Positions 1 through 64,000 of a stretch of DNA of 64,000 bases are shown one piece after another (position 1 is the stretch's first letter; every line of letters starts with the position of its first letter). The position numbers and the translations under genes are program-made. The DNA is from Thermoplasmata archaeon (GTDB taxonomy: Archaea > Thermoplasmatota > Thermoplasmata > WALJ01). The stretch is taken from positions 67,685 through 131,684 of the forward strand of contig JALTFR010000032.1 of NCBI GenBank assembly GCA_027006785.1. The letters are read 5' to 3'. The notes below the pieces were generated by a model. That model saw only the letters and a program-made list of their open reading frames with translations, ran no database searches and was not told the origin of the DNA.

Positions 1-2
1 GT

Positions 3-320
3 ATGGGAGGTTGGATTACTACATTAATATTTTATGAATTTCCAGGGATGCCTGGAATTACCAAAGAGATCGTTTCAACAACTATTGGGGCGCTTTCATG
101 GTGGGTTTTTGGAATAGCGGCATTGATTGCGAGTGGTGTGAATCAATCGGCTGCGGAAATATTAGGTCTTATTTCGATGGAATTATCTGTTATTTCATTC
201 ATTACCCTCCTCTATGACTTACCTTTGCTTGCTGGTCAAACTATCGGACAACAAATAGCGTTTGCGTTCGCATCGGTTTTTTCGGCCATAGGAATTGTGT
301 GTGGAAGAATGGCTTTATGA
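3..320 (+). CDS. hypothetical membrane protein, possibly 5'-truncated at the window edge
   Basis: 105-aa ORF with three hydrophobic helices; begins at nt 3 so the true start may lie upstream. Confidence 0.3.
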   Translation: MGGWITTLIFYEFPGMPGITKEIVSTTIGALSWWVFGIAALIASGVNQSAAEILGLISMELSVISFITLLYDLPLLAGQTIGQQIAFAFASVFSAIGIVCGRMAL

Positions 321-955
321 AGGGTGATTCCATGAGAATATGCATAAAAAATAATGTAAAAAAATTTCTAATATCCAAATTATTGTTTTCAATATTCATA
401 TTTTCAATATCTGCTTCCATACCAATTACGCTTTATCTCTTAAAAGGCGAAGAATTTTTTATTATTAATTATGACAATGTATTTACATGGATTTGCATTT
501 TATTTGCTTTCCTTCCACCTATAAAGCTTTTTATGATGTTTTTCAGACTTTTAAGATACGAAAGCCCAATAAAAATTTGTTTTTACTCTACATATTTTGA
601 ATTTATAACCTATAAAAACTGGAAATCAGAGGCCCAATATTCTGATTTTCTCGCAATATTTTATAGAACAGGACAAGTCGGTGTTTCCGAACCATCTAAA
701 ACAAATGTTTCTATAATATACTATCGTGATAGAAAGTTGAAAAAGGTAAATCTCCTTATATTTGAGGATTCTGCCTTTGAACGAGTATTGCAAGAGTACA
801 GAAAATATCTTGAAAATTCTAAGGACGAAAGGAGAGCCCTAGTACTGTATGACATAGCCACCCTGCGAGAGATGGATTATGCCAGAACGAAGGGAAGGCT
901 GGAAGAGTTCATGGAAAAATACCGCGCAAATCGCAAGCTGGAGGAGTTCGAATGA
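299..955 (+). CDS. membrane protein with bacterial PH-like (bPH_2/YdbS-like) domain
   Basis: Two N-terminal TM helices then a beta-rich segment (ICFYSTYFEFITYKNW...IIYYRDRKLKKVNLLIF) typical of membrane-flanked bPH domains. The 5' two-thirds are very AT-rich (~30% GC). Stop overlaps next start (ATGA). Confidence 0.45.
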   Translation: MWKNGFMKGDSMRICIKNNVKKFLISKLLFSIFIFSISASIPITLYLLKGEEFFIINYDNVFTWICILFAFLPPIKLFMMFFRLLRYESPIKICFYSTYFEFITYKNWKSEAQYSDFLAIFYRTGQVGVSEPSKTNVSIIYYRDRKLKKVNLLIFEDSAFERVLQEYRKYLENSKDERRALVLYDIATLREMDYARTKGRLEEFMEKYRANRKLEEFE

Positions 956-1422
956 AAAAGGAAGAAACCGGAAGGGTCATTGAAGAAGTGGGCAATCCGA
1001 GCCTTAAAACTATGAAATGGCTGATACTTGCAGGAACCTTCACCGGAGCAGCGGTTGCGATATTCGCAAGCCTGTTCTCCATGAATGTGGGTCCCGAGGC
1101 CATGCCATTCACGATCATATTCATGGCAAACGCACCACTCTTTATCATAGCCGGCATTCTTGTCTGGCTGTGGTTCTCTTCCAGAGAGATAATACTCTAT
1201 GAAAACGGCATGAAGATTCCAAAGACCAGATTTTCGTCCAGATACATAAGGTATGATGAAGTAAAATCAATCGATCCGTATGCAAGAGGAGGAAAGGTGA
1301 TAATCCGCACAGAAAACGGAGATTTCGAGGTTACAAAGGGAATCATAGAAAAATGGGATGACTTCATCAGGGTTTTAAAAGACAAAGGACTTATAAATGA
1401 AAACGGAGATGTGAAACCATGA
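952..1422 (+). CDS. membrane protein with bPH_2-like domain
   Basis: Two TM helices followed by YENGMKIPKTRFSSRYIRYDEVKSIDPYARGGKVIIRTENGDFEV, a PH-like beta sandwich pattern; translationally coupled to the upstream paralog. Confidence 0.5.
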   Translation: MKKEETGRVIEEVGNPSLKTMKWLILAGTFTGAAVAIFASLFSMNVGPEAMPFTIIFMANAPLFIIAGILVWLWFSSREIILYENGMKIPKTRFSSRYIRYDEVKSIDPYARGGKVIIRTENGDFEVTKGIIEKWDDFIRVLKDKGLINENGDVKP

Positions 1423-1596
1423 ACTTCCCAGCATTCTATAAACCTGAATTCCTCTCCTTCGCCCAACCCCTCGATACACAGAATTGCATCGATTCCTCTT
1501 CCTTCTCTTTCTACTACACAACCGCCCCCTCCACAGACAACTCAATCGAAGCGGGCATGAACAAGCATGCATAGTTTCAAGTCCCCTTCTCAATCT

Positions 1597-2034
1597 TCAT
1601 TCGAACAGTATCTCTATCCTCTTCACCCTCGACACCGGAACCCTTTCCTTTCCGTTCTTCACCATGCTTATCAGTTCCATCCTTCTCATTACCGTCAGGT
1701 CGTAGTAGATGTTCTTGTAGTCACGGGAGAGAGCGCTCGCCAGTTCCTTTATTGACCTCACCCTGTTCTTCTGAAGGTAGTCAAGTATCTCCACCCTCGT
1801 CTCACCGAGGACCGAGAATATGGAGTAATCGTGGAATATGGTCTCCTCCTCCATCTCGGCGCCTTTGGAGAGCGCCTTTAGAAGCTCGTAGTCGTCCACA
1901 ACCGATGGGGAAGCGCACTTCTCTATGGATGCCTTCTGTCCGAGGGAATCGAGGGAACCGTATTTTCGCATCAGTTCGTCCGCCTTCTCATGGACATATT
2001 CCCCGTCCACCCTGTTCCTGATGATGACCTTCAT
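1597..2034 (-). CDS. winged-helix (ArsR/PadR-like) DNA-binding protein
   Basis: C-terminal wHTH-like segment GETRVEILDYLQKNRVRSIKELASALSRDYKNIYYDLTVMRRMELI; start overlaps the stop of the upstream ORF (ATGA). Confidence 0.5.
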   Translation of the reverse strand: MKVIIRNRVDGEYVHEKADELMRKYGSLDSLGQKASIEKCASPSVVDDYELLKALSKGAEMEEETIFHDYSIFSVLGETRVEILDYLQKNRVRSIKELASALSRDYKNIYYDLTVMRRMELISMVKNGKERVPVSRVKRIEILFE

Positions 2035-2333
2035 GCCAGGTCCTCCAGGGACATGGCCGCCAGGTTCCTTCTGAATATCCTGACCAGCCTCTCGATCTCA
2101 TCCAGTTCCTTCTCGGGCGTGTTCATCTGCTCGAGGAGCGCTCCGTTCTCGTCGTAGCGGTCCACATGCGGCTGCTGCTGGAAGTTGTCCCACCTGACAT
2201 AGGGCCTCCATCCCCTCTTCGTCTCCACCATGTAGGTGTAGCTGTAGTACTTCCTCCGGCTGCCGTCGTATATCTCTATGGAATCGATTATCTCGTTCCG
2301 GTGTATGTATATCCTCTTCTTCAGGACCTTCAC
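2031..2333 (-). CDS. hypothetical protein (100 aa) coupled to the wHTH gene
   Basis: ORF with no recognisable motif; translational coupling to 1597..2034. Confidence 0.4.
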   Translation of the reverse strand: MKVLKKRIYIHRNEIIDSIEIYDGSRRKYYSYTYMVETKRGWRPYVRWDNFQQQPHVDRYDENGALLEQMNTPEKELDEIERLVRIFRRNLAAMSLEDLA

Positions 2334-2367
2334 GGGAGCGCATATACCCTGCGATATAACAGCTTTC

Positions 2368-4047
2368 CTACATCCTCTCCAGCACCCTTATTCCGAGGGC
2401 ATCCATCCCCGCCCTCATCACCTTTCTGAAGGAATCCGTGAGAGTGAGGCGCGCATCCCTCTTTTCCGAGCTCAGGACAGGATAGTCCCTGTAGAAGTCG
2501 TTGAACATGGAGGCAAGGTCCCTCAAATATGCCGCAAGGATGTGCGGCTTCTTTTTCTCCGCAGCCTCCTCTATCACCGCAGGATATTCCGCCATCTTTC
2601 TCAGCAATCTCCATTCCCCGTCCTCTTCCGCCGAGAACACCCTCTCGAAATCCCCTGCCTTCCTTATGATGCTCGATGCCCTTGCATAGGAATACTGTAT
2701 GAAGGGAGCGCTCTCCCCCTCGAAGTTCAGGGCATCCTCCCATTTGAAGACCATCCTTTTCTCGGGCTGAACCCGTATGATGTTGTACCTTATGGCAGAC
2801 ACCCCGACCGCCTCGGCTATCTCCCTCATCTCATCCTCGGAAAGGTCGTCCCTGCGCTTCCTGACCTCCTCTAACGCACGCTCTACGGCCTCGTCCATCA
2901 GGTCGTCGAGATAGACCACCCTTCCCTTTCTGGTGCTCATCCTCCCCTCGGGCAGGCCGACGAATGCGTAGAACATGACATCCGGCTCCCTTGCCCCCAG
3001 CATATTGAGCATTATGCTGACCGCCTTCGATTGAAGCCTGTGGTCCTCTCCCAGCACATCCAGCATCCTGTCGGACCTATTTCCCTTGTCAATGTGGTAT
3101 GCCACATCCCTCGTGGAATACAGGCTGGTCCCATCGGAACGGGTTATGAAGAATCGAGTGTCCTTTCCGGATACGCCGTAATCGGCGAGGTCTATGTAGA
3201 GCGCTCCGCTTTCATCTTTTTGAAGCACTCCCTTCGATTTCAGCCCTTCTATGACCTCATCAACCTTTCCCGAGAACACGATGTCCGACTCGTATGCAAG
3301 GTTGTCCAGCTCTATTCCCAGCCTTTTCAGGCTCATGAGTATTCCGGACATCATCTCATTGACCGTTTTCCTGACCTTCTCCCTTATCTCCGCATCTCCG
3401 TTCTCGTATCTCCTTATCCAGTCGGATATGCTCTCCTTTGCCTCCTCATCGCTCTCCATGAGCTCATTGACCCTCTGGTAGTGCTTAACATAGAGGTAGT
3501 CGGCTCGTTCTTCTGCTTCTCCGAACCTCTCGACCCCCCATGCGACCATGACCGCCTGCTTTCCGACATCATCCACATAGTACTCTGTTTCCACATCATA
3601 ACCTGCGGCCCGCATTATCCTTGCCGTGGTGTCCCCGATTATCGGGTTCCTCGCCCTTCCCACATGCAGAGGCCCTGTGGGGTTCGCGCTCGTATGTTCC
3701 AGAAGTACCTTCTCCTTCCTCTTATTTCCCCTGAAAATGGAAGCATCGTCTATGGCGGACAGCACGGCATCGGAGAACGCCTTTCTCGAGAGATTGAAAT
3801 TCAGGTACGGCCCCTGGGAAGAAACGGATTCAACAATATCGTTAGCAACGAAGCCATCGGCCAGCACCTTCGCTATCTCAACAGGGTTCTTTTTCATCGT
3901 CTTCGCAATTCTGAAGCAGGGGAGCGCCACATCCCCGGCACCTTCCGGGGCCGGCTGTATGTCCAGCGCTCCATCGTAGCCCAGTTCTTCAAGCCCTTTC
4001 TTCAGCGATTCCCTGACCGATTCTATAACAAGTTCATTCGGGTTCAT
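2368..4047 (-). CDS. argS: arginyl-tRNA synthetase
   Basis: HVGRARN (HIGH-class I motif variant typical of ArgRS), anticodon-binding DALR-like C-terminus. Start chosen at MNPNELVIESV (M32 of the listed ORF) because upstream residues are Arg-rich junk and overlap the KH gene. Confidence 0.9.
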   Translation of the reverse strand: MNPNELVIESVRESLKKGLEELGYDGALDIQPAPEGAGDVALPCFRIAKTMKKNPVEIAKVLADGFVANDIVESVSSQGPYLNFNLSRKAFSDAVLSAIDDASIFRGNKRKEKVLLEHTSANPTGPLHVGRARNPIIGDTTARIMRAAGYDVETEYYVDDVGKQAVMVAWGVERFGEAEERADYLYVKHYQRVNELMESDEEAKESISDWIRRYENGDAEIREKVRKTVNEMMSGILMSLKRLGIELDNLAYESDIVFSGKVDEVIEGLKSKGVLQKDESGALYIDLADYGVSGKDTRFFITRSDGTSLYSTRDVAYHIDKGNRSDRMLDVLGEDHRLQSKAVSIMLNMLGAREPDVMFYAFVGLPEGRMSTRKGRVVYLDDLMDEAVERALEEVRKRRDDLSEDEMREIAEAVGVSAIRYNIIRVQPEKRMVFKWEDALNFEGESAPFIQYSYARASSIIRKAGDFERVFSAEEDGEWRLLRKMAEYPAVIEEAAEKKKPHILAAYLRDLASMFNDFYRDYPVLSSEKRDARLTLTDSFRKVMRAGMDALGIRVLERM

Positions 4048-4660
4048 CCTCACCCATCTCCTCGTACTCTTCATCATATTCTTCATCGTCTTCCGGTTCC
4101 GGCCTCTCCCTCTCCTCATAATACACACCCATCTCAGCAATCTTTATGTCCATCCTCCTGCGCTCCAGATAACGATATACCGTCGAGTGCTCGCTTCCGC
4201 TGAGAAGCATCACAACAGCGTTCTTAGCTATGTCCATCTCGAGAAAATCCCCTATTATTCCCACTGTGTTCCCGTAGACCGAGACCTCTGCACCGCTCAT
4301 CTCCTCTATCAGCCTGCGAGTCTTCCCCTTTGTGCCTATAACCCTTCCCCTGAGCCGCATCACAGAGTTCTTCTTCTTTCCCGAGAAATCACGGATATCT
4401 ATTATCTCAAGGTAGACATCATCGTCCATCAGGCGCATCGCTTTTTCAGGCGAGAATCCCCTTCCTATTGCCCTTATTATGCTCACGGCCTTCATTCCGT
4501 TCAGAGGGTCCTTTGACTCCGATTCGTCTATGCTGACCTCTCCGTCCTTGGAATCTATGAAGATGCGCACATCGGCCCTTTTCTCTATCATCTCCTTTGT
4601 GCCACCATCCCTGCCGATTATGACCGCAACCCTGTCCTTCGGAACCCTGACATAGTACAT
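4034..4660 (-). CDS. KH-domain RNA-binding protein (Dim2/Pno1-like ribosome biogenesis factor) with acidic C-terminal tail
   Basis: VIIGRDGGTKEMIEKRADVRI and RLRGRVIGTKGKTRRLIEEMSGAEV are GXXG KH motifs; sits in the conserved archaeal aIF1A-Rio1-KH cluster. Confidence 0.8.
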   Translation of the reverse strand: MYYVRVPKDRVAVIIGRDGGTKEMIEKRADVRIFIDSKDGEVSIDESESKDPLNGMKAVSIIRAIGRGFSPEKAMRLMDDDVYLEIIDIRDFSGKKKNSVMRLRGRVIGTKGKTRRLIEEMSGAEVSVYGNTVGIIGDFLEMDIAKNAVVMLLSGSEHSTVYRYLERRRMDIKIAEMGVYYEERERPEPEDDEEYDEEYEEMGEDEPE

Positions 4661-4661
4661 A

Positions 4662-5423
4662 CTAATCCCTCACTTTCCTCATGATATCATTCTCATCCAC
4701 ATCCAGACCCTTCTTCCTGAAATAGCGGGCGACATTGCGCACATCCCTTTCAAGCAGTTCCGATGATGCGGGATGCTTCAGATGCACTGCCTGTGACACA
4801 TCTATGAGAACGAAGGAATCTCCATCCACAAGTATGTTGTACTCGCTTATGTCACCGTGCACGAGCTTCGCATCCCTGTACATCCTTCCCATGGCATCCA
4901 CTATGAAATCAAATCCCTTCTCCACATCGAAGTCCGCATCTTTCATCAATGGGGCTGGCCTTTCATCATCCCCGATGTACTCCATCACAAGGACATTGTC
5001 CTTCTGGGATATCGGAATGGGAACCCTCACGCCTGCACCCACCATCCTCTCTAAGTTGCTGAACTCCTTCATGGACCACCTGTAGACGAGCCTGCGCCTG
5101 TCGTGCGATATCCCCTTGAACCTCGGGTCGCCCTCTATGTACATCCTCATCTTACGGAAATTGCTGGTCGCTATGCGGTATATCTTCACTGCAACCATGC
5201 TTCCCTTCTGATCTACGGCCCTGAACACATTGGCCTCCTTGCCCGTTGATATGGGAAAATCTATACTGTCAATATAGCCCCTGCTCATCAGGTAGTAGAT
5301 GGCCATAACGGTGGAATGGTCGAATACCTCGCTTTCCGTCTTTCTATCTATATCAAGAAAATCCCTGCGGACAGACTGTGAAAGCCTCGATTCTATGTAT
5401 TCTACCGCTTCTTCGTACTTCAT
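4662..5423 (-). CDS. rio1: RIO-type serine/threonine protein kinase (Rio1-like, no N-terminal wHTH)
   Basis: STGKEANVF (ATP-binding loop), LVHGDISEYNILV (catalytic loop), IDVSQAV (metal-binding) motifs. Confidence 0.85.
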   Translation of the reverse strand: MKYEEAVEYIESRLSQSVRRDFLDIDRKTESEVFDHSTVMAIYYLMSRGYIDSIDFPISTGKEANVFRAVDQKGSMVAVKIYRIATSNFRKMRMYIEGDPRFKGISHDRRRLVYRWSMKEFSNLERMVGAGVRVPIPISQKDNVLVMEYIGDDERPAPLMKDADFDVEKGFDFIVDAMGRMYRDAKLVHGDISEYNILVDGDSFVLIDVSQAVHLKHPASSELLERDVRNVARYFRKKGLDVDENDIMRKVRD

Positions 5424-5425
5424 GT

Positions 5426-5779
5426 TCAGAATACATCCAGAACAGGCGGTATATATCCCTTTCTTTTCATCGCCTGGACCTGCGTGCCCGTGTACCTGTA
5501 GATTATGTCCGCTTTCTCGGGCTGGAAGTCCCAGGGCTTCACAATAAGAAGGTCACCTTCCCTGACCCACATTCTCTTTTTGAATCTACCGGGAACCCTT
5601 CCCATCCTTGAAACTCCGTCCTCACATACCACGTCTATGTGGCTGGCTCCGTTCAGCCTGTGGGCTATCGCCATCAGTTCTCCTTTGTGCTTTTTTGGGA
5701 GTGGGAACCTCACTACCTCTTCGGGGTTATCATCAGTCACGTTTATCCATCGTATCTCAGCTTTCAGGTATATAAGCAT
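5426..5779 (-). CDS. eif1a: translation initiation factor aIF-1A
   Basis: KGELMAIAHRLNGASHIDVVCEDGVSRMGRVPGRFKKRMWVREGDLLIV is the S1/OB-fold core of eIF1A. Confidence 0.85.
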   Translation of the reverse strand: MLIYLKAEIRWINVTDDNPEEVVRFPLPKKHKGELMAIAHRLNGASHIDVVCEDGVSRMGRVPGRFKKRMWVREGDLLIVKPWDFQPEKADIIYRYTGTQVQAMKRKGYIPPVLDVF

Positions 5780-5868
5780 ATCTATAAGTCAGAATGTGAA
5801 CGAAAGCCTGCGATAAAGAATAAATACACCCTGTGATTGGTGGGATAAAAGCACAAGAGAGTGAGAAA

Positions 5869-6675
5869 ATGATAAGACAGTGTGAGGAGCACGGCTACTT
5901 CAGAGGTGAAGTGTGCCCTGTGTGTGGAATGGAAGGGAAGTTCATTCTCAACGACTACGAGACAGAACGCCTGGGGAAGACCTTAGCGGGAGCGCTCCGC
6001 CATTTTCCCGAGAAATTCGACCTTACGATGGACCCGAAGGGATGGGTGGATGTCAGGCAGTTCGTCAATGCTGTCCGCTCAAGGCAGAGAAAGTTCAAGT
6101 GGTTGAGGCCATATCATATAGTTGCGCTCATAACCACAGACCCCAAGGGGAGATATCAATACAAGGACGGGTACATAAGGGCGACATACGGCCACACGAT
6201 TGATGTGGATCTGGACCTTCCGACAGACGACATTCCCGAGATACTCTACTATCCGGCTACAGAGGAGGAGAAGGACTTCCTTCTGGAAACCGGGCTCAGG
6301 CCATCAGGCAGGATATTCGTTCACATGAGTTCTACCCTTGAATCAGCGGTAGAGGCCGGAAAGGTCAGGACACCGAGGCCTGTTGTTTTTGAGATAAATA
6401 CTGCAGCTGCAATCGAATCGGGTGTCGTGATAATGCATGCTGCCCCGAGGATATACATCACGAAGGAGATTCCTCCGGAGTTCATAAAGGAAGTGGAGGT
6501 TCCCGAGGAGCTTCTTGATGTCGAAGAGGTTCCCGAGGAGGTCAAAGCCGCAGAGGGGGAATCCGGAGAATCAGTTGATGAAGAGGATATGGGCACACAG
6601 GAGGCCTCAGAGAACGATGTTTCCGCTGATGAAGAGGATGAATATGCAGAAGAAGATTCCGGCGACACGGAATAG
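5869..6675 (+). CDS. kptA: RNA 2'-phosphotransferase KptA/Tpt1 with N-terminal Cys4 ribbon and long acidic C-terminal extension
   Basis: LGKTLAGALRHFPEKF...WVDVRQF...GHTIDVDLDL...IFVHMSS motifs of Tpt1. Start placed at MIRQCEEHG (an in-frame ATG at 5833 is an alternative). C-terminal ~70 aa are Glu/Asp-rich with a duplicated VEVPEE unit. Confidence 0.8.
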   Translation: MIRQCEEHGYFRGEVCPVCGMEGKFILNDYETERLGKTLAGALRHFPEKFDLTMDPKGWVDVRQFVNAVRSRQRKFKWLRPYHIVALITTDPKGRYQYKDGYIRATYGHTIDVDLDLPTDDIPEILYYPATEEEKDFLLETGLRPSGRIFVHMSSTLESAVEAGKVRTPRPVVFEINTAAAIESGVVIMHAAPRIYITKEIPPEFIKEVEVPEELLDVEEVPEEVKAAEGESGESVDEEDMGTQEASENDVSADEEDEYAEEDSGDTE

Positions 6676-6725
6676 ATACACAAGTTTAATAAACGGAGAG
6701 ATCCATATCATACCGAGGTGATGAA

Positions 6726-7853
6726 ATGGTAAAGGCAGAACTTACGAAGGTAAGGGATTTTCTTGAGAAGGATTTTGAGAAGATAGACAGAGATGAAAGC
6801 ATATCGGTGCTCACGGGAAAGCTCAGAAGAAAGGACATACAGGAAGCCGTTGTTATAGATGGGAAGAGGCCTGCAGGCGTAATAAGTTATGACATACTCA
6901 TGAGAAGAGGCAACCTTCCGATGAGCGCAAAGGTGGGGCATTTCATGGTCTCACCACCGACTCTGGCCCCCGATAACAATTTCATAGATGCATGCGAGGC
7001 CCTATTCAGCTCCGGTCTGAGGATAATACCGGTCGAGGAGAAAGGAAAGCTGGAGGGCGTTGTTACAAGAAGATCCGTGATAAGAGTGGTTCCTAGGATA
7101 GACGAAATCGCATCAATAAAAGCCAGAGAGGTCATGAGCCACCGCCCTGTCGTAGCGGGAGAGAAAGATGACATCATGAAGGTAAAATCCATAATGGTGG
7201 AGCACGACATAAAGGCAGTTCCTGTTGTAAATGAGGACGGGGAACTGATCGGTGTGGTTGGTCTGAAGGATATAGCGGAGACCGTACTGAGGGACAAGCA
7301 GAGGGCTACATATGGTGATGCATCAGGAAACAGAGAGAAGGTCAACATACCTGTGAAAAGCATAATGCATGTGCATCCGATATTCGTGGGCCCCGGCAAG
7401 ACGCTGGGAGAGATAGCCAAACTGATGATAGACAATAAGATTGGCGGAATAATCATAACCGAGGGCAAGAAGCCTGTTGGAATAGTCCACCAGATAGACA
7501 TAATCGAGACAGCCGCAAACCTTGCACCCCGCGAAGGGGTTTATGTCCAGATATCGGGTGTAGAGGAGGCCGGCGAGGTCTATGACGAACTCTACGAGCT
7601 GATAGAGAAGTCCATGAAGAAGATAGTGGAGATAATCCCTCCAAGGATACTGAACGTACATGTTGTCCATCACCATGACCGTGAGGGCATAAACTACACC
7701 ATCAGGCTCAGGATGACCACCGAGAAGAAGACCTACTATGCGAGCCAGGACGACTGGAACATATTCAGAGCGCTCTCCATGGCACTGGAGGACCTTGAAA
7801 GGCAGGTCAAGAAGGACAAGGAGAAGTACATGGATGCCAGAAGGAAACCCTGA
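6726..7853 (+). CDS. CBS-domain protein (four CBS modules)
   Basis: Repeated CBS pairs (e.g. VMSHRPVVAGEKDDIMKVKSIMVEHDIKAVPVVNEDGELIGVVGLKDI). Confidence 0.7.
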   Translation: MVKAELTKVRDFLEKDFEKIDRDESISVLTGKLRRKDIQEAVVIDGKRPAGVISYDILMRRGNLPMSAKVGHFMVSPPTLAPDNNFIDACEALFSSGLRIIPVEEKGKLEGVVTRRSVIRVVPRIDEIASIKAREVMSHRPVVAGEKDDIMKVKSIMVEHDIKAVPVVNEDGELIGVVGLKDIAETVLRDKQRATYGDASGNREKVNIPVKSIMHVHPIFVGPGKTLGEIAKLMIDNKIGGIIITEGKKPVGIVHQIDIIETAANLAPREGVYVQISGVEEAGEVYDELYELIEKSMKKIVEIIPPRILNVHVVHHHDREGINYTIRLRMTTEKKTYYASQDDWNIFRALSMALEDLERQVKKDKEKYMDARRKP

Positions 7854-8244
7854 GATAATCGGCACAACAGCGGTCAAGGACACTGAAACCCTGCTTTCGA
7901 GGATAGGGCCCGACATCATCATAGACGCAGCGGTGGCATGTGGAAGGGCCCACATCATTTTCTCATATTTTCGGGCATTGCGCAATGTGGAGCGGAGGAC
8001 TGCAAAGGGAAGCAGCCTTGCAACAGAGTTCTTCAGGCAGATAACAGGAGAAAGGCAGGTCTCATCGGCCATAAAGAAGGCGAGGATAAAGGAAGGGAAT
8101 CCGGCGGTAGTAATAACTCACAGACAGCCTGAAGATGTCCTGAAAACGCTCGGGCTTGAAAGAGATGACTCGGTCATAGGATGCAATGGAGAGAACTGTG
8201 AGGAAGAATGCCTTGAGAGGAGCGCTCTGGTGGAGATACTGTGA
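7834..8244 (+). CDS. cgi121: KEOPS complex subunit Cgi121
   Basis: LATEFFRQITGERQVSSAIKKARIKEGNPAVVI...DDSVIGCNGENCEE resembles archaeal Cgi121 (compared from memory with the M. jannaschii sequence SGQRQIHEAIKIIGAKDGNVCLI...DDSVLEIN). Start placed at MPEGNPEII inside the longer listed ORF; overlaps the CBS gene end by 20 nt. Confidence 0.6.
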   Translation: MPEGNPEIIGTTAVKDTETLLSRIGPDIIIDAAVACGRAHIIFSYFRALRNVERRTAKGSSLATEFFRQITGERQVSSAIKKARIKEGNPAVVITHRQPEDVLKTLGLERDDSVIGCNGENCEEECLERSALVEIL

Positions 8245-8828
8245 GCTTCATAGTTATAGATGGTATTGACGGGTGCGGAAAGAGCAGCCATGCGAGATCC
8301 CTAGTATCGTACCTGAGAAGGAAGGGAAGGGAGGTCCTGTTCCTGAAGGAGCCGACAGGTGAAAGCCCTGCGGGAAAGAGGCTTGCCGAGGCGCTCAAAA
8401 GCAACAACAGGCCCTCGCCTGACGAGGAACTGAGGCTGTTCATAGGGGACAGGAGATGGGATGTCGAGAACCGGATACTGCCTGCGCTGAAAGAGGGAAA
8501 GGACATCGTCATGGACAGGTACTACTACAGCACAATTGCATATCAGGGCGCCAGAGGTATGGACATCGAGGAAATAAGAAGGATGAACGATTTCGCGCCT
8601 GTTCCAGACCTTGCGATAATACTTGACATAGACCCGGAGATAGCCGGGGAGCGCATAAACCGCAGGGGAAAGGGAGATTACTTCGAGGATCTCGATTACC
8701 TGAGGAAGGTCAGGGAGATATTCCTTTCAATGAAGGATATGCCGGAGGTCGTTATAATAGATTCCTCTGGCCCGTATCAGGATACGCAAAAAAGGATAAA
8801 AGAGGTTGTTGAAGGCATCATTCGCTGA
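8241..8828 (+). CDS. tmk: thymidylate kinase
   Basis: P-loop GIDGCGKSS, DRY motif (VMDRYYYST), lid region; GTG start overlapping the Cgi121 stop. Confidence 0.85.
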   Translation: MSFIVIDGIDGCGKSSHARSLVSYLRRKGREVLFLKEPTGESPAGKRLAEALKSNNRPSPDEELRLFIGDRRWDVENRILPALKEGKDIVMDRYYYSTIAYQGARGMDIEEIRRMNDFAPVPDLAIILDIDPEIAGERINRRGKGDYFEDLDYLRKVREIFLSMKDMPEVVIIDSSGPYQDTQKRIKEVVEGIIR

Positions 8829-9426
8829 TTCCCAGCACTTCTTCGGCCTTTTTCCGATTCTTTGCCACATTTTCGTCAACATCACGGTACAGGCTGTTAC
8901 CGTGGGAATCTATGCCGACCACCAGCGGCCCAAGGTCTTCGGCCTCAAGTATCCATATTGCTTCCGGCATCCCGAACTCGAACCATTCGACACCGTGGAC
9001 CTTCTTGAAGGCGGTTGCAGCCAGGGCAGCAGCGCCTCCGGTCATGGCCAGATAGACCGCACCGTGCTCCTTCATGGACTCCACCGTTGGCTCGGACATG
9101 CCTCCCTTTCCTATTATTGCGCGAACTCCGAAGCGCTCTATGAAATCCGGTTCTAGGGAGTTCATCCTCGAACTGGTCGTCGGACCTGCGGCGATCACAC
9201 GCCATTCTCCGTTCTCGTCCTTCTTCATCACAGGCCCGCAGTGGAATAGCACCATGTTCCTGAAATCCAGGGGGGGCTTCTTCCCTTCCTTCGCAAGTTC
9301 CAGAGCATGTATGTGCACCTCATCCCTTCCTGTGTAGATCATCCCGCTGAGATACACTATATCTCCGGTCCTGAGCTTCCGGACATCTTCCTCATTTAGC
9401 GGTGTTGTGAAGTGGTATTCCATCTT
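8818..9426 (-). CDS. class I fumarate hydratase, beta (C-terminal) subunit
   Basis: Fe-S hydro-lyase beta-type segment (FHCGPV...AIIGKGGMSEP...GAVYLAMTGGAAALA). Start placed at MEYHFTT giving a TGATG overlap with the alpha subunit. Confidence 0.8.
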   Translation of the reverse strand, partial: KMEYHFTTPLNEEDVRKLRTGDIVYLSGMIYTGRDEVHIHALELAKEGKKPPLDFRNMVLFHCGPVMKKDENGEWRVIAAGPTTSSRMNSLEPDFIERFGVRAIIGKGGMSEPTVESMKEHGAVYLAMTGGAAALAATAFKKVHGVEWFEFGMPEAIWILEAEDLGPLVVGIDSHGNSLYRDVDENVAKNRKKAEEVLGISE

Positions 9427-10301
9427 TATCCCTCCATCTCCTCTATTCTGCCGTCCTCGTATATCTTCGCTCTCGCCCTTCTTCCTGTCCAGCACTGCGT
9501 GTTCACGGCAACAGGCAGGCTTGCGGTGTGGCAGTACGCATATTCAACCTTTACATCAAGAACCGTGGTCTTTCCACCGAGCCCCATGGGTCCTATGCCC
9601 GTCTCGTTCATGGCCTTCATCAGTTCCTCCTCAAGCTCTGCTATATCCTTCTCAGGATGCCTCTCGCCTATGGGTCTCAGAAGGGATTCCTTGGCTATGT
9701 GCATCGCTATGTCCGATGTCCCGCCTATGCCAACCCCTATTACCGTTGGAGTGCATGGCTTTCCACCTGACCTTATGACGCAGTCAAGCACGAATTCCTT
9801 TATCCCTTTCAGCCCCTGTGATGGCGTCAGCATCTTCATGAAGCTCATGTTCTCGGAACCCGCTCCCTTGGGGAATGCGATTATCTCCACATACGGGTCG
9901 TCGGTTGGGATGTAGTTTATGGCAGGCATGCCCTTCCCTATGTTGTTACCGGGATTCTTTCTTGTGATGGGGTGCACGGCATTGGGCCTTAGCGGAACCT
10001 CTTCAGTCGCCTTCTCAACCCCTTTCCTTATGGCCTTCTCGAACTCTGAGAATGAGGGTATCAGCCTGAGGTTTCCCTTAACGAAGAATATGTGCACGCC
10101 GGTGTCCTGGCAGAGCGGAAGCCCCTCGCTCTTCGCGAGCTCTATGTTCTTCATTATCGCCTTCATCTGCATCTTCGGGACCTCGCTGTCCTCCCGTTCA
10201 TAGGCCTCTTCAAGCGCTCTCACCACATCCGGCGGGCTTCCCGTGCTGGCCATTCTCAGCAGGTCCACCACGACCTTCGTGACGGTCTCTTTCTGGATCA
10301 T
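9426..10301 (-). CDS. class I fumarate hydratase, alpha (N-terminal) subunit
   Basis: Fe-S hydro-lyase alpha-type Cys-containing segment (LPLCQDTGVHIFFV, GGKPCTPTVIGVGIGG). Confidence 0.8.
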   Translation of the reverse strand: MIQKETVTKVVVDLLRMASTGSPPDVVRALEEAYEREDSEVPKMQMKAIMKNIELAKSEGLPLCQDTGVHIFFVKGNLRLIPSFSEFEKAIRKGVEKATEEVPLRPNAVHPITRKNPGNNIGKGMPAINYIPTDDPYVEIIAFPKGAGSENMSFMKMLTPSQGLKGIKEFVLDCVIRSGGKPCTPTVIGVGIGGTSDIAMHIAKESLLRPIGERHPEKDIAELEEELMKAMNETGIGPMGLGGKTTVLDVKVEYAYCHTASLPVAVNTQCWTGRRARAKIYEDGRIEEMEG

Positions 10302-10320
10302 ATGGGCACATCAGTGAAGG

Positions 10321-11304
10321 TTAATTAACGGTTTCGCCGATTATAGGATTCTTCCTTCCATCGCTGACAAGCACCACCCTGCTCGGCCTGTATTCCATCA
10401 CAACTTCCCTTCCGGTGTACTCCCCTATCTTCGCACCGAAGTCCCTTATCTCATCGTGGGACGGCATGTTGTCCATGCTCATCCGCTCTCTGGAATATCC
10501 TACGAACACATACCCCTTGGCCTCTATGAAGTCGGGGTCCGCCTTCTCGATGAGCTTCGCATACTCCTTTTCATAGCCCTGCATGTTCCAGTCCTTAACG
10601 AGCGTGTGCCTGATGACAGTCCGAGTGTCCAGCGAGGGAAGGAGTTCAAGTGTCTCATTCAACCTTTCCCAGCCATTCGGTATCATCGGCACAAGGAGTT
10701 CGTTGTAGACCTTTTCGTTGGGCGCTGCCACCGTGACATATAACTGCGTGGGCAACGGGTCAAGGTTCTCGATGGCCTTCGGAAGCGTGCCGTTCGTTAC
10801 CAGAAATGTCGTCATCCCTCTTTTGTGGGCCAGTTCTATGAACTCTCCGAGCCGGGGGTATATGGTGGGCTCGCCGCTGAGCGATATGGCTATCTGATTG
10901 GGATTGTATGCTTCCTCCCACATCTCCCTGCTCACCCTCGGGTCCCCTTTGAAACCCGATATCAGCTTTCTCTGGGCCTCTATGCTCTCCTCAAGTATGA
11001 ACTCGGGCTCATCCACCTGTTTGAGGGTGGATTCGTTGAACGCCTGGAACCTCCAGCAGAAGAGGCAGTTCTGGGTGCACTGGTTGAGCGCTGGCGACAT
11101 CTGAAGGCATCTATGGGACTGTATGCCGTAGAAGACCTCCTTGTAGCACGGCCTTCCGCGCACCAGTTTCTCCTTCAGCCAGTGGCAGAGCTTCACTCCG
11201 GAATGCTCTCCGACCACCCTGTAGTGCTGTTTCTCAAGTATCCTCTTAAGCTCGGGTTCCATGGGCCTGCTGATGAAAGCCGGTATATGTATCTTTGCAG
11301 GCAA
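10321..11304 (-). CDS. taw1: tRNA 4-demethylwyosine synthase (Taw1/TYW1), radical SAM
   Basis: CTQNCLFCWR radical SAM CxxxCxxC motif in the Taw1 context, plus conserved N-terminal HYRVVGEHSGVKLCHWLK of TYW1. Confidence 0.85.
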   Translation of the reverse strand: MPAKIHIPAFISRPMEPELKRILEKQHYRVVGEHSGVKLCHWLKEKLVRGRPCYKEVFYGIQSHRCLQMSPALNQCTQNCLFCWRFQAFNESTLKQVDEPEFILEESIEAQRKLISGFKGDPRVSREMWEEAYNPNQIAISLSGEPTIYPRLGEFIELAHKRGMTTFLVTNGTLPKAIENLDPLPTQLYVTVAAPNEKVYNELLVPMIPNGWERLNETLELLPSLDTRTVIRHTLVKDWNMQGYEKEYAKLIEKADPDFIEAKGYVFVGYSRERMSMDNMPSHDEIRDFGAKIGEYTGREVVMEYRPSRVVLVSDGRKNPIIGETVN

Positions 11305-11337
11305 AGCCTTAAATCCACCCGGTTCTGCGCTCTCCCG

Positions 11338-11727
11338 ATGATGCGGATACTTCTCATAGCGGCCGGCGGAGCGCTCGGCGCCCTTTTCAGATACTACCTG
11401 TCAGGCCTCCCTTACAGATACACGGAGGGCAGTTTTCCCTGGGGAACACTTCTGGTGAACCTTCTGGGTGCCTTCGTAATCGGCCTCATGTGGGGGCTGA
11501 CCGAGGATGAGAGCGTATCTCCATATCTCAAGTCCTTCGTGTTCATCGGGGTCATCGCATCCTTCACCACATTCTCCACCTTTGCACTGGAGAGCGCTCT
11601 CTTCATCCGGGATGGTGAAAATGCTCTGGCCGGAGCATACATCCTCATAATGAACCTCGGGATACTTCTGGTCTTTGCGGGACTCGCAAGTTCAAAATAC
11701 ATGAAGCTCATGGGGGGAAGCATATGA
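11338..11727 (+). CDS. crcB: fluoride ion channel CrcB/Fluc
   Basis: MMRILLIAAGGALGALFRYYLSG...FPWGTLLVNLLGAFVIG is the canonical CrcB signature; the listed ORF from 10825 is an artefactual 5' extension that runs antisense through taw1. Confidence 0.85.
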   Translation: MMRILLIAAGGALGALFRYYLSGLPYRYTEGSFPWGTLLVNLLGAFVIGLMWGLTEDESVSPYLKSFVFIGVIASFTTFSTFALESALFIRDGENALAGAYILIMNLGILLVFAGLASSKYMKLMGGSI

Positions 11728-12083
11728 GGGAAGGAATGAGGAAAGGTGACGATGCTGTCCTTGTCCGGATATACATCGGAGAACTGGACCGATATCACGG
11801 AAAGAGCCTTTGGGAAGAGATATTGAAGAAGGCGAGGGAGATGGGCCTGGCAGGTTGCACCGTGCTCCACGGAGTGGCCGGCTTCGGTGCCGCGAGCCAC
11901 CTGCACACCTCAAAGGTGCTCAGGCTTTCAGAGGACCTTCCTGTTCTCATAGAGATGGTGGACAGGCAGGACAAGATAGACGAGATAATGCCATTTCTGG
12001 AGGAAGTGGTCACCGACGGGCTGATAACCACGGAGAAAGTTAAGATAGTCAAGTATGTTCACAGCAAGGGCAGCAAGGCCTGA
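11724..12083 (+). CDS. DUF190 (PII-like) CrcB-associated protein
   Basis: VLVRIYIGELDRYHGKSLWEEILKKAREMGLAGCTVLHGVAGFG pattern of DUF190; translationally coupled (ATGA) to crcB. Confidence 0.75.
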   Translation: MREGMRKGDDAVLVRIYIGELDRYHGKSLWEEILKKAREMGLAGCTVLHGVAGFGAASHLHTSKVLRLSEDLPVLIEMVDRQDKIDEIMPFLEEVVTDGLITTEKVKIVKYVHSKGSKA

Positions 12084-12091
12084 GAGCGCAG
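12058..12091 (+). repeat. left copy of 34-bp imperfect direct repeat (covers last 8 codons and stop of the DUF190 gene)
   Basis: TTCACAGCAAGGGCAGCAAGGCCTGAGAGCGCAG; 31/34 identical to the copy at 18387..18420. Confidence 0.8.
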
Positions 12092-12137
12092 AAAAGAGAC
12101 AGTGCATCTTATAATATAAAAAATGTAAAAAGATTTA

Positions 12138-15100
12138 TTAGGACATATCTGCCGCATCCTCGTGTTCTAGCGGCTCTTCCGGTGTATGCGAATCGCTCTC
12201 AGACATCTCTGAACCCATATCCTCCAGATTCTCATGTTGATCCATATCTTCTCCTGTGGATTTCTCCTCAACAGGTGGTTTTTTGCGCATTTTCATCACA
12301 AGGACCAGAAGAGCCAGCGCTACCAGCACTATGAGAAGTAGCACCCACCATGGGAAGGAAGACTGGGTTTGAGAAGAGGACGATGGAGATGGGGGTGCGG
12401 GGCTCAGTATGGGGGTGACAGTCGTAGAATTTCCGGGCGTTATAGTTATGTGGAGTGTTGTGGTATTGTATCCATCTGCCTCAACTATTATCTCATATGC
12501 ACCTTCAGGAATGTTTTCTATGGCAAAATCTCCGTTATCGTCTGTAGACGAAGTCTTATCTGTTCCAACAACGGTTACTGTTGCATCCGCCACAGCATTG
12601 CCGTCCGAATCCTTTACAGTCCCTGTAAGAGTGCCTGTCTCCGATGTGTTATTTCCAGTATTATTGTCGAATCCGTCTTCACTCACTGTTGTAAATCTCC
12701 AAGAGTACGGAATAAGCGCGTTTCCCGCAGGGTCGTTTCCGGTAACGGTTACGGAGTATGTGGTGTTCTCGGCCAGATTCTCTGCAAGAGTGAATACCGC
12801 CGTATCGCCCGCCCATGAGAGGGTTCCAGATACGCCCACAATGGATATTGACACGCTGGATTTGTTCATGGGTTCCGAGAAGGTCACGGTTATAGCCGTA
12901 TTCACGGGGACCGATGTGCCATCCGGGGTGTGAGAGGTTACCTCCGGGGGCGTGGTATCGATGGTAAATGTGCTGTTCGTTATATTGAGGAATCCAACCC
13001 TGTCCGTGGCCCTTACCTCAACCAGATGCTCCCCGTCCTCCAGCCCCGTGAAGGTGTGCTCCGTATCCGTGCCGACATTTATCCACATCACCTTGTCAAT
13101 TCTCACAAGGTAGTACGCAACTCCTGACCACTCATCCGAACCGCTCCACTGAACAGTGACCGAACTCGAAGAGAGAAGTGCGTCCGCGCCGGGGGATGTA
13201 ATCTCCACCGTTGGCGTGGTTATGTCGTAGCCACACAGTATGTCCGCAGTGGTCTTTGCCTCGGCATTCCCGCTCATATCCGTGGCCACGCTCATGAACT
13301 GGTAGTAGCCCTCTCCGTTCGGGAACGTGAATACGACATCTGTGGAATTTGATGTTCCGGACAGCTTAATGGCATCGCCGAACTGCACCCAGTCGGACCA
13401 TGATGAATTGTCTTCTGAGTAGCGGTAGTGGAGTGTTATGTTCTTCAGCCCGGAGTTGTCCGTCGCGTTCAATGTCAGGGTTGTCTGTGTGTGCTGCCAG
13501 TATTTGGATAGCGGTTCAATGAAGGACGATGGGGGCTCGTTCTCCTTCTCCGTTGTGAATGAAACTCCTGCGGGTGCCCCTGCCATAGAATTGCCTGCTA
13601 AGTCCTTCGCCTCGGATACCGTGAATGTGTATGTTACGGAGTTCTGGAAATCCGCATGGGTCAGGGTGGCCGTGGTGTTGTTGTTTGACCATGAAACTGA
13701 CCAGCCGCCCGGGTCAGGAGAGCAGGAATAGGAGAATGTGGATATATCTATGCTCTCGCTGAAATTGAGGAGAATGGGCTGGCTAACTGGAACTCCAGTA
13801 GTCCCGTCCTCTGGGGTGCCGCTAACAATCTCCGGCGGAACCGCATCCACATCAAAGGTCACTGAGCGTATGGTCGTGTGTCCCGCGTAATCGGTCGCCC
13901 CGATCTCAACGGTGTATGTTCTGCTGGTCAGGTTCGTGAATGTGTGGCTGGTGCTGGCACCCGCCGATGCCCATGCCGGCTGGCCGGGCGTGATTCTATA
14001 CTGATAGTACGAGATTCCGCTCCCGGAGTCGCTCCCCGTCCATGATACAGTCACATTTCCGGTTACAAGAGAGCCTTCCGCAGGGGAATCTATAGTCAGG
14101 TCTGGCGGCAGCAAATCACCTATGGCGTACATTCTTCCGCTGGCGGAGCCCACATAGATAAGGCCGTCCGCAATTGCAGGGGAAGAGCGTATGTTGGCCC
14201 CGATTGCCATGTGCCACTTCTCCGTGCCGTCTGGATTCAGTGCGTAGATGTTCCCGTCGGCGGAGCCGAAGTAAATCGTGCCGTCCTGCCCAACCGCAGG
14301 GGAAGAGACTATTGCGCCTCCTGTGGTGAAGTTCCACTCGAACGATGGCTGGTTGGAAGAGACATTCAAGGCGTGCATAACCCCCTCGTCGTCACCGATG
14401 TAGAACATGCTGCCATCTGGGTTGAATGCCACGGTGCCCTCTATTCCCGAAGTGGCGGATATGTTGATCATTCCGAGAATGCTCCCGTCGCTCTGGCTGA
14501 GGCCGTAAAGCGCCCCGTCCATGCCGCAGATGAGAACGGCGTCGTCCCCGGCCAGAGTTGGTGATGATGTGATGTTGGCATCTATCGAGGTGTTCCAGAG
14601 TATCGTGCCGTATGGATTTACAGCGTATGTCTGGTCCTTGAATGTGGAGAAGAAGATCGTGCCCGTGCTGTTGATTACCGGCGATGAAACAACCGCGGCG
14701 TTCACGGAAACATTCCACTTCTCAACCCCGTCCGGATGTATGGCATAGAGCCTGTTGCTGAGTGTACCAGCATATACCGTGCCGTCGGAGGCGACCACAG
14801 GAGAGGAATCCACCATGCCGTTCAGTTCAATCTTCCATTTCAGTGTGCCGTTGGGGTTCAGGGCGTAAAGGTAGTTATCCCGTGCTCCGAAGTAAACGGT
14901 GCCGTCATCGGCTATGGCAGGGGATGAAGCGATTACAGGCGAAGCATCCGGATGATAGGCCCACTTCTCGGTTCCATTTGGGTTCAGGGCGTAGAAGGTG
15001 CCGTCATACGAGCCGAAGTAAACCGTGCCGTCCTCCGCTATCGCAGGGGAACTCCTGACCTCTCCGCTCGTGCTGAAGTTCCAGTACTCCCACGCGCCCT

Positions 15101-18100
15101 GTGAGCCGTTGAAGTCCCCTATGCCCGTGTGAGATGCATCGTGGTGGAACATGGGCCATCCGCCTGTCGCCAGATATGTGGGTGCAGAGCCCACAGGGAA
15201 GACGAGTGGATAGTTATCGGTACCTCCTGCACCGTTTATGCTGATATAGGGCACATCGCCTATGCCATCGGTTCCGGGTATGTTCTGGGACGGCCCGGAG
15301 TAATAGTCAGCGCCATTGTAGTCTGACCAGTAATTACCTCCGGTCGGGTAAGTGGCGTTCCACACATTGCTGCCGGTATCATCGTATGCCTGAATCCCGT
15401 TGTGTATGAAACTGTTATGATATATGTTGTTACCGGAGGAACTCTGGAGGTGGAGGCCGTACTGGCCATTGTATGCAACGGTGTTGTTGTATATGATACC
15501 ATTTGCAGTGTTGTATAAGTGTAAACCTTCAAAGGTGTTATGAGATATGGTATTATTGCACAGTTTCAGGTTGCTTGGACTATAGAGTGAAATTCCGTAC
15601 TGGGTGCTGTCGTTTCCTGTGACAGAATTGTTTTCAAGCGTCAAATATATATGACTAAATCCGCCGCTATTTTGGGCATATATGCCGAAGTATCCCTGAT
15701 TGGTCCTTATGGTGTTCCCGGAAATATTGAAATAATTCTGGCCAGTCACATAGGTCCCGTTCCCTTTTCCGTGATTCTCTATGTGGTTGTTATATATGTT
15801 GGCGAGATATGTATAGGAGAACCATATCGCGTTATTCGTGTCTTTCCAGTTGATTATGGTATTGCCCGTGACATTGATGTTCACGCCACTAAAGGAGTAC
15901 ACCGCTGCACCCGAGCTGTTAACAAAGGTGTTATCGGTTATGTTCATATGATACCCATCGAATCCCAGCCCTGCTCCCCATCTGTCCTCCGAGAAATAGT
16001 TGCCTACCACCTCGTCGGAACCCTTTCCCGTATAAACGGAAAACTCGCTGAGTATTCCGACGATTGAGTTGGAGATGTTATTCCCCGCAAATCTGTTCTT
16101 TCCGATACTGCCTGTCATGTATATGCCGTAGTATGCCTCTATTGTGCTGTTCTCCACAGTGTTGTTCCATGAATGGAGAATCTGCACGCCCACATACTCG
16201 TCGGTGAGCGTCTGGTTTCTTACGAGGACGCCGGTGCAGTTCGCAAGTATGACCTCGCCGGCACCCTCAGGCACGGTCCCGCCGGTCCGGTCCTTCCAGT
16301 AGTAGACGGGCCTGTCGTTCACGGTGTTGCTGGTGTCCAGAGTGTGGGATACCGCCAGATTTTTGTTAGGGGCATATATGTAGAAACTGGTGTGGAAGAG
16401 TTTGTTCTCCCGAAGAATCTCATGGAAACCCTCTATATAAATCCCCCGCTTTGCTGACCTCCAGTTCTCGTGAATCGTGTTGTTTAGAACGGTGTTGTAG
16501 TCGGAATATCGGTCCAGGTTTATGCCCCCTTGGTTGCTATTGTACCATATCGTGTTGTCGCTTATGTTGTTGTAGTCACTGACCGCATTCTGTGAGGAAT
16601 CGTCGCACTTTGCATCTATGCCCCACTGCCCGTTGAATGAGGCGTTGTTGCCGGTAACATTGTTCCAGCCAGCCCGGTCCATCACTATGCCGTCATTGGA
16701 ATTGGAATACGCATGGTTGTCCGTAACATTGTTGTATCTCGAATCGCTACCGATGGAGATGCCATTGTAGGAGTTCGAGTGGGCATCGTTTCCGCTTATA
16801 ATATTACAGTTACTGGAAACCACGGCGGTGATCCCGTCCCTGTGATTATTCCTCACCGTGTTGTCAGAGAAGGTGTTGTGGCTTGCGCCGTACAGGACGA
16901 GGCCGTAATTGTTCTCATAGGCCGTGTTGCCGTGGACATAAATGCCTGTGGAATTTCTGACATATACGGCATAGTTGTTGTTATTTCTCCCGAGGGTGTT
17001 GTAAACCTCGCCGGCCGTTGCGTTGAATACCACTATACCGGTATCCGGGAAATACGGGAATGTGTTGACTCCCGAGGCGTTGTGAACCACCACATCGCTT
17101 ACGATGAAGTTTTTGGTGGTGTTCCCTATGTAGATGCAGTACCCGTATCCCTCACCGTCTATGTCGTAATTGGATATAACATAAGGGTTGCCCGGGCTTC
17201 CGTCTCCCGAAGATACCCCGTGCTCCGAATCGAACTCCGTGTCGTTATTTATCCGGATAGGTTTGCGGATGTACTTCATTATCGGGTAGCTGTCCGTGAC
17301 AGCGTTGGAGTATTCGGTATCGCCTATGCCGTCGCTGCCTGAGATGTTCTGACCGGGGCCGTGATACGCATCGCTTCCCGTGTAGTCGGACCAGTGGTTG
17401 CCTCCGCCGGGGTATGAGAGATTCCAGCGGTTGTGGGAATTGTCGTTCTCAAAGCCATTCGGATGTTGCCAGTCTCCATTGTACAGAATGTTGTTGTGAT
17501 ACACCAGGCTTCCGGAGGACTGGTGGTCAAACACAATCCCGTAATACCTGGAATGCACCACCGTGTTCCCGACAATCGTGTTGTTATTGCTGGAATAGGT
17601 GCACGCAATTCCGACATTGCCGGCATAGAGGACCGTGTTCCACGCTACAGTATTGTTGGAGCAACTCACATAGAGACCTATCGAGGTTCCGCTACCGTGT
17701 CCGACCATGTTGTTGGATATTGTATTGTTGGATGCTTCGTAAAGAACTATGTCTCCCGTATTGTCGCTCATGGTGTTGTGGTCGACAATGTTTCCGGTGG
17801 ACTCCCTCATGTATATGCCATAGTTGTCGCAGTTCTCCATGATGTTGCCATACACAGAAGCATTGGTCACATTGTACAGGACGAGTCCGCCATCAGGGTA
17901 GTAGGGAATGCTGTTCTTCCCGCTGGCATTGTTGAAATAGCTGTTTCTCACTATGAAATTGACTGTTGTATTGCCTATGTAAAGGCAGTAGCCATAACCG
18001 GTTCCATTGATTGCATAGTTCTCTATAATATATGGGTCAGAGGCGTTCCCGCTCCCATTCCACCCTTGGTATGCTACTTCATTCAGGAAATCACTATTGT

Positions 18101-18257
18101 TATTTATTCGTATGGGGTTTTGGGTTTTGTATGTTGGTGCTGAAGTAACGGGCTGAGAAAATGCTGTTTGTGCGTCTCTACTGTCGCTGCTCGCCACCAT
18201 AGCCAAACCGCTCACAAGGAGCATTCCTATAATCAAGATGGATAGAATTCTTTTCAA
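12138..18257 (-). CDS. giant (2039 aa) cell-surface protein: signal peptide, two tandem NosD/disaggregatase-like parallel beta-helix modules, PQQ-like beta-propeller, several Ig-like domains, carboxypeptidase-regulatory-like domain, Pro/Ser linker, C-terminal TM anchor and acidic cytoplasmic tail
   Basis: N-terminal MKRILSILIIGMLLVSGLAMVASS signal; Asn/Gly/Thr-rich right-handed beta-helix coils (NNTISNNMV, GNTV...) in two ~300-aa tandem copies, each ending in a xGxDGIGDxxY motif; about eight GTVYFGSxDGxLYALNPxGTxKW repeats; Ig-like PPEI/PPEV modules; TGTVKDSDGNAVADATVTVVG; WWVLLLIVLVALALLVLVM then KMRKKPP and acidic tail. Confidence 0.85.
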   Translation of the reverse strand: MKRILSILIIGMLLVSGLAMVASSDSRDAQTAFSQPVTSAPTYKTQNPIRINNNSDFLNEVAYQGWNGSGNASDPYIIENYAINGTGYGYCLYIGNTTVNFIVRNSYFNNASGKNSIPYYPDGGLVLYNVTNASVYGNIMENCDNYGIYMRESTGNIVDHNTMSDNTGDIVLYEASNNTISNNMVGHGSGTSIGLYVSCSNNTVAWNTVLYAGNVGIACTYSSNNNTIVGNTVVHSRYYGIVFDHQSSGSLVYHNNILYNGDWQHPNGFENDNSHNRWNLSYPGGGNHWSDYTGSDAYHGPGQNISGSDGIGDTEYSNAVTDSYPIMKYIRKPIRINNDTEFDSEHGVSSGDGSPGNPYVISNYDIDGEGYGYCIYIGNTTKNFIVSDVVVHNASGVNTFPYFPDTGIVVFNATAGEVYNTLGRNNNNYAVYVRNSTGIYVHGNTAYENNYGLVLYGASHNTFSDNTVRNNHRDGITAVVSSNCNIISGNDAHSNSYNGISIGSDSRYNNVTDNHAYSNSNDGIVMDRAGWNNVTGNNASFNGQWGIDAKCDDSSQNAVSDYNNISDNTIWYNSNQGGINLDRYSDYNTVLNNTIHENWRSAKRGIYIEGFHEILRENKLFHTSFYIYAPNKNLAVSHTLDTSNTVNDRPVYYWKDRTGGTVPEGAGEVILANCTGVLVRNQTLTDEYVGVQILHSWNNTVENSTIEAYYGIYMTGSIGKNRFAGNNISNSIVGILSEFSVYTGKGSDEVVGNYFSEDRWGAGLGFDGYHMNITDNTFVNSSGAAVYSFSGVNINVTGNTIINWKDTNNAIWFSYTYLANIYNNHIENHGKGNGTYVTGQNYFNISGNTIRTNQGYFGIYAQNSGGFSHIYLTLENNSVTGNDSTQYGISLYSPSNLKLCNNTISHNTFEGLHLYNTANGIIYNNTVAYNGQYGLHLQSSSGNNIYHNSFIHNGIQAYDDTGSNVWNATYPTGGNYWSDYNGADYYSGPSQNIPGTDGIGDVPYISINGAGGTDNYPLVFPVGSAPTYLATGGWPMFHHDASHTGIGDFNGSQGAWEYWNFSTSGEVRSSPAIAEDGTVYFGSYDGTFYALNPNGTEKWAYHPDASPVIASSPAIADDGTVYFGARDNYLYALNPNGTLKWKIELNGMVDSSPVVASDGTVYAGTLSNRLYAIHPDGVEKWNVSVNAAVVSSPVINSTGTIFFSTFKDQTYAVNPYGTILWNTSIDANITSSPTLAGDDAVLICGMDGALYGLSQSDGSILGMINISATSGIEGTVAFNPDGSMFYIGDDEGVMHALNVSSNQPSFEWNFTTGGAIVSSPAVGQDGTIYFGSADGNIYALNPDGTEKWHMAIGANIRSSPAIADGLIYVGSASGRMYAIGDLLPPDLTIDSPAEGSLVTGNVTVSWTGSDSGSGISYYQYRITPGQPAWASAGASTSHTFTNLTSRTYTVEIGATDYAGHTTIRSVTFDVDAVPPEIVSGTPEDGTTGVPVSQPILLNFSESIDISTFSYSCSPDPGGWSVSWSNNNTTATLTHADFQNSVTYTFTVSEAKDLAGNSMAGAPAGVSFTTEKENEPPSSFIEPLSKYWQHTQTTLTLNATDNSGLKNITLHYRYSEDNSSWSDWVQFGDAIKLSGTSNSTDVVFTFPNGEGYYQFMSVATDMSGNAEAKTTADILCGYDITTPTVEITSPGADALLSSSSVTVQWSGSDEWSGVAYYLVRIDKVMWINVGTDTEHTFTGLEDGEHLVEVRATDRVGFLNITNSTFTIDTTPPEVTSHTPDGTSVPVNTAITVTFSEPMNKSSVSISIVGVSGTLSWAGDTAVFTLAENLAENTTYSVTVTGNDPAGNALIPYSWRFTTVSEDGFDNNTGNNTSETGTLTGTVKDSDGNAVADATVTVVGTDKTSSTDDNGDFAIENIPEGAYEIIVEADGYNTTTLHITITPGNSTTVTPILSPAPPSPSSSSQTQSSFPWWVLLLIVLVALALLVLVMKMRKKPPVEEKSTGEDMDQHENLEDMGSEMSESDSHTPEEPLEHEDAADMS

Positions 18258-18285
18258 ACTCTCACCTCGAAGTATTCGACCATAT

Positions 18286-18306
18286 GCATAAACTATATAA
18301 AACTTT
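18286..18306 (-). promoter_or_regulatory. putative BRE/TATA promoter of the giant surface-protein gene
   Basis: On the minus strand, GAAAAGTTTTATATAG lies ~30-45 nt upstream of the ATG at 18257, within a 130-nt AT-rich (>75% AT) intergenic region. Confidence 0.4.
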
Positions 18307-18386
18307 TCTACAAAGAATTAATAAAACTTTTATATAATATATTAAAAAAATAATATTTAAAAATTAATTTTATAGAGCCCTTCCAT

Positions 18387-18420
18387 TTCACAGCAAGGGT
18401 AACAGGGCCTGAGAGCGCAG
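18387..18420 (+). repeat. right copy of 34-bp imperfect direct repeat (overlaps, on the opposite strand, the last codons of the sugar-phosphate isomerase gene)
   Basis: TTCACAGCAAGGGTAACAGGGCCTGAGAGCGCAG; read in the + frame it would encode HSKGNRA*, a pseudo-copy of the DUF190 C-terminus HSKGSKA*. Confidence 0.8.
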
Positions 18421-19164
18421 GAATTCAAGGCTTTTCAGGGCATCGCCCATTCCCTTATCCTGCTCCAGAACGAAGTTCCCGCCATAGCCTTCGAGCGCTG
18501 AAAGAACCTTTTTCCAGTCAATATTCCCTTCACCTATCGGCAGGTGCTCGTCATCCTTTCCCATGTTGTCGTGTATGTGGATGTTTGCGAGCCGGTCCTT
18601 TCTTTTCAGGAATTCATCTATTGTTCCGATGGTGTTCGCATGGCCAACATCGAAGCACCATTTAATATCAAGGCCTTCGGTCATCTCCTCAAGTTCCCAC
18701 GGCTCGCGGCCAACGGTTATGAATGTCAGGGGCATGTTCTCAAGAGCAAGCGTTATTCCCCTGTCGAGCGCTCCCCTTTCCAGAATCCTAAGCACAGCCT
18801 TCGTCCTTTCCCTGACCTTTTCGGGAACCCTGTAAAGCGGCGTGCGAAAACCGGGATGCAATGTCATGACCTCAACTCCCAGATTTGAGGCGCTCTCCAT
18901 CGCCAGAACCATCTCCTCTATCACGGCATCCCGCACGAGAGGGCTTGCGGCCGCCAGGTTTATGTCGCTCAGCGGAGCATGGACCTGAATTAGCATATCA
19001 TTGCTTTCCAGATACTCCGAAAGCTCCTTTTCTATGTCCGGAAGCCTCAAAGTTCCCTCTGCGGTTATCTCCCAGCCGTCGAAGTGCGGTGAAATGACCT
19101 CCAGAACATCAGAAAGAGGCATGGATGAGAATGAATTGCTCGATATCAGAAGCATCTCAATCAC
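18388..19164 (-). CDS. sugar phosphate isomerase/epimerase (xylose isomerase-like TIM barrel) family protein
   Basis: TIM-barrel signature segments (VHAPLSDINLAA, LHPGF, IHIHDNMG...HLPIGEGNIDW). Confidence 0.7.
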   Translation of the reverse strand: MIEMLLISSNSFSSMPLSDVLEVISPHFDGWEITAEGTLRLPDIEKELSEYLESNDMLIQVHAPLSDINLAAASPLVRDAVIEEMVLAMESASNLGVEVMTLHPGFRTPLYRVPEKVRERTKAVLRILERGALDRGITLALENMPLTFITVGREPWELEEMTEGLDIKWCFDVGHANTIGTIDEFLKRKDRLANIHIHDNMGKDDEHLPIGEGNIDWKKVLSALEGYGGNFVLEQDKGMGDALKSLEFLRSQALLPLL

Positions 19165-19531
19165 CGATGAATGTGAGCCACTGTATCAGTTTCTCAGGGC
19201 TTTCGCTCTCAATCCTTATTTCGATCTCTCCGAGCGCGGGATTGTTTCCTCCGAATGATATCTTTCCCACATATGCGGCCTGCTTGCTTATGCTGAACTC
19301 CATGATGCCACCTTTGAGATGCCCCATAAGATAATGCCTAGCAGTGTCCCTTATCCTCAGATCCCTTAAGATCTCCCTGAACCTCTCGAGGTCCGAGGCA
19401 TTTCCTGTTATCCTTTCCTTCTTCACTTCAAGCTCTGCGTCGGGGAATATTTTCAGGATAGCGCTCTTCACCTTCTCTTCAGATTCGGTCGGATAGAGGG
19501 GAGCGCCTATGCTTATGGAAGCAGCGGGCAT
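19157..19531 (-). CDS. conserved archaeal hypothetical protein (UPF0201-like, possibly RNA-binding)
   Basis: 124-aa ORF starting MPAASISIGAPLYPTE; the listed longer ORF adds a basic leader. Family assignment from memory only. Confidence 0.45.
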   Translation of the reverse strand: MPAASISIGAPLYPTESEEKVKSAILKIFPDAELEVKKERITGNASDLERFREILRDLRIRDTARHYLMGHLKGGIMEFSISKQAAYVGKISFGGNNPALGEIEIRIESESPEKLIQWLTFIGD

Positions 19532-19614
19532 GATGGTGGAAAGAGTTTTCTGGTTTAAAAACCGTCGCCTTTTCCATTCCATTCAAAACCCTTATTAACC
19601 AACCCTGTAATCCA

Positions 19615-20049
19615 ATGAGCATGAAAGTTCTGGTTGTCATGGGAAGCAAGAGCGACATGCCTGTCGCCGAGAAGGTCGAGGCCATACTGAAGGAATTCGG
19701 TGTTCCTTACGAGATAGAGGTGGCGTCAGCGCATCGCAATCCTCCGAAGGTCGAGGCCCTTGCGAAGAGGGAGGATGTGGATCTGTTCATAGCCATAGCG
19801 GGGCTGAGCGCTGCGCTCCCCGGTGTCATAGCTTCGCACACGACAAAGCCAGTCATAGGCGTGCCTGTCAGCGGAAAGGTCAATCTGGATTCAATACTCT
19901 CCATAGTGCAGATGCCTCCGGGAATACCTGTGGCCGCAGTCGGTCTTGACAACGGAAAGAACGCCGCCATGCTCGCGGTGGAGATACTTGCGATGAAATA
20001 CCCTGAGCTTACCGAGAAGATAGAGGCATATCGGGAGAAGATGAGGTGA
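19615..20049 (+). CDS. purE: N5-carboxyaminoimidazole ribonucleotide mutase PurE
   Basis: [40 protein letters not shown]... canonical PurE. Confidence 0.85.
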
Positions 20050-20053
20050 TGCT

Positions 20054-20998
20054 TTGGACCCTGCGAAATTTGTCGAGGACAGCATAAAGGAACTGAGGGA
20101 GACCATAGACGGAAAGGCCATAATTGCCATATCCGGAGGTGTGGATTCATCGGTGGCAGCGGCGATAACCTCTCAGGCAATCGGAGACAGGCTGACGGGT
20201 GTCTTCGTGGACACCGGATACATGAGAAAGAACGAGGCTGAGGAGGTAAGGGAGATATTCTCGGAATACGACCTCGATTTTCGCATAGTTGATGCCAGCG
20301 ATGACTTCTACGAGTCATTGTCCGGGGTAACAGACCCTGAGAGGAAGAGGAAGATAATAGGCGCGAAGTTCATAGATGTATTCAGGGAGGTGGCCGCAGA
20401 GGTCGGTGCCGAGTATCTCATCCAGGGGACCATAGCGCCTGACTGGATAGAGAGCGGAGGAGAGCTCAGAGACACCATAAAGAGTCATCACAATGTCGGG
20501 GGGCTTCCCAAGAAACTGGGAATGAAACTTGTGGAACCTCTCAGGGACCTTTACAAAGATGAAGTAAGGGAACTGGCTCGCTACCTGAAGCTGAATGTCG
20601 CGGAGAGACAGCCATTTCCCGGGCCGGGACTTGCCATAAGGGTCATAGGTGAGGCTAGCCCGGAGCGCGTCGCAATAGTGAGAGAGGCGAATTACATCGC
20701 TGAGCAGGAGATTGAGAGGGCGGTTGAAGAGGGAAAGATGAGCATGCCGTGGCAGTACTTCGCCGTTCTTCTCCCTGTGAAGACCGTCGGGGTCCACGGA
20801 GACCTGAGGGCGTACGGTGAGACCATCGTGGTCCGGGCTGTGGAATCAATGGATGCGATGAGTGCAACCTACTCAAGAATTCCTCACGAGGTTCTGGACA
20901 GGATATCCCGCAGGATAACCAACGAACTGGGCGACAGGGTGAACAGGGTCGTCTACGACATAACGAACAAGCCGCCGGGAACCATAGAGTGGGAGTGA
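20054..20998 (+). CDS. guaA: GMP synthase [glutamine-hydrolysing] subunit B (ATP pyrophosphatase domain)
   Basis: PP-loop AISGGVDSSV, C-terminal GMP synthase dimerisation segment (HHNVGGLP...PFPGPGLAIR); TTG start right after purE stop. Confidence 0.85.
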   Translation: MDPAKFVEDSIKELRETIDGKAIIAISGGVDSSVAAAITSQAIGDRLTGVFVDTGYMRKNEAEEVREIFSEYDLDFRIVDASDDFYESLSGVTDPERKRKIIGAKFIDVFREVAAEVGAEYLIQGTIAPDWIESGGELRDTIKSHHNVGGLPKKLGMKLVEPLRDLYKDEVRELARYLKLNVAERQPFPGPGLAIRVIGEASPERVAIVREANYIAEQEIERAVEEGKMSMPWQYFAVLLPVKTVGVHGDLRAYGETIVVRAVESMDAMSATYSRIPHEVLDRISRRITNELGDRVNRVVYDITNKPPGTIEWE

Positions 20999-20999
20999 A

Positions 21000-21839
21000 A
21001 TGGCGAGGGCCTTCGCTCCGGGCCATATAACCGGTTTCTTCGCACCTTACAGGGATGAAGACCCTGTTAAGTCAGGTTCATGGGGTGCCGGCTTTGCCAT
21101 AGACCTTGGAGCGACGGCAGAGGTGGAGCTCCACGGCTCAGGAATTGAGATAGAGCTTCCCTATGGTGATGGAGAGGTAACAAGAAAGGCCGTTGAGACG
21201 GCGCTCTCCGAGAGCCATGAGAAGGGAGTTCGTGTAGATATAGAACTGCAGCTCCCTGTGGGCCAGGGGTTCGGGATGAGCGCTGCAGGAACCCTTGCAA
21301 CGACCATGGCGCTCGCTGAACTGCTCGGAAAGGAGAGGGGGGATGCACTCCGATGGGCCCATACCGCGGAGGTCCTTTCAGGAACAGGGCTCAGCGATGC
21401 CATCGGAAGTTATTACGGAGGGCTTGTCGTCCGAAAGGAACCCGGGCTTCCGCCCTACGGTGAGGTAATAAAAAAAGATGTCATCAGAGAGGTCTGGATA
21501 ATGGTGGTCGGAGAGCCTATTGATACGAGGGAATTCCTGCAGAGAAGGGGGAATGAAGTAATAGAGGCAGGAAAAAAGGCACTTTCCGAACTTCTTTCAG
21601 ACATCTCCTTCTCGAATTTCATTAGACAGAGCAGGGAATTCGCAGAGGATATCGCGATAGGTGATGCGCTCCGCCACATACCCGATGGGTTCAGGGGAAG
21701 CCAGGTCATGCTGGGAAATTCGGTCTTCTTCACCTCTTCAGGCTCCGGAATGGTCAACCTGTCCGGGAAAAAGGCAGAGGCACCTCTGAAGGCCATAAGG
21801 TGCAGAATAGACAACACGGGGGCGAGGGTCATTGGGTAA
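21000..21839 (+). CDS. archaeal pantoate kinase (GHMP kinase family, CoA biosynthesis)
   Basis: MARAFAPGHITGFFAPY...SWGAGFAIDLGATAEVEL...PVGQGFGMSAAGTL pattern of COG1829 pantoate kinase; adjacency to guaA is common in archaea. Confidence 0.6.
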   Translation: MARAFAPGHITGFFAPYRDEDPVKSGSWGAGFAIDLGATAEVELHGSGIEIELPYGDGEVTRKAVETALSESHEKGVRVDIELQLPVGQGFGMSAAGTLATTMALAELLGKERGDALRWAHTAEVLSGTGLSDAIGSYYGGLVVRKEPGLPPYGEVIKKDVIREVWIMVVGEPIDTREFLQRRGNEVIEAGKKALSELLSDISFSNFIRQSREFAEDIAIGDALRHIPDGFRGSQVMLGNSVFFTSSGSGMVNLSGKKAEAPLKAIRCRIDNTGARVIG

Positions 21840-21864
21840 GCAGGGAAAACTGAGCGAAGAGGAG

Positions 21865-23037
21865 ATGAGGTTCGCAAAGGCCAGGTTCTTCCGGTATTAC
21901 TCCAGGGCAGAGATAGATCCACCTCCAAGGGTCGCACTGCGTGAATGGGGCTTCTTTCTCTTTGGCGGCGACAGGATGCACAGGCCGGTGACCTTCGATG
22001 GAAGAGAGAGCATGAAGGACTACCTCTTCCGAAAGGTCCCGAGGCACGCATACTATTCAACAGCGTATTACAGGAATCCCGGAATGCCGATGGAATCACC
22101 TGAGAAGGGATGGATGGGTGCGGACCTCATATTCGACCTCGACGCGGACGGGCTGCCCGGCGCTGATAAACTGAGCTACGAAGAGCAGCTTGAAGCGGTG
22201 AAGAAGGAGATAATTAGGCTCTACGATGTATTCCTTCAGGAGCACCTCGGTTTTTCCGACGATGAGATGTCCCTTGTATTCTCTGGAGGTAGGGGGTATC
22301 ACATACACATACGAAGCCCGTCCGTGCTGGACATGAACTCGGATGAGAGAAGGCAGATAATGGACTATGTGGCAGGAAACTTTCAGGAGTTCAGCGAGGT
22401 CTTTCCGAAGAAGAGGGTGCCAGGAAGAGGCACCGTGAAGGAAGTTCCCCTGCTTCCAACAGAGGAAGGCGGATGGAGGGGAATGGTGAGGGAGGAGGCA
22501 GCCCTGCTCATAAGCACATTTCAGATGCTCGGAAGAGAGGGCTCCGTCGAGCTCATGAAGGATGTGGGAGTAAGGAGGGACGTGGGAGCAAGGATATATG
22601 AGCGGCTCTTAGAGGGGGAGAGATATAGAAGCATGATGAAGACAGGAGACCTGAGCATCTTTAAAAGCGATGCTGAACTGAATGCCTTCTTTAAGGTCCT
22701 TGAGGCAGAAATAAGGGAGAAATACGCGGTGCATCCCGATGTCCATGTCACTCCTGATATACGGAGGCTCATCCGACTTCCGGGCTCGCTTCACGGAGGA
22801 ACAGGTTTTCTTGTAAGGGAGATATCCAGAGATGAACTCGATGATTTCACGCCAACGAGAGATGCGATACCTTCCATATACGAAGACGAGGCCCTCATAG
22901 GTGTTGAGGCAGAGAATCCTGTGAAAATAAGCATATCCGGTCAGGAATACCGGCTCAAGGGCAGGCAGAAGGTCCCCGAGGCAGTGGCTGTGTTTCTGAT
23001 ACTTTCGGGCAGAGCATCTCTATCGGGAAAGCTTTAA
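21865..23037 (+). CDS. priS: DNA primase small (catalytic) subunit PriS
   Basis: ADLIFDLDADG (catalytic DxD), SGGRGYHIHI, RLPGSLH motifs of archaeo-eukaryotic primase; ATG at MRFAKARFF chosen (TTG at 21832 possible). Confidence 0.8.
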   Translation: MRFAKARFFRYYSRAEIDPPPRVALREWGFFLFGGDRMHRPVTFDGRESMKDYLFRKVPRHAYYSTAYYRNPGMPMESPEKGWMGADLIFDLDADGLPGADKLSYEEQLEAVKKEIIRLYDVFLQEHLGFSDDEMSLVFSGGRGYHIHIRSPSVLDMNSDERRQIMDYVAGNFQEFSEVFPKKRVPGRGTVKEVPLLPTEEGGWRGMVREEAALLISTFQMLGREGSVELMKDVGVRRDVGARIYERLLEGERYRSMMKTGDLSIFKSDAELNAFFKVLEAEIREKYAVHPDVHVTPDIRRLIRLPGSLHGGTGFLVREISRDELDDFTPTRDAIPSIYEDEALIGVEAENPVKISISGQEYRLKGRQKVPEAVAVFLILSGRASLSGKL

Positions 23038-23060
23038 AAGCATAAAATGAATGGGCTCCT

Positions 23061-24710
23061 ATGTCAAAAAGGGCGGTGTTCATCACTGCGGCTCTCATCA
23101 TGGCCCTTGTGTTCTCAGGATGCATCATGCCTGACGAGCCTGCTGTCGTCGGCGACCACACAGCCCCGAAGATATCACTTTTATCGCCCGAGAACAACTC
23201 ATTCATAAGGCCGGGAGACGTGATATCACTATCAGTGGTGGATGAGAACCTCAGTTCTGTCATTTATTCCCTCGACGGACTGCCCTTCGAAGACCTTTAC
23301 TATCCATTCGAGATATCCACATCCAACTGGTCAGAGGGAAATCACAGCCTGCGTGTTATAGCGGAGGATGCGGGAGGAAACAACCGGAGCGCTCTCTATG
23401 TTTTCCACATAGACCTGACTCCCCCTGAGATATCACTTCTTTTCCCTGCGAACAACTCTGCCATAGAGAGCAATTCCGAGATAAGGCTATCAATAGAGGA
23501 TGTGAACTTCAGGAGCGCCAACTACACTCTTGACGGAGGGGGCCCGAGGATTCTCACCTATCCGTTCATCATACCCGTAAAATGGTGGTCCGAAGGCCCG
23601 CACACGATAAAGGTGAACGCCAATGACATGGCATGGAACAGAGGGAGCGCCACATACAGTTTCATAATAGACAACAGGCCCACGGAGATAGTCCTCGTTT
23701 CACCGTCATCGAGGGTCATAAGGCCGGGCGTTCCCATTGTATTCGATATAGAGGAAGAGAACCTCAGGAACCTTACCTGCACCGTGAACGGAAGGTCAGT
23801 TGATTTCAGCGAGCACCGGATTGATACAACTGGCTGGCCGGACGGCCCTTATTTCATCCAGATAAACGCAAGCGACCTCGCAGGACACATAAAGAGCCAG
23901 TCATACCTCTTTGAAGTGGATTCCACTCCCCCACAGATAAGCTCCGACATAGCCAGCGGTTTAAAGCTCATCATGAACGGCACACTGGATTTCATGAACA
24001 ACACATTCACTCATGAAGGCGGAAAGGTCTCAGTGGATGTTGAGGACGAGCACCCGGGATATGAGAGATATTCACTCAACGGAGGGCCATACACAACACT
24101 TCGGGGGGGAGCGCTCAATCTCTATGGAATACGCGGCAGGCAGGCGAACATAAGCATACTCGCAGAGGACCTTGCAGGAAACAGAGCCTATCTGAACATG
24201 AGCATAGTGCCGGAATACAACCTGACGATAATCATGGGGATGAACGAATCGGAGGTCGCCCTGCCCTTCATATTCAACGACACATACATAAGAACCGTCT
24301 TAAGCAGCATAAACAGCAGTTATTCAAAGGCCCTCACCTTCGTAAACGGCACATGGAGGTCGTTCAACCCGGCATATCCGGACAAATATAACCTCGACTT
24401 CCTGCATGTCGAGACATACATGGGTCTGCAGTTACAGGTCAATAAGAGCCGGGCGGTTCTCAGAATTTCAGGCCCTCTTCCTGAGAAGTACACCCTGCAT
24501 CTCAGAAAGGGCTCGAATTTCTTACCCTATCTTTCCATGAGGGCGATGAGGCTTGACAGGGCATTCGCATACGTCCCGTGGTACAGAGTGCAGAGGTGGG
24601 ACTGGCAGAAGGGGGACTATGTGGACATGCGTGGAAACGAGACACTTCTTCCTGGCCATGCATACTGGGTCTATACCTCGGCGGAATGCATTATAACCTA
24701 TGATTTTTAG
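23061..24710 (+). CDS. secreted protein with four ~100-aa Ig-like repeats
   Basis: Signal peptide and Cys (MSKRAVFITAALIMALVFSGC), repeated units ending TPPEISLLFPANNS / STPPQIS with NxS/T sequons; no C-terminal TM. Confidence 0.7.
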   Translation: MSKRAVFITAALIMALVFSGCIMPDEPAVVGDHTAPKISLLSPENNSFIRPGDVISLSVVDENLSSVIYSLDGLPFEDLYYPFEISTSNWSEGNHSLRVIAEDAGGNNRSALYVFHIDLTPPEISLLFPANNSAIESNSEIRLSIEDVNFRSANYTLDGGGPRILTYPFIIPVKWWSEGPHTIKVNANDMAWNRGSATYSFIIDNRPTEIVLVSPSSRVIRPGVPIVFDIEEENLRNLTCTVNGRSVDFSEHRIDTTGWPDGPYFIQINASDLAGHIKSQSYLFEVDSTPPQISSDIASGLKLIMNGTLDFMNNTFTHEGGKVSVDVEDEHPGYERYSLNGGPYTTLRGGALNLYGIRGRQANISILAEDLAGNRAYLNMSIVPEYNLTIIMGMNESEVALPFIFNDTYIRTVLSSINSSYSKALTFVNGTWRSFNPAYPDKYNLDFLHVETYMGLQLQVNKSRAVLRISGPLPEKYTLHLRKGSNFLPYLSMRAMRLDRAFAYVPWYRVQRWDWQKGDYVDMRGNETLLPGHAYWVYTSAECIITYDF

Positions 24711-24760
24711 TTTTTGTCGTCCAGTTATTCACTTTTAGACGATATAGGCGAGATTTTACC

Positions 24761-24776
24761 AAAAGACATATATAGG
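24761..24776 (+). promoter_or_regulatory. putative BRE/TATA box and downstream GGAGGT ribosome-binding site of the surface-protein gene
   Basis: AAAAGACATATATAGG ~35 nt upstream of GGAGGTTTAACCATG (ATG at 24813). Confidence 0.35.
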
Positions 24777-24812
24777 AGTGCTAACTAGACAGAGTAGAAT
24801 GGAGGTTTAACC

Positions 24813-26858
24813 ATGAAAAGAAATATAAGTATGATGATCGCCGCATTCCTCGCACTTGCCATGCTGGCATCTGTGATACCCATGGCAGAGGCAGGTATGC
24901 AGGAAATAGGAACAGAGGCTACAATAGGCACTGTAAGCCCGGGAAACCAGAATTACACGTCAGTGCCGGCATATGTAAATTTCACTGCCAGTATAACCGG
25001 TCTTGCAGCTAATGAGACACCGTACATCAATCTGACAGGAACAGAGTACAAGATGCTCTACAATTCGACGAACAGTGATTATTTCTACAACTGGACCAGC
25101 AACATAACAGAGGGCATATTCACCTACTGGATTGTTGTACGTGACAATACCACAGGCAACATTACCGGAAAGTCAGACAACTACACCATAATGATAGATA
25201 AGACCGGCCCGGTAATAACTGCACCGGTCAGCCATGTAGAAGGACACCCTACAGTGATAACCATTACCGACGCGGTATCCGGTGTTAAGAACGCTACGAT
25301 AACAATAACGAAGGGAAACAGCTCGATGTACAGCTCTACCATAAATGCAACGGACGGTAGGATAGACTGGTCAAGGAACATAGGTCCGGGCACCTACAAT
25401 TACACCATAGATGCGGTGGATATGTTCGGCAATCCTTCGAATGCAACCGGCAACTTTACGGTAACAGAAGATACGGCAGCGCCGGTCATAAGCAATGTCG
25501 CAGCGACACCGCTGAGCGTTCCGCAGAATGGATACATCAACATAACTGCGAATGTGAGTGATGCAGGCGTTGGTGTTGATACCGTTCTGGCCAACATAAC
25601 CTACCCTAATGGCACACACTACACTAAGCTCATGATGCTCTTCAATGGAACATACTATTATAACAGTACATATAGTGATATAGGAAGTTATTCCTTCTTC
25701 ATATGGGCGAACGACACGAAGAACAATGCAGACAACAGCAGCTCATATTCCTTCGAGGTAACCGATGCAACCGCTCCGACGATAAACAACTACTCAGCAG
25801 CTGCAATAGGCGCTACGAGGATGCTCATAGTTGCCAACATAACGGACAATTACGATGCTGCAGATACGCTGCAGGTATCTGTGACAGTCATAGATAGCAG
25901 TGCAGTACCAGTTGTAACAAATGTCAGCATGATATATAATGTAACTCTCGGAATCTACACATACCTCACCGATTCCCTCAGCATAGGGCACTATACCTAT
26001 GAGATATATGCCGCAGATAAAGCCGGAAACATGGCCGAGGTTCAGGGGGCCTTTGACATAGTGGACAGCGTAGCACCGTCCATAACCAATGTAAACGTGC
26101 CTTCCAATATCGTGGAGCACCAGAATGTCACCATAACCTGTGTGGTGCAGGACAATGTGGACGATGTGACGAACATTACCGTTAGCATAAGCGTGGATGG
26201 AACAAGCTACCCCATGGCATACAGCGGAAGCAACAATGTCTTCGAGTACACGATAAAAGATGTCACTTTCGGAAATCACACATTTGTCATAACTGCCACC
26301 GACAGCTCGGATAACACCGCGAACACAACTGCTCAGACATTCTTTGCAAAGGATTCCGAAGCTCCTGAGCTGGATCAGGGAAATTCGAGCATACCTACAC
26401 AGGGAACTCTCGGAGAGAAGATAACCTTCAGTGTGGCTCTTCAGGATGACGACCCTGTTACAAGCGTAACTCTCTACTACAGCGTTGACAACGGAAACCA
26501 GACAAGTGTCCCGATGACTCTCCAGAACGGAAAGTATGTTGCAAGCATAACTGTGAACTCTGGAAGCACTCTGAACTACAGGATTGTCGCAGATGACGGT
26601 CAGAGCCCACCGACCACTGTTGCTCAGGGCAACATGAAACTCTCCCAGAAATCAACGATGTCAACCGCTATGCTCGCAGGAATAGGTATACTCCTTCTGA
26701 TAATCATCATAGCAGTAATAGCAGTTATGATGAAGAAGAAGCCTGCTGAAGCACCTGCTGAGGAATCAACAGAGGAGCCTGAAGAAGAGTCTTCCGAGGA
26801 AGTGTCCGAAGAAGAATCCGATAGCGGAGAAGATGACGAGCTCGGAGAGGAGCTCTAA
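24813..26858 (+). CDS. cell-surface (S-layer-like) glycoprotein candidate with five Ig-like repeats, C-terminal TM anchor and acidic cytoplasmic tail
   Basis: Signal peptide, repeats introduced by TGPVITAP / TAAPVISNV / TAPTINNY / VAPSITNV / EAPELDQG, many N-x-S/T sequons, MLAGIGILLLIIIIAVIAVMM then KKKPAE and poly-acidic tail. Confidence 0.7.
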   Translation: MKRNISMMIAAFLALAMLASVIPMAEAGMQEIGTEATIGTVSPGNQNYTSVPAYVNFTASITGLAANETPYINLTGTEYKMLYNSTNSDYFYNWTSNITEGIFTYWIVVRDNTTGNITGKSDNYTIMIDKTGPVITAPVSHVEGHPTVITITDAVSGVKNATITITKGNSSMYSSTINATDGRIDWSRNIGPGTYNYTIDAVDMFGNPSNATGNFTVTEDTAAPVISNVAATPLSVPQNGYINITANVSDAGVGVDTVLANITYPNGTHYTKLMMLFNGTYYYNSTYSDIGSYSFFIWANDTKNNADNSSSYSFEVTDATAPTINNYSAAAIGATRMLIVANITDNYDAADTLQVSVTVIDSSAVPVVTNVSMIYNVTLGIYTYLTDSLSIGHYTYEIYAADKAGNMAEVQGAFDIVDSVAPSITNVNVPSNIVEHQNVTITCVVQDNVDDVTNITVSISVDGTSYPMAYSGSNNVFEYTIKDVTFGNHTFVITATDSSDNTANTTAQTFFAKDSEAPELDQGNSSIPTQGTLGEKITFSVALQDDDPVTSVTLYYSVDNGNQTSVPMTLQNGKYVASITVNSGSTLNYRIVADDGQSPPTTVAQGNMKLSQKSTMSTAMLAGIGILLLIIIIAVIAVMMKKKPAEAPAEESTEEPEEESSEEVSEEESDSGEDDELGEEL

Positions 26859-26865
26859 AACCACT

Positions 26866-26883
26866 TTCCAATTCTTTTATTTT
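26866..26883. terminator. T-rich tract between convergent genes (candidate archaeal terminator)
   Basis: TTCTTTTATTTTTCACCG between the surface-protein stop and the GT2 gene stop. Confidence 0.3.
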
Positions 26884-27696
26884 TCACCGTTTTGAAGGAA
26901 CTTTATCTCCATATATTTTGTATGCCAGGTATCCCAGCATGGCAACGCTCATCCTTGCGGCATACCAGAATGTGAAGTGATGGTCCAGCATGTTTCCCGG
27001 CTTGTATTTTCCCCAGAGGTTTCCATGTTTCATCGTGAGCTGCTTTCTTCCGTATCCGTTCCAGAAGGCCTGTTTGAAGAATCCGAGGAATGTGTCCCTG
27101 GTCTTGTGGTAGACTATTGCCTTTTCGTTGTAGACCATCTTTGCGCCTGCCCTCACGGCCCTTATATTCAGGTCTATGTCCTCTGCTGTTACGAACCACG
27201 GGTCAAAACCCCCTATTCTCTCAAAAAGTTGCTTCCGATACAGGAGGTTACAGCTTGGATATGTGACATCGTAACCGCGGTAGTACAGTTCCACCCTCTC
27301 GAGCTCCTCGAAGGCCCGATATCCTATGGGAATGCTCTTTCCTGCCACGACATCAGCGCCTTCTTTCAGGCTCTTCCTCATTTCCTTTAGCCAGAAGGGG
27401 TTTGGAATGTCGTCTCCGTCTATGAACGCAACGGCCTCACCCTTTGCCATTTTAACCCCGTAGTTCCTTCCCTCACCCCTTGTCCCACCCATGATATACA
27501 GTCTTATGAAATCATGCTCTCTTTGATACTCCTCTATGATATCAACGGTGCTGTCGCTGCTGTGCGCATCAACGATGACCACTTCGAAGGGTCTCTCCTG
27601 AACAAGAAGCCCATCCAGAAGGTTTGCGATGTTCTTTTCCTCGTTTCGGACCGTTATCACGACGCTTATGAGCATCGGCCCCACATATCCTTTCAA
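26884..27696 (-). CDS. family 2 glycosyltransferase
   Basis: ISVVITVRNEE N-terminus and DGDD (DxD) motif typical of GT2. Confidence 0.75.
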   Translation of the reverse strand: MKGYVGPMLISVVITVRNEEKNIANLLDGLLVQERPFEVVIVDAHSSDSTVDIIEEYQREHDFIRLYIMGGTRGEGRNYGVKMAKGEAVAFIDGDDIPNPFWLKEMRKSLKEGADVVAGKSIPIGYRAFEELERVELYYRGYDVTYPSCNLLYRKQLFERIGGFDPWFVTAEDIDLNIRAVRAGAKMVYNEKAIVYHKTRDTFLGFFKQAFWNGYGRKQLTMKHGNLWGKYKPGNMLDHHFTFWYAARMSVAMLGYLAYKIYGDKVPSKR

Positions 27697-29363
27697 TTAA
27701 TAGTATTTTCCTTGATGAGAGTGCTCACCACTCCCTCTATTCCATCTATGGCCACCCTTTCCTGCTCCTTGCTGTCCCTTTGCCTGAGCGTAACGGTACC
27801 GTCCTTCAGGCTGTCGTAGTCCACTGTTATGCAGTAGGGAGTACCGATCTCATCCATTCTCGCATATCTGCGGCCTATTGAACCCGAATCGTCATAAACG
27901 GACCTTATCCCTGCGGCACTCAGCCTCCTGTGTATGTCCATCGCCATCTCATCCAGCCCGTCCTTGGGCATTAACGGGAACACGCCCACCTTCACAGGTG
28001 CCACCGAAGGCCTGAGCTTGAGTATGCGGTAATCCCCATCTTTCATGTACGAATGCTCCAGAACAGCATAGAGTATCCTGTCTATGCCATAGGATGGCTC
28101 TATCACATGGGGAACGAAGTCCTCGCCGCTCACCTTCTTTTTTGCCTTCCTGATGGTGTATGCGTCCTCGGGCACGATGTACTCCTTTCCATCTATATCT
28201 ACCCTTATGTCGCCGCTCACCGACGAGGCATCCATCTCCTTGAGCTCTTCCGCCACCCTCTTCGCATCGCCTTTGAACAATGGGCCGAGCTTTTTGAAAT
28301 CAGGAACGATCTCCTCAACCTCCATCTCCACAGCCTCTTTGAATGTCCTCCTGGCCTTCAGAGATTCTCCTGAGAACTGCATGTGTCTTCTCAGGTCGTA
28401 ATCGGTCCTGTCCGCTATACCCACTATCTCCGTCCATCCATATGAAAGCAGGACCTCGGCATCCCAGCAGTCATCGGCATAGTGCGCCATCTCCTCCATG
28501 AGATGCTCCCTGAACCTGAGCCTCTTCTCATCTATTCCTATCTCAAGCAGGAACGAACGTGTAAGCCCCACGAAGTAGGCTAGGGCTTCGTTCTTTATGA
28601 TGCTCTTCTCAACGGCCTCTCCAAGGCTCATTCTGAACTCCCCGCCGGTATTTGGAAGCAGAAGGACCTCGGCATCCCTGTACCTCTCGAATCCGGGCCA
28701 TCTTTTGTTCTCAGGGTCGAAGAAGACCTCGGCCTCCGCCATGTTGAACTCCCTGAGCCTCAGAAGTCCCTGCCTCGGGCTTATCTCGTTCCTGAACCCC
28801 TTTCCTATCTGAACCGCACCGAATGGGAGTTTCTCCCTGAAATACCTGTAAAGCGATGGGAAGTCCATGAACATCGCCTGAGCGGTCTCTGGCCTCAGAT
28901 AACCCGTCCGCTCCCTTTTGCCCTTCGGCCCTATCTTTGTTCTGAACATAAGGTTGAACGGCTCTGGCTTCGAGAGAGGGCCTCCGCATTCTGGGCATTT
29001 CACACCTTCTTTTTTCATCTCCTGCCAGAGCTCATCGGCAGAGAGCGAGTCCGCATTCTCGATGGAAACCAGATGGTCGGCCCTGAAGGAAGAGCCACAC
29101 CTCTCGCAGACCGTCACCAGGTCCTCGAACTTGTCAAGATGGCCTGATGCACGGAAGACATCCTCGGGGCTCAGGTTGGGGGAGTCTATCTCCGCCATGC
29201 CCTCCTGAAACACATAGTAGCGCCTCCATGTGTCTATGATGTTTCTCTTGAGCGCTGCACCCAGCGGGCCGTAGTCATAGAAGCCCCTCATTCCGCCGTA
29301 TATCTCGAAGGCAGGCCAGATGAAACCCCTGCGCCTTGCCACAGCGAAGACCTTTTCCCACAA
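27693..29363 (-). CDS. glyS: glycyl-tRNA synthetase (archaeal/eukaryal alpha2 type)
   Basis: Class II motifs (FEIYGGMRGFYDYGPLG; RPETAQAMF; GKGFRNEISPRQGLLRLREF) characteristic of eukaryote/archaeal-type GlyRS. Confidence 0.9.
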   Translation of the reverse strand: MWEKVFAVARRRGFIWPAFEIYGGMRGFYDYGPLGAALKRNIIDTWRRYYVFQEGMAEIDSPNLSPEDVFRASGHLDKFEDLVTVCERCGSSFRADHLVSIENADSLSADELWQEMKKEGVKCPECGGPLSKPEPFNLMFRTKIGPKGKRERTGYLRPETAQAMFMDFPSLYRYFREKLPFGAVQIGKGFRNEISPRQGLLRLREFNMAEAEVFFDPENKRWPGFERYRDAEVLLLPNTGGEFRMSLGEAVEKSIIKNEALAYFVGLTRSFLLEIGIDEKRLRFREHLMEEMAHYADDCWDAEVLLSYGWTEIVGIADRTDYDLRRHMQFSGESLKARRTFKEAVEMEVEEIVPDFKKLGPLFKGDAKRVAEELKEMDASSVSGDIRVDIDGKEYIVPEDAYTIRKAKKKVSGEDFVPHVIEPSYGIDRILYAVLEHSYMKDGDYRILKLRPSVAPVKVGVFPLMPKDGLDEMAMDIHRRLSAAGIRSVYDDSGSIGRRYARMDEIGTPYCITVDYDSLKDGTVTLRQRDSKEQERVAIDGIEGVVSTLIKENTIN

Positions 29364-29366
29364 CCC

Positions 29367-30215
29367 TCATTCCTCCAGAAGAGTTGCCAGAAGGTCAAGC
29401 TCATATATCATGGCCATGAGCCTGTTGTTTTCATCTGTGATCGGAAGCTGGCCGTAGTCCTTCTCTAGCATTATACGTGCTGCCTCGCTCACAGGAGTGT
29501 TCTTGAAGGTCGTTCTGGGTTCCTTTATCATTATTTTTTCCACGGCTATGTTCGGGACGTCTATCTTTGAAGTTTCATAGTATAGTTTCATTACGTTTTT
29601 GAGTCCTTCCCAGTTCCACGCGTCTTCGTCGTCTCCCAGGCCTATATCCGAGGTCGATACCTTTTTTTCTATGACATTCATATTAAATATATCTCTATCG
29701 CTTATAAGTCCTATCAGCAGGCCGTCATCGTCCACAACTGGAAATGCATAGAGCTTTGCAAGTTTCATCGTCAGAAGAGCCACTTTTAGCGGTGTTTTCC
29801 TGTGGAGAGGTATGCAGGGACTCCTGGCATACTCATAAACTGGCTTCTGTATCTTTTTTTCTGCGATTATCTTCAGGAAGTCAGCAGGTGTGACTATCCC
29901 CTCCACCTTTCCTCTGGAATTCACCACGGGAAGATGGTGTGCCTCGTTGTTCAGAAGGAGTTTTGCGGCGTATTCCACACTGTCATTGGACATTGTGGTC
30001 GGGTGGTCTCTCATCACGAGCAGCGCCAGTTCCTCGGTATCGGGCATCTCAAAAAGCCTCTGCCTCGTTATAAGCCCTATGTATTCTTCTGTGGATTTTT
30101 TCACGACTGGCAGCCCGGTTTTTCTGTTCTTTACCAGTATTTTCACGACTTCATCCCTGTTTCCGGGAAGGTATGCTACTATCGGGTTCTTTACCATGAT
30201 GTCTCCTACTTTCAT
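29367..30215 (-). CDS. CBS-domain protein (two CBS pairs)
   Basis: Four CBS-like modules (e.g. VGDIMVKNPIVAYLPGNRDEVVKILVKNRKTGLPVV). Confidence 0.7.
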   Translation of the reverse strand: MKVGDIMVKNPIVAYLPGNRDEVVKILVKNRKTGLPVVKKSTEEYIGLITRQRLFEMPDTEELALLVMRDHPTTMSNDSVEYAAKLLLNNEAHHLPVVNSRGKVEGIVTPADFLKIIAEKKIQKPVYEYARSPCIPLHRKTPLKVALLTMKLAKLYAFPVVDDDGLLIGLISDRDIFNMNVIEKKVSTSDIGLGDDEDAWNWEGLKNVMKLYYETSKIDVPNIAVEKIMIKEPRTTFKNTPVSEAARIMLEKDYGQLPITDENNRLMAMIYELDLLATLLEE

Positions 30216-30671
30216 TCAACGCCTCCTTTTGTTGCGTACCACAAGAACGGGGCAGGGAGCGTGCCTTATGACCTTCTCAGCCACGCTTCCAAGGAGAAGT
30301 TTCTCCAGAGCGCTCTGCCCGAAGCTTCCTATGACTATAAGGTCTGCATCATCTTCTTCTGCTGCTTTGACTATTTCATCGGCAGGTATCCCCTCTCTTT
30401 TTACAGTTCGGATACGGACACCCATTTTATCGGCTTCATCCCTGAGCTCTTCTAGTATCTCATCGCCGTTATCCCTTAGCATGTTAACATAGGCGTATTC
30501 CATATCTTCCAGATCTATTCCAGAGAAATCCCTGATATCCACAACATACACTCCTGTGACCTCTGCCCCCAGCATCTTAGCAAGGCTGAGACCCTTCTTT
30601 ATCGCGCTCTTCGTGTACTCCGAACCATCAGTCGCTATCAGTATCTTCTTTATCTCGTCCATCAGGACCAC
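30216..30671 (-). CDS. universal stress protein (UspA family)
   Basis: KKILIATDGSEYTKSA...GADLIVIGSFGQSALEKLLLGSVAEKVIRHAPCPVLVV. Confidence 0.75.
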   Translation of the reverse strand: MVLMDEIKKILIATDGSEYTKSAIKKGLSLAKMLGAEVTGVYVVDIRDFSGIDLEDMEYAYVNMLRDNGDEILEELRDEADKMGVRIRTVKREGIPADEIVKAAEEDDADLIVIGSFGQSALEKLLLGSVAEKVIRHAPCPVLVVRNKRRR

Positions 30672-31719
30672 TTCCTGTTAATGGGATTATCTCGCTGTTT
30701 CCAAGTATGCCCTTTTCAGGGTGCAGCCAGGGTGCTTTCACGAGAAGGGCTGGCCGCCCTGTCTCTATCCCTACACTGCGCTCTTTTAAACCTTTTCTCT
30801 CAAATATGCCTGTCAGTATCCTCTCCACATATTTTCTCTCGTTCTTGGGAGTTGAAAGGTAAAGATACCTTATCTCCGCAATCATGTCCGGCTTCGCTAT
30901 CATACCGTTGTCTGTGCCAACCCTCACATCTATGCCGTGCTCCACCAGTTCCTTCACCTTCGGCCTCTTTCCGAAGAATGCGTTGGAGCGCGGGCAGATG
31001 ACCACCGGAATATTCGCATCCGCTATCGCCTGAAAGTCCTCTTCCTCCATCTCGATGGCATGGACTATCATGTCCGGCCTCAGTTCAAGCAGCTGTCCGA
31101 CATCTTCCCTTATCCTCTCGCTGAAATGTATGGCGAAGAGTTTTCCTCTTTCATGCGCCATCTCAGCGGCCATCAGTATGTCATCGAAGTCATGGTCCGA
31201 GAGAGCGCTTATTCCGAAGCCGTCGGACCTTTGCAGGAGTTCTTCCATCTCATCTTCCTTCCATTCGACAGGCCTGGACAGGATGCTCGCATCTATTTCA
31301 TGGCCCTGGAGCGCCTTTTCGATCAATTCCAGACCTTTGACCCCCCCTTCCCTGAAGTCTATGAAACCCGAGGTGAAGGTCCTTTTCATGAGGTTCAGGC
31401 TTTTTTTCATACCTGCAATCATTATTTCATCGTCGGCGGATCTCAGCGCTCTCTCCTTGAAGCCTCCTGGCCCTACAAGCCTGTCCAGAGGCAGTTTCGG
31501 AATGTGCTCTATGAATGAATCGCCGAGATGTGTGTGGTGATTGAAGAAGTACGGGATGACTATGCCCGTGGCATCAGGATAAGGGACCATTCGCTCCGAT
31601 ATCTCGGTCACAATGCCGTTCTCAACAACGACATGTCCTTCCATTAAGCCGTTCTCGGTGAGTATGGAGCCGTTGACCTTCACGCAGGTGGATACGGTTG
31701 GGTATAATAAGGATATCAC
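30628..31719 (-). CDS. amidohydrolase-family nucleoside/nucleobase deaminase (MtaD/DadD/guanine deaminase-like)
   Basis: FFNHHTHLGDSF (HxH metal site), TIM-barrel amidohydrolase layout with HAIEM and VGTDN motifs. Confidence 0.65.
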   Translation of the reverse strand: MISLLYPTVSTCVKVNGSILTENGLMEGHVVVENGIVTEISERMVPYPDATGIVIPYFFNHHTHLGDSFIEHIPKLPLDRLVGPGGFKERALRSADDEIMIAGMKKSLNLMKRTFTSGFIDFREGGVKGLELIEKALQGHEIDASILSRPVEWKEDEMEELLQRSDGFGISALSDHDFDDILMAAEMAHERGKLFAIHFSERIREDVGQLLELRPDMIVHAIEMEEEDFQAIADANIPVVICPRSNAFFGKRPKVKELVEHGIDVRVGTDNGMIAKPDMIAEIRYLYLSTPKNERKYVERILTGIFERKGLKERSVGIETGRPALLVKAPWLHPEKGILGNSEIIPLTGSGPDGRDKEDTDSD

Positions 31720-31750
31720 ACAGAGTTGAAAATGGAAAAGGAAAGGGGTT

Positions 31751-32797
31751 TCAGTAAAGTACGGAGCTGTTCAGGGGATAACTGGTGGCCATCCTTATGT
31801 CCTCAAAGCCCATGACGCTCTGAGAAACCCGCGTGAACCCTATTCCGCAGCCGGAATGCAGGATCGGATCCTTTTTTACAAGGTTCAGATATTCCTCGAA
31901 GTCCTGCATCGTAACCCCTCTCTTACTCAGTATTCTGAACATCTGGCTTTCTTTCAGTCTTTTAACCAGCCGCCCATAGTCATTCTCCCTCTCTGCCGAA
32001 CCCACGGATTCTCCGCTGTAGGGCATTATGAGGTCGGCGCTGTTCACCACACCCGGGTCATCATCGTTCACGCGCATGTTGAAGAACTTTATCTTCTTCG
32101 GATAGTGTGTTATGAACAGAGGCCCGTTCCCGTATTTCTCGACCAGAAAGAGCTCGTGAGCATGTGTAAGGTCGTCTCCCCACTCTATTTCCAGAGCCGT
32201 CCCCTTCAGATGCTCCACCGCTTCAGTGTATGTTATACTGTTGAAAGGCCTCAGGTACGATTCCAGTTCGTCTATGCTCCTTCCCAGGATTTCGAGGTCA
32301 TCCCTGTTGTTCTTCAGCACCTTTCGCATCATCGCCTTGATCGTTTCCTCTATGATATCGAGAAGCATCTCGAAACCTCCCTTGTGCTCGAACTCGATAA
32401 GGTGGAACTGGTTGAGATGCCTGTCATCCACGGACCCCTCCGCCCTGCTGCTGTGTATCACCGTCCACACCTTTTCATGGGATGGAATCTTCGCCTCAAG
32501 ATACAGTTGACCCGTCTGTGCGAGATATGCGGTTTTTCCGAAGTGCTCCACACTGTAGAGGGTGTCAACATTCTCGCAGGCACCTGTTATTTTTGTCATT
32601 ATTGGCACATCTATCCACCTGAAACCGCTTTTGCTCAGGTGTTCTATGGCACCCAGCATAAGGCTGTCGTTTATGTTGTCCACCGCTTTCATCCACTCGC
32701 TGTTCAGTATTCCGAACCTGTTGTCCGTAGACTTCATCCGTTCTTTGGGAATCATTTCATCACCATTTTTCGACCAGAGCGCAAGACTACTTAACAC
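31751..32797 (-). CDS. asnA: archaeal AsnA-like aspartate-ammonia ligase (class II aaRS-like catalytic core, no anticodon-binding domain)
   Basis: Class II aaRS core motifs (FRWIDVPIMT; HLNQFHLIEFE; SGCGIGFTRV) without an anticodon-binding domain, as in archaeal AsnA. Confidence 0.6.
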   Translation of the reverse strand: MLSSLALWSKNGDEMIPKERMKSTDNRFGILNSEWMKAVDNINDSLMLGAIEHLSKSGFRWIDVPIMTKITGACENVDTLYSVEHFGKTAYLAQTGQLYLEAKIPSHEKVWTVIHSSRAEGSVDDRHLNQFHLIEFEHKGGFEMLLDIIEETIKAMMRKVLKNNRDDLEILGRSIDELESYLRPFNSITYTEAVEHLKGTALEIEWGDDLTHAHELFLVEKYGNGPLFITHYPKKIKFFNMRVNDDDPGVVNSADLIMPYSGESVGSAERENDYGRLVKRLKESQMFRILSKRGVTMQDFEEYLNLVKKDPILHSGCGIGFTRVSQSVMGFEDIRMATSYPLNSSVLY

Positions 32798-32855
32798 TCT
32801 GCTGTAAAAAATCTTACAACAAAAAGCAGTTATACCCTCTCACCTTCCGGATATC

Positions 32856-33572
32856 ATGGAGCATGAAAAGATACTTCAAAAGATAGGGCTGTCACCGAAT
32901 GAGTCCATAGTCTATCTGACGCTTCTCAAGATAGGCTCGTCAAAGGCCGGGAGAATATCCAAAGAATGCGCTCTCAACAGGACCTCCACATACAATTCCC
33001 TGCGCTCCCTGATAGAGAAAGGTCTGGTCTCTTATGTCATAATAGGAAAGGTCAAGTGGTTTCAGGCATCGCCGCCCTCAAACCTCGAGGTCTACCTGAA
33101 GAATAAAATGGAAGTGCTGCACGAGGGTCTTCCCGAACTTCAGAGGATATACCAGTCTAACACGATGGAAAGTAGTGTACGACTTTTCAAGGGAAACAAG
33201 GGTGTCAGAACTGTGTTGGAGGACATAATATCAACAGGGGAGACAAATCTTATACTCGGCTCCGAAGGGCAGCTGGAGGAGAGGATGCCGCATTATGCTT
33301 CGAGATTCACGAGACAATTGAGTGAAAAAGGGATAAAGGTGCGTAGCCTGGTGCGGAGTGGCAGGAAGGGAGAGGTATCTGACAGGGCGGAAGTTCGCTT
33401 CGTCCCCGAGAATGTGGAATCCCCGATGGTCACCAACATATACGGCAACAAGATTGCGCTCATCATCTGGAGCGACCCTCCCGAGGCCATTCTGATAGAG
33501 AACAAGATGGCGGCCAAGGCCTACCGGAGCTATTTCGAGCTCATATGGGAGAGCGCAGATAGAGAGGAATGA
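32856..33572 (+). CDS. TrmB-family transcriptional regulator
   Basis: N-terminal wHTH (LGLSPNESIVYLTLLKIGSSKAGRISKECALNRTSTYNSLRSLIEKGLV) plus C-terminal sensing domain. Confidence 0.7.
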   Translation: MEHEKILQKIGLSPNESIVYLTLLKIGSSKAGRISKECALNRTSTYNSLRSLIEKGLVSYVIIGKVKWFQASPPSNLEVYLKNKMEVLHEGLPELQRIYQSNTMESSVRLFKGNKGVRTVLEDIISTGETNLILGSEGQLEERMPHYASRFTRQLSEKGIKVRSLVRSGRKGEVSDRAEVRFVPENVESPMVTNIYGNKIALIIWSDPPEAILIENKMAAKAYRSYFELIWESADREE

Positions 33573-33666
33573 TGAAAAAATAATCAGTTGAACTTCTCTT
33601 CTTTATCAGAATAATTCTTATATCTGCATTAAAAAGTTTTATGTACTGGGAGCAGTTAGGACACAC

Positions 33667-34188
33667 ATGGCCGAAAAGATGGCGAAGGGGGCGGTTCTGA
33701 ACGGCTACCTGAAATTCATAAAGAAGAAATGGGGTAAGATCGGTCTCGAAGAGGCCATGGGATACGCTGGACTTCAGAAGATGCCAAAGGATGCGGACTG
33801 GGGCCCGGCAGAACAGTTTGACAAGGTTCTGGAATGGATATCAAACAAAAAGGGAATTGAATATGTGAAGGAGGCTGGGAGATACTCTGCGAAGGATCTC
33901 GGCATATTCGGGTACATCTTCGGTGCCATAGTGGGTGCTGAAAAGCTGCTCAAGAGGGCAAAAGAGGTCTATCCCACCATGTTCAACTACGGTGACTTTC
34001 ATATAGAGATGAAAGGGAGCAATACTGCAATAATAAACATAAAGAGTGCCTCCCTTACTGAATACGATTGTCCTGCATGGGAGGGCGGCCTCATAGGCCT
34101 CATGGAGATAACAAGGAGCAACGGGCGTGTTCATGTGGAGGAGCCCGATTCACCGGAGGATTGTAAATTCAAGCTTGAATGGGATTAA
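33667..34188 (+). CDS. hypothetical protein, possible small-molecule-binding (V4R-like) sensor domain
   Basis: 173-aa soluble ORF with no catalytic motifs; weak resemblance to V4R / hydrocarbon-binding-type folds; low certainty. Confidence 0.35.
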   Translation: MAEKMAKGAVLNGYLKFIKKKWGKIGLEEAMGYAGLQKMPKDADWGPAEQFDKVLEWISNKKGIEYVKEAGRYSAKDLGIFGYIFGAIVGAEKLLKRAKEVYPTMFNYGDFHIEMKGSNTAIINIKSASLTEYDCPAWEGGLIGLMEITRSNGRVHVEEPDSPEDCKFKLEWD

Positions 34189-34243
34189 AATATCGGACTT
34201 GCAAGATTCCGGCTTTGAGAGTTACCAAAACCTTTAAATAGAT

Positions 34244-35230
34244 ATGAGAATTGAGAAAAATGGTGAAAAAATGAAAAATAGGGTGATATTAAGCCTTGTG
34301 GCAGGGGGAGCCGTCTTTTTGCTCCTTCTAACGTCATTTTCCGGAACAGTCTCCGCATCTGTTGAGATAGACAGCTATCCTACTTTCAGCAGCGGGGACT
34401 ACTTCAATTATGATGTAAACGCCACGGGATTCGCCCGTTCCATGGAAGAGCGCTTTAGAGATGCGAATATAGAGATAGAAAGCAGTGTTGCCGAGATAAA
34501 GGTGGCAGGATATGACAAGGTTACAGACGACAGCCATACATATGATTGTGTGGTTATGGAAATGTCAATAGATATAAAAATGAGAGTGAGAGGAAGCTAT
34601 GATGGCGAGAATTATTCCGGAGAGATACACCAGATAATATCAGACAGGATGTGGCAGACAAGGTCGGATGCTAAGATGCTGAAGGATGAGAGTTCCAGTC
34701 ACGAATACACGAATATGACCATGCTATCCATCGGAAAAACCACCAGTCAGGAGAGCAAGGATATAAGCTATACATTTTATGACAATCCTGTGGAAGAGTA
34801 CAAAATACCGGTAAAGTCAGGAGAAAAATGGAGTACCACAACCGGTGAGAGAATACACCTGATAAGTATGAAGAGAGTCGGAACGGGAAAATGGCAGGCA
34901 TATGAAAGGAATTACACATCTACGGTGACGAAGGATTACGAGGTTCTCTCTGAGCAGAGCATAGATGTTAAAGCAGGAAGCTTTGATACCCTGAAGATAA
35001 AGGAGAGCAAGAACGGAAGTGAGAACTGCACATATGAGTACGTCACCTCAAAGGGTATGGTGGTAAAACTCGATATGAAATCAGGAAATGAGACCATAAT
35101 GACAGCAGAGCTCAGTTCTTACAGACTATCCGACTCAGATTCGAAATCAACGTCGGCACCAGGCCCTCTGGCATCAATTCTGGCGCTCTCTCTTGTCATG
35201 ATTGCATACGCATACCGTAAAAATAGGTAG
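34244..35230 (+). CDS. secreted protein with PGF-CTERM-like C-terminal sorting signal
   Basis: Signal peptide (MKNRVILSLVAGGAVFLLLLTSFSG); C-terminus ...STSAPGPLASILALSLVMIAYAYRKNR, i.e. a PGx tripeptide, TM helix and basic tail. Confidence 0.55.
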   Translation: MRIEKNGEKMKNRVILSLVAGGAVFLLLLTSFSGTVSASVEIDSYPTFSSGDYFNYDVNATGFARSMEERFRDANIEIESSVAEIKVAGYDKVTDDSHTYDCVVMEMSIDIKMRVRGSYDGENYSGEIHQIISDRMWQTRSDAKMLKDESSSHEYTNMTMLSIGKTTSQESKDISYTFYDNPVEEYKIPVKSGEKWSTTTGERIHLISMKRVGTGKWQAYERNYTSTVTKDYEVLSEQSIDVKAGSFDTLKIKESKNGSENCTYEYVTSKGMVVKLDMKSGNETIMTAELSSYRLSDSDSKSTSAPGPLASILALSLVMIAYAYRKNR

Positions 35231-35515
35231 TCAATCACACCTCTGTTTTGTCATAATCTGCAACTGGCCGGGTGCGATGAAAGCCCACGTGCTCCAAGTA
35301 GTGAAACTTATGTGCTAATGGAGCTGGAAACATGCCTCTATGCCTCTCATAAAGGAAAATACAGGGAGTTGCATTAGCAGGACATCCAAAAATAAAAGGA
35401 TATAAAGATGTTTTAAAGAGGTTTTTAAGATTCAGAGATTCTGAAGCCCTTTTACAGGGCCCTTTATTCCAGAATTCCGAAGATCTGGCTTTCTTTCAGT
35501 CTTTTACGTTCTAGC
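35231..35515 (-). pseudogene. degraded relic of the 3' portion of an asnA-like gene
   Basis: Minus-strand reading gives RKRLKESQIFGILE* matching AsnA VKRLKESQMFRILS; 30/32-nt match (35475..35506 vs 31923..31954, with an exact 24-mer ATCTGGCTTTCTTTCAGTCTTTTA) and weaker similarity further on (GAATCTCTGAATCTT vs GAATATCTGAACCTT); multiple stops and frameshifts. Confidence 0.5.
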
Positions 35516-36535
35516 TCATTTTTTGCTCTCCGCTTTCTCGCACTTCCACATCTTCGCTATCTTCCTCCATACCTTCACATAACCCACCAGGAAGGGTATC
35601 TGTATCAACGGGGTAACGGCGGGAGGTATCGCCATAAGGCCCATTCCCGCGCTCATCGCTATCGCCATTGCCGTGCCCTCGTTCTTTCCAACTGATGGGA
35701 ATGTTATGGCCATGTGGTCCCTGTAGCTTATTCCCATCGCCCTGTTCAGATAGGTCAGCAGTCCGAGGGAGATAAGATAGTACAGTATCAGGGGAACAAG
35801 GGCTATGACGACCATCTCAGGCTTCTTCGCTATGAGCTTCGCCTTTTCCATGAATATCAGGAAGACGATGAGATACATACCGATGAGAGATATGGCAGGG
35901 AAGAGCGGCTTCAGCCGGAGGAAGCCCTCAGGCCCCCTCTTCTTTATCAGATACTGCCTTGTAAGAACGCCGAAGAACATTGGCACGAAAACGACCTCCA
36001 CTATCGTTATTATCAGAAGCAGTGTGGGAACGCTGATGCTCGAAGACGAGGCGTATACCCAGAGCCAGCCGGGTACTGTTACGATTGCGAGTATGAAACT
36101 GATCGCAACAATGATTGTGGCAAGCTCGAGATTTCCCTCTGTGAATCCGGTGTATGCTATGCTCATGGAGGAGCAGGGCACGACCATCGCCAGCATGAGT
36201 CCGAGGGCAAGCTGGGGGCTTAGGGGATAGAACAGGGACACGAGGTATATCAGGAGCCACATAAGGAGTGGAGCCACGACAAGGCCCATGGTAAGCCCTA
36301 TGGCAAGCTGTTTCCCCTGCTTCATGGAGTTCTTAAGCTCTCCCAGCCTCAGGTTTATCATCATCGGGTATATCATGGATATCACAACAGCGAGGTTCAG
36401 CCAGTGGAACATCTCCTTGTATTTCTTTGGGTCTATGTTCAGGCCCACGATGAAGCCGAGTATCATGGCAAGTGTCACATAGACCGGCAGGAACTTATCC
36501 AGATGGTTCTTCAGTTTCAGATAGTCCATATTCAA
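35516..36535 (-). CDS. acr3: arsenite efflux transporter ACR3 (BASS/ACR3 family)
   Basis: 10-TM protein with the ACR3-type N-terminus MNMDYLKLKNHLDKFLPVYVTLAMILGFIVG and conserved CSSM... region. Confidence 0.65.
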   Translation of the reverse strand: MNMDYLKLKNHLDKFLPVYVTLAMILGFIVGLNIDPKKYKEMFHWLNLAVVISMIYPMMINLRLGELKNSMKQGKQLAIGLTMGLVVAPLLMWLLIYLVSLFYPLSPQLALGLMLAMVVPCSSMSIAYTGFTEGNLELATIIVAISFILAIVTVPGWLWVYASSSSISVPTLLLIITIVEVVFVPMFFGVLTRQYLIKKRGPEGFLRLKPLFPAISLIGMYLIVFLIFMEKAKLIAKKPEMVVIALVPLILYYLISLGLLTYLNRAMGISYRDHMAITFPSVGKNEGTAMAIAMSAGMGLMAIPPAVTPLIQIPFLVGYVKVWRKIAKMWKCEKAESKK

Positions 36536-37014
36536 TCCTCCTCATGGGTCTTTATTATAAGAACCGGTCTTTTTGTCCTTCTTAGGACCCTTATCGTGGT
36601 GGAGCCGAGAAGTTCCTTGGAATACCCAAGCTTTCCATGTGAGGGCAGGAGAATCATGGATACATTCTCATCATCTGCGAACTTCACTATTTCCTCATAG
36701 GGTATGCCAATCCTCACAACGCTCCGCACCCTTTTAGCTCTCAGCATCCTTCGGTATTCTTCTTCCCTTTCTTTGAGTGCCTTAATGGCATTTTCCTTTG
36801 CTCTGGATATCACGTCCTTCATCTCCTTTTTCTCGCTCTCATACATGAAGGAGTATCCGTTGAGCATATCCTCTATGTATCCCTCATCTATCACATGGAG
36901 AAGTATGCACTCCTCCACTTCCGCCGTGTTTTCCTTCTCGAATCTCTGTATGGCTCTTATGGAGCCCTTACTGAAATCCGTTGGAAACAGCACCTTTCTG
37001 AACATCTTTTTCAC
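36532..37014 (-). CDS. universal stress protein (UspA family)
   Basis: VLFPTDFSKGS...MILLPSHGKLGYSKELLGSTTIRVLRRTKRPVLII; ATGA coupling with acr3. Confidence 0.75.
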   Translation of the reverse strand: MKKMFRKVLFPTDFSKGSIRAIQRFEKENTAEVEECILLHVIDEGYIEDMLNGYSFMYESEKKEMKDVISRAKENAIKALKEREEEYRRMLRAKRVRSVVRIGIPYEEIVKFADDENVSMILLPSHGKLGYSKELLGSTTIRVLRRTKRPVLIIKTHEED

Positions 37015-37125
37015 CTCATTTCAGGATTTTTTGAACTGCCGAGCTTGACACGGTATATACGCATTACGCCGAAATCGGTCTGCTTCGGCGAAAAACTTAA
37101 ATCAATAACCATCTTTACTGAAAGT

Positions 37126-37563
37126 ATGAGAAAAATCATAAATTCAATGAACAGAAGCCTTTACCGTGAAACAAAGGCCCTGATGATGCACTGGGGCTTC
37201 GGAGAGACATGCTCTTCCATATACGCACTTCTCTTTGTCAGCGAGGAGCCCCTTACAGCCAAGGAAGTGGCAGACGAACTGGGCTACGCCTATTCATCCA
37301 TGATAAACGAACTGAACAAGCTCAGGAGAGAATCTGTGATAAGCCGGGAAAGGAAGGGGCGAAAGTATGTCTATTCATCACGTAGGGATGTGGAGTCCAT
37401 ACTTCTCAGGGAAAAGGAGAAAACACTATCGATCCTCAACCGCATGAATGAAATATTGAATAATAAAAAAAATCTTCTGGACTCATATGTAAGACAGTCC
37501 ATACGGAAAAGCATAGATATAATAGAAAGGGGGAAAAATAATGCAAAAAAAGGAGAAAATTGA
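37126..37563 (+). CDS. winged-helix transcriptional regulator (ArsR/GbsR-like)
   Basis: LLFVSEEPLTAKEVADELGYAYSSMINELNKLRRESVISRERKGRKYVYS is a wHTH; diverges from the usp-acr3 pair and overlaps the downstream radical SAM gene. Confidence 0.55.
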   Translation: MRKIINSMNRSLYRETKALMMHWGFGETCSSIYALLFVSEEPLTAKEVADELGYAYSSMINELNKLRRESVISRERKGRKYVYSSRRDVESILLREKEKTLSILNRMNEILNNKKNLLDSYVRQSIRKSIDIIERGKNNAKKGEN

Positions 37564-39058
37564 AAAGAAAGAGAATGAGATGGATGAAGCAGGAATTCTG
37601 AAGTATCTTCAGGCGGTGATGGACAGCAAATTTGCGCACTATGTCATGAAAGAGATGGCGGAAACAAAGAAGATAGAGAAGTCGCTGGCGATATATGCCG
37701 GTGTGGAAAAGCCCTCTGGAGTGCGGGAGTCGCTGAGAGCCAAAACGGTATCGGCAGCAATAGAACGGGCAGCAAAACTGTTTCATGCCACTCCGGATCA
37801 GATAAAGGATTTGCTGAAGGACGCATATATGAGGAAAGGATTCAGTGCAATAATAAAGGGCATTGCAGAATACGGCATAACGAAGCCGCAGAGGCTTTCC
37901 GCTCCATTTATGGTGGTCTGGAACTTCACCAACCAGTGCAATCTCAGGTGCAAACACTGCTACGCAAATGCGAAGCCATACCCTGCACCGGATGAACTGA
38001 GTCTGGATGGAAAGATGGAGGTTCTGCGACAGCTTGACGAGGCTGGGGTTGCGGCCATATCATTTTCCGGAGGAGAACCACTCATAAACAAGGACTTCTG
38101 GCCTGTCGCAAAAAAAGCATCGGAACTGGGATTTTATGTGAGCGTCGCCACGAATGGAACGCTTATTACGAAAGATGTGGCCCGCCGTCTGAAGGAAATC
38201 GGTGTCAGGTACGTGGAGATAAGCATAGACGGACCGAATGCTGAGATACACGATGAGTTTCGTGGGGTGAAGGGTGCCTTTGAGCGCTCCATAACCGGAA
38301 TCAGGAACCTCAAAGAGGTTGGGGGAATAGATGTTGGAATAGCCACTGTTGCAACCCATCACAACCTTGCACAGATGCCCGAGATGATCAAGCTTGCCAG
38401 AGAACTGGATGTGGACAGGCTCATCGTCTTTAACTTCATACCCACAGGTCGTGGAAAGGATATAGTCAAGGATGACCTTACGCCGCAGGAGAGGGAGGAA
38501 CTCCTGAACTACCTCTACTCCGAATGGTCCAAGGGAGATATGCAGGTACTTTCCACATGCCCGGCCTATTCCCGCGTATCTCTGACCGCGGTTCTGAAAG
38601 ACAAGGGCGGCAAGGTATCTCCCACGCATTTTGCAGATGTCGAACTTCCGGAGGAGTACATGAACGCGGGCCAGACCCTTGCGGAATTTATCGGAGGATG
38701 CGGTGCAGGAAGGATATACTGCTCCATAGATTATAACGGAGATATAGAGCCCTGCGTCTTTTTGCCCATAAAAGTAGGAAATGTCATAAAGGATGGTTTT
38801 CAGCATGTATGGGATACAAGCGAGGTATTCCTGAAACTGAGAGACAGGGATGCCGAGGAATATGCCTGTTCCACCTGTCCGTTCCGCTACGTATGCGGCG
38901 GATGCAGGGCCAGAGCCTATGCCTATTTCGGAGATATACAGGGCCCCGATCCAGGATGCATCATGCAAAAGGACAGATGGGAAGAAATCACAAATAAGAC
39001 ATCTGAGGAGCTTGGGCACCATCACGAAACGGTGAAACGAGAGCATGCACTGTCCTGA
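37541..39058 (+). CDS. radical SAM enzyme with C-terminal SPASM domain (AhbD/NirJ/anSME-like) and ~100-aa N-terminal extension
   Basis: NQCNLRCKHCY (CxxxCxxC), GGEPL, and C-terminal CSTCPFRYVCGGCRARAY auxiliary-cluster Cys motif. Confidence 0.8.
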   Translation: MQKKEKIEKKENEMDEAGILKYLQAVMDSKFAHYVMKEMAETKKIEKSLAIYAGVEKPSGVRESLRAKTVSAAIERAAKLFHATPDQIKDLLKDAYMRKGFSAIIKGIAEYGITKPQRLSAPFMVVWNFTNQCNLRCKHCYANAKPYPAPDELSLDGKMEVLRQLDEAGVAAISFSGGEPLINKDFWPVAKKASELGFYVSVATNGTLITKDVARRLKEIGVRYVEISIDGPNAEIHDEFRGVKGAFERSITGIRNLKEVGGIDVGIATVATHHNLAQMPEMIKLARELDVDRLIVFNFIPTGRGKDIVKDDLTPQEREELLNYLYSEWSKGDMQVLSTCPAYSRVSLTAVLKDKGGKVSPTHFADVELPEEYMNAGQTLAEFIGGCGAGRIYCSIDYNGDIEPCVFLPIKVGNVIKDGFQHVWDTSEVFLKLRDRDAEEYACSTCPFRYVCGGCRARAYAYFGDIQGPDPGCIMQKDRWEEITNKTSEELGHHHETVKREHALS

Positions 39059-39170
39059 GGCCTTTATGAACAACCTGCTCAGGGGGTGGGCCCCACAGAC
39101 CTGTCTCTATCAGAAATGACAGCATCGGCCCTGAAGAGAATAGGTTCAATCAGAGTAAGGAGGTATTTTA

Positions 39171-39737
39171 ATGAGTGAGAAAGAGAACGGAAAAATGAAT
39201 AAGGTGGCGTTCTGCCCGACGATGGGCGTTTTCATGGAGCGCCTCGACGATATGAGCGATATAGAACAGGTACCTGTGGGAAGTGCGGGCCAGGCCCTCG
39301 TCCTTCTTAGAACCGGACAGGTTGAGGGTGTCATTATCGGAAGGTACGCTAAGGCAATGGAACTGCCGAACAACGCGAAATTCGTTAAATTGATGGGTGG
39401 AAGAACACTGGTATATCTCCAGAAAATGGGTGTGCCAGTGGAGGCGTTGAAGGATGTGGATGTGCTCACCTATCTCAAACCGGAGGAAATAGCGGATATA
39501 TCCGGTCTTTTCAGGCATGTGGAGCATCTGGAAAGCCTGGATGACTGCCTGAGATACGGGCTGAAAATACCGGTGATAATAGACTGGAACGACTATCGGG
39601 ACGACTTCGAGCTTCTCATACCTGTCAATGAAAGAGGGGACAAGGTGCTGGATTTCAGGGCTCCGGTGCTATATCACACCGGCATTCCGCAGGAAACCGT
39701 TTCCGAGATTGAAAAAAGGATAGGTGAGAAATCATGA
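39171..39737 (+). CDS. hypothetical cytoplasmic protein with periplasmic-binding-protein-like (MqnA/NMT1-type) fold prediction
   Basis: GGAGGT RBS 9 nt upstream; alternating beta-alpha pattern (KVAFCPTMGVF...ALVLLRTGQVEGVIIGRYAK); fold assignment tentative. Confidence 0.4.
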   Translation: MSEKENGKMNKVAFCPTMGVFMERLDDMSDIEQVPVGSAGQALVLLRTGQVEGVIIGRYAKAMELPNNAKFVKLMGGRTLVYLQKMGVPVEALKDVDVLTYLKPEEIADISGLFRHVEHLESLDDCLRYGLKIPVIIDWNDYRDDFELLIPVNERGDKVLDFRAPVLYHTGIPQETVSEIEKRIGEKS

Positions 39738-40141
39738 CCGCAACAGACTTAAATATGGAAAAAGAATCGAGAAGCATGAAGATAGCGATACCGAGCACGG
39801 ATGACAGAGGCTTTGACAGCCAGGTTGAGCAGCATTTCGGAAGGGCGAGGTACTATACCATCGTGAACACGGAGGATATGAGCGCGAAGTCGGTTCCCGT
39901 GCCATTTGAGAACCACGGGCCCGGCGATATACCGAATTTTCTGAAAGAGCATGGCGCTAATGTCATAATAGCATACGGAATGGGAGGAAAAGCCGTTCAG
40001 TTCTTTGACGATATGGGCATAGAGGTCATAACAGGTGCCATGGGAAGGGTCGGCGATGTGGTGGATGCCTACATGAAGGCAAAGCTGGCCGTGGACAGCA
40101 ACTGGAAGGACGATCCCGGATTCGGAGAGCACAAACACTGA
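39734..40141 (+). CDS. NifX/NifB-type dinitrogenase FeMo-cofactor-binding-like domain protein
   Basis: MKIAIPSTDDRGFDSQVEQHFGRARYYTIVN...NVIIAYGMGGKAVQFFDDMGIEVITG matches the NifX_NifB (PF02579-type) signature; ATGA coupled to the upstream gene. Confidence 0.7.
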   Translation: MTATDLNMEKESRSMKIAIPSTDDRGFDSQVEQHFGRARYYTIVNTEDMSAKSVPVPFENHGPGDIPNFLKEHGANVIIAYGMGGKAVQFFDDMGIEVITGAMGRVGDVVDAYMKAKLAVDSNWKDDPGFGEHKH

Positions 40142-40197
40142 AACCCTGCGACCAAAACGAATTTTAACTATGACCGTATTAAACCCCCGGTGATAGT

Positions 40198-40455
40198 TTG
40201 GATGCTCTACCTGTGATCGCAGGCCTGGTGAGCGCTCTCGGCCTGCTCATGATGCTGATATCCCTGATAGCCTACAGGAGGACAGGGATGAACAGGATTC
40301 TGGCAATGGCCGGGATATCCGCGATACTGATGCTCAAGGGAATACTGATGCTGCTGGGCGTCTGGAATGTGGTGGAACTCAGCTACGAGATGATGGCCGC
40401 TGTGGACCTTTTGATGGCGTTTGTTCTGGCAGGGGCCATATTCGGAAAGGAGTGA
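40198..40455 (+). CDS. small membrane protein (2-3 TM helices)
   Basis: 85 aa, hydrophobic helices, no Cys. Confidence 0.4.
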   Translation: MDALPVIAGLVSALGLLMMLISLIAYRRTGMNRILAMAGISAILMLKGILMLLGVWNVVELSYEMMAAVDLLMAFVLAGAIFGKE

Positions 40456-40459
40456 CATG

Positions 40460-40975
40460 GAGAAGATACTTCAGCTGGAGGCGAGAAGGCGCGTATTCGA
40501 AGCGGTGCGCGATAATCCCGGAATACACATGAGGGGTCTCGAGAGAGTGACGGGTATGCCCATGGGAACCCTGCGCTACCAGTTGAGGTACCTTGAGAAG
40601 CACGGCCTCATAGTTGAGAGGAAGGAGGGCAGGATGGTGACATACTACCCCTCCGAGGGAAAGAACATCGTTGACGCTCAGGACAAGAGATATCTGGCGA
40701 TACTCAGGCAGGAGATACCCCGCCTCATAGTCCTTCACCTCATGATGAACCCGAACTCCACGCACGGTGACCTCAAACCACACTTCAAGATATCCCCTTC
40801 GACCCTCTCTTACCACCTGAAGAAACTGACGGACTCGGGAATTCTCATAAAGGAGGATGGCAGATACAGGGTCAGGGACGAGGAGAGGGTGGCGAAGGTG
40901 CTCATCACATACAGGCAGACCTTCGTGGATGCCATGGTTGACGCGTTCGTGAGGTTCTGGGAGGGAAGGAAGTGA
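40460..40975 (+). CDS. tandem winged-helix (ArsR-like x2) transcriptional regulator
   Basis: Two consecutive wHTH units (GIHMRGLERVTGMPMGTLRYQLRYLEKHGLI and THGDLKPHFKISPSTLSYHLKKLTDSGIL). Confidence 0.6.
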   Translation, partial: EKILQLEARRRVFEAVRDNPGIHMRGLERVTGMPMGTLRYQLRYLEKHGLIVERKEGRMVTYYPSEGKNIVDAQDKRYLAILRQEIPRLIVLHLMMNPNSTHGDLKPHFKISPSTLSYHLKKLTDSGILIKEDGRYRVRDEERVAKVLITYRQTFVDAMVDAFVRFWEGRK

Positions 40976-42576
40976 GCGTTCTCATCCTCGACGCATATGT
41001 GGACGAGCCTGCGGCATTGGGTGTTCCGCCGTACATATCTCAGTACCCGAGATACCTCTGGGGAGCGATGAGATCTGCTGGCAGAGAGGTGCATTATGCG
41101 ACCATAGACCAGTACAGGCATGGAAAGGTGTCGCTGGATTACGAATATGTGGTGGTGATAGGCGGTGCAATAGTGCCGGGCAGGTACATGAGAGGGCTTC
41201 CCGCATCCATGAAGGAGCTCAGGGAGATAGAGCTCTACATCAAAGGGACCTCGATACTCGGCGGTCCCGTGGCCATGTTCTCGAAGGAAGCGGAGGCTAT
41301 GGGATATGACCATGTGGCGAAGCTGGACACGGAGGCATCGGTCTTCGACCTCATAGAAAAGGGAAAATTCACACAGCGCAGGAGGACATACGAGGAATGG
41401 CTGGAATGGTCGGTGAAAGGCGCTGAGATGGTGAAAGAGCACCCTGATTTTCCACACTATGTCATAGCCGAGATAGAGTCCTTCAGGGGATGCCCGAGGT
41501 ACTTTACTGGAGGCTGTTCCTTCTGCATAGAGCCGATGTACGGAAAGCCCGCTTTCCGCCCGGCTGAGAACATAATAGCCGAGATAAAGGGGATGTACGA
41601 TGCAGGGCTGAGAAATTTCAGGATCGGAGCGCAGACAGACATATTCTCCTACATGGCGGAGGGAATTGGAAAATACGAGGCTCCGGAACCCAACGTGGAT
41701 GCCATTGAGGAGTTATTCAAAGGAATATGGGACTGCTGCCCTGATATAGAGGTTCTTCACCTGGACAATGCGAACCCTTCCACCATCGCAAGGCACCCTG
41801 AGGAATCGGAAAGGGTGGCGGAGCTTCTGGTGAAGTACACGACACCGGGAAACACCTTGGCGTTCGGAATGGAGAGCGCCGACCCTGTAGTTATAGAGGA
41901 GAACAACCTGAACGCAACGCCGGATGAGGTGATGTTAGCCATCGAGCTTCTAAACAGGGTTGGAAAGGAGGGGGGAGAGAACGGATTGCCCCGGCTCCTT
42001 CCCGGATTGAACTTCCTCGGAGGTCTGAAAGGAGAGAGCAGGCGGACATACCGCCTCAACTACGAATTCCTGAAGGAAGTTCTGGACAGGGACCTCATGC
42101 TCAGGAGGATAAACATCCGGCAGGTCGCACCCATAAGGACCGAGTTCCCCCGCATCCTTTACAGGGACTTCATGCACTTCAAGAACAGGGTGAGAAGGGA
42201 GATAGACGCTCCCATGCTTGAAAGGGTCGCACCCGCTGGCATAGTTCTGAGAAAGGTGTATCTGGAACTCAACAAAGGCGGAGTGACATACGGGCGGCAG
42301 ATAGGCTCATACCCGCTGACCGTTCAACTGCCATACAGCACCGATGTGGAGCGCTCCGTGGATGTCCTCATAACAGGCCACAGGGAGAGGAGCATAGGCG
42401 GTGTGGAGGTCCCGCTGAACATAAACACGGCTCCTCGCAGGGCGATAGAGGAACTGCCCAATATAGGAAAGAAGAGAGCACTCCGCATAGTCACAGGCAG
42501 GCCGTATAGGAGCCCCGACGATTTGAAAAGTGTTCTGGACGAAAATCTTGATCTGGCTCAGTATATCACATTTTAA
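40972..42576 (+). CDS. radical SAM enzyme with N-terminal Rossmann/B12-binding-like domain and C-terminal helix-hairpin-helix nucleic-acid-binding motif
   Basis: FRGCPRYFTGGCSFC Cys cluster; TIM-barrel core; C-terminal NINTAPRRAIEELPNIGKKRALRIVTGRP HhH. Confidence 0.7.
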   Translation: MSVLILDAYVDEPAALGVPPYISQYPRYLWGAMRSAGREVHYATIDQYRHGKVSLDYEYVVVIGGAIVPGRYMRGLPASMKELREIELYIKGTSILGGPVAMFSKEAEAMGYDHVAKLDTEASVFDLIEKGKFTQRRRTYEEWLEWSVKGAEMVKEHPDFPHYVIAEIESFRGCPRYFTGGCSFCIEPMYGKPAFRPAENIIAEIKGMYDAGLRNFRIGAQTDIFSYMAEGIGKYEAPEPNVDAIEELFKGIWDCCPDIEVLHLDNANPSTIARHPEESERVAELLVKYTTPGNTLAFGMESADPVVIEENNLNATPDEVMLAIELLNRVGKEGGENGLPRLLPGLNFLGGLKGESRRTYRLNYEFLKEVLDRDLMLRRINIRQVAPIRTEFPRILYRDFMHFKNRVRREIDAPMLERVAPAGIVLRKVYLELNKGGVTYGRQIGSYPLTVQLPYSTDVERSVDVLITGHRERSIGGVEVPLNINTAPRRAIEELPNIGKKRALRIVTGRPYRSPDDLKSVLDENLDLAQYITF

Positions 42577-44050
42577 TGGGCATTTTCCCGCGTTTCCGTC
42601 CTTTTCCTATCATGGAAGAATCTATCTTTATGACTGAAACGAGTATTATTCCCACGGCAGCGCTCAGCATATTGGATATTGCCATGCCGTACCAGATGCC
42701 TGTAGAGCCAAGACCGAAAATAAGGCTGAACGAGTAGCAGAGAGGGAGCCTCAGTCCCCACAGCCTTATGGTGCTCATAATGAGGTTGAACTCGGTTCTT
42801 CCGCTCCCGTTGAAGTACCCCATGGAGGCGCGGAATATGCTGAAGAAGGGCATACCGAGCGCGATTATTGACATGAATACCACACCGTTCTCGATAACCA
42901 GAGGATCGTTAGTGAAGAATGCAAGTATCTGCTCGGCAAAGAGAAAGAAGATTGCTGAGAAACCCCACAATATGGCAAAGCTTATCCCACCTACCTTCCA
43001 GTAGCTCTCCTTGGCCCGTTCTATCTTTCCTGCACCTATGTTCTGGCCGACTATGGTCGTCAGTGAGAATGCCAGACCATCTACTATTATGAATGTCAGA
43101 TTCACCATTCTGTTACCTATGCCGTATGCGGACATGGCAATCCTCGAATTCGGAATACCGTTGGTGTATCCGGGAATGGCCGCTATTATCAGCATCATAA
43201 CAAAGAATCCGATTGCCGTGAATGTCATGGCAAGGGACATGGGAGTGCCTATGCGTATTATTTTCTTTATAAGATTCATATCAGGATTCACATCCTTTTT
43301 TCTGACCCTTATATCTGCCTTTCCTGCGTAAAGCCAGTACATGGCTATGGCTGCCGAGAGCATTCTTGAAAGCAGTGTTGCAATGGCAGCCCCCACTATT
43401 CCCATGGCCGGAAAACCAAACCAGCCGAATATCATAATGGGATCAAGTATTATGTTCAAAGTCAGGGTCAATCCGTTTATCCACATGGGTGTGACCGTGT
43501 TCCCCCAGCCCCTGAGTATCATGCTGAACACTATGCTCAGGAACATGAAAGGAAGGCTGAGGAATATCACCCTCGCATAGTCTATGGCCATCCGGGTGAC
43601 CTGTGGGTCTGCACCTATGAACTCCACGATTTCGTCCACGAAGAAGAAGCCGAGCACGGCCATGGTGAATGAGACAACAACAGAGAAGAATACCATCTGG
43701 CCTGCCACCCTGTCCACCATCTTGCGGTTGCCCGCACCGGTATACTGGGACACGAGGGCCGTTCCTGCAGTACCGAAGCCCATCGCAAGCGACATGAAGA
43801 TGAATATAAGGGGCCACGACACATTCATGGCCGCTATGGCTATCATGCTCTCGCCCTCCGGAAGATGCCCCACCCAGAACATATCCGCAAGGTTGTAGCC
43901 CGACTGCATGAGGCTCGTTACCATCATGGGCCAGCCGAGAATGAATGCTGCCTTGATGACATTGCCGTTGATAATCTCGTTCTGCACTTCCTTCGGGCTT
44001 CTCATTAACGACCCGATGCTTTCCATATTTAAAAAGGTTTGTATCTTCAT
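42566..44050 (-). CDS. MATE-family multidrug/oligosaccharide efflux transporter
   Basis: 12-TM, duplicated MATE halves, typical N-terminus ...AFILGWPMMVTSLMQSGYNLADMFWVGHL. Confidence 0.8.
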   Translation of the reverse strand: MKIQTFLNMESIGSLMRSPKEVQNEIINGNVIKAAFILGWPMMVTSLMQSGYNLADMFWVGHLPEGESMIAIAAMNVSWPLIFIFMSLAMGFGTAGTALVSQYTGAGNRKMVDRVAGQMVFFSVVVSFTMAVLGFFFVDEIVEFIGADPQVTRMAIDYARVIFLSLPFMFLSIVFSMILRGWGNTVTPMWINGLTLTLNIILDPIMIFGWFGFPAMGIVGAAIATLLSRMLSAAIAMYWLYAGKADIRVRKKDVNPDMNLIKKIIRIGTPMSLAMTFTAIGFFVMMLIIAAIPGYTNGIPNSRIAMSAYGIGNRMVNLTFIIVDGLAFSLTTIVGQNIGAGKIERAKESYWKVGGISFAILWGFSAIFFLFAEQILAFFTNDPLVIENGVVFMSIIALGMPFFSIFRASMGYFNGSGRTEFNLIMSTIRLWGLRLPLCYSFSLIFGLGSTGIWYGMAISNMLSAAVGIILVSVIKIDSSMIGKGRKRGKMPIKM

Positions 44051-44114
44051 GCAAGTGTTATCTGGAAAGTATGAAATACTGTTAAACTTCCGGGAAAATG
44101 TGTCAAAGAACTGG

Positions 44115-44753
44115 ATGAAAGAGAAGAGGCATGACTACTACTACCGGAAGGCGAAGCAGACCGGATACCGTTCAAGGGCATCCTACAAGCTCATCCAGAT
44201 AGACAGAAAATTCCATATCTTCAGAAAAGGCGACCTTGTGGTGGAACTGGGTGCCGCACCGGGCGGATGGTCACAGGTCGCTCTGGAACTGATAGGCGAG
44301 GAAGGAAGGCTCGTGGGCGTTGACCTTCAGGGAATAAGGCCATTAGAGGGGGCTATCTTCATAAAGGGAGATTTCACCGATGATGCAGTTAAGGAGCGCA
44401 TAAGGGAGGAACTCGGAGGGAGAAATCCATCGGTCGTCATTTCGGACATGTCCCCCAACATCTCAGGTGCATACTCCACGGACCATGCCCGCTCCGTATA
44501 CCTCACCGAACTTGCACTGGATTTCGCAATAGAGAACCTGAAGAAAGGCGGTGTCTTCGTGGCAAAGGTATTCGAAGGCGACCTTCTCCCGCCTCTTCTC
44601 AAAAAAGCGAGGGCGAACTTCGGAATGGTGAAGATGCACTCACCTCCTGCCTCTCGAAGCTCAAGTTCAGAGATATACATAGTTGCCAAGGGCTTCAGGG
44701 GAAGGCCTGAAAATCGGGAAAGATCTCCCGAACCCGTGAATGAGGGCACATGA
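44115..44753 (+). CDS. rlmE: 23S rRNA (uridine-2'-O)-methyltransferase RlmE/FtsJ
   Basis: DYYYRKAKQTGYRSRASYKL, SAM-binding DLGAAPGGWSQV, catalytic K-D-K-E context. Confidence 0.85.
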   Translation: MKEKRHDYYYRKAKQTGYRSRASYKLIQIDRKFHIFRKGDLVVELGAAPGGWSQVALELIGEEGRLVGVDLQGIRPLEGAIFIKGDFTDDAVKERIREELGGRNPSVVISDMSPNISGAYSTDHARSVYLTELALDFAIENLKKGGVFVAKVFEGDLLPPLLKKARANFGMVKMHSPPASRSSSSEIYIVAKGFRGRPENRERSPEPVNEGT

Positions 44754-45081
44754 AAAGATGTGATGGCAGGGGCGAGTCCGATGAACCGAAACCCGCGACA
44801 TACGGACATTCCAGCATCCTTTTTGCGCTCTCCACCTCATTCGCACCCTCCTTTATGAGCACGGAGTCCACCTCTGCGTGCTCAAGCAGATAATCTATGT
44901 GCCATTTTCTCTTCTTTTCTGCTCTGAGATGCCTTTTAACCCTTGCCTCAATACCTCCGGGGCCATATGCCGAGCCGACATATGCATATTCTCCGCGGTT
45001 AAAATGCAATCTTCCCAGCGCTCCAACCTTTATTTCCACGCCCTCAGGCACCCTTATCAGAAGTATATATATCCCTTTCAC
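44695..45081 (-). CDS. DUF123 / GIY-YIG-like domain protein
   Basis: GIYILLI...GEYAYVGSA...RHL pattern of archaeal DUF123; 3' end overlaps rlmE 3' end by 59 nt (convergent). Confidence 0.55.
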   Translation of the reverse strand: MKGIYILLIRVPEGVEIKVGALGRLHFNRGEYAYVGSAYGPGGIEARVKRHLRAEKKRKWHIDYLLEHAEVDSVLIKEGANEVESAKRMLECPYVAGFGSSDSPLPSHLFMCPHSRVREIFPDFQAFP

Positions 45082-45800
45082 TCCATATACCTTCCGCCGT
45101 TCACATTGATGGTCTCACCGGTTATGTGCTCGTTCTCTATCAGGAAGCGGACAGCATGGGCGATCTCCTCTGGCTTGGCTATTCTGCCCATCAGGGACAT
45201 CTTTGCGAGCTTCTGCTTCATGTCCTCCGTAAGAAACTCCGTGTCCACAGGTCCGGGCGCAACCGCATTGACGCGTATATTGTACGGAGCGAGTTCCTTT
45301 GCCAGGGCTTTCATCATACCGAGCAGGCCCGCCTTGGATGCAGCATAATGCGCTCCGACATTGCCCCCGTCCTTTCCGGCTATTGAGGATATGTACACGA
45401 TATTGCCGGATCTCTCCTTTTTCATGTACTTTGCAGCCGCCCTGCTGCAGTAAAACGCTCCTCTGAGGTTTATTCCCATGACCCTGTCCCATTCCTGATC
45501 GGGTATGTCCTCAATTCTCTTTGCCTTGGGAAGTATGCCAGCATTGTTCACTAGAACATCTATCTTTCCCCACTCGTCCATCACCTGCTGTATCAGGTTC
45601 TCCGCATCATCCTTCCATGATACATCGGCCTTTATCAGCAGCGCCTCTGAGCCAAGTTCTTTCACCATTCTTGCGGTCTCATGGGCTATCATCTCATCCC
45701 TATCATAGTTTATCACAACAGAGTATCCGTGTTCCGCAAGCTCAAGTGCTATTGCCTTTCCTATGCCCCTGCTGGAGCCGGTTATGAGAGCGCTCTTCAT
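45078..45800 (-). CDS. short-chain dehydrogenase/reductase (FabG-like 3-oxoacyl reductase)
   Basis: TGSSRGIGKAIA (NAD(P)-binding), NNAG, and YAASKAG (Y-x3-K active site). Confidence 0.8.
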   Translation of the reverse strand: MKSALITGSSRGIGKAIALELAEHGYSVVINYDRDEMIAHETARMVKELGSEALLIKADVSWKDDAENLIQQVMDEWGKIDVLVNNAGILPKAKRIEDIPDQEWDRVMGINLRGAFYCSRAAAKYMKKERSGNIVYISSIAGKDGGNVGAHYAASKAGLLGMMKALAKELAPYNIRVNAVAPGPVDTEFLTEDMKQKLAKMSLMGRIAKPEEIAHAVRFLIENEHITGETINVNGGRYME

Positions 45801-45839
45801 ATAATCTCCTGAATAAGATGGAATTAAAGGTAAGGGGTT

Positions 45840-46745
45840 TCAGTATTTGTCTATTGAGACCAGTTCAACGGTGAATATCAGTGTCCTTCCCCTTGTAAGG
45901 TCGTTGTAGTCTATGGTGTATGTACCGTTCTGCAGGTCAACTTCCGTGAGTACGAATGTCTTTTTCTTCCCATCGGTACTGTGCTGTGGTACGCCTGAGC
46001 CCTTTATGTGATATGCATCATCAGGACCTATGAGGTTCCTGACCTCTATGCTCCCGTTTCCATTGTTGGCGGAACTGTCCATATTTATTACCTTCACGTA
46101 CCAGCGTCCATTGAAATATGTGGCACCTTCCTGAGGTTGATTGTCGAGTATGCAGTATCCATCCATTACATTCTCAACAGTCATGTTCCAGTGAAATTTC
46201 GGATTTTCAACGACCATACCTACCTTTGGATTCTTTCCGAATACGTAGAGGAATCTGGAGTTAGGATACTGTTCCTTTATGGTGACGTTCTCCACCAGAG
46301 GATGCTTCTCTATCAGATTTGGGTCGCCGTATCCGTATCCTTTCTCGGGAGGTATCACTATGGTCTTCGTCTCTCCGGGTTTCATGCCGATAAGTCCGTC
46401 TTTGAATCCCTCTATAACAGAAGTATAGCTCCCGTCACTTCCATCACCGACATGAACCATCAGAGGTTTGTACTCGTATTTTGGGCGCATCTGGAAGGTA
46501 GGTGTCTTTGGATAGGATTTGTTGTCTATTGCGACATTGTAAAGCGATGTATCAAAAACCAGTCCGCCTCCATATTCTGGAGCGAGCATCCCGATGTAAT
46601 TGACCTTTACATTGGAGCCTTCTCTCACTGCTTTCTCGTTGTCAGCCGGTGGCTGAAGTGCAGGTACCACTGCGAACTGGTAAACGGCTGCCACGATAGC
46701 GATGACGACAATCCACGTTAGAGCATATACAATCCATTTCTTCAT
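45840..46745 (-). CDS. membrane-anchored FKBP-type peptidyl-prolyl cis-trans isomerase with extra C-terminal domain
   Basis: N-terminal TM; VKVNYIGML...GGLVFDTS...HVGDGS...VIEGFKDGLIGMKPGETKTIVIPPEKGYG matches the FKBP fold signature. Confidence 0.6.
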   Translation of the reverse strand: MKKWIVYALTWIVVIAIVAAVYQFAVVPALQPPADNEKAVREGSNVKVNYIGMLAPEYGGGLVFDTSLYNVAIDNKSYPKTPTFQMRPKYEYKPLMVHVGDGSDGSYTSVIEGFKDGLIGMKPGETKTIVIPPEKGYGYGDPNLIEKHPLVENVTIKEQYPNSRFLYVFGKNPKVGMVVENPKFHWNMTVENVMDGYCILDNQPQEGATYFNGRWYVKVINMDSSANNGNGSIEVRNLIGPDDAYHIKGSGVPQHSTDGKKKTFVLTEVDLQNGTYTIDYNDLTRGRTLIFTVELVSIDKY

Positions 46746-46791
46746 AGAATCACCCGGACATTCGGCACCTTAATAAATAGTTTGCCCAAAG

Positions 46792-47694
46792 TCAATCCTC
46801 TGTACATTCCAAGGTTATTCCTTCTGGAGATATTTCTGTGCTCTCTACGACCCCTTCATCTCCTATAATATATTCAACGGCCCTAGTTACGGAATCCTCT
46901 ACCTTCTCATCAACCAGAAAATAGACCGCAGGTCCCCATGAGCTCTGTCCCGCACCATAGGCACCGGCAGACATGCCTGCCTGAATCAGTTCTGAGACTA
47001 TTTCATGTGAGAAATCGCCTTTCTGCGAGGCGGAGAACATTTTTCCAGTCTCCCTGTCTATCCTCTCGAGTATCTTTCCGGTTTTTGAGATGTCACGGGA
47101 TTCTATGGCCTTTTCAAGCATGACAGCAAGGTCCTCGGAGTTCCCAATGCCTTTATCCATCCTTTTCATGGCCTTTTTCTCCTCTTCTCCGTAGAAATCA
47201 TGTCTGCTCTCGGGGAGCGCCACAACGAAGCGCCAGTCCGAAGGCGTTATTATGGAAGACGCTCTGCCATCAGGGTGTATTATCACCAGCCCGCCTTTTA
47301 CAAGTGACTCAATGCCGGCCCTCGAATTCCTCCCCCTTCCGAAAAAATCTGCTATTTCATGTATCTCAATTTCAAGGTCGTAAAGTGCCGAAATGCCCAT
47401 TCCCACAGACAGTGCCATCCTTGTTCCGGAACCAAAACCTGCATGTCTCGGTATGGCCTTTCTCACCTCTATTTCAACTCCTCTTTCGGGAGCATAGTTT
47501 TCAATGAAATCCATGGCCATCCTGAATATCTCATCGGAAAGAGGGCCGGAGACATGAAGTTCTCTGCTTTTTTCTAGTGAAATCTCGAGGAACGGTGAAT
47601 TTATGCTGACAGCTACCGAACCCGGAGTGCTGTCGTATACCGCAGGTATGAATCCCAGATGAAGTCGTGCAGGCGCCCTTACCAGAACAGCCAT
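46792..47694 (-). CDS. GHMP-kinase-family protein of the beta-ribofuranosylaminobenzene 5'-phosphate synthase (MptG, COG1907) type
   Basis: APARLHLGFI N-terminus and IPRHAGFGSGTRMALSVG (GSGT variant of the GHMP glycine-rich loop typical of COG1907). Confidence 0.5.
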   Translation of the reverse strand: MAVLVRAPARLHLGFIPAVYDSTPGSVAVSINSPFLEISLEKSRELHVSGPLSDEIFRMAMDFIENYAPERGVEIEVRKAIPRHAGFGSGTRMALSVGMGISALYDLEIEIHEIADFFGRGRNSRAGIESLVKGGLVIIHPDGRASSIITPSDWRFVVALPESRHDFYGEEEKKAMKRMDKGIGNSEDLAVMLEKAIESRDISKTGKILERIDRETGKMFSASQKGDFSHEIVSELIQAGMSAGAYGAGQSSWGPAVYFLVDEKVEDSVTRAVEYIIGDEGVVESTEISPEGITLECTED

Positions 47695-47777
47695 ATTGCA
47701 GGAGTAATGCCATATCTATAAAGATTTTCTCGGAAGGCTCTCAGACACCCTTATATATTTCAGAGTGATGGCCAAGC

Positions 47778-48590
47778 ATGGAAGTCCCGGAACTCGTAAG
47801 AAAGGCCTTGGAATACAGAGGCTTTACCGTGGTATCCGATTCCGTAATGCTTGTAGTCAGAGGAGTCGAAGGAGAGTATGTCGTGCTGCTCAAGCATGAA
47901 AACGACACGCCTCCAATTCAGATAGAGGGAAAGAAACTTGTTATTTCCCTTGTAGACGATGCAGAACCGGAGGGCGATATATTCTGGAGCCGCGCTGACT
48001 TTGAGGCATATATAGGACAGGCTCTCCTTTCAGAGGCACTGGGATCCGAAAATCCTGTGGATCTCATCTCCTCATTCGAGGAGACCTTTACAGACAATAG
48101 CGAACCAATCGCCGCCAGATTGCCCGATTCAGAGGTTCTTGGCGAGGAAGAGGGTGTGATAGCCTCGATAAAGGAGACCGTACCTTTTCATGCCATATAT
48201 TTCTCGCTGGAAAGCGATGGGGCCACGGATGCCGGGATAATACTTGTCGATGCTACAGATGGCGTTCCATACAGGGCCGAGGAGCCGCTCTTATCGGGCA
48301 GAGAAATGACGGATCTGGGAGAAGAGAGGAAGGAGCCAACCGTATCGCCCGAGAATGCAAATGACATCGCCATAGATTACATCATATCTTTGCACAGCAG
48401 AGAGGTGGAATCCACAGAAGAGATGGGCTCTGTAACGGTTGTCGAAAAGAAGATTGTCGCCCCATCTCTGTCCGATATATCTTCAAGATATCTGGGAATA
48501 ATTCATATTCCTGTGCTGGTACTGGAAAAAGAGAATCTGACAGAGATAATAGATGCGAGTGGCATTATAGGTTTCAGAAAGCATTATTAA
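47778..48590 (+). CDS. acidic hypothetical protein
   Basis: 270-aa soluble ORF, pI strongly acidic, TATA-like CTTATATATTT ~35 nt upstream; no confident domain. Confidence 0.4.
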   Translation: MEVPELVRKALEYRGFTVVSDSVMLVVRGVEGEYVVLLKHENDTPPIQIEGKKLVISLVDDAEPEGDIFWSRADFEAYIGQALLSEALGSENPVDLISSFEETFTDNSEPIAARLPDSEVLGEEEGVIASIKETVPFHAIYFSLESDGATDAGIILVDATDGVPYRAEEPLLSGREMTDLGEERKEPTVSPENANDIAIDYIISLHSREVESTEEMGSVTVVEKKIVAPSLSDISSRYLGIIHIPVLVLEKENLTEIIDASGIIGFRKHY

Positions 48591-48611
48591 GATGTAAAAA
48601 ATAGCCGATAC

Positions 48612-49250
48612 ATGGACCTCTTCTCATTCGCAGTAGCTGTATTCACAGCTCTATTCGCCATAGTGAACCCGTTGGGAGCCATCCCTCTGCTCGTCAGCCT
48701 TACAGAGGGTTATGAAAGCACTGAGAAGAGAAGGGTTGTGACAAAGGCCGTTATAAGTGCTATGACCACTCTTCTGATATTCGCTGTTTTCGGAAACTAT
48801 ATCTTTGCTTTCTTTGGGATAACCATTCCGGCATTCAGGATTGCAGGAGGCCTTCTTCTTACCAGTGTGGGTTTCAGCATGATGAGAGGCCAACCGCCCC
48901 GTACAAAGAGCACCCCGGAGGAGAGGGAAGAGGCCATAGACCGTGAGGATATAGGGGTCGTCCCTCTCGGAATACCAATGCTTGCAGGGCCGGGTTCGAT
49001 AACAACAGTGATGATATACGTATCGAAGAGTGAGAGCATTTCCGAGATAGGGATAGTCCTTCTCTCGATAATAGCCGTAATGTCAATAGCATATGTTCTC
49101 TTTATATATGGCGACCGTATTTTCAGCAGGATTGGAAGGGTGGGCAGCAGGGCCTTCTCAAGGATAATGGGTCTCATCATAACCGCAATAGCGGTGGAGT
49201 TCGTAATAGAGGGAATACAGGCCGTGCTCGTCCAGTGGGGAGTGCTGTAG
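48612..49250 (+). CDS. MarC-family (UPF0056) integral membrane protein
   Basis: Six TM helices with the MarC pattern FAIVNPLGAIPL... Confidence 0.7.
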   Translation: MDLFSFAVAVFTALFAIVNPLGAIPLLVSLTEGYESTEKRRVVTKAVISAMTTLLIFAVFGNYIFAFFGITIPAFRIAGGLLLTSVGFSMMRGQPPRTKSTPEEREEAIDREDIGVVPLGIPMLAGPGSITTVMIYVSKSESISEIGIVLLSIIAVMSIAYVLFIYGDRIFSRIGRVGSRAFSRIMGLIITAIAVEFVIEGIQAVLVQWGVL

Positions 49251-49280
49251 AAAGATTAATCTGAACCCTCTATATGCCAC

Positions 49281-49804
49281 ATGGACCCTCTGAAAACTGC
49301 GGAGAGACTTGGATACAGGGTGCGCCTCATACCCCATGAAAGGATAAAGGAGTACATAGCGTGCTACAGAGTGATGTACAAAGGAATGGAGATTTACCCC
49401 GGAGTCGCATTGAGATTGGGCATCCCACCGAACGAGATTTGGGTGAGCGATGTTTTCAGGGATTTTCTCGGTCACATACTCTTTCACGAGCTCAGGGAGA
49501 TAGAGCACAGATACGAAGGGCATTCTCCCGATGATGCTCACATTCTGGCTCTTAAGGACGAGGAGAAGGAGTTCATCGGGGATGAGAAATGGCTCAGGTT
49601 GAAGAAAGAGATAAATGTGTGCACGGTGGAAGAGCTCCTCAGCACCCATGGAATTGGAAAGGAGCTTGCGTTGAGGATAATGGACAATCGCCCTACGATA
49701 GTATGGACGAGATTCTGAGAGTAAAGGGAATCGGAGAGAAAAGAGTGAATGATCTGAAAAATAGGTTCTGGTGCATTCGGGAGGAAGATACTGCGGATTT
49801 TTGA
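49281..49804 (+). pseudogene. HhH2-domain protein gene interrupted by an apparent -1 frameshift (or assembly error)
   Basis: Frame A ends ...HGIGKELALRIMDNRPTIVWTRF*; the overlapping frame continues YDSMDEILRVKGIGEKRVNDLKNRF, a second HhH (GIGxxxA/V) motif, so a contiguous product requires a -1 shift near 49693-49697. Confidence 0.5.
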
Positions 49805-49881
49805 TATTGAAAAACGAGCACATAAGGCATTTTCACAATCCAGACACAGAAACTTTGATAACTCGAAGCCTATGTGGTAGC

Positions 49882-50664
49882 ATGGTCACAAGATTCACAT
49901 TCTTAGGAAGCGGGGGTGGAAGGTTCACCACGATATTTCAGGCCAGAGCGACAGGCGGACTTTACATTGAGGACAGAGTGAGGCTCCATGTTGACCCCGG
50001 GCCAGGTGCGCTCATCCAGATGAAGAACATGAGAATAAACCCGACAAAGACAGATGCCATTCTGGTGTCCCATTCACATCCCGACCATTACACGGATGCG
50101 GAGATAATCATAGAGGGCATAACGGGGGGCGGCCTTAAGAAAAGAGGAAACCTTCTCGCTTCGAAGAGCGTTCTGGAAGGCACGGATGGCATAGGTCCGG
50201 CCATATCTAGGTATCATCAGTCTCTCATATCCAGCAGAAGCATGGAGCCCGGCGATTTCTTCAGCATAGGCCCCATAGACATCGAGGCCACGCCTTCCGT
50301 GCATTCTGACCCTGCCACCGTGGGATTCAAGTTTCATACATCAAGCGGCGTAATATCCTATGTTGCGGATACGGAGGCGGCCCAGCATGTAATAGAGGCC
50401 CACATGGGTTCAAGGGTTCTCATACTTCCGGTAACTCGTCCGAGAAATTCAAGGATACCCGGGCATCTTTGCACTGAAGATGCGATAGCCTTCATAGAGA
50501 AGATAGGTCCTGAGATGGTCTTCTTCAACCATTTCGGCCTTAAGATGGTGAGGGCGCCCCCCGAGGTGGAGGCATACTGGGTTCAGGAGAAAACCGGTGT
50601 CAGGACAATTGCGGCTGAGGACGGAATGCGTGTTAGCATGGGTACGCGCATCATGGTGAGATGA
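49882..50664 (+). CDS. metallo-beta-lactamase-fold hydrolase
   Basis: HSHPDHY (HxHxDH) motif and later His/Asp ligands; ATGATGA coupling to mptE. Confidence 0.7.
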   Translation: MVTRFTFLGSGGGRFTTIFQARATGGLYIEDRVRLHVDPGPGALIQMKNMRINPTKTDAILVSHSHPDHYTDAEIIIEGITGGGLKKRGNLLASKSVLEGTDGIGPAISRYHQSLISSRSMEPGDFFSIGPIDIEATPSVHSDPATVGFKFHTSSGVISYVADTEAAQHVIEAHMGSRVLILPVTRPRNSRIPGHLCTEDAIAFIEKIGPEMVFFNHFGLKMVRAPPEVEAYWVQEKTGVRTIAAEDGMRVSMGTRIMVR

Positions 50665-51326
50665 TGAAGTACGCTGAGTGGGAGCCGTATTATCTCGAAA
50701 TAGTCAGGGATTTCGGCTTCAATCCCTCAGAAGATGCAAGGGCAGGCGATATTCTTTCAGCACTTCTTCGGGACAGGGGCGGAATAACCGGGCCATCTCA
50801 CCTTGCCGAGATAATAAAAGGAAAACACGTGGATATAATCGGCCCAGCTGGGGGCAGCTCTGTAAAAGAGGTAAAGGAAAAGAAAGATCTCATAATTGCC
50901 GCAGATTCGGCGGTCCCCACTCTCCTTGCAATGTCCATACTTCCGGATATAATAACAAGCGACCTGGATGGAGGTACAGATGCTCTGATTCGAGCCAGTT
51001 CCATGGGTTCCATAGTTCTCATACATGCACATGGGGACAACATGGAACTTATCAGGAGATATGTCCCGCATTTCAAGGGACCGCTTGGGGGAACCGTGCA
51101 GACAGAGCCCTATCCCCCGCTCATGAACTTCGGGGGGTTTACAGACGGTGACCGTGCTGCATTCATAGCGGATGCAATGGGTGCGGAGCGCATAACCCTC
51201 ATAGGTTTTGATTTTGAAAATCCGGTGATAAAACCAGGAATGAGCCATGAGCAGCTTGAAATAAAGAAAAGAAAGCTTGAGTGGGCCCGCAGGCTCCTCT
51301 CTCTTCTGGATGTTGAAATGGTTTAG
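50661..51326 (+). CDS. mptE: archaeal 6-hydroxymethyl-7,8-dihydropterin pyrophosphokinase MptE (DUF115)
   Basis: IAADSAVPTLLAMSILPDIITSDLDG...LIHAHGDNMELIRRY matches the MptE/DUF115 family. Confidence 0.6.
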   Translation: MMKYAEWEPYYLEIVRDFGFNPSEDARAGDILSALLRDRGGITGPSHLAEIIKGKHVDIIGPAGGSSVKEVKEKKDLIIAADSAVPTLLAMSILPDIITSDLDGGTDALIRASSMGSIVLIHAHGDNMELIRRYVPHFKGPLGGTVQTEPYPPLMNFGGFTDGDRAAFIADAMGAERITLIGFDFENPVIKPGMSHEQLEIKKRKLEWARRLLSLLDVEMV

Positions 51327-51362
51327 GTTTAGTCATATCAGAGCTCTTACGCGCTTAAAGCC

Positions 51363-52901
51363 TCAGAACTGGTCAAAATCACCCTCTTCTTCCTCTTGGT
51401 CGGCTTCGCTGTCTTCAAGACCTTCTTCATCGAGCTCAATGTCATCGAAATCCTCTTCCTCTTCTTCGTCGGTCTCCTCGTCCTCTTCTTCATTCTCGGT
51501 TGTTCCGAGGTCGAAGATGAGCGACTGCGCAGCGCTCTCGTAGAATTTCGCCAGTTCTTTGAGTTCTTTAGGTATTATTAGCTGTCCGTTGGTTATCTGT
51601 GTTATCCTCTTCAGTGTGTCTATGGCTATTTCGGCTCTTTCCCTCTTCTTCTGAAGCCTCTCTCCTTCAGCACCCTCGGGAATTTCCACAAGGTCTTCGG
51701 GGGTGTCTCCGATATACACAGCGTTGATTATAACGCCACGTGAGGGTGGAAAGCGCTCTTTAACGAAGTTTATTATGGATTCGGAGACCTCCAGAACATC
51801 TTCTGTCTTTGCGAAACTTCCCTTCCATCCGTTGAACTCTCCATCTGAGAGTATGATTATCATGGTGGGCATCTTTTTCTTGGAGTCCTTTTCCATCAGG
51901 CTGAGAAGTTTATCGAGCTCCTCAAATGCGTTGACACCGTTGGTTGGCTTGTTGCTCTCCTGAGGTATGTAGGTGAAGAGCATCTTTATGAGCATTTCTT
52001 TGTACTGCTCTGTGGTGTCTACTCCTGCAGCCCCTATCTGGAGCCAGTATCTTATATTTCCCTTGTATTTATATGCTGCGGTCTTTGCCTGGCTGGAGTA
52101 GGTTATGAGTGCGACCCTCTCACTGAGCTCTCTCTCGGCCTTTTCCGAGAAATAGAGGAGAACGGCTGTGATTGCGCCGTGTATTCTCAGGACCTCTTTG
52201 CTCTTCTCCACGCTTTCCACCGTCTCTTTCAGCATTGTGAACTTCTGGTTGGCCATGAGTTTGTTGATTATCGGGTCATCGGAGAGCTTCATTATTCCGG
52301 GGGTGTTGTGGATGTAGTTAAAATACATCGAACCGGACGTATCCACCATGAGTATTCCGTTGAATGGTGATGTCACTGAGACCTTAATCTGCGTTTTGTC
52401 GGTGTAAACTGCATAAGGGAATGGATTTATCTTTGCAACCGTGAGGGTTATTCCCTTTTCATCCCAGTATATCTTAGAGCCGTGGTTGAACACAGGTTCC
52501 TTTTCCATGAAAAAGTTATGTATGGCCTCTCCACCATTCTCGTTTATCTCTTTGACTATCTCGAGAAGTTCGCCCCGCTCACTTCCCTCCATCTCAACAC
52601 GCATGACCGCTTCTTCGGCCTCAAGTGGTTCGGCAGGGAGTATGTCGAGGGCATCACCGTTGGTTGCACCGGACAGCTGAGCGCTCGTCCTGTTTATATA
52701 AGCCTCTCCTTTTTTTATCTTGGAATCGAACAGAAGTCGGTAATATTTCGATTCTCCTCTGTCCCTGTTGAATACCTCGACGATATCTCCTTTTTTAAGG
52801 CCCATCTTCTTTCCTACTGTCGAGTTGATCTTTATTACCCATGAATCTACATTGTCTTTGAGTACTGCTGCGAACGGCTCCATATTGAACACCTGAACCA
52901 C
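51363..52901 (-). CDS. von Willebrand factor A domain protein with AbrB/SpoVT-like N-terminal domain and poly-acidic C-terminal tail
   Basis: N-terminal VIKINSTVGKKMGLKKGDIVEV (swapped-hairpin pattern); vWA MIDAS VDTSGSM and ...IILSDGEFNG; last ~45 aa almost entirely Glu/Asp. Confidence 0.65.
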   Translation of the reverse strand: MVQVFNMEPFAAVLKDNVDSWVIKINSTVGKKMGLKKGDIVEVFNRDRGESKYYRLLFDSKIKKGEAYINRTSAQLSGATNGDALDILPAEPLEAEEAVMRVEMEGSERGELLEIVKEINENGGEAIHNFFMEKEPVFNHGSKIYWDEKGITLTVAKINPFPYAVYTDKTQIKVSVTSPFNGILMVDTSGSMYFNYIHNTPGIMKLSDDPIINKLMANQKFTMLKETVESVEKSKEVLRIHGAITAVLLYFSEKAERELSERVALITYSSQAKTAAYKYKGNIRYWLQIGAAGVDTTEQYKEMLIKMLFTYIPQESNKPTNGVNAFEELDKLLSLMEKDSKKKMPTMIIILSDGEFNGWKGSFAKTEDVLEVSESIINFVKERFPPSRGVIINAVYIGDTPEDLVEIPEGAEGERLQKKRERAEIAIDTLKRITQITNGQLIIPKELKELAKFYESAAQSLIFDLGTTENEEEDEETDEEEEEDFDDIELDEEGLEDSEADQEEEEGDFDQF

Positions 52902-52969
52902 GAGACACAGAGATATGATTTAAGTTTTTTGGGATAACTTCCACTCTTGTAAGGCAAATATGTGAAGAA

Positions 52970-53425
52970 TTACACGTGTCGCAGCTCCCTCACCCTTTCG
53001 CTCACAATATCACAGATATTTTCCAGCATATGTATCTCACCATGGTTGAAGGGGGAGAGCCTGTGCGAGTCTATGTCGAGCTCTCCAATTACTGCATTCC
53101 CATACAGAATGGGAATCACCACCTCGGATTTCACATCCGGGCTGCATGACAGGTAATTCTCCTCCTTCGAGACATCCTGGACCACGAAGACATCCTTTCT
53201 CTCCGCTGCCTGCCCGCATATTCCCTCGCCGAAACCTATCCTGACATGCTCTGTGGGAGCTCCGGAATAGGGCCCGAGAACGAGCTCATCGCCATCAACG
53301 ATGTAGAAACCCACCCAGTCGTAGTGCTCCACATTCTCCCTGAGGAATTCGCAGACCATCTGCAACGATCTTTCGCTCTCTTTCTCCCTTTCCAGTATCT
53401 CTTCAACACCTTTCAGGATGTCCAT
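52970..53425 (-). CDS. GAF-domain protein (free methionine-R-sulfoxide reductase-like)
   Basis: HYDWVGFYIVDGDELVLGPYSG...CGQAAER...SEVVIPI GAF/fRMsr signature; start placed at MDILKG. Confidence 0.65.
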   Translation of the reverse strand: MDILKGVEEILEREKESERSLQMVCEFLRENVEHYDWVGFYIVDGDELVLGPYSGAPTEHVRIGFGEGICGQAAERKDVFVVQDVSKEENYLSCSPDVKSEVVIPILYGNAVIGELDIDSHRLSPFNHGEIHMLENICDIVSERVRELRHV

Positions 53426-53500
53426 ACCGTGGCATGTCCTTGAGAGTATTAGTTTTTTCGGAGAGCGCATCTTTTTATGCCACCATTGCATTGAGGTCAT

Positions 53501-54748
53501 ATGGAGATTCCGAGGGACACCATGTACCTGAAGTTCCGATTGTACGGGTTCCTGAAGAACCTCAGGTTTTTCGACCCCTTCATAATCCTCTTTTTCAGGG
53601 AAATGGGGCTGTCCTTCTTCTCCATCGGGCTTCTTTTTTCAATAAGGGAGATCGCCACCAACATATTCGAGATACCCACGGGCTTCATAGCGGATTCCAT
53701 CGGAAGAAGGAAGGCCATGATAGCCGCCTTTTCCTCCTATCTCATAGCTTTTGCAGTTTTCTATCTCTTTCCATCGTTCTGGATGTACGCCTTTGCCATG
53801 GTCCTTTACGCATCCGGAGAGGCTTTCAGGTCTGGTACGCATAAGGCGATGATACTGGAATACCTGAGGATAAAGAAGATGGAACATCTCAAGGTGGAGT
53901 ACTACGGAAGGACGCGCTCCGCCTCACAGTTCGGCTCGGCAATATCCTCTCTCATCGCAATGGCCCTTGTCTTTTACTACGGTTCATACAGAATTGTCTT
54001 CCTCGCTTCCATGATACCATATGTCATTGAACTCTTTCTCATGTTCTCCTATCCGAAATACCTTGACGGGCAGATTGTTTCAATGAAAGGCACATGGTGG
54101 GAGCGCTCCAGAGCAGGTTTTTCGGCCACATGGAAGGACTTTCGCAGGATGATAACGGACAGGCCGGCATTAAGGGCCATATCAAACTCCGCGTTCTTCG
54201 ACTCCATGTTCAAATCCTCGAAGGACTATCTCCAGCCCATACTGGAGGCGCAGGCCCTTGCCTTACCGGTCCTTCTGTACCTCACAGGTGAGCAGAGGAC
54301 CGCTGTTGTCGTGGGCATCGTCTATTTCTTCCTGTATCTCCTGACATCCTACGCATCGCACAGCGCAGGCGCATTCTCAAGGAAGGTGCGCTCCCTGACA
54401 TTCGCCATAGATGTGACATACCTCATAGGCGCATTCCTGCTTCTTCTGGCAGGTGCATTCACCTTCATGCAACTGCTTCCCCTGGCGGTCATCTTCTTCA
54501 TAGCCCTCTACGCCCTCCAGAACCTCAGGAGACCGCTGAATGTCGCCTACATCAGCGATAACATACCGCACAGGACCATGGCCTCAGGCCTCAGCGTGGA
54601 ATCTCAGATAAAGATGACAGTTGTGGCCATAGCCGCCCCTATAATCGGGTTCATGGCTGACAGCATCGGAATAGGCCCTGCGCTCTCCGTCACCGCCTTC
54701 TTTTTCATCTCCCTTTTCCTTCTGGTGAGGGTGAACCGGACTGAGTGA
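53501..54748 (+). CDS. major facilitator superfamily transporter
   Basis: 12 predicted TM helices, MFS-type loop motifs (GFIADSIGRRKAMI). Confidence 0.75.
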   Translation: MEIPRDTMYLKFRLYGFLKNLRFFDPFIILFFREMGLSFFSIGLLFSIREIATNIFEIPTGFIADSIGRRKAMIAAFSSYLIAFAVFYLFPSFWMYAFAMVLYASGEAFRSGTHKAMILEYLRIKKMEHLKVEYYGRTRSASQFGSAISSLIAMALVFYYGSYRIVFLASMIPYVIELFLMFSYPKYLDGQIVSMKGTWWERSRAGFSATWKDFRRMITDRPALRAISNSAFFDSMFKSSKDYLQPILEAQALALPVLLYLTGEQRTAVVVGIVYFFLYLLTSYASHSAGAFSRKVRSLTFAIDVTYLIGAFLLLLAGAFTFMQLLPLAVIFFIALYALQNLRRPLNVAYISDNIPHRTMASGLSVESQIKMTVVAIAAPIIGFMADSIGIGPALSVTAFFFISLFLLVRVNRTE

Positions 54749-55604
54749 GATAGACGCCTGCCAGTATGAGCAGGCCCCACATCAGAAGGTATGGCGACAG
54801 CCTCTCGCCCATGAGGAGCGCGGAGAAAAGAACGCCGAAGAGCGGTATAAGGAACACGAAGGCTGTCTGCGCCGAGACCTCGTTGTGCTCGAGGACCTTA
54901 TACCAGAGCAGGTAGGGGAAAAGGGTGCCTATTGAAAGGAAAAGAAGGGCAAGGAGCCCCCAGGCATCCAGGGAAGGCACCTGAGGCTCGTATGCCCACA
55001 CAGGAAAAAGGAAGAGAGCACCGAAGACATAGCCCCATATCATCACGCCTTCGGGACTTGTATCGTGGAGTATGTGCTTCCCGATTATTCCGGATATGGC
55101 ATAGGAGAGCGCAGAGAGAAGTATGAGAAAGGCCCCCAGGCTGTTCGCATCCCCTATTCTCAGGTCTCCGCCTGTTGAGAGCATTATGGCGCCTGCGAAG
55201 GCCATGAGTATGCCCAGCACCTTCCTGCCGGTAACCTTCTCCCTGAGGAACAGGGCCGCGAGTATCAGGGTGAAGACAGGGCTCATGGGCTGGAGTATGC
55301 TGGTGACCGATGCGACGGTCTCACGGTCCATCATCCTCATCCCGAAGTTCTGCAGAAGGTCGGGAAACGGTATGGTGAATAGTGCGAATATGGGAAAGAG
55401 TATGCCTATGGCCTTGAGCTCGGATACCATCTTCCTCCGGTCCCTGAGAAGGAATGGAATAAGGGCGAGAGCGCCTATACCGTACCTGAACATCGAGAGT
55501 GAAACAGGGTGAAAATATCCGAGAAGGAACTTTATCACCGGAAAGGTGAGGGCCCACACGATGACGCAGACCAGCAGCGAGGCGATTTGTATCCTCTTAT
55601 CCAC
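54705..55604 (-). CDS. EamA/DMT-family transporter
   Basis: 10 TM helices, duplicated EamA halves; 44-nt convergent overlap with the MFS gene. Confidence 0.75.
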   Translation of the reverse strand: MDKRIQIASLLVCVIVWALTFPVIKFLLGYFHPVSLSMFRYGIGALALIPFLLRDRRKMVSELKAIGILFPIFALFTIPFPDLLQNFGMRMMDRETVASVTSILQPMSPVFTLILAALFLREKVTGRKVLGILMAFAGAIMLSTGGDLRIGDANSLGAFLILLSALSYAISGIIGKHILHDTSPEGVMIWGYVFGALFLFPVWAYEPQVPSLDAWGLLALLFLSIGTLFPYLLWYKVLEHNEVSAQTAFVFLIPLFGVLFSALLMGERLSPYLLMWGLLILAGVYLTQSGSPSPEGKGR

Positions 55605-55631
55605 AGGGCGAAATGGCGGTGCAATTAAACC

Positions 55632-56756
55632 TTATTCCGCTATTATGAACAGGATCTTCAGAGATGGTGACATACCCCCGAACTCCTTCAGAAGTTCCTC
55701 GTAGATGGGGAGTGCATCCATGCTTTCCATGGCATCCCTGACATCGGCGAAGACCATGCAGCCCTCTGTCCTTTCTGCAAAGGAACTTATGATGAATCGT
55801 ATCATCTCCACATGCTCTTCTATAAGCGGGTTCAGGTGGTCCGGCCCGAGCTCCTTGGATATCTGGAATGCAGGTATGTCCCTGCCAACCCTTTTTCTGA
55901 ATGAATCGGGGTCGTCCGATACGAATGCCAGTATCGGCACATCATCCTTGATGGCCCTTTCGAGCCTTCTGTACGCTGCCTCTCTGTCCACGACCTCAAA
56001 TCCGGGTTCCACGGTTCCGGAATGCTCCTCAGGAGACACCAGAAATGCACGGTAGCGGTATATCGCATAAAGGATGAAGAGCGAGAATATTGAGAAGGAC
56101 ACGGTTGTGAGCGGGTATGCGCTCTCCGCCAGGAGCATGGGTATGAACGATGATACCGTGATAAGTGTGACGGCCACTATGAACCCGGAAAGCCCCACCA
56201 TTATTTGCATTCTTAGTATTTTCATATCACTCTTGATGTATTTGTATATCATGATTACAGTGAACACCAGAGCCATGGAGAATATGTAGATGGTGTACGC
56301 AGTATAGGTTGTAGATGGAACTATTCCCCAGATGCTCTGTCCAAGTCCCTTGTATGGCTCCATATCAGCGATTATCATGTAGCCGGGGTTGACTATGCCG
56401 AGTATTGCGAAGACGAGCGATATTCCATAGAAAAAGTATATGGCGGATTTCCTCCACCTTAACCTGAGCATATATGGAAATACCACTGAGAAATGCACGA
56501 ACGCCGCAGGTGCCAGGGCCATGCCGATAAAGAGGAACTGCGCTCCGAACCATGCCACCCACTCATCGGCTGGAGGCGGACCCGCCATCCTTTCTATCAT
56601 CTCTCCGAAGGACCATATGAAGAAGGAGAAGAAGAGCATGAATGCTGCGAGGTTTCCAGGCTTCCTTATATCCGAAAGGAATAGCCGTATGAGGATCGCC
56701 GCCCCGAGTATAACAGCGAAGAGCGCAGGCCAGAAAGCATGAGGGAACCACATCAA
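55632..56756 (-). CDS. 7TM membrane sensor with C-terminal DUF835-like cytoplasmic domain
   Basis: Seven N-terminal TM helices then a soluble domain with the DUF835-like ending ...PILAFVSDDPDSFR...MVFADVRDAMESM. Confidence 0.5.
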   Translation of the reverse strand: MMWFPHAFWPALFAVILGAAILIRLFLSDIRKPGNLAAFMLFFSFFIWSFGEMIERMAGPPPADEWVAWFGAQFLFIGMALAPAAFVHFSVVFPYMLRLRWRKSAIYFFYGISLVFAILGIVNPGYMIIADMEPYKGLGQSIWGIVPSTTYTAYTIYIFSMALVFTVIMIYKYIKSDMKILRMQIMVGLSGFIVAVTLITVSSFIPMLLAESAYPLTTVSFSIFSLFILYAIYRYRAFLVSPEEHSGTVEPGFEVVDREAAYRRLERAIKDDVPILAFVSDDPDSFRKRVGRDIPAFQISKELGPDHLNPLIEEHVEMIRFIISSFAERTEGCMVFADVRDAMESMDALPIYEELLKEFGGMSPSLKILFIIAE

Positions 56757-56802
56757 TGAACTCTTTCATTCGAAGTTTAAAAGTTTTTGCACATCTTTTC
56801 GC

Positions 56803-57636
56803 TCACAGGACGCAGCACCTTTCCCGCACCTCCCACTCATACCCCTCCTTCTCAGCCCACTTCTTGGTTTTCTCGGTGGGAAGCACTATGCCGGTGAAAC
56901 CCAGCTCTATCGCATATCTCTCCATCTCCCAGTAGTCGCCAGCCCTCGGCCTCATGCAGCCGATGACCCTTTCACCGTGGAATCCATCACTCTCTTTCAT
57001 GACCTTCTTTATGTCATCGAGGGAAGGTGGACTCACACCCTCCATTTCAGTCCCTCTGGTTGGGATGAGCGCATTTATCACCATCTTCTTTGCTTTGCTG
57101 GTCTTCACAGCATCAATGGCCCTGAACTCCCCTTTTATCTTTCCATAATGCAGGCCGATGGTTATGTGCGGAGAATGTGGAATTCCTTCGGCATCCAGTT
57201 CATTGAGCGCATTGAGATAATCATCCGCTTTCCTGTCCAGGTGATAGACCTCCTGTACCGTTTCATCGGAGCCCACCACATCCAGCGATACCATGTCAGG
57301 ATGCATTATCTTCAGGGCCTGCAATGTGCTATCCCTCATCAAGCCAACATGCACATTGACCTTCAGGTCCGAGTATATCTTCACCTTTCGTATAAGGTGT
57401 GCGAACGGCTCTATCGGAACGCTGCCGTCATCCCGCGCTCCCCCGCTCAGAAGGAAACCCTCTGCGCCCTCTCCCGATATCCTTTCAAGGACCTCTATGA
57501 GCCTTTGAGGGTTCTCGGCAGGTATCATCCCTTCAAGGTAGTGGCGGTTGCAGTGAGCGCAGTTGAGAGCGCAGGCCCTTCCGGTCACTGATATGCTCGG
57601 GAACCTCTTTCCTGGAACATAGGCTATGAGCTTCAC
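56803..57636 (-). CDS. small radical SAM domain protein, function unknown
   Basis: CALNCAHC (CxxxCxxC), glycine-rich SAM site GFLLSGGA, partial TIM barrel; divergent from nadA. Confidence 0.65.
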   Translation of the reverse strand: MKLIAYVPGKRFPSISVTGRACALNCAHCNRHYLEGMIPAENPQRLIEVLERISGEGAEGFLLSGGARDDGSVPIEPFAHLIRKVKIYSDLKVNVHVGLMRDSTLQALKIMHPDMVSLDVVGSDETVQEVYHLDRKADDYLNALNELDAEGIPHSPHITIGLHYGKIKGEFRAIDAVKTSKAKKMVINALIPTRGTEMEGVSPPSLDDIKKVMKESDGFHGERVIGCMRPRAGDYWEMERYAIELGFTGIVLPTEKTKKWAEKEGYEWEVRERCCVL

Positions 57637-57718
57637 GGCTCTGCATACACATCTCTATTTAAGAGATGCCCGCTTTTCCGACAAAATCTTTATACACAGC
57701 CCTTTTCTTCCGCTCCTG

Positions 57719-58648
57719 ATGCCCTCCCCCGAGGAATTGAAGGAAAGGATACTACGGCTCAAGGAAGAGCGAAACGCCGTTATTCTGGCCCATAACTATC
57801 AGATACCGGATATCCAGGATATTGCGGATTTTCTTGGGGATTCGCTGGCACTCGCCATAAAGGCCAGGGAGATTGAGGAAGATGTCATAGTCTTCTGCGG
57901 CGTTGATTTCATGGCAGAGACAGCTGCCATATTGAACCCTGATAAGACCGTGATAATCCCTGATACAAAGGCGAAGTGCCCTCTGGCAGGCATGGTGGAT
58001 GCCGAAGGGCTGAGAAAAATGAAGGAGGAGCATCCAGACGCTGCGGTGGTCTCATATGTGAACACAACGGCCGAGACGAAGGCGCTCTCCGATTACTGCT
58101 GCACCTCAGCCAACGCTGTTGAGGTCGTTAAAGCCGTACCTAACAAAAAGGTCATATTCACTCCCGATAGGAATCTGGGCGCCTATGTGAGGTCCCAGGT
58201 GAAGGACAAGGAGATAATACTCTGGCCGGGATTCTGTGCTACCCACGATGCCCTGCGCGTGGAGGACTTCATGCAATTGAAAAAGGAGCATCCTGAGGCT
58301 GAGATACTCGCGCACCCCGAGTGCAGGCCCGAGGTCCTTGAGATAGCGGACCATGTATTCTCCACGGGCGGAATGGTGAAGCATGTGCGCTCCTCTTCAA
58401 AGAAGGAGTTCATAGTTGGCACGGAGAAGGACATGGCATATCGCCTGAAGAAGGAGAATCCTGACAAGATATTCTACACCCTAGACAGGGCCATATGCCC
58501 CACGATGAAGAAGATAACCCTTGAGAACCTTCTGGAAGCGCTCGAGAACATGGCCCCTGTCGTTAAGGTTCCGGAGGAACTGGCCGAAAAGGCAAGGGTT
58601 CCCATAGAGCGGATGATAGAGATAGGAAGGGGAGAGAGGACCGGTTAG
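57719..58648 (+). CDS. nadA: quinolinate synthase NadA
   Basis: AVILAHNYQIPDIQDIADFLGDSL, conserved Cys in the NadA positions; start at MPSPEEL within the longer ORF. Confidence 0.85.
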   Translation: MPSPEELKERILRLKEERNAVILAHNYQIPDIQDIADFLGDSLALAIKAREIEEDVIVFCGVDFMAETAAILNPDKTVIIPDTKAKCPLAGMVDAEGLRKMKEEHPDAAVVSYVNTTAETKALSDYCCTSANAVEVVKAVPNKKVIFTPDRNLGAYVRSQVKDKEIILWPGFCATHDALRVEDFMQLKKEHPEAEILAHPECRPEVLEIADHVFSTGGMVKHVRSSSKKEFIVGTEKDMAYRLKKENPDKIFYTLDRAICPTMKKITLENLLEALENMAPVVKVPEELAEKARVPIERMIEIGRGERTG

Positions 58649-58676
58649 TTTTTTAATCTCCGGCATATCCCACATC

Positions 58677-59735
58677 GTGCGTTATATCTATGCTCTGTGT
58701 ACATGGGGCTTGGGCCATGCGTCCCGTTCTCTGCCTGTTATGAGGGCACTTCTGAAAGAAGGCCATGAGATAACCATACTGACATCCGGCAGAAGCCTGA
58801 GGATGCTCAGGAATGAGTTGGGCGATTCGGTGGAATATGTGGACCTCGTATCCTATCCCGACCCATACTCGGCCGGGCGCTTTTCATTCTACCTCAAGTT
58901 CGGGCTCAAGGTCCCAGGCATGATAAGGACATTCAGGAAGGAGCACGAGATAGTGAAGAAACTGATGGAGGAGAAAAAATACCACCGTATAATCTCTGAC
59001 AACCGCTACGGTGTTTACAGCCACAGAATACCATCGTTCCTGATAACCCACCAGTTGAGGCTCATAGCGCCAAAGAGGATAGGCTTCATAGAGAGGATAG
59101 GGGAGCGCTTCGTTGCCGCATATCAGGACGATTTCGACGCATTCATAGTTCCTGATGATGAGGAGGGAACTCTTTCCGGGGAACTTTCACACGATCTGCG
59201 CTACCTTCCAAAGAAGAAAATACTGTACTCCGGCCCGCTTTCCGACTTCTCCAGAAAGGAGACGGAGCAGGACATAGACCTGCTGATATCCATATCCGGC
59301 CCGGAGCCACAGAGAAGCCTTTTCGAGAGGATCGTTCACGACGAGCAAAAGAATTTTCCGAAGAACACCGTGATAACCCTTGGAAAGAGCGAGACATTCA
59401 AAGAAGGCAGCTGGAAGAGCGCGAAGGTCTACACATATCTCAGCAAGGAGGAGAGGGAGGACATAATGAACCGCTCGAAGCTCATACTCTCCCGCTCAGG
59501 ATATTCCACGATAATGGACCTAGCCATCCTGGGAAAGAGGGCCATATTCGTTCCGACACCCGGTCAGACAGAGCAGGAATATCTTTCCGACTACCACATG
59601 GAGAAAGGGACATATTACTCAATGGACCAGTCCGTCTTTTCCCTGAGGAAAGCTTTATCAGAATCTAAGAGATACAGTGGAATAGCGATGGACGGCAGGA
59701 AGTCCGTGGAAAGGATACTTGACCTGGTGGGATGA
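58677..59735 (+). CDS. GT-B fold glycosyltransferase (GT1/GT28-like, MGT/UDP-glycosyltransferase type)
   Basis: CTWGLGHASRSLPVMRALLKEGHEITILT N-terminal Rossmann and C-terminal nucleotide-sugar-binding half. Confidence 0.65.
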   Translation: MRYIYALCTWGLGHASRSLPVMRALLKEGHEITILTSGRSLRMLRNELGDSVEYVDLVSYPDPYSAGRFSFYLKFGLKVPGMIRTFRKEHEIVKKLMEEKKYHRIISDNRYGVYSHRIPSFLITHQLRLIAPKRIGFIERIGERFVAAYQDDFDAFIVPDDEEGTLSGELSHDLRYLPKKKILYSGPLSDFSRKETEQDIDLLISISGPEPQRSLFERIVHDEQKNFPKNTVITLGKSETFKEGSWKSAKVYTYLSKEEREDIMNRSKLILSRSGYSTIMDLAILGKRAIFVPTPGQTEQEYLSDYHMEKGTYYSMDQSVFSLRKALSESKRYSGIAMDGRKSVERILDLVG

Positions 59736-60346
59736 AAATGGATACGAATGATATATGTGAGCACCTGAAGAACGACGGGGTCATCGTTTACCCGACCGAT
59801 ACATTGTACGCTCTGGGCGCTCTCGCGTTCTACCATGAAAAGGCCATAATGAAGGTCTTTGAACTGAAGAGGATGCAGCCAAAGGTGCTCAGCGTTGCAT
59901 TCCCAGACTTTGCGACAGCAAGGAAGTACGCCGATGTTCCCCATGAGTTCTCCCACATATTCCCTGCGCCGCTGACGGTCATCGCACATTCATACTCCAG
60001 ATGGAACCATGTGACCCTACATGATAAGATGGCAATCAGGATACCGGCCAACGACACGGCCCTGGAACTTCTGAGGGAATGCGGGCCCATGACGGCGACG
60101 AGCGCCAACATACACAACGGCCCGAACCTGACACTTCAGGAGATAAAGGAGACATTCGGAGATGAGGTTCTCATAGTCGATGGGGAGGAACCGAAGTACA
60201 TGCAGCCGTCCACCATCGTGGATGTGGTTGAGGGAAAGGTAGTCAGGGCAGGAGCATATCCAGTGCATCAGATACCCAGACACACAGAACGGCGGGAGAG
60301 GAACCCATCGGGCTTGCCATATCCGATGGACGAGATACTGCGCTAG
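59732..60346 (+). CDS. tsaC: L-threonylcarbamoyladenylate synthase (YrdC/TsaC type)
   Basis: VIVYPTDTLYALGA and SANIHNGP motifs of YrdC. Confidence 0.8.
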   Translation: MKMDTNDICEHLKNDGVIVYPTDTLYALGALAFYHEKAIMKVFELKRMQPKVLSVAFPDFATARKYADVPHEFSHIFPAPLTVIAHSYSRWNHVTLHDKMAIRIPANDTALELLRECGPMTATSANIHNGPNLTLQEIKETFGDEVLIVDGEEPKYMQPSTIVDVVEGKVVRAGAYPVHQIPRHTERRERNPSGLPYPMDEILR

Positions 60347-61320
60347 AGGTAGCCGTACCTTTTCAGAGTATCGCCGAGAACCTCATTGACCACCTTTATT
60401 TCGTCGGGTCTCAGGTCCTTCTTCCACCTTCCGACATGCCCTTTGCTCAGGTCTATGTCCATCATCTTTTTCTCGAACCCTATCCCGAGAAAATCACATA
60501 TCTTCCTCAACTCTTTTTCAGGGTTCTTTATGGCATCCTCCATCCTCACCTCATAGTATGACCCGTCCGGCATCTTCCTCTTCTCTTCTTCCCATTTGTC
60601 GAGTATGTTCCTTATCCAGATGGCATTGTCGTGAGCGCTGTTACCACCCCATGACTTGCTTTTGTAGGAACTGACCACATCTCTCATGTCCCGGTAGATG
60701 TGTATGAGTTTCATATGAGGGAACATCTCCAGAAGGAATGTTGCGTGCAAGATGTTGAAGGGCGTGTGGTCCAGCCACATAGTCTTTCCTGCCCTTTTCA
60801 TGGCATGATATGTGAGATGGTTCACAAAATCTCCGGAGATATGTGCAATCTCCTCTCTTTCAAACCTATTTGCAACATAGACCTTCGGGGATAGATGCGC
60901 TCCACTGCCGGTCCAGAACCCTTTGAACTGACGCTCCACCACCTTTTCCATGAAAGCATCGAACTCGCTGATGAATTCCTTTCTCGGCATTATATCACGA
61001 TAAGATACCCATTGTGCGTACATGGGCATAGACATTCCGAGTCTTTTAATCATCTGTCCGCCAATCCTCCTTACCTGTCCCTTTAGCACGGGGGGATATA
61101 TCTGTTTGAGCATCATCTCCCTGAAATCCCGTATCGCTCTGTCGGCCTTCCAGGGCGACCACTGGTCGGAGAGCGCGGGCACGAGGTCTATCAGCCCGTG
61201 AGGATCTATCATGAACCTTGTCTCGAACGGATACCGGTATATTTTGGAATGAAGCCCCAGTATCTGAGACATGATGGTGGTCCCGCTCCGCCCCGTTCCT
61301 CCGATGAATATCTGTCTCAC
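60343..61320 (-). CDS. PAPS-dependent sulfotransferase family protein
   Basis: 5'-PSB motif IFIGGTGRSGTT and 3'-PB motif IYRDMRDVVSS characteristic of sulfotransferases. Confidence 0.7.
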   Translation of the reverse strand: MRQIFIGGTGRSGTTIMSQILGLHSKIYRYPFETRFMIDPHGLIDLVPALSDQWSPWKADRAIRDFREMMLKQIYPPVLKGQVRRIGGQMIKRLGMSMPMYAQWVSYRDIMPRKEFISEFDAFMEKVVERQFKGFWTGSGAHLSPKVYVANRFEREEIAHISGDFVNHLTYHAMKRAGKTMWLDHTPFNILHATFLLEMFPHMKLIHIYRDMRDVVSSYKSKSWGGNSAHDNAIWIRNILDKWEEEKRKMPDGSYYEVRMEDAIKNPEKELRKICDFLGIGFEKKMMDIDLSKGHVGRWKKDLRPDEIKVVNEVLGDTLKRYGYL

Positions 61321-62609
61321 ACTATCACCCCCGATCCTATTCTGATGTGCGGGGTTTTCAATTTTCTGTCTATCGTCCTTCTTCCATCTATAATGGCCTC
61401 CAGCCCAAAGGAATCGTAGTCAATGCTCTTGAACTCGTCCCAGTCCGCCTGTATCATGCATACATCGGCATCTTTCAGGGCAGATTCTGCGCTCTCCGCA
61501 TATTCTATCTCAGGAAATACCTGTTTGAAGTTATCCATGGCCTTCGGGTCATAGGCTATTACCTGAGCGCCCTTTTCAATGAGGCCTTTGACAAGGGGCA
61601 TCGCACGGCTCTCCCTTATGTCGTCCGTATCTGGCTTGAACGCAAGGCCGAGGACAGACACCTTCTTTCCATTCAGATCTCCCACCACTTTCTCAGCCAG
61701 TTCAATCATCCTGAGCGGCTGCCTTTCGTTGAGTTCAAGAACCTCCTCCAGAAGTTCAGGCTCATACCCGTTCTCCTTTGCCAGAGAAACGATGGCTTTC
61801 ACATCTTTGGGGAAGCATGAGCCTCCGAAACCAGCACCTGCGTTCAGGAAATACGGAGAAATGCGGTGGTCCATCCCCACGCCTTCCATAACATCGTAGA
61901 CCTCTATACCAAGCCTGTCGCAGATGTTCGCTATCTCGTTTGCGAAGCTTATCTTCGTTGCAAGGAATGAGTTCGCGGTGTACTTTATCATCTCGGCGGT
62001 GGTCGGTGTTGTAACAAGTATAGGCGCGTCTATTCTCTCATATATCTCGCGGAGCAGGTCTTCGCTCCTTTCATCCAGCACTCCGAGAACTATTCTGTCC
62101 GGGTTCATGCTGTCTTCGAGCGCCACGCCTTCTCTCAGAAATTCGGGGTTCATTGCCACGCTGAATCCCTCTCCTGCCTTCTTTCCGCTCTCCTTTTCAA
62201 CTATCGGAAGAACAAAGCCCTCAGTGGTCCCCGGAACAACGGTGCTCTTCACCACTATTAGATGCCATCCCTTTTCTGCGATGGCTTTTCCCATGTCCCT
62301 TGAAACGCTCTCTATGTATCTCAGGTCTATGCTCCCGTCATCTCTGGAGGGTGTTCCGACGGCTATGAATGTGACATCCGTGCCCTTAACGGCCTCTTTC
62401 ATATCGGTCGTCGCCCTTATCTTCCCTTCCTTCACGAGTTTTGAGAGAAGGTCGTCCATTCCCTTCTCATAGATCGGAGATTTTCCGGAATTGACCATCT
62501 CGACCTTTTCAGGTATCACATCCACGAGGATGACATCGTGGCCGAGACTTGCGAAGGTGACTCCTGTGACCAGACCCACATAGCCGGTTCCTGCAATGGA
62601 GATGCGCAT
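61317..62609 (-). CDS. ugd: UDP-glucose/GDP-mannose 6-dehydrogenase family nucleotide-sugar dehydrogenase
   Basis: MRISIAGTGYVGLV (NAD), catalytic GFGGSCFPKD Cys motif. Confidence 0.85.
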   Translation of the reverse strand: MRISIAGTGYVGLVTGVTFASLGHDVILVDVIPEKVEMVNSGKSPIYEKGMDDLLSKLVKEGKIRATTDMKEAVKGTDVTFIAVGTPSRDDGSIDLRYIESVSRDMGKAIAEKGWHLIVVKSTVVPGTTEGFVLPIVEKESGKKAGEGFSVAMNPEFLREGVALEDSMNPDRIVLGVLDERSEDLLREIYERIDAPILVTTPTTAEMIKYTANSFLATKISFANEIANICDRLGIEVYDVMEGVGMDHRISPYFLNAGAGFGGSCFPKDVKAIVSLAKENGYEPELLEEVLELNERQPLRMIELAEKVVGDLNGKKVSVLGLAFKPDTDDIRESRAMPLVKGLIEKGAQVIAYDPKAMDNFKQVFPEIEYAESAESALKDADVCMIQADWDEFKSIDYDSFGLEAIIDGRRTIDRKLKTPHIRIGSGVIV

Positions 62610-62656
62610 ACACCGGCATCGAAGCCTCTATTAAATATCTTCCCCAATCTTCTTAT

Positions 62657-63523
62657 ATGCAGGTGCGATGCAGTACCGTGAAAGCAGTCATACCGGTAGC
62701 CGGTCTGGGAACGAGGATGCTGCCCTTAACAAAATCGCAGCCAAAGGAGATGCTGCCCGTTTACGACCGGCCCGCGATACAGTATGTGGTGGACGAGGCC
62801 ATAGATTCCGGGATAAAGGACATACTGCTGATAACCGGCAAGGGAAAGAGGGCTATAGAGGACTATTTCAGCCCGAATCTTGAACTTGAGAACTTCCTTC
62901 GCGAGAAGGGAAGGGAGGACGATATACCTCTCATTCGGAACATATCTCCGGGTGTTGACATATACTATGTCCGTCAGAAGGAGCCACGGGGGCTGGGTGA
63001 TGCGGTGATGTACGCTGAAAAGCATGTGGGAACCGAACCCTTCATGGTGCTTCTCGGCGATGACCTGATACTGAACGATGTGCCGGCCAGCAGGCAGATG
63101 ATGGAGGCATACTGGAAATACGACGCTCCGGTCCTTGCGGTGGAGAAGGTGCCGCATGAGGATGTATCCAGGTACGGCATAATCGCGCCCGGAAATGAAC
63201 TTGAGAAAGGCGTCTTCCAGGTGGAAGGGATGGTGGAGAAACCTGAGCCTGATGATGCACCCTCCGATTACGGCATAATCGGCCGATACCTGCTGACCCC
63301 CGAGATATTCACATACCTCCGTGAAACAAAACCCGATAGAAAGGGCGAGATACAGCTAACAGACGCGCTCCGCAGGTACAACAGGGAGCATCCCATGGTC
63401 GCCGTTGAACTCGATGGTCTCAGGCTCGATGTCGGAGGCATGGAGGGATGGCTCATGGCCAATATAAAGGCCGCCATCCTGAAGGAGCCGTCCCTGGCCG
63501 GTAGAATAAAGAAGGAACTATAG
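62657..63523 (+). CDS. galU: UTP--glucose-1-phosphate uridylyltransferase (GalU-like sugar nucleotidyltransferase)
   Basis: KAVIPVAGLGTRMLPLTKSQPKEMLPV signature; true start may be the in-frame GTG at 62678. Confidence 0.8.
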   Translation: MQVRCSTVKAVIPVAGLGTRMLPLTKSQPKEMLPVYDRPAIQYVVDEAIDSGIKDILLITGKGKRAIEDYFSPNLELENFLREKGREDDIPLIRNISPGVDIYYVRQKEPRGLGDAVMYAEKHVGTEPFMVLLGDDLILNDVPASRQMMEAYWKYDAPVLAVEKVPHEDVSRYGIIAPGNELEKGVFQVEGMVEKPEPDDAPSDYGIIGRYLLTPEIFTYLRETKPDRKGEIQLTDALRRYNREHPMVAVELDGLRLDVGGMEGWLMANIKAAILKEPSLAGRIKKEL

Positions 63524-64000
63524 CTCTATTTTTCTTCCTGTCTTTGCCGATTCCATGGCCTTTTCTATCAGTTCCACAGCGTTCATTCCGGAATACATAT
63601 CGGCCACAGGCATCTTCCTCGATTCTACGGATGACACGAAGTCCCTCAGTTCCTCTTTCAGAGGCTCTTTATATGGGATCGTCACGGTTCTCATGCCCTC
63701 GTTCCGAAGTGTAAAATCACCGCCTTCATCATTCAGCCCGCTCTCGTATATCTCGATGATATCTGGCTTCAGGTAGTCTATGCGCGCCGACATCCCTTCG
63801 CCTGTTATCTGGAACTCCCGTACCTTGTTCCCTATCGGGGATAGCCAGCTCTCGAAGATGTATCCTGTGACATCTCCGTAATCCATCCTGAGATGCGCCA
63901 CATCCTCTATCCCTTCCCAGATGTTCTCCTCGATGCTGCACAGCACGCTGTCAGCCTTCCTTTCAAGGACATATGAGTATGTGTCCACATCGTGTATCGC
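63518..64000 (-). CDS. Gfo/Idh/MocA-family oxidoreductase, C-terminal part (N-terminus beyond window end)
   Basis: C-terminal alpha/beta domain typical of Gfo/Idh/MocA (…ELIEKAMESAKTGRKIEL*); ORF open to the window edge. Confidence 0.55.
   Translation of the reverse strand, partial: AIHDVDTYSYVLERKADSVLCSIEENIWEGIEDVAHLRMDYGDVTGYIFESWLSPIGNKVREFQITGEGMSARIDYLKPDIIEIYESGLNDEGGDFTLRNEGMRTVTIPYKEPLKEELRDFVSSVESRKMPVADMYSGMNAVELIEKAMESAKTGRKIEL

Follow-up and report, generated by a model that had tools for sequence, protein, structure and literature searches.

Insertion sequences, transposons and the archaeal casposons generate target-site duplications of roughly 2-15 bp, and casposons integrate at the 3' ends of genes. 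Integrative elements are bounded by direct repeats, tens of bp long, through which the target gene regains its 3' end, while integron cassettes are one-gene units placed between short direct repeats at a fixed site. In bacteria, genes can also be acquired beside a conserved gene without mobile-element machinery, by homology-facilitated illegitimate recombination (HFIR) or by single-crossover integration (PMC3240628), and the same route has been proposed for the T6SS effector-immunity modules of Vibrio cholerae (PMC5361080). Cell-surface proteins may further be encoded on flexible ("replacement") islands such as the cell-wall island of Haloquadratum walsbyi (PMC4535781), a multi-gene island exchanged via its conserved flanks.

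The window analysed here is a stretch of 64,000 nucleotides; the host that bears the insertion is an uncultured Thermoplasmata archaeon.

Between two 34-nt direct repeats of the window lies a 6295-bp insert with one giant surface-protein gene (Table 1), and the comparison with relatives makes us almost certain that it entered an ancestral gene overlap with duplication of the target. The insertion scar is clean and real. As with transposable elements, including casposons, the insert is flanked by a direct target duplication that is present in one copy at the empty site; however, 34 bp is well outside their range, terminal inverted repeats, transposase and Cas1 are missing, and the insert is single-copy with one ordinary cellular gene. 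The target 3' ends are restored by direct repeats tens of bp long, and excision is possible in principle, which the locus has in common with integrative elements and genomic islands; but it lacks an integrase and an element backbone, the codons are native, exact pattern searches place the 34-mer on no virus or plasmid contig and at no other site, and the target is an overlap of protein genes instead of a tRNA gene. The one-gene unit at a fixed site between short repeats recalls an integron cassette, yet it lacks an attC-like imperfect palindrome, IntI and a cassette array, the gene appears to have its own promoter, and the repeat consists of the host's own gene ends. HFIR and single-crossover integration resemble this case in bringing in genes beside a conserved gene without mobile-element machinery, in their capacity to duplicate anchor stretches and in acting on loci under diversifying selection; they were shown in bacteria, whereas the host here is an archaeon, and we know of no demonstration of HFIR in archaea. 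The Haloquadratum walsbyi island is similar in that the core context is conserved around a giant, strain-specific surface (glyco)protein gene, whose alleles diverge strongly between near-identical strains and are swapped by homologous recombination, but here a single gene sits in a gene overlap with a visible scar. Two features of surface-protein flexible islands are found at this locus, namely variable occupancy in close relatives and an anchored, secreted cargo with divergent alleles.

Table 1. Features of the insertion locus (positions in the window; an asterisk in a translation marks the stop)
Feature	Position	Strand	Evidence or remark
crcB (fluoride channel), upstream partner of DUF190	11338..11727	+	Pfam CRCB E=1.6e-23 on longer ORF
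DUF190 gene	11724..12083	+	Pfam PF02641 E=4.5e-38; translation end ...VKYVHSKGSKA*
Recombination tract near-identical to empty-site L004	11895..12091		1 difference in 197 nt; right-hand limit is the final base of the left copy
Left 34-nt copy	12058..12091	+	Equals the single copy of L004; DUF190 3' end
Segment matching the ancestral tail-to-tail overlap	12059..12083		25 bp; bounded by TCA (isomerase stop, reverse complement) and TGA (DUF190 stop)
Giant-gene 3' flank, left end of insert	12092..12137	-	46 nt; oligo-T runs on minus strand
Giant surface-protein gene, 2039 aa	12138..18257	-	Pfam; only gene between the repeat copies
Hypervariable central part of giant gene	13424..17614	-	72-97% identical to L001
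Giant-gene promoter region (putative), right end of insert	18258..18386	-	129 nt, AT-rich; GC ~0.40
Right 34-nt copy	18387..18420	+	Isomerase 3' end (LRSQALLPLL*)
Xylose-isomerase-like TIM-barrel (sugar-phosphate isomerase/epimerase family), 255 aa	18388..19155	-	Pfam PF01261 E=3.4e-37

The left copy reads TTCACAGCAAGGGCAGCAAGGCCTGAGAGCGCAG and the right copy TTCACAGCAAGGGTAACAGGGCCTGAGAGCGCAG, in the same orientation and identical at 31 of 34 positions; the pair claimed in the initial annotation is thus real when re-read at both coordinates. The three mismatches fall at 12071/18400, 12073/18402 and 12076/18405. A repeat search extends the pair to 37 nt at 89% identity, the duplication being 34 bp, or at most 37 bp with one mismatch. 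The 34-mer has exactly two matches in the window at up to three mismatches and none in 100 shuffles, and exact searches with the pattern TTCACAGCAAGGGNNNCANGGCCTGAGAGCGCAG return nothing from metagenome contigs or viral contigs; a dispersed multi-copy motif, which the initial annotation had named as a way in which its reading could fail, is thereby dismissed. No secondary structure or dyad symmetry is present in the 34-mer, and no tRNA or Rfam RNA is present as a target or att site. Both occupied junctions recur in L001, an independent metagenome scaffold with a 92%-identical allele of the giant gene, and the left junction is seen again in the Logan contig L003; the repeat pair is therefore not an assembly artefact. 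The second long repeat of the window (31928/35470) is a relic gene fragment and a different phenomenon.

The genes around the insert are, by Pfam, crcB, DUF190, the isomerase gene and an RNA-binding gene. The crcB coordinates are those onto which the 129-aa gene call of L001 and L002 maps, and the isomerase is on record as the exact 255-aa product, the 258-aa ORF version not being on record. Translation and Pfam agree with the earlier assignment of the left copy to the last 8 codons plus stop of DUF190 (HSKGSKA*). The right copy had been described as a near copy of that end, HSKGNRA*, lying opposite the isomerase gene; this DUF190-like tail is indeed still readable in the plus-strand frame as a relic, but the copy is not merely a near copy, since it contains the final 10 codons and the stop (18388-18390) of the isomerase gene and is its authentic 3' end. 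Conversely, a relic isomerase tail, LRSQALLPLL*, can still be read antisense in the left copy. A tail of the form LRSxxLLxLL* is also native in L090 and L091, relatives without DUF190.

In the relatives L004, L102 and L007-L010, DUF190 and isomerase-like genes converge directly, and their tails overlap by exactly 25 bp (called genes overlap at 7793-7817 in L004, 10741-10765 in L007 and 811-835 in L102, and also in L009). The isomerases at these empty sites are 91% (L004), 80% (L102) and 78% (L007-L010 and L092) identical to that of the window. L004 has the left flank of the window, one 34-mer and the right flank, in that order; its single copy aligns with both window copies, and the two BLAST HSPs of the window flanks share 37 nt (7782-7818). 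The synteny suggested as a check, with the two genes directly convergent and a single copy of the segment, is thus found in these relatives, and the insertion with target duplication read from the window alone holds. The repeat takes in the whole ancestral overlap and extends 1 nt past the isomerase stop and 8 nt past the DUF190 stop; as a whole it is the former dual-coding overlap of the two genes. Each window copy keeps the tail and stop of the other gene, and therefore the dual-coding segment was duplicated; the ancestral overlap explains both where the repeat lies and why duplication was needed. Because the overlap occurs in three lineages that bracket that of the window, the empty state came first and the insertion later. 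No same-strain empty allele is on record, every contig with the exact DUF190 or isomerase protein being occupied. The reverse polarity, in which the repeat-flanked giant gene is ancestral and the empty sites are precise repeat-mediated deletions, could draw on the 34-bp direct repeat as a deletion substrate and on the frequent rearrangement of the region. It would, however, take at least three independent precise deletions (in the L004, L102 and L007 lineages), the overlap segments of which are mutually diverged, and the repeat would still have to begin as a duplication of the dual-coding overlap because each copy has both tails and both stops. Identity ranks, moreover, suggest that the window lineage is nested inside empty-site lineages, and protein homology searches beyond the strain group of the window find no giant-gene homologue that exceeds 45% identity. 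We consider this reversal extremely unlikely.

Allelic variation is the probable source of the three mismatches between the copies, as a 197-nt recombination tract shared with L004 terminates with the left copy. Divergence from L004 is a mosaic, ranging from 84% to 100% identity in 150-nt windows: the 154 nt preceding the tract hold 22 differences, and about 12% of positions differ across the other side of the insert. Normalised by the L004-L007 distance, the divergence ratio is 0.04 in the tract versus 0.18-0.51 in all other segments. After the insertion, homologous exchange with an empty-site lineage would have replaced the 3' half of DUF190 up to the end of homology (11895-12091), giving the left copy an L004-type allele and so producing the three mismatches. 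Use of the mismatches as a clock for the duplication, or as a clue to attP and attB, is set aside, as the left copy lies inside this recent tract.

The insert consists of one gene with its signals, that is, a promoter, the anchored surface protein of 2039 aa and an oligo-T terminator, promoter and terminator both being predictions. The initial annotation was right that one such gene and an AT-rich promoter are all that lies between the copies. The encoded protein comprises a signal peptide, beta-helix/NosD repeats, a PQQ-like beta-propeller, Ig-like/Big_5 and CarboxypepD_reg domains, a C-terminal TM anchor and an acidic tail (NosD 2.9e-58, Beta_helix 1.8e-54, Beta-prop_ACSF4 3e-52, Big_5 8.5e-31 in Pfam). 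Ahead of its TTG start are a TATA-like TTTATATA and a GGTGA ribosome-binding motif, from which the 129-nt segment is taken as the putative promoter; the oligo-T runs beyond the other end of the gene likely form an archaeal terminator. The two segments make up the 175 nt of non-coding DNA in the insert. Comparison of base composition and codon usage with the neighbouring genes, proposed earlier as a check for foreign DNA, gives a native-like picture (GC 0.513, GC3 0.626, codon-usage correlation r=0.91). The dinucleotide signature of the insert deviates from the rest of the window (delta* 146 vs 34±15), which may be only an effect of the repetitive amino-acid composition. A hunt for the donor by protein homology returns the strain's own allele (92%) and nothing else that is close; the next match, at 42% identity over 52% of the protein, comes from a non-allelic gene at an unrelated locus, between NMD3 and DUF424-MCM, with no bracketing repeat.

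There is no sign of a mobile element at the insertion. An integrase of the tyrosine or serine recombinase type, or a remnant of one, is found neither in the insert nor among the flanking crcB, DUF190, isomerase and RNA-binding genes, in agreement with the initial annotation, and the 175 nt of non-coding DNA leave no room for a decayed one. Ten alternative-frame ORFs of the insert give no Pfam match and thus no transposase, no Cas1 and no recombinase hidden in another frame. Between the two 200-nt ends of the insert, only chance-level matches of 7-13 nt occur where terminal inverted repeats were sought, and further copies of these ends are absent from the window and from every fetched locus. 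Giant-gene insertions at two other loci in relatives lie in ordinary spacers, and their flanking matches of 8-11 nt are again at chance level; the C11-peptidase giant gene of L007 and the P0122 gene are without such repeats, so a general rule of repeat-bracketed giant genes is abandoned. These results, together with the native codons and the lack of a tRNA or Rfam RNA, speak against the site-specific island, degenerate or trans-mobilised, that had been put forward from the window alone. In explicit form, a tyrosine or serine recombinase, acting in trans or since lost, would have integrated a circular element that carried the giant gene and a 34-bp attP with a match to the gene ends, the repeats being attL and attR. 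Integrative elements typically have such direct repeats, tens of bp in length, that reconstitute the 3' end of their target, both junctions are clean, and the mismatch pattern fits a crossover in the right-hand 15 identical nt, but the mismatches are better explained by the homologous recombination tract common to L004, the insert has no other cargo genes, and the 34-mer has neither symmetry nor a further occurrence in the window or among metagenome and viral contigs. We regard such an element as improbable. Repeats of the attL/attR kind could support excision, and precise excision of the giant gene via the repeats is plausible from their arrangement. The 34-mer might also be the recognition site of a so far undescribed trans-acting system in these Thermoplasmata that inserts promoter-bearing single-gene surface-protein cassettes at converging 3' ends, an idea we hold to be very unlikely; if true, the cassettes could also be excised, and surface proteins would be switched on and off or swapped with no recombinase encoded on the element. 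In the window and in the relative L005, two independent rearrangements have breakpoints a few nt from the DUF190 stop, which is compatible with a preferred cleavage site there.

In the ancestor, a crcB-DUF190 operon converged on the isomerase gene, the last 25 bp being common to both and supplying one tail and one stop per strand. In the window lineage, a one-gene 6295-bp cassette entered with duplication of 34 bp of the target, and the left copy is now the end of DUF190 and the right copy that of the isomerase gene. We give about even chances to recombination or repair without site specificity as the origin of the duplication, with no dedicated recombinase acting on an att site. Candidate routes are a staggered break whose ends were filled in, template switching during replication with re-entry 34 nt upstream, and a one-sided homologous capture; against this view, a 34-bp duplication is long for break repair. 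The tight fit of the repeat to the overlap would then be due to a selection filter, because only a duplication spanning both stops leaves both genes intact. The alternative outcome is seen in L005, where the same junction has been rearranged without duplication: the breakpoint lies some 4 nt away from the DUF190 stop, and the isomerase is left without its native tail. This supports such a filter. The breakpoints at +1 nt and +8 nt from the two stops could otherwise reflect boundaries set by homology or by a recognition site. As another route, a 34-bp tandem duplication by slippage might first have uncoupled the two genes, with the giant gene inserted later between the copies. A 9-nt tandem repeat (CAGCAAGGG CAGCAAGGC) inside the L004-type segment might promote slippage, and after uncoupling the junction would be a neutral place for insertion. 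This sequence of events nevertheless needs two independent steps, the second exactly on the copy boundary, given that the repeat has neither lost nor shifted any bases, and the intermediate, a tandem duplication without insert, is seen in no relative; we judge it quite improbable.

The boundaries also bear on homology-anchored capture, by HFIR or a Campbell-type single crossover, from a donor with the giant gene downstream of its isomerase gene and without DUF190. Pairing would have occurred through the isomerase gene, and the other end would have been joined illegitimately 8 nt past the DUF190 stop, such that the repeat would combine the overlap segment of the recipient with the isomerase tail of a donor resembling L090- or L091-type genomes. 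On the left, the repeat begins at the isomerase stop codon (+1 nt), as expected where similarity to the donor gene ends. At the variable sites, the codon pattern of the right copy agrees with L090 (CTT TTA) in 3 of 3 cases and with L091 (CTA TTG) in 2 of 3, and neither genome has DUF190 at the isomerase locus. These lineages clearly recombine, L005 has an isomerase gene followed by a giant surface-protein gene, and HFIR as well as single-crossover integration with duplication of the anchor homology is documented in bacteria (PMC3240628; model in PMC5361080). Against this, capture would require an earlier insertion in the donor as well as a rare illegitimate join, and no genome of the donor type (giant gene beside the isomerase gene, without DUF190) was found. 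The imported isomerase tract that HFIR predicts appears at first in the low raw identity of the isomerase 3' part to L004 (84-91%), but the signal disappears after rate normalisation, where this part is no outlier (0.47 vs 0.51 for the 5' half of DUF190 and 0.44 for AIRC). Homology-anchored capture seems to us rather unlikely.

The locus is an unusually legible natural case of a new gene entering where coding sequence is common to two genes: duplication gave each gene a copy of the overlap and released the dual-coding constraint, with L005 as the counter-example that displays the cost of rearrangement without duplication. It also carries a warning for annotation, as a long direct repeat around a single gene does not necessarily denote a mobile element. 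Downstream of the isomerase gene, a housekeeping gene, these vent-associated Thermoplasmata have a hot spot for which five different states of occupancy are seen within one genus-level clade. It acquires giant surface proteins, which intragenic recombination between otherwise identical strains then diversifies, a pattern expected for the targets of viruses or grazers. The hypervariable 4.2 kb of the giant gene is flanked by sequence that is 100% identical to L001 over more than 10 kb on each side, and we propose that the gene is still being remodelled by intragenic allelic recombination.

The 34-mers at 12058-12091 and 18387-18420 are identical at 31 of 34 positions and lie in the same orientation, as the initial annotation had described them, and in a repeat search the match between them lengthens to 37 nt (89% identity). 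A search allowing up to three mismatches recovered these two and no further site in the 64-kb window, with no match in 100 dinucleotide-preserving shuffles of it, and metagenome and viral collections contained no exact match, which speaks against a dispersed motif; no structure was found for the 34-mer. Misassembly is ruled out, since the same structure recurs in L001, an independent metagenome scaffold with a different giant-gene allele (92% identical), and the left junction is also seen in the Logan contig L003. The 6295 bp between the copies hold a single gene, as annotated, flanked by 46 nt with oligo-T runs on its 3ˊ side and 129 nt of AT-rich sequence on its 5ˊ side. Its product, which combines a signal peptide, NosD/beta-helix repeats, a PQQ-like propeller, Ig-like domains and a C-terminal membrane anchor and is rich in N-X-S/T sequons, is predicted to be a type-I anchored surface protein.

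Genes at the repeat pair in the window, and states of the junction downstream of the isomerase gene
Feature	Position	Strand	Description	E value
DUF190 gene, downstream of crcB	11724-12083		last eight codons and stop in left copy	4.5e-38 (Pfam)
Giant ORF, 2039 aa	12138-18257	minus	sole gene between the copies	
Xylose-isomerase-like TIM-barrel gene	18388-19155	minus	last ten codons and stop in right copy	3.4e-37
Junction state 1			DUF190 overlapping isomerase	
Junction state 2	window		giant gene and duplication	
Junction state 3	L090 2079-3945, L091 876-2528		taw1 (wyosine) directly adjacent, without crcB-DUF190	
Junction state 4	L101 328-2355		convergent TPR gene abutting the stop codon	
Junction state 5	L005		C11-peptidase giant gene	

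Isomerase relatives show graded identity to the window gene, from 91% down to 40%. In the loci L004 (91%), L102 (80%) and L007-L010/L092 (78%) the isomerase and DUF190 genes are directly convergent with a coding overlap of exactly 25 bp and one copy of the segment, the synteny that the initial annotation had proposed to look for in relatives. L004 reads as the window's left flank, a single 34-mer and the window's right flank, and its two BLAST alignments with the window share 37 nt of L004. The old overlap occupies 12059-12083 in the window: its first triplet, TCA (12059-12061), complements the isomerase stop, and its last, TGA (12081-12083), is the DUF190 stop. The duplication covers these 25 bp and overshoots them by 1 nt at the isomerase stop and by 8 nt at the DUF190 stop. 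The left copy retains in antisense a relic isomerase tail, LRSQALLPLL and stop, and the right copy retains in sense a relic DUF190 tail, HSKGNRA and stop; the latter had been noted as a near copy opposite the isomerase end, a description that holds for the relic and misses that the copy is itself that end. Since each copy keeps the other gene's tail and stop and L004 has one copy, the dual-coding segment was duplicated along with the 6295-bp insertion, and the comparison shows a 34-bp target duplication with insertion into an ancestral 25-bp overlap. With the overlap present in three lineages, between which the window lineage falls in similarity, and the insert in the window strain group alone, the insertion is, on this distribution, the derived state; the reverse polarity is hardly credible.

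The claim of insertion with duplication is therefore borne out by the empty-site relatives; for the integrase-type island in the same interpretation we found no evidence. The insert encodes no integrase, as had been noted, and Pfam gives no match for the ORFs in its alternative frames. Its ends carry no inverted repeats, and neither the rest of the window nor 100 fetched loci contain further copies of these ends. No tRNA gene was found in the window and no Rfam family in the region, and the collections searched lack an exact copy of the 34-mer. Composition, which was to be compared with the neighbours, is native-like (GC 0.513, GC3 0.626, codon usage r=0.91 vs neighbours), and only the dinucleotide signature deviates, for which the repetitive beta-helix protein may be the cause. 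Site-specific integration by a trans-acting recombinase is accordingly unlikely. Two other giant surface-protein genes, inserted in relatives, each sit singly among housekeeping genes in ordinary spacers, namely in L007 a C11-peptidase gene with crcB and taw1 as neighbours (11628-16788, with orf132) and a 2313-aa beta-helix gene (P0122) between NMD3 and DUF424-MCM in L104 (6001-12942); neither has bracketing repeats beyond chance matches, so that the long repeat is confined to the gene-overlap target. A site-preferring insertion/excision system at the locus is very improbable.

The reading we favour, at about even confidence, is a non-site-specific duplicative insertion retained by selection: fill-in of a staggered break, or a template switch resuming 34 nt upstream, would duplicate the target, and selection would keep the duplicative insertion. 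A two-step route via tandem duplication seems quite unlikely. The main rival, which we consider doubtful, is homology-anchored capture, by homology-facilitated illegitimate recombination or a Campbell-type single crossover, from a donor with the giant gene already downstream of its isomerase. It would account for the start of the repeat at the isomerase stop and for the L090/L091-like codon pattern of the right copy, and has precedents in bacteria (PMC3240628, PMC5361080). However, no donor-type genome was found, and the imported tract that it predicts is undetectable once rates are normalised.

None of the three mismatches between the copies alters the isomerase product, which has Leu-Leu in either case (TTG CTG vs CTG TTA); in the DUF190 frame they replace S by N and K by R. 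Against L004 the window has 22 differences in the 154 nt up to 11894, one in 11895-12091, an interval that closes with the left copy, and again dense differences (about 12%) from right-copy position 14 onwards; once divergence is normalised to the L004-L007 distance, the 3ˊ half of DUF190 stands out clearly (0.04 vs 0.18-0.51 in other segments). Given the single difference and this ratio, a recent homologous-recombination tract, common to an empty-site lineage, ends with the left copy, at the point beyond which there is no homology. Post-duplication drift and attP/attB differences were rejected as sources of the mismatches, the left copy lying within a tract near-identical to L004. The locus shows no element hallmarks, and its left flank recombined later. 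Over 10333-25685 the comparison with the sister lineage L004 is strongly mosaic, neighbouring 150-nt stretches being 84-100% identical, which indicates that these Thermoplasmata lineages often exchange DNA by homologous recombination. At 12062-12078 the left copy, identical in L004, contains a 9-nt tandem repeat of the L004-type overlap, CAGCAAGGG CAGCAAGGC, read as SKG-SKA in the DUF190 frame and, on the opposite strand, as xLL-PLL in that of the isomerase; it is less regular in the right copy and L090/L091.

The junction downstream of the isomerase is, by comparison of these loci, a hot spot with five states in one genus-level clade, and the crcB-DUF190 fluoride module, missing from L090/L091, is variably present. 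L005 (219-1228) corresponds to L007 (10001-11628) with precisely DUF190-crcB removed, the break lying about 4 nt from the DUF190 stop; the isomerase of L005 no longer has its native tail (ending in LHRIGHETEGLSRE and stop) and reads into new sequence, directly followed by a 1502-aa C11-peptidase/Big_7 surface-protein gene. This tail loss is the cost of a non-duplicative rearrangement at the junction, and because of it we attribute the tight fit of repeat to overlap chiefly to selection, which would have filtered rare illegitimate events. The locus is a clear, instructive illustration of known processes, namely strain-specific gain of a surface-protein gene, target duplication and mosaicism by homologous recombination; what it adds is a tail-to-tail gene overlap resolved through duplication.

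The window and L001 are 100% identical over 1724-13423 and 17615-21814, at both ends of the giant gene and for more than 10 kb per side of it; the central 4.2 kb (13424-17614) is 72-97% identical (minimum 72% at 15515-15814). Such a divergent centre in identical surroundings speaks for allelic replacement within the gene, diversifying selection or both, as in the flexible islands for cell-surface proteins known from other prokaryotes such as Haloquadratum (PMC4535781).

Elsewhere in the window, a second direct repeat (31928-31964 and 35470-35506, 37 nt, 92% identical, with degenerate similarity for about 70 nt further) has one copy within a class-II aaRS-like gene that is intact (31751-32797, minus strand); the other is a relic fragment in an AT-rich spacer that follows the 3ˊ end of an SBF transporter gene, with TrmB-family regulator, DUF2378 and DUF3108-like genes between the two. 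The arrangement resembles a scar left by a further rearrangement. The gap between the RNA-binding and AIRC genes (about 19544-19580) is without the RHH-ParE toxin-antitoxin pair that lies upstream of the RNA-binding gene in L004 (6185-6644), L007 (8445-8904) and L091 (2-470), and L007 has an additional 211-aa ORF upstream of that gene.

Follow-up and report, generated by a model that had tools for sequence, protein, structure and literature searches.

The window analysed here is the whole stretch of 64,000 nt from an uncultured Thermoplasmata archaeon (assembly GCA_027006785.1, contig JALTFR010000032.1, positions 67,685-131,684, forward strand). Near its end, a sulfotransferase gene lies among nucleotide-sugar genes in the following arrangement.

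58677-59735, plus strand: GT-B glycosyltransferase (Glyco_tran_28_C, 9e-10; N-terminus Glyco_trans_1_3)
59732-60346, plus strand: TsaC/Sua5, tRNA t6A synthesis (PF01300, 1.7e-33)
60343-61320, minus strand: sulfotransferase, 325 aa, GTG start (PF13469, Sulfotransfer_3, 3.6e-30)
61317-62609, minus strand: UDP-glucose 6-dehydrogenase (ugd), 430 aa (all three UDPG_MGDP_dh domains; TIGR03026, 491 bits)
61317-61332, minus strand: coupling junction, Shine-Dalgarno-like GGGGGTGAT plus GTGA overlap (sequence inspection)
62610-62677, no strand: short intergenic region between the divergent ugd and galU (sequence inspection)
62657-63523, plus strand: GalU, UTP-glucose-1-phosphate uridylyltransferase (TIGR01099, 333 bits vs. 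cutoff 326.8)
63518-64000, minus strand: 3′ (C-terminal) part of a WbpB-like Gfo/Idh/MocA oxidoreductase gene, cut by the window end

As a preliminary description of this DNA had stated, the sulfotransferase carries both PAPS motifs. It scores above cutoff with PF13469 (106 bits, cutoff 27) and PF00685 (55 bits, cutoff 22), residues 7-15 being the 5′-phosphosulfate-binding loop, GGTGRSGTT, and residues 210-218 the 3′-phosphate motif, RDMRDVVSS. Across 115 homologues, G7, G8, G13, T14, R210 and S218 are invariant, and T9, G10, R11, S12, T15, the putative catalytic residue E33, R35, D211 and D214 are at least 90% conserved. The gene is under purifying selection (dN/dS 0.07-0.08; ugd similar), and no TM-like segment was found in the protein, pointing to a soluble enzyme. 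The reading of gene 60343-61320 (minus strand) as an intact PAPS-type sulfotransferase is thus supported, and PAPS would be its sulfate donor.

The best PDB matches of the AF2 model (pLDDT 96) in Foldseek are all PAP(S)-bound sulfotransferases, with TPST1/2 first (E = 1e-8), followed by Stf9/Stf1 and the OLS/CurM sulfotransferases (4e-7 to 3e-6), and the protein belongs to the TPST/CurM-like structural branch of the Sulfotransfer_3 family. Tyrosylprotein sulfotransferases are also matched by sequence (E = 9e-6), and an alignment with TPST2 places R11, E33 and S218 opposite R78, E99 (the catalytic base) and S191 of TPST2. The nearest solved relatives, at 12-18% identity, use protein tyrosine, acyl-ACP or antibiotics as acceptors, and the sole match to a carbohydrate sulfotransferase, the NoeE model, is negligible (15 bits vs. 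cutoff 500). This proximity to tyrosylprotein sulfotransferases, then to acyl-ACP and natural-product enzymes, together with the putative TPST-like catalytic Glu, would fit a protein-tyrosine acceptor (TPST/RaxST-like), or one among lipids or small metabolites, the ugd linkage being historical rather than functional. However, such identities and TM-scores of 0.5-0.58 amount to family-level resemblance only, and chance hardly explains a sugar-gene linkage that survives rearrangements, spans two domains and recurs in ~30% of 159 loci. Orthologues also lie within AglB/flippase/GT clusters, as described below, so a non-carbohydrate acceptor appears quite improbable.

The stop/start overlap of ugd and the sulfotransferase gene that was noted earlier is present as GTGA at 61320-61317, comprising the sulfotransferase GTG (61320-61318) and the ugd TGA (61319-61317), and GGGGGTGAT at 61332-61324 resembles a Shine-Dalgarno sequence 3 nt upstream of that GTG. 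In this bicistron ugd is the first gene, and the two genes would be co-transcribed and translationally coupled. A TATA-like TTTAATA lies on the minus strand ~22 nt ahead of the ugd ATG, and another, CTTATAT, ~20 nt ahead of a GTG at 62678, which is probably the true galU start and yields MKAVIPVAGLGTR; in GalU, residue 9 is the first one covered by the TIGR01099 match. Both A/T-rich boxes between ugd and galU may play a promoter-type role.

The ugd product, whose best PDB match is 3vtf (2.9e-116), is nearest to UDP-glucose dehydrogenases rather than UDP-GlcNAc dehydrogenases, and scores 526 bits with the AglM model, under the cutoff of 670. GalU and the Gfo/Idh/MocA gene had both been described as opposite in strand to ugd and diverging from it. 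This is correct for GalU, whereas the Gfo gene shares the strand of ugd and the sulfotransferase gene and runs toward galU, overlapping it by 6 nt. It fits best to the archaeal UDP-GlcNAc 3-dehydrogenase model, with a score under the cutoff (199 bits vs. 450 with NF040723 for a full-length orthologue from L086), and in relatives Gfo closes a hexapeptide acetyltransferase-DegT aminotransferase-Gfo operon. On the other side, the GT-B gene is followed by tsaC, in agreement with the earlier coordinates and families. The GT-B product matches TIGR00661 (MJ1255 family) only remotely (41 bits, cutoff 196), and no PDB relative of it was found by sequence. Its gene apparently belongs to a nadA-GT-tsaC operon, with nadA upstream and a 4-nt overlap with tsaC. 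Since its synteny with the sulfotransferase gene is limited to close relatives (~80% identity), its membership in the sulfotransferase system is doubtful, and its earlier designation as a cluster partner is not upheld. TsaC/Sua5 was rejected as a member, being a housekeeping gene on the convergent strand, with a 4-nt overlap with the sulfotransferase gene.

The linkage of the sulfotransferase to nucleotide-sugar genes is conserved well past close relatives. A neighbour-joining tree groups the archaeal proteins into a single clade, and in Thermoplasmata and DHVE2 the orthologous genes (39-80% identity) neighbour Ugd, GalU and an amino-sugar module of the Gfo/DegT/acetyltransferase type. Wherever both genes were found in a Thermoplasmata relative (L001-L008, L011; 43-80% identity), ugd and the sulfotransferase gene are adjacent; in DHVE2 (L012, L019/L091), the latter is relocated directly after Gfo, with GalU and Ugd still next door. 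No sat, cysC or other PAPS-synthesis gene was found in the 64-kb window. One DHVE2 orthologue has a complete PAPS-supply module at its locus, with sulfate adenylyltransferase (533 bits, cutoff 387) and APS kinase (201 bits, cutoff 139), and the same locus encodes a DHH phosphoesterase, a Na/sulfate symporter, two more sulfotransferases, GT4s and an initiating transferase of the WecA type. In a Thermococcus-like contig (L087), the orthologue (48% identity) follows aglB 5.6 kb downstream, in the same orientation, within an AglB-anchored glycosylation cluster that reads AglB (WWDYG motif at 495), GT2, Alg14/13-like, Ugd, NTP-transferase, GT4, sulfotransferase, sulfatase-like, an unknown gene, GT, sulfatase-like, flippase. 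Among cultured organisms, Thermococcus gorgonarius encodes a protein (P0027) with 43% identity along the full length. A sulfatase-like gene also adjoins the orthologue in L011. In Thermoplasmatales L089, the gene has Gfo/DUF354 on one side and two GT4s with a flippase on the other, in a cluster of O-antigen-like make-up (Wzx-type flippase, AsnB-like amidotransferase, PglD-like acetyltransferase).

Most members of the wider family come from marine or sediment bacteria (Balneolaceae, Flavobacteriia, Anaerolineae, Planctomycetes, Rhodobacteraceae). A DegT homologue was present no farther than 6 kb from the sulfotransferase homologue in two independent samples, at 24 of the 79 loci from genomes and 24 of the 80 from metagenomes. 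The order Hexa-DegT-sulfotransferase is frequent, with the genes immediately adjacent (spacing 15-110 bp in nine genome loci); metagenome loci also show sulfotransferase-Gfo-Hexa-DegT orders, and one Roseovarius locus reads GalU-Ugd-Gfo-Hexa-DegT-sulfotransferase. CysC or Sat adjoins the homologue in several bacterial loci (L031, L082, L085, L109, L153). The most recurrent partner is the Gfo/DegT/hexapeptide-acetyltransferase (WbpB/E/D-like) amino-sugar module, which leaves room for an acceptor other than a plain hexuronate.

The tight linkage of the sulfotransferase is to sugar-nucleotide enzymes, not to glycosyltransferases. In one Thermoplasmata relative, L092 (64% identity), the ugd-sulfotransferase pair stands alone amid housekeeping genes, with no glycosyltransferase within 7 kb. 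Together with the coupling to ugd and the solubility of the enzyme, this pattern could mean that UDP-GlcA, or a UDP-2,3-diacetamido-uronate produced by the Ugd/Gfo/DegT/acetyltransferase set, is sulfated directly and a glycosyltransferase then installs the sulfated sugar. However, we know of no glycosyltransferase pathway with an O-sulfated nucleotide sugar as donor, gene adjacency does not discriminate the stage of sulfation, and GT4s flank the sulfotransferase in L087 and L089. Moreover, Halobacterium salinarum sulfates the completed dolichol-phosphate-linked glycan (PMC11980604), and sulfation at the nucleotide-sugar stage is accordingly considered unlikely.

We favour, at a probability of roughly 0.6, that this PAPS-type sulfotransferase, within a ugd-coupled sugar-nucleotide module, acts on the cytoplasmic side and places an O-sulfate on a cell-surface glycan, at a uronic-acid or acetamido-uronic-acid residue. 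GalU would supply UDP-Glc and Ugd UDP-GlcA, the Gfo/DegT/hexapeptide-acetyltransferase set expected just beyond the window end would yield a 3-acetamido (2,3-diacetamido-type) sugar, and the cytoplasmic sulfotransferase would act while the glycan is still in the cytoplasm, most plausibly lipid-linked. The earlier proposal of sulfation on a hexuronate-derived residue is partly supported, mostly by conserved sugar-gene, PAPS and AglB linkage in relatives, but loses its restriction to plain hexuronate. Its connection to the surface proteins of the window is unsupported; their genes lie 33-48 kb from the sulfotransferase gene with housekeeping genes between.

The glycan favoured here is an N-glycan, with an S-layer or exopolysaccharide glycan as alternatives. 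Three predicted surface proteins of the window carry 3.3-5.1 sequons per 100 aa, vs. <1 in cytosolic proteins, and the source organism probably N-glycosylates heavily. Neither AglB (WWDYG motif) nor a clear flippase adjoining the sulfotransferase cluster was found in the 64-kb window. The absence of AglB from the window, the O-antigen-like L089 cluster and the predominance of family members in bacteria without AglB-type N-glycosylation would instead suit a glycolipid or a sulfated polysaccharide, secreted or capsular. Such a product is a lesser possibility given the sequon-rich surface proteins and the aglB-linked orthologue of L087, although gene context cannot separate N-glycan from polysaccharide because archaeal pathways share gene types.

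Among known systems, TPST1/TPST2 (PDB 5wrj, 3ap1) are the best sequence and structure matches, sharing the 5′-PSB loop (GxxRSGTT), the 3′-PB motif (RDxR...S) and a Glu shortly past the loop at the TPST2 catalytic-base position. In contrast to them (16-18% identity), the archaeal protein lacks a membrane anchor, carries extra helical insertions, is predicted to be cytoplasmic, and is encoded in sugar-nucleotide operons. The CurM/olefin-synthase sulfotransferase domains and mycobacterial Stf1/Stf9 share its structural branch of the PAPS sulfotransferase fold, but at 12-15% identity, with acyl-ACP, unknown or lipid acceptors and unrelated genomic contexts. WbpA/WbpB/WbpE/WbpD of Pseudomonas aeruginosa, with an archaeal counterpart in Methanococcus, produce UDP-2,3-diacetamido-2,3-dideoxy-glucuronic acid by the enzyme types encoded around the present gene (sugar 6-dehydrogenase, Gfo-type 3-dehydrogenase, DegT aminotransferase, hexapeptide N-acetyltransferase). 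That pathway, however, has no sulfotransferase, the present dehydrogenase is of the UDP-glucose type, and the Gfo orthologue scores under the equivalog cutoff. NodH/NoeE of rhizobial Nod factors and the capsule/O-antigen sulfotransferases are likewise soluble enzymes encoded with sugar-nucleotide genes and glycosyltransferases, some loci having dedicated cysC/sat copies; the paper on one such cluster, in Vibrio sp. KMM 8419, describes this gene set as the hallmark of sulfated-polysaccharide clusters (PMC11641403). These bacterial enzymes differ in their negligible sequence similarity and other acceptors, and none is archaeal.

Comparable in proposed role are Agl30 (VNG1056C) and Agl31 (VNG1057C) of Halobacterium salinarum, and Agl7 of Haloferax volcanii. 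The statement that archaeal glycan sulfotransferases had not been identified is outdated by Agl30 and Agl31, N-glycan sulfotransferases reported in 2025, which have a sulfatase/alkaline-phosphatase fold and are encoded among glycosylation genes, the sulfate donor not being discussed (PMC11980604). In the literature searched, descriptions of sulfated glycans are confined to haloarchaea, with sulfatase-fold enzymes assigned (PMC11980604, PMC11407970), and the present subfamily has no characterised member. The role proposed here matches theirs, in that uronic acids of an archaeal surface glycan are sulfated at the cytoplasmic face before the glycan is flipped. The present protein, a sulfotransferase of the P-loop PAPS type, shows no similarity to Agl30/Agl31. 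Since those enzymes are of the sulfatase fold, a PAPS-type sulfotransferase remains an uncharacterised kind in archaeal glycosylation, and the protein encoded here is a credible candidate for sulfating archaeal cell-surface sugars with an enzyme type unlike that so far known there.

The best-supported reading of this locus is that the window enzyme would be a cytoplasmic, PAPS-dependent carbohydrate sulfotransferase of a surface-glycan pathway, which would draw on what the linked UDP-sugar enzymes produce. The locus is arranged as follows:

58677-59735 (+), GT-B glycosyltransferase gene
59732-60346 (+), tsaC
60343-61320 (-), sulfotransferase gene, 325 aa, Sulfotransfer_3 106.3 bits
61317-62609 (-), UDP-glucose 6-dehydrogenase gene (ugd), three family domains all present, TIGR03026 491 bits
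62657-63523 (+), GalU, above the TIGR01099 equivalog cutoff
63518 to window end (-), Gfo/Idh/MocA gene, converging on galU

Every gene named in the preliminary description was recovered by ORF listing, translation, and profile searches, and the stop/start overlap described there is real: the GTG start of the sulfotransferase gene (61320-61318) overlaps the TGA stop of ugd (61319-61317) as read from the sequence, with a Shine-Dalgarno-like GGGGGTGAT 3 nt upstream of the GTG. The Gfo/Idh/MocA gene, however, had been placed on the strand opposite ugd, whereas it lies on the (-) strand, shared with ugd and the sulfotransferase gene. Its last 156 codons fall inside the window, with the full gene found on a 99-100%-identical contig (L086), and it scores 199 against an equivalog cutoff of 450. 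The closest PDB relative of Ugd is the Pyrobaculum enzyme 3vtf (2.9e-116). The galU and ugd genes are divergent and 47-68 bp apart. Listed as beginning with the ATG at 62657 (MQVRCSTVKAV...), the galU ORF matches the family model from residue 9 only, and GalU of relatives is 281 aa long; translation probably starts instead at the GTG at 62678 (MKAVIPVAGLGTR), in which case the putative divergent promoter region would measure 68 bp and contain two TATA-like boxes. At its other end, the sulfotransferase gene converges on tsaC with a 4-nt overlap. The GT-B gene overlaps tsaC by 4 nt and lies 28 bp downstream of nadA, and its protein gave no match in a PDB sequence search; it was rejected as a functional partner of the sulfotransferase because the synteny of the two genes is confined to relatives of ~80% identity.

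The window sulfotransferase matches PF13469 with 106.3 bits (cutoff 27) and PF00685 with 55.2 bits (cutoff 22). Both PAPS motifs noted previously are present, i.e., GGTGRSGTT at residues 7-15, the 5'-phosphosulfate-binding loop (P-loop-like GxxGxxR/K-S-G-T-T) of the superfamily, and RDMRDVVSS at residues 210-218, the 3'-phosphate-binding motif, which aligns with RDGRASVHS of the tyrosylprotein sulfotransferase (TPST) TPST2. Among 115 homologues, G7, G8, G13, T14, G42, R210, S218, W224, and W243 are invariant, and T9, G10, R11, S12, T15, E33, R35, D39, W54, Y101, and W136, likewise H207, D211, D214, E257, E261, and R298/W299, are kept in at least 90%. In a HMMER alignment, R11, E33, R35, R210, and S218 align to R78, E99, R101, R183, and S191 of TPST2, which are reported to be the PAPS-binding and catalytic residues there. 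The AlphaFold2 model built from the 115-homologue alignment has a mean pLDDT of 96 and a pTM of 0.92, and all 38 of its Foldseek matches in the PDB at E ≤ 1e-3 are of the sulfotransferase fold, retinol dehydratase included. No hydrophobic segment was found in the protein, and dN/dS against 80%-identical orthologues is 0.07-0.08, with ugd in the same range. The motifs, the model, the lack of a hydrophobic segment, and the dN/dS values therefore show that the window protein is an intact, selected, and soluble enzyme of the PAPS-sulfotransferase fold, for which we infer PAPS as the donor.

The top Foldseek matches are human and tick TPSTs (E ~1e-8, TM-score 0.52-0.58), followed by mycobacterial Stf9 and Stf1 and then by olefin-synthase and CurM sulfotransferase domains. 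This family-level structural resemblance to TPSTs is the sole basis for the alternative that the acceptor is not a carbohydrate. However, the window sulfotransferase shares 16-18% identity with the TPSTs, and its gene stands in a context of sugar-nucleotide genes. Neither similarity to TPST or RaxST at the level of orthologues nor a peptide-acceptor site was found, with only two short stretches aligning (E 9e-6) and TM-scores of 0.5-0.58. Judging from these comparisons, the characterised enzymes are all too distant for acceptor specificity to be transferred to the window sulfotransferase. A carbohydrate acceptor remains the preferred reading.

Among the matches listed from species-representative genomes, the nearest are uncultured Thermoplasmata MAGs with 79%, 64%, 63%, and 61% identity. 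The close relatives L001-L006 (~80% identity) conserve the whole arrangement of the locus, and past the window end they show a hexapeptide acetyltransferase-DegT aminotransferase-Gfo (Hexa-DegT-Gfo) operon, made up of the same types of gene as the WbpD/WbpE/WbpB route to 3-acetamido sugars; the acetyltransferase and DegT genes were observed in L001 and L003, with DegT scoring below all equivalog cutoffs. The reshuffled neighbourhoods of more distant archaeal relatives are instructive. The ugd and sulfotransferase pair stands alone amid unrelated housekeeping genes in L092 (64% identity), and L011 (43% identity) keeps the order Hexa-DegT-Gfo-(GalU)-Ugd-sulfotransferase, followed by a sulfatase-like gene. 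In the DHVE2 loci L012 and L019/L091 (39-41% identity), the sulfotransferase gene comes directly after Gfo and shortly before GalU and Ugd. L091 (the same locus as L019) also has a sulfate-supply operon at 2142-6632, directly upstream of its Hexa-DegT-Gfo-sulfotransferase block:

sulfate adenylyltransferase, NF003166 533 bits (cutoff 387)
APS kinase, TIGR00455 201 bits (cutoff 139)
other genes of the operon: DHH phosphoesterase, a second sulfotransferase (187-aa mini-sulfotransferase), and Na+/sulfate symporter

A DHH-family enzyme is the PAP phosphatase of Methanothermococcus thermolithotrophicus. If the DHH protein of L091 acts as a PAP phosphatase, the locus would encode sulfate import, activation, and transfer together with PAP recycling. 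The downstream genes encode an initiating transferase of the WecA type, three GT4s, and, 9 kb away, a third sulfotransferase. The encoding of this orthologue with sat, cysC, the sulfate symporter, and the DHH phosphoesterase gives indirect support to the predicted PAPS-dependent activity, making one archaeal case in which the sulfotransferase gene is accompanied by genes for sulfate import, PAPS synthesis, and putative PAP recycling. From its gene content, L091 looks like a self-contained sulfation island in a DHVE2-group archaeon.

The orthologue in the Thermococcus-like contig L087 (P0017) shares 48% identity with the window protein and 74% with P0027, a full-length homologue whose carrier is named in the database as Thermococcus gorgonarius. 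Its cluster is co-directional, starting with AglB, GT2, Alg14/Alg13-like, Ugd, NTP-transferase, GT4, and the sulfotransferase, and continuing with sulfatase-like, unknown, GT, sulfatase-like, and flippase genes; the AglB, with WWDYG at residue 495, is encoded 5.6 kb upstream of the orthologue in the same direction. In the Thermoplasmatales locus L089, the sulfotransferase gene has Gfo/DUF354 on one side and, on the other, two GT4s, a flippase, an AsnB-like amidotransferase, and a PglD-like acetyltransferase, with large PKD/laminin-G surface proteins encoded upstream. A flippase and several adjacent glycosyltransferases are present in L087, L089, and L091, and some conserved neighbours in these loci (595 aa in L087; 658 aa and 286 aa in L089; 213 aa in L091) gave no Pfam match. 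Sulfatase-like genes of PF00884, the fold family of the Halobacterium salinarum N-glycan sulfotransferases Agl30/Agl31, directly adjoin sulfotransferase orthologues in L087 (11070-12353 and 15403-16743) and in L011 (~12260-13612), a Thermoplasmata MAG, and one may ask how labour is divided between the two enzyme types. Because the PAPS-type gene adjoins sulfatase-like genes in these two loci, both types may act in the same pathways.

Species-representative genomes yielded at least 409 confirmed relatives in this large family, most of whose members are bacterial. Of 79 genome loci, 24 have a DegT homologue no more than 6 kb from the sulfotransferase gene, as do 24 of 80 independent metagenome loci; a hexapeptide acetyltransferase usually accompanies it, and a Gfo oxidoreductase often does. 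Nine genome loci, belonging to Balneolaceae, Flavobacteriia, Pirellulaceae, and Rhodobacteraceae, have DegT only 15-112 bp away. The GalU-Ugd-Gfo-Hexa-DegT-sulfotransferase order of the Roseovarius locus L025 reproduces the gene set of the locus studied here. This adjacency to DegT and its recurrence over phyla and domains seem to exceed what we would expect of shared residence in glycan clusters. Genes for sat/cysDN and cysC stand beside the sulfotransferase gene in the bacterial loci L031 and L109, and cysC alone in L082, L085, and L153. A rough neighbour-joining tree groups all archaeal proteins of the subgroup in a single clade within bacterial members, which are often DegT-linked. One bacterial protein, P0012 of 'Candidatus Frackibacter' (Halanaerobiales), shares 49% identity with the window protein, more than many archaeal homologues do, and this closeness hints at gene transfer between Archaea and Bacteria.

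Within the 64-kb window, the AglB motif WWD[YWF]G was absent in all frames, and neither motifs nor Pfam matches for APS kinase or ATP sulfurylase were found; sat/cysDN and cysC in the same locus are not a feature of the window but of the DHVE2 orthologue locus L091. In the literature searched, PAPS genes are mentioned for Thermoplasmatales and MGII, though not for the lineage of the window. The GT-B of the nadA-GT-tsaC unit is the only glycosyltransferase within 5 kb; the GT2 is 33 kb distant and a MatE protein 16 kb. The surface proteins of the window, and the GT2, are:

12138-18257 (-), predicted surface protein, 2039 aa, beta-helix/NosD + PQQ beta-propeller + Big_5 + CarboxypepD_reg
23061-24710 and 24813-26858 (+), two Ig-domain proteins (Big_13/Big_7 Ig-like), predicted secreted/surface
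26884-27696 (-), GT2

The three surface proteins contain 67, 20, and 35 N-X-S/T sequons (3.3-5.1 per 100 aa), compared with <1 per 100 aa in the cytosolic proteins of the window; given these densities, the organism probably N-glycosylates heavily. A smaller membrane-associated protein (34244-35230(+)) has 2.1 sequons per 100 aa. The suggested link of the sulfotransferase to these surface proteins was abandoned because they are encoded 33-48 kb away with housekeeping genes between.

Most other genes of the window have housekeeping roles (tRNA synthetases, fumarase, primase, NadA, kinases, and transporters). Three CBS domains and a C-terminal Ribosomal_S30AE domain (ribosome hibernation factor-like; 33 bits, cutoff 23.7) are joined in the 375-aa protein at 6726-7853(+), an unusual fusion for an archaeon. 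The 374-aa protein at 55632-56756(-) has HisKA_7TM (3.7e-15), the histidine-kinase 7TM N-terminal region, with no kinase/ATPase domain recognisable in a Pfam scan. The region 36895-42576(+) comprises genes for a TrmB-like regulator and then a radical-SAM/SPASM protein (37541-39058), several small ORFs, and the gene for another radical-SAM protein, this one with an HHH motif (40972-42576); it may be a peptide- or cofactor-maturation cluster. ORFs of 512, 270, 218, and 156 aa (51363-52901(-), 47778-48590(+), 299-1422(+)) had no Pfam match at E ≤ 1e-3, and the two small ones at the window start (299-1422(+)) have two TM-like segments apiece.

The earlier proposal that the sulfotransferase acts on a UDP-hexuronate-derived surface-glycan residue is partly supported and open to sharpening. 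A hexuronate acceptor fits the coupling to ugd in Thermoplasmata; however, the family-wide partner is the 3-amino/3-acetamido sugar module, and since this is so, a (di)acetamido-uronic acid would be at least as likely an acceptor as a plain hexuronate. Either a lipid-linked glycan or a UDP-sugar could be sulfated, the former being the case in Halobacterium (PMC11980604), and the glycoconjugate could be either an N-glycan or another polymer. A wider proposal, which we consider unlikely, is that the family supplies the fourth or fifth enzyme, so far unrecognised, of a shared route in Bacteria and Archaea to a sulfated 3-acetamido or 2,3-diacetamido (uronic) sugar, with sulfation possibly on the UDP-sugar, and that in Archaea it forms a PAPS-dependent route distinct from Agl30/Agl31. 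If true, PAPS-dependent sulfated surface glycans would extend beyond haloarchaea (Thermoplasmata, DHVE2, Thermococcus), by a route sometimes encoded beside sulfatase-fold enzymes.

The window sulfotransferase is an uncharacterised member of a well-known kind of enzyme in an expected type of context, and standard annotation would already be expected to supply the label 'sulfotransferase'. The value of the locus lies in the module conserved across domains, the PAPS-supply and AglB linkages of the relatives, and a testable prediction: a conserved PAPS-type gene in sugar-nucleotide/AglB clusters of Thermoplasmata, DHVE2, and Thermococcus-like archaea predicts sulfated surface glycans in non-halophilic archaea, which is testable since Thermococcus gorgonarius carries the full-length P0027. 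The family-wide Gfo/DegT/acetyltransferase link also suggests that marine bacteria make a sulfated amino-sugar not yet described. In the searchable literature, no PAPS-type sulfotransferase was found characterised in archaeal glycosylation, nor any sulfotransferase tied to WbpB/WbpE, a Wbp-type module, or diacetamido sugars.

Haloferax volcanii Agl7 had reportedly been implicated in glycan sulfation before Agl30/Agl31. The preliminary view had archaeal glycan sulfotransferases as unidentified; this is outdated, as Agl30 and Agl31 of Halobacterium salinarum received that assignment in 2025, from deletion and from expression in Haloferax volcanii, in a paper that does not mention PAPS or discuss the sulfate donor (PMC11980604). 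Both are sulfatase/alkaline-phosphatase-fold proteins (PMC11980604), whereas the window sulfotransferase gave no PF00884 or alkaline-phosphatase match in Pfam and has Sulfotransfer_3 instead. Archaeal glycan sulfation is so far genetically tied only to haloarchaeal proteins of the sulfatase fold, and the conserved PAPS-type gene predicts a second, classical sulfation chemistry used by archaea.
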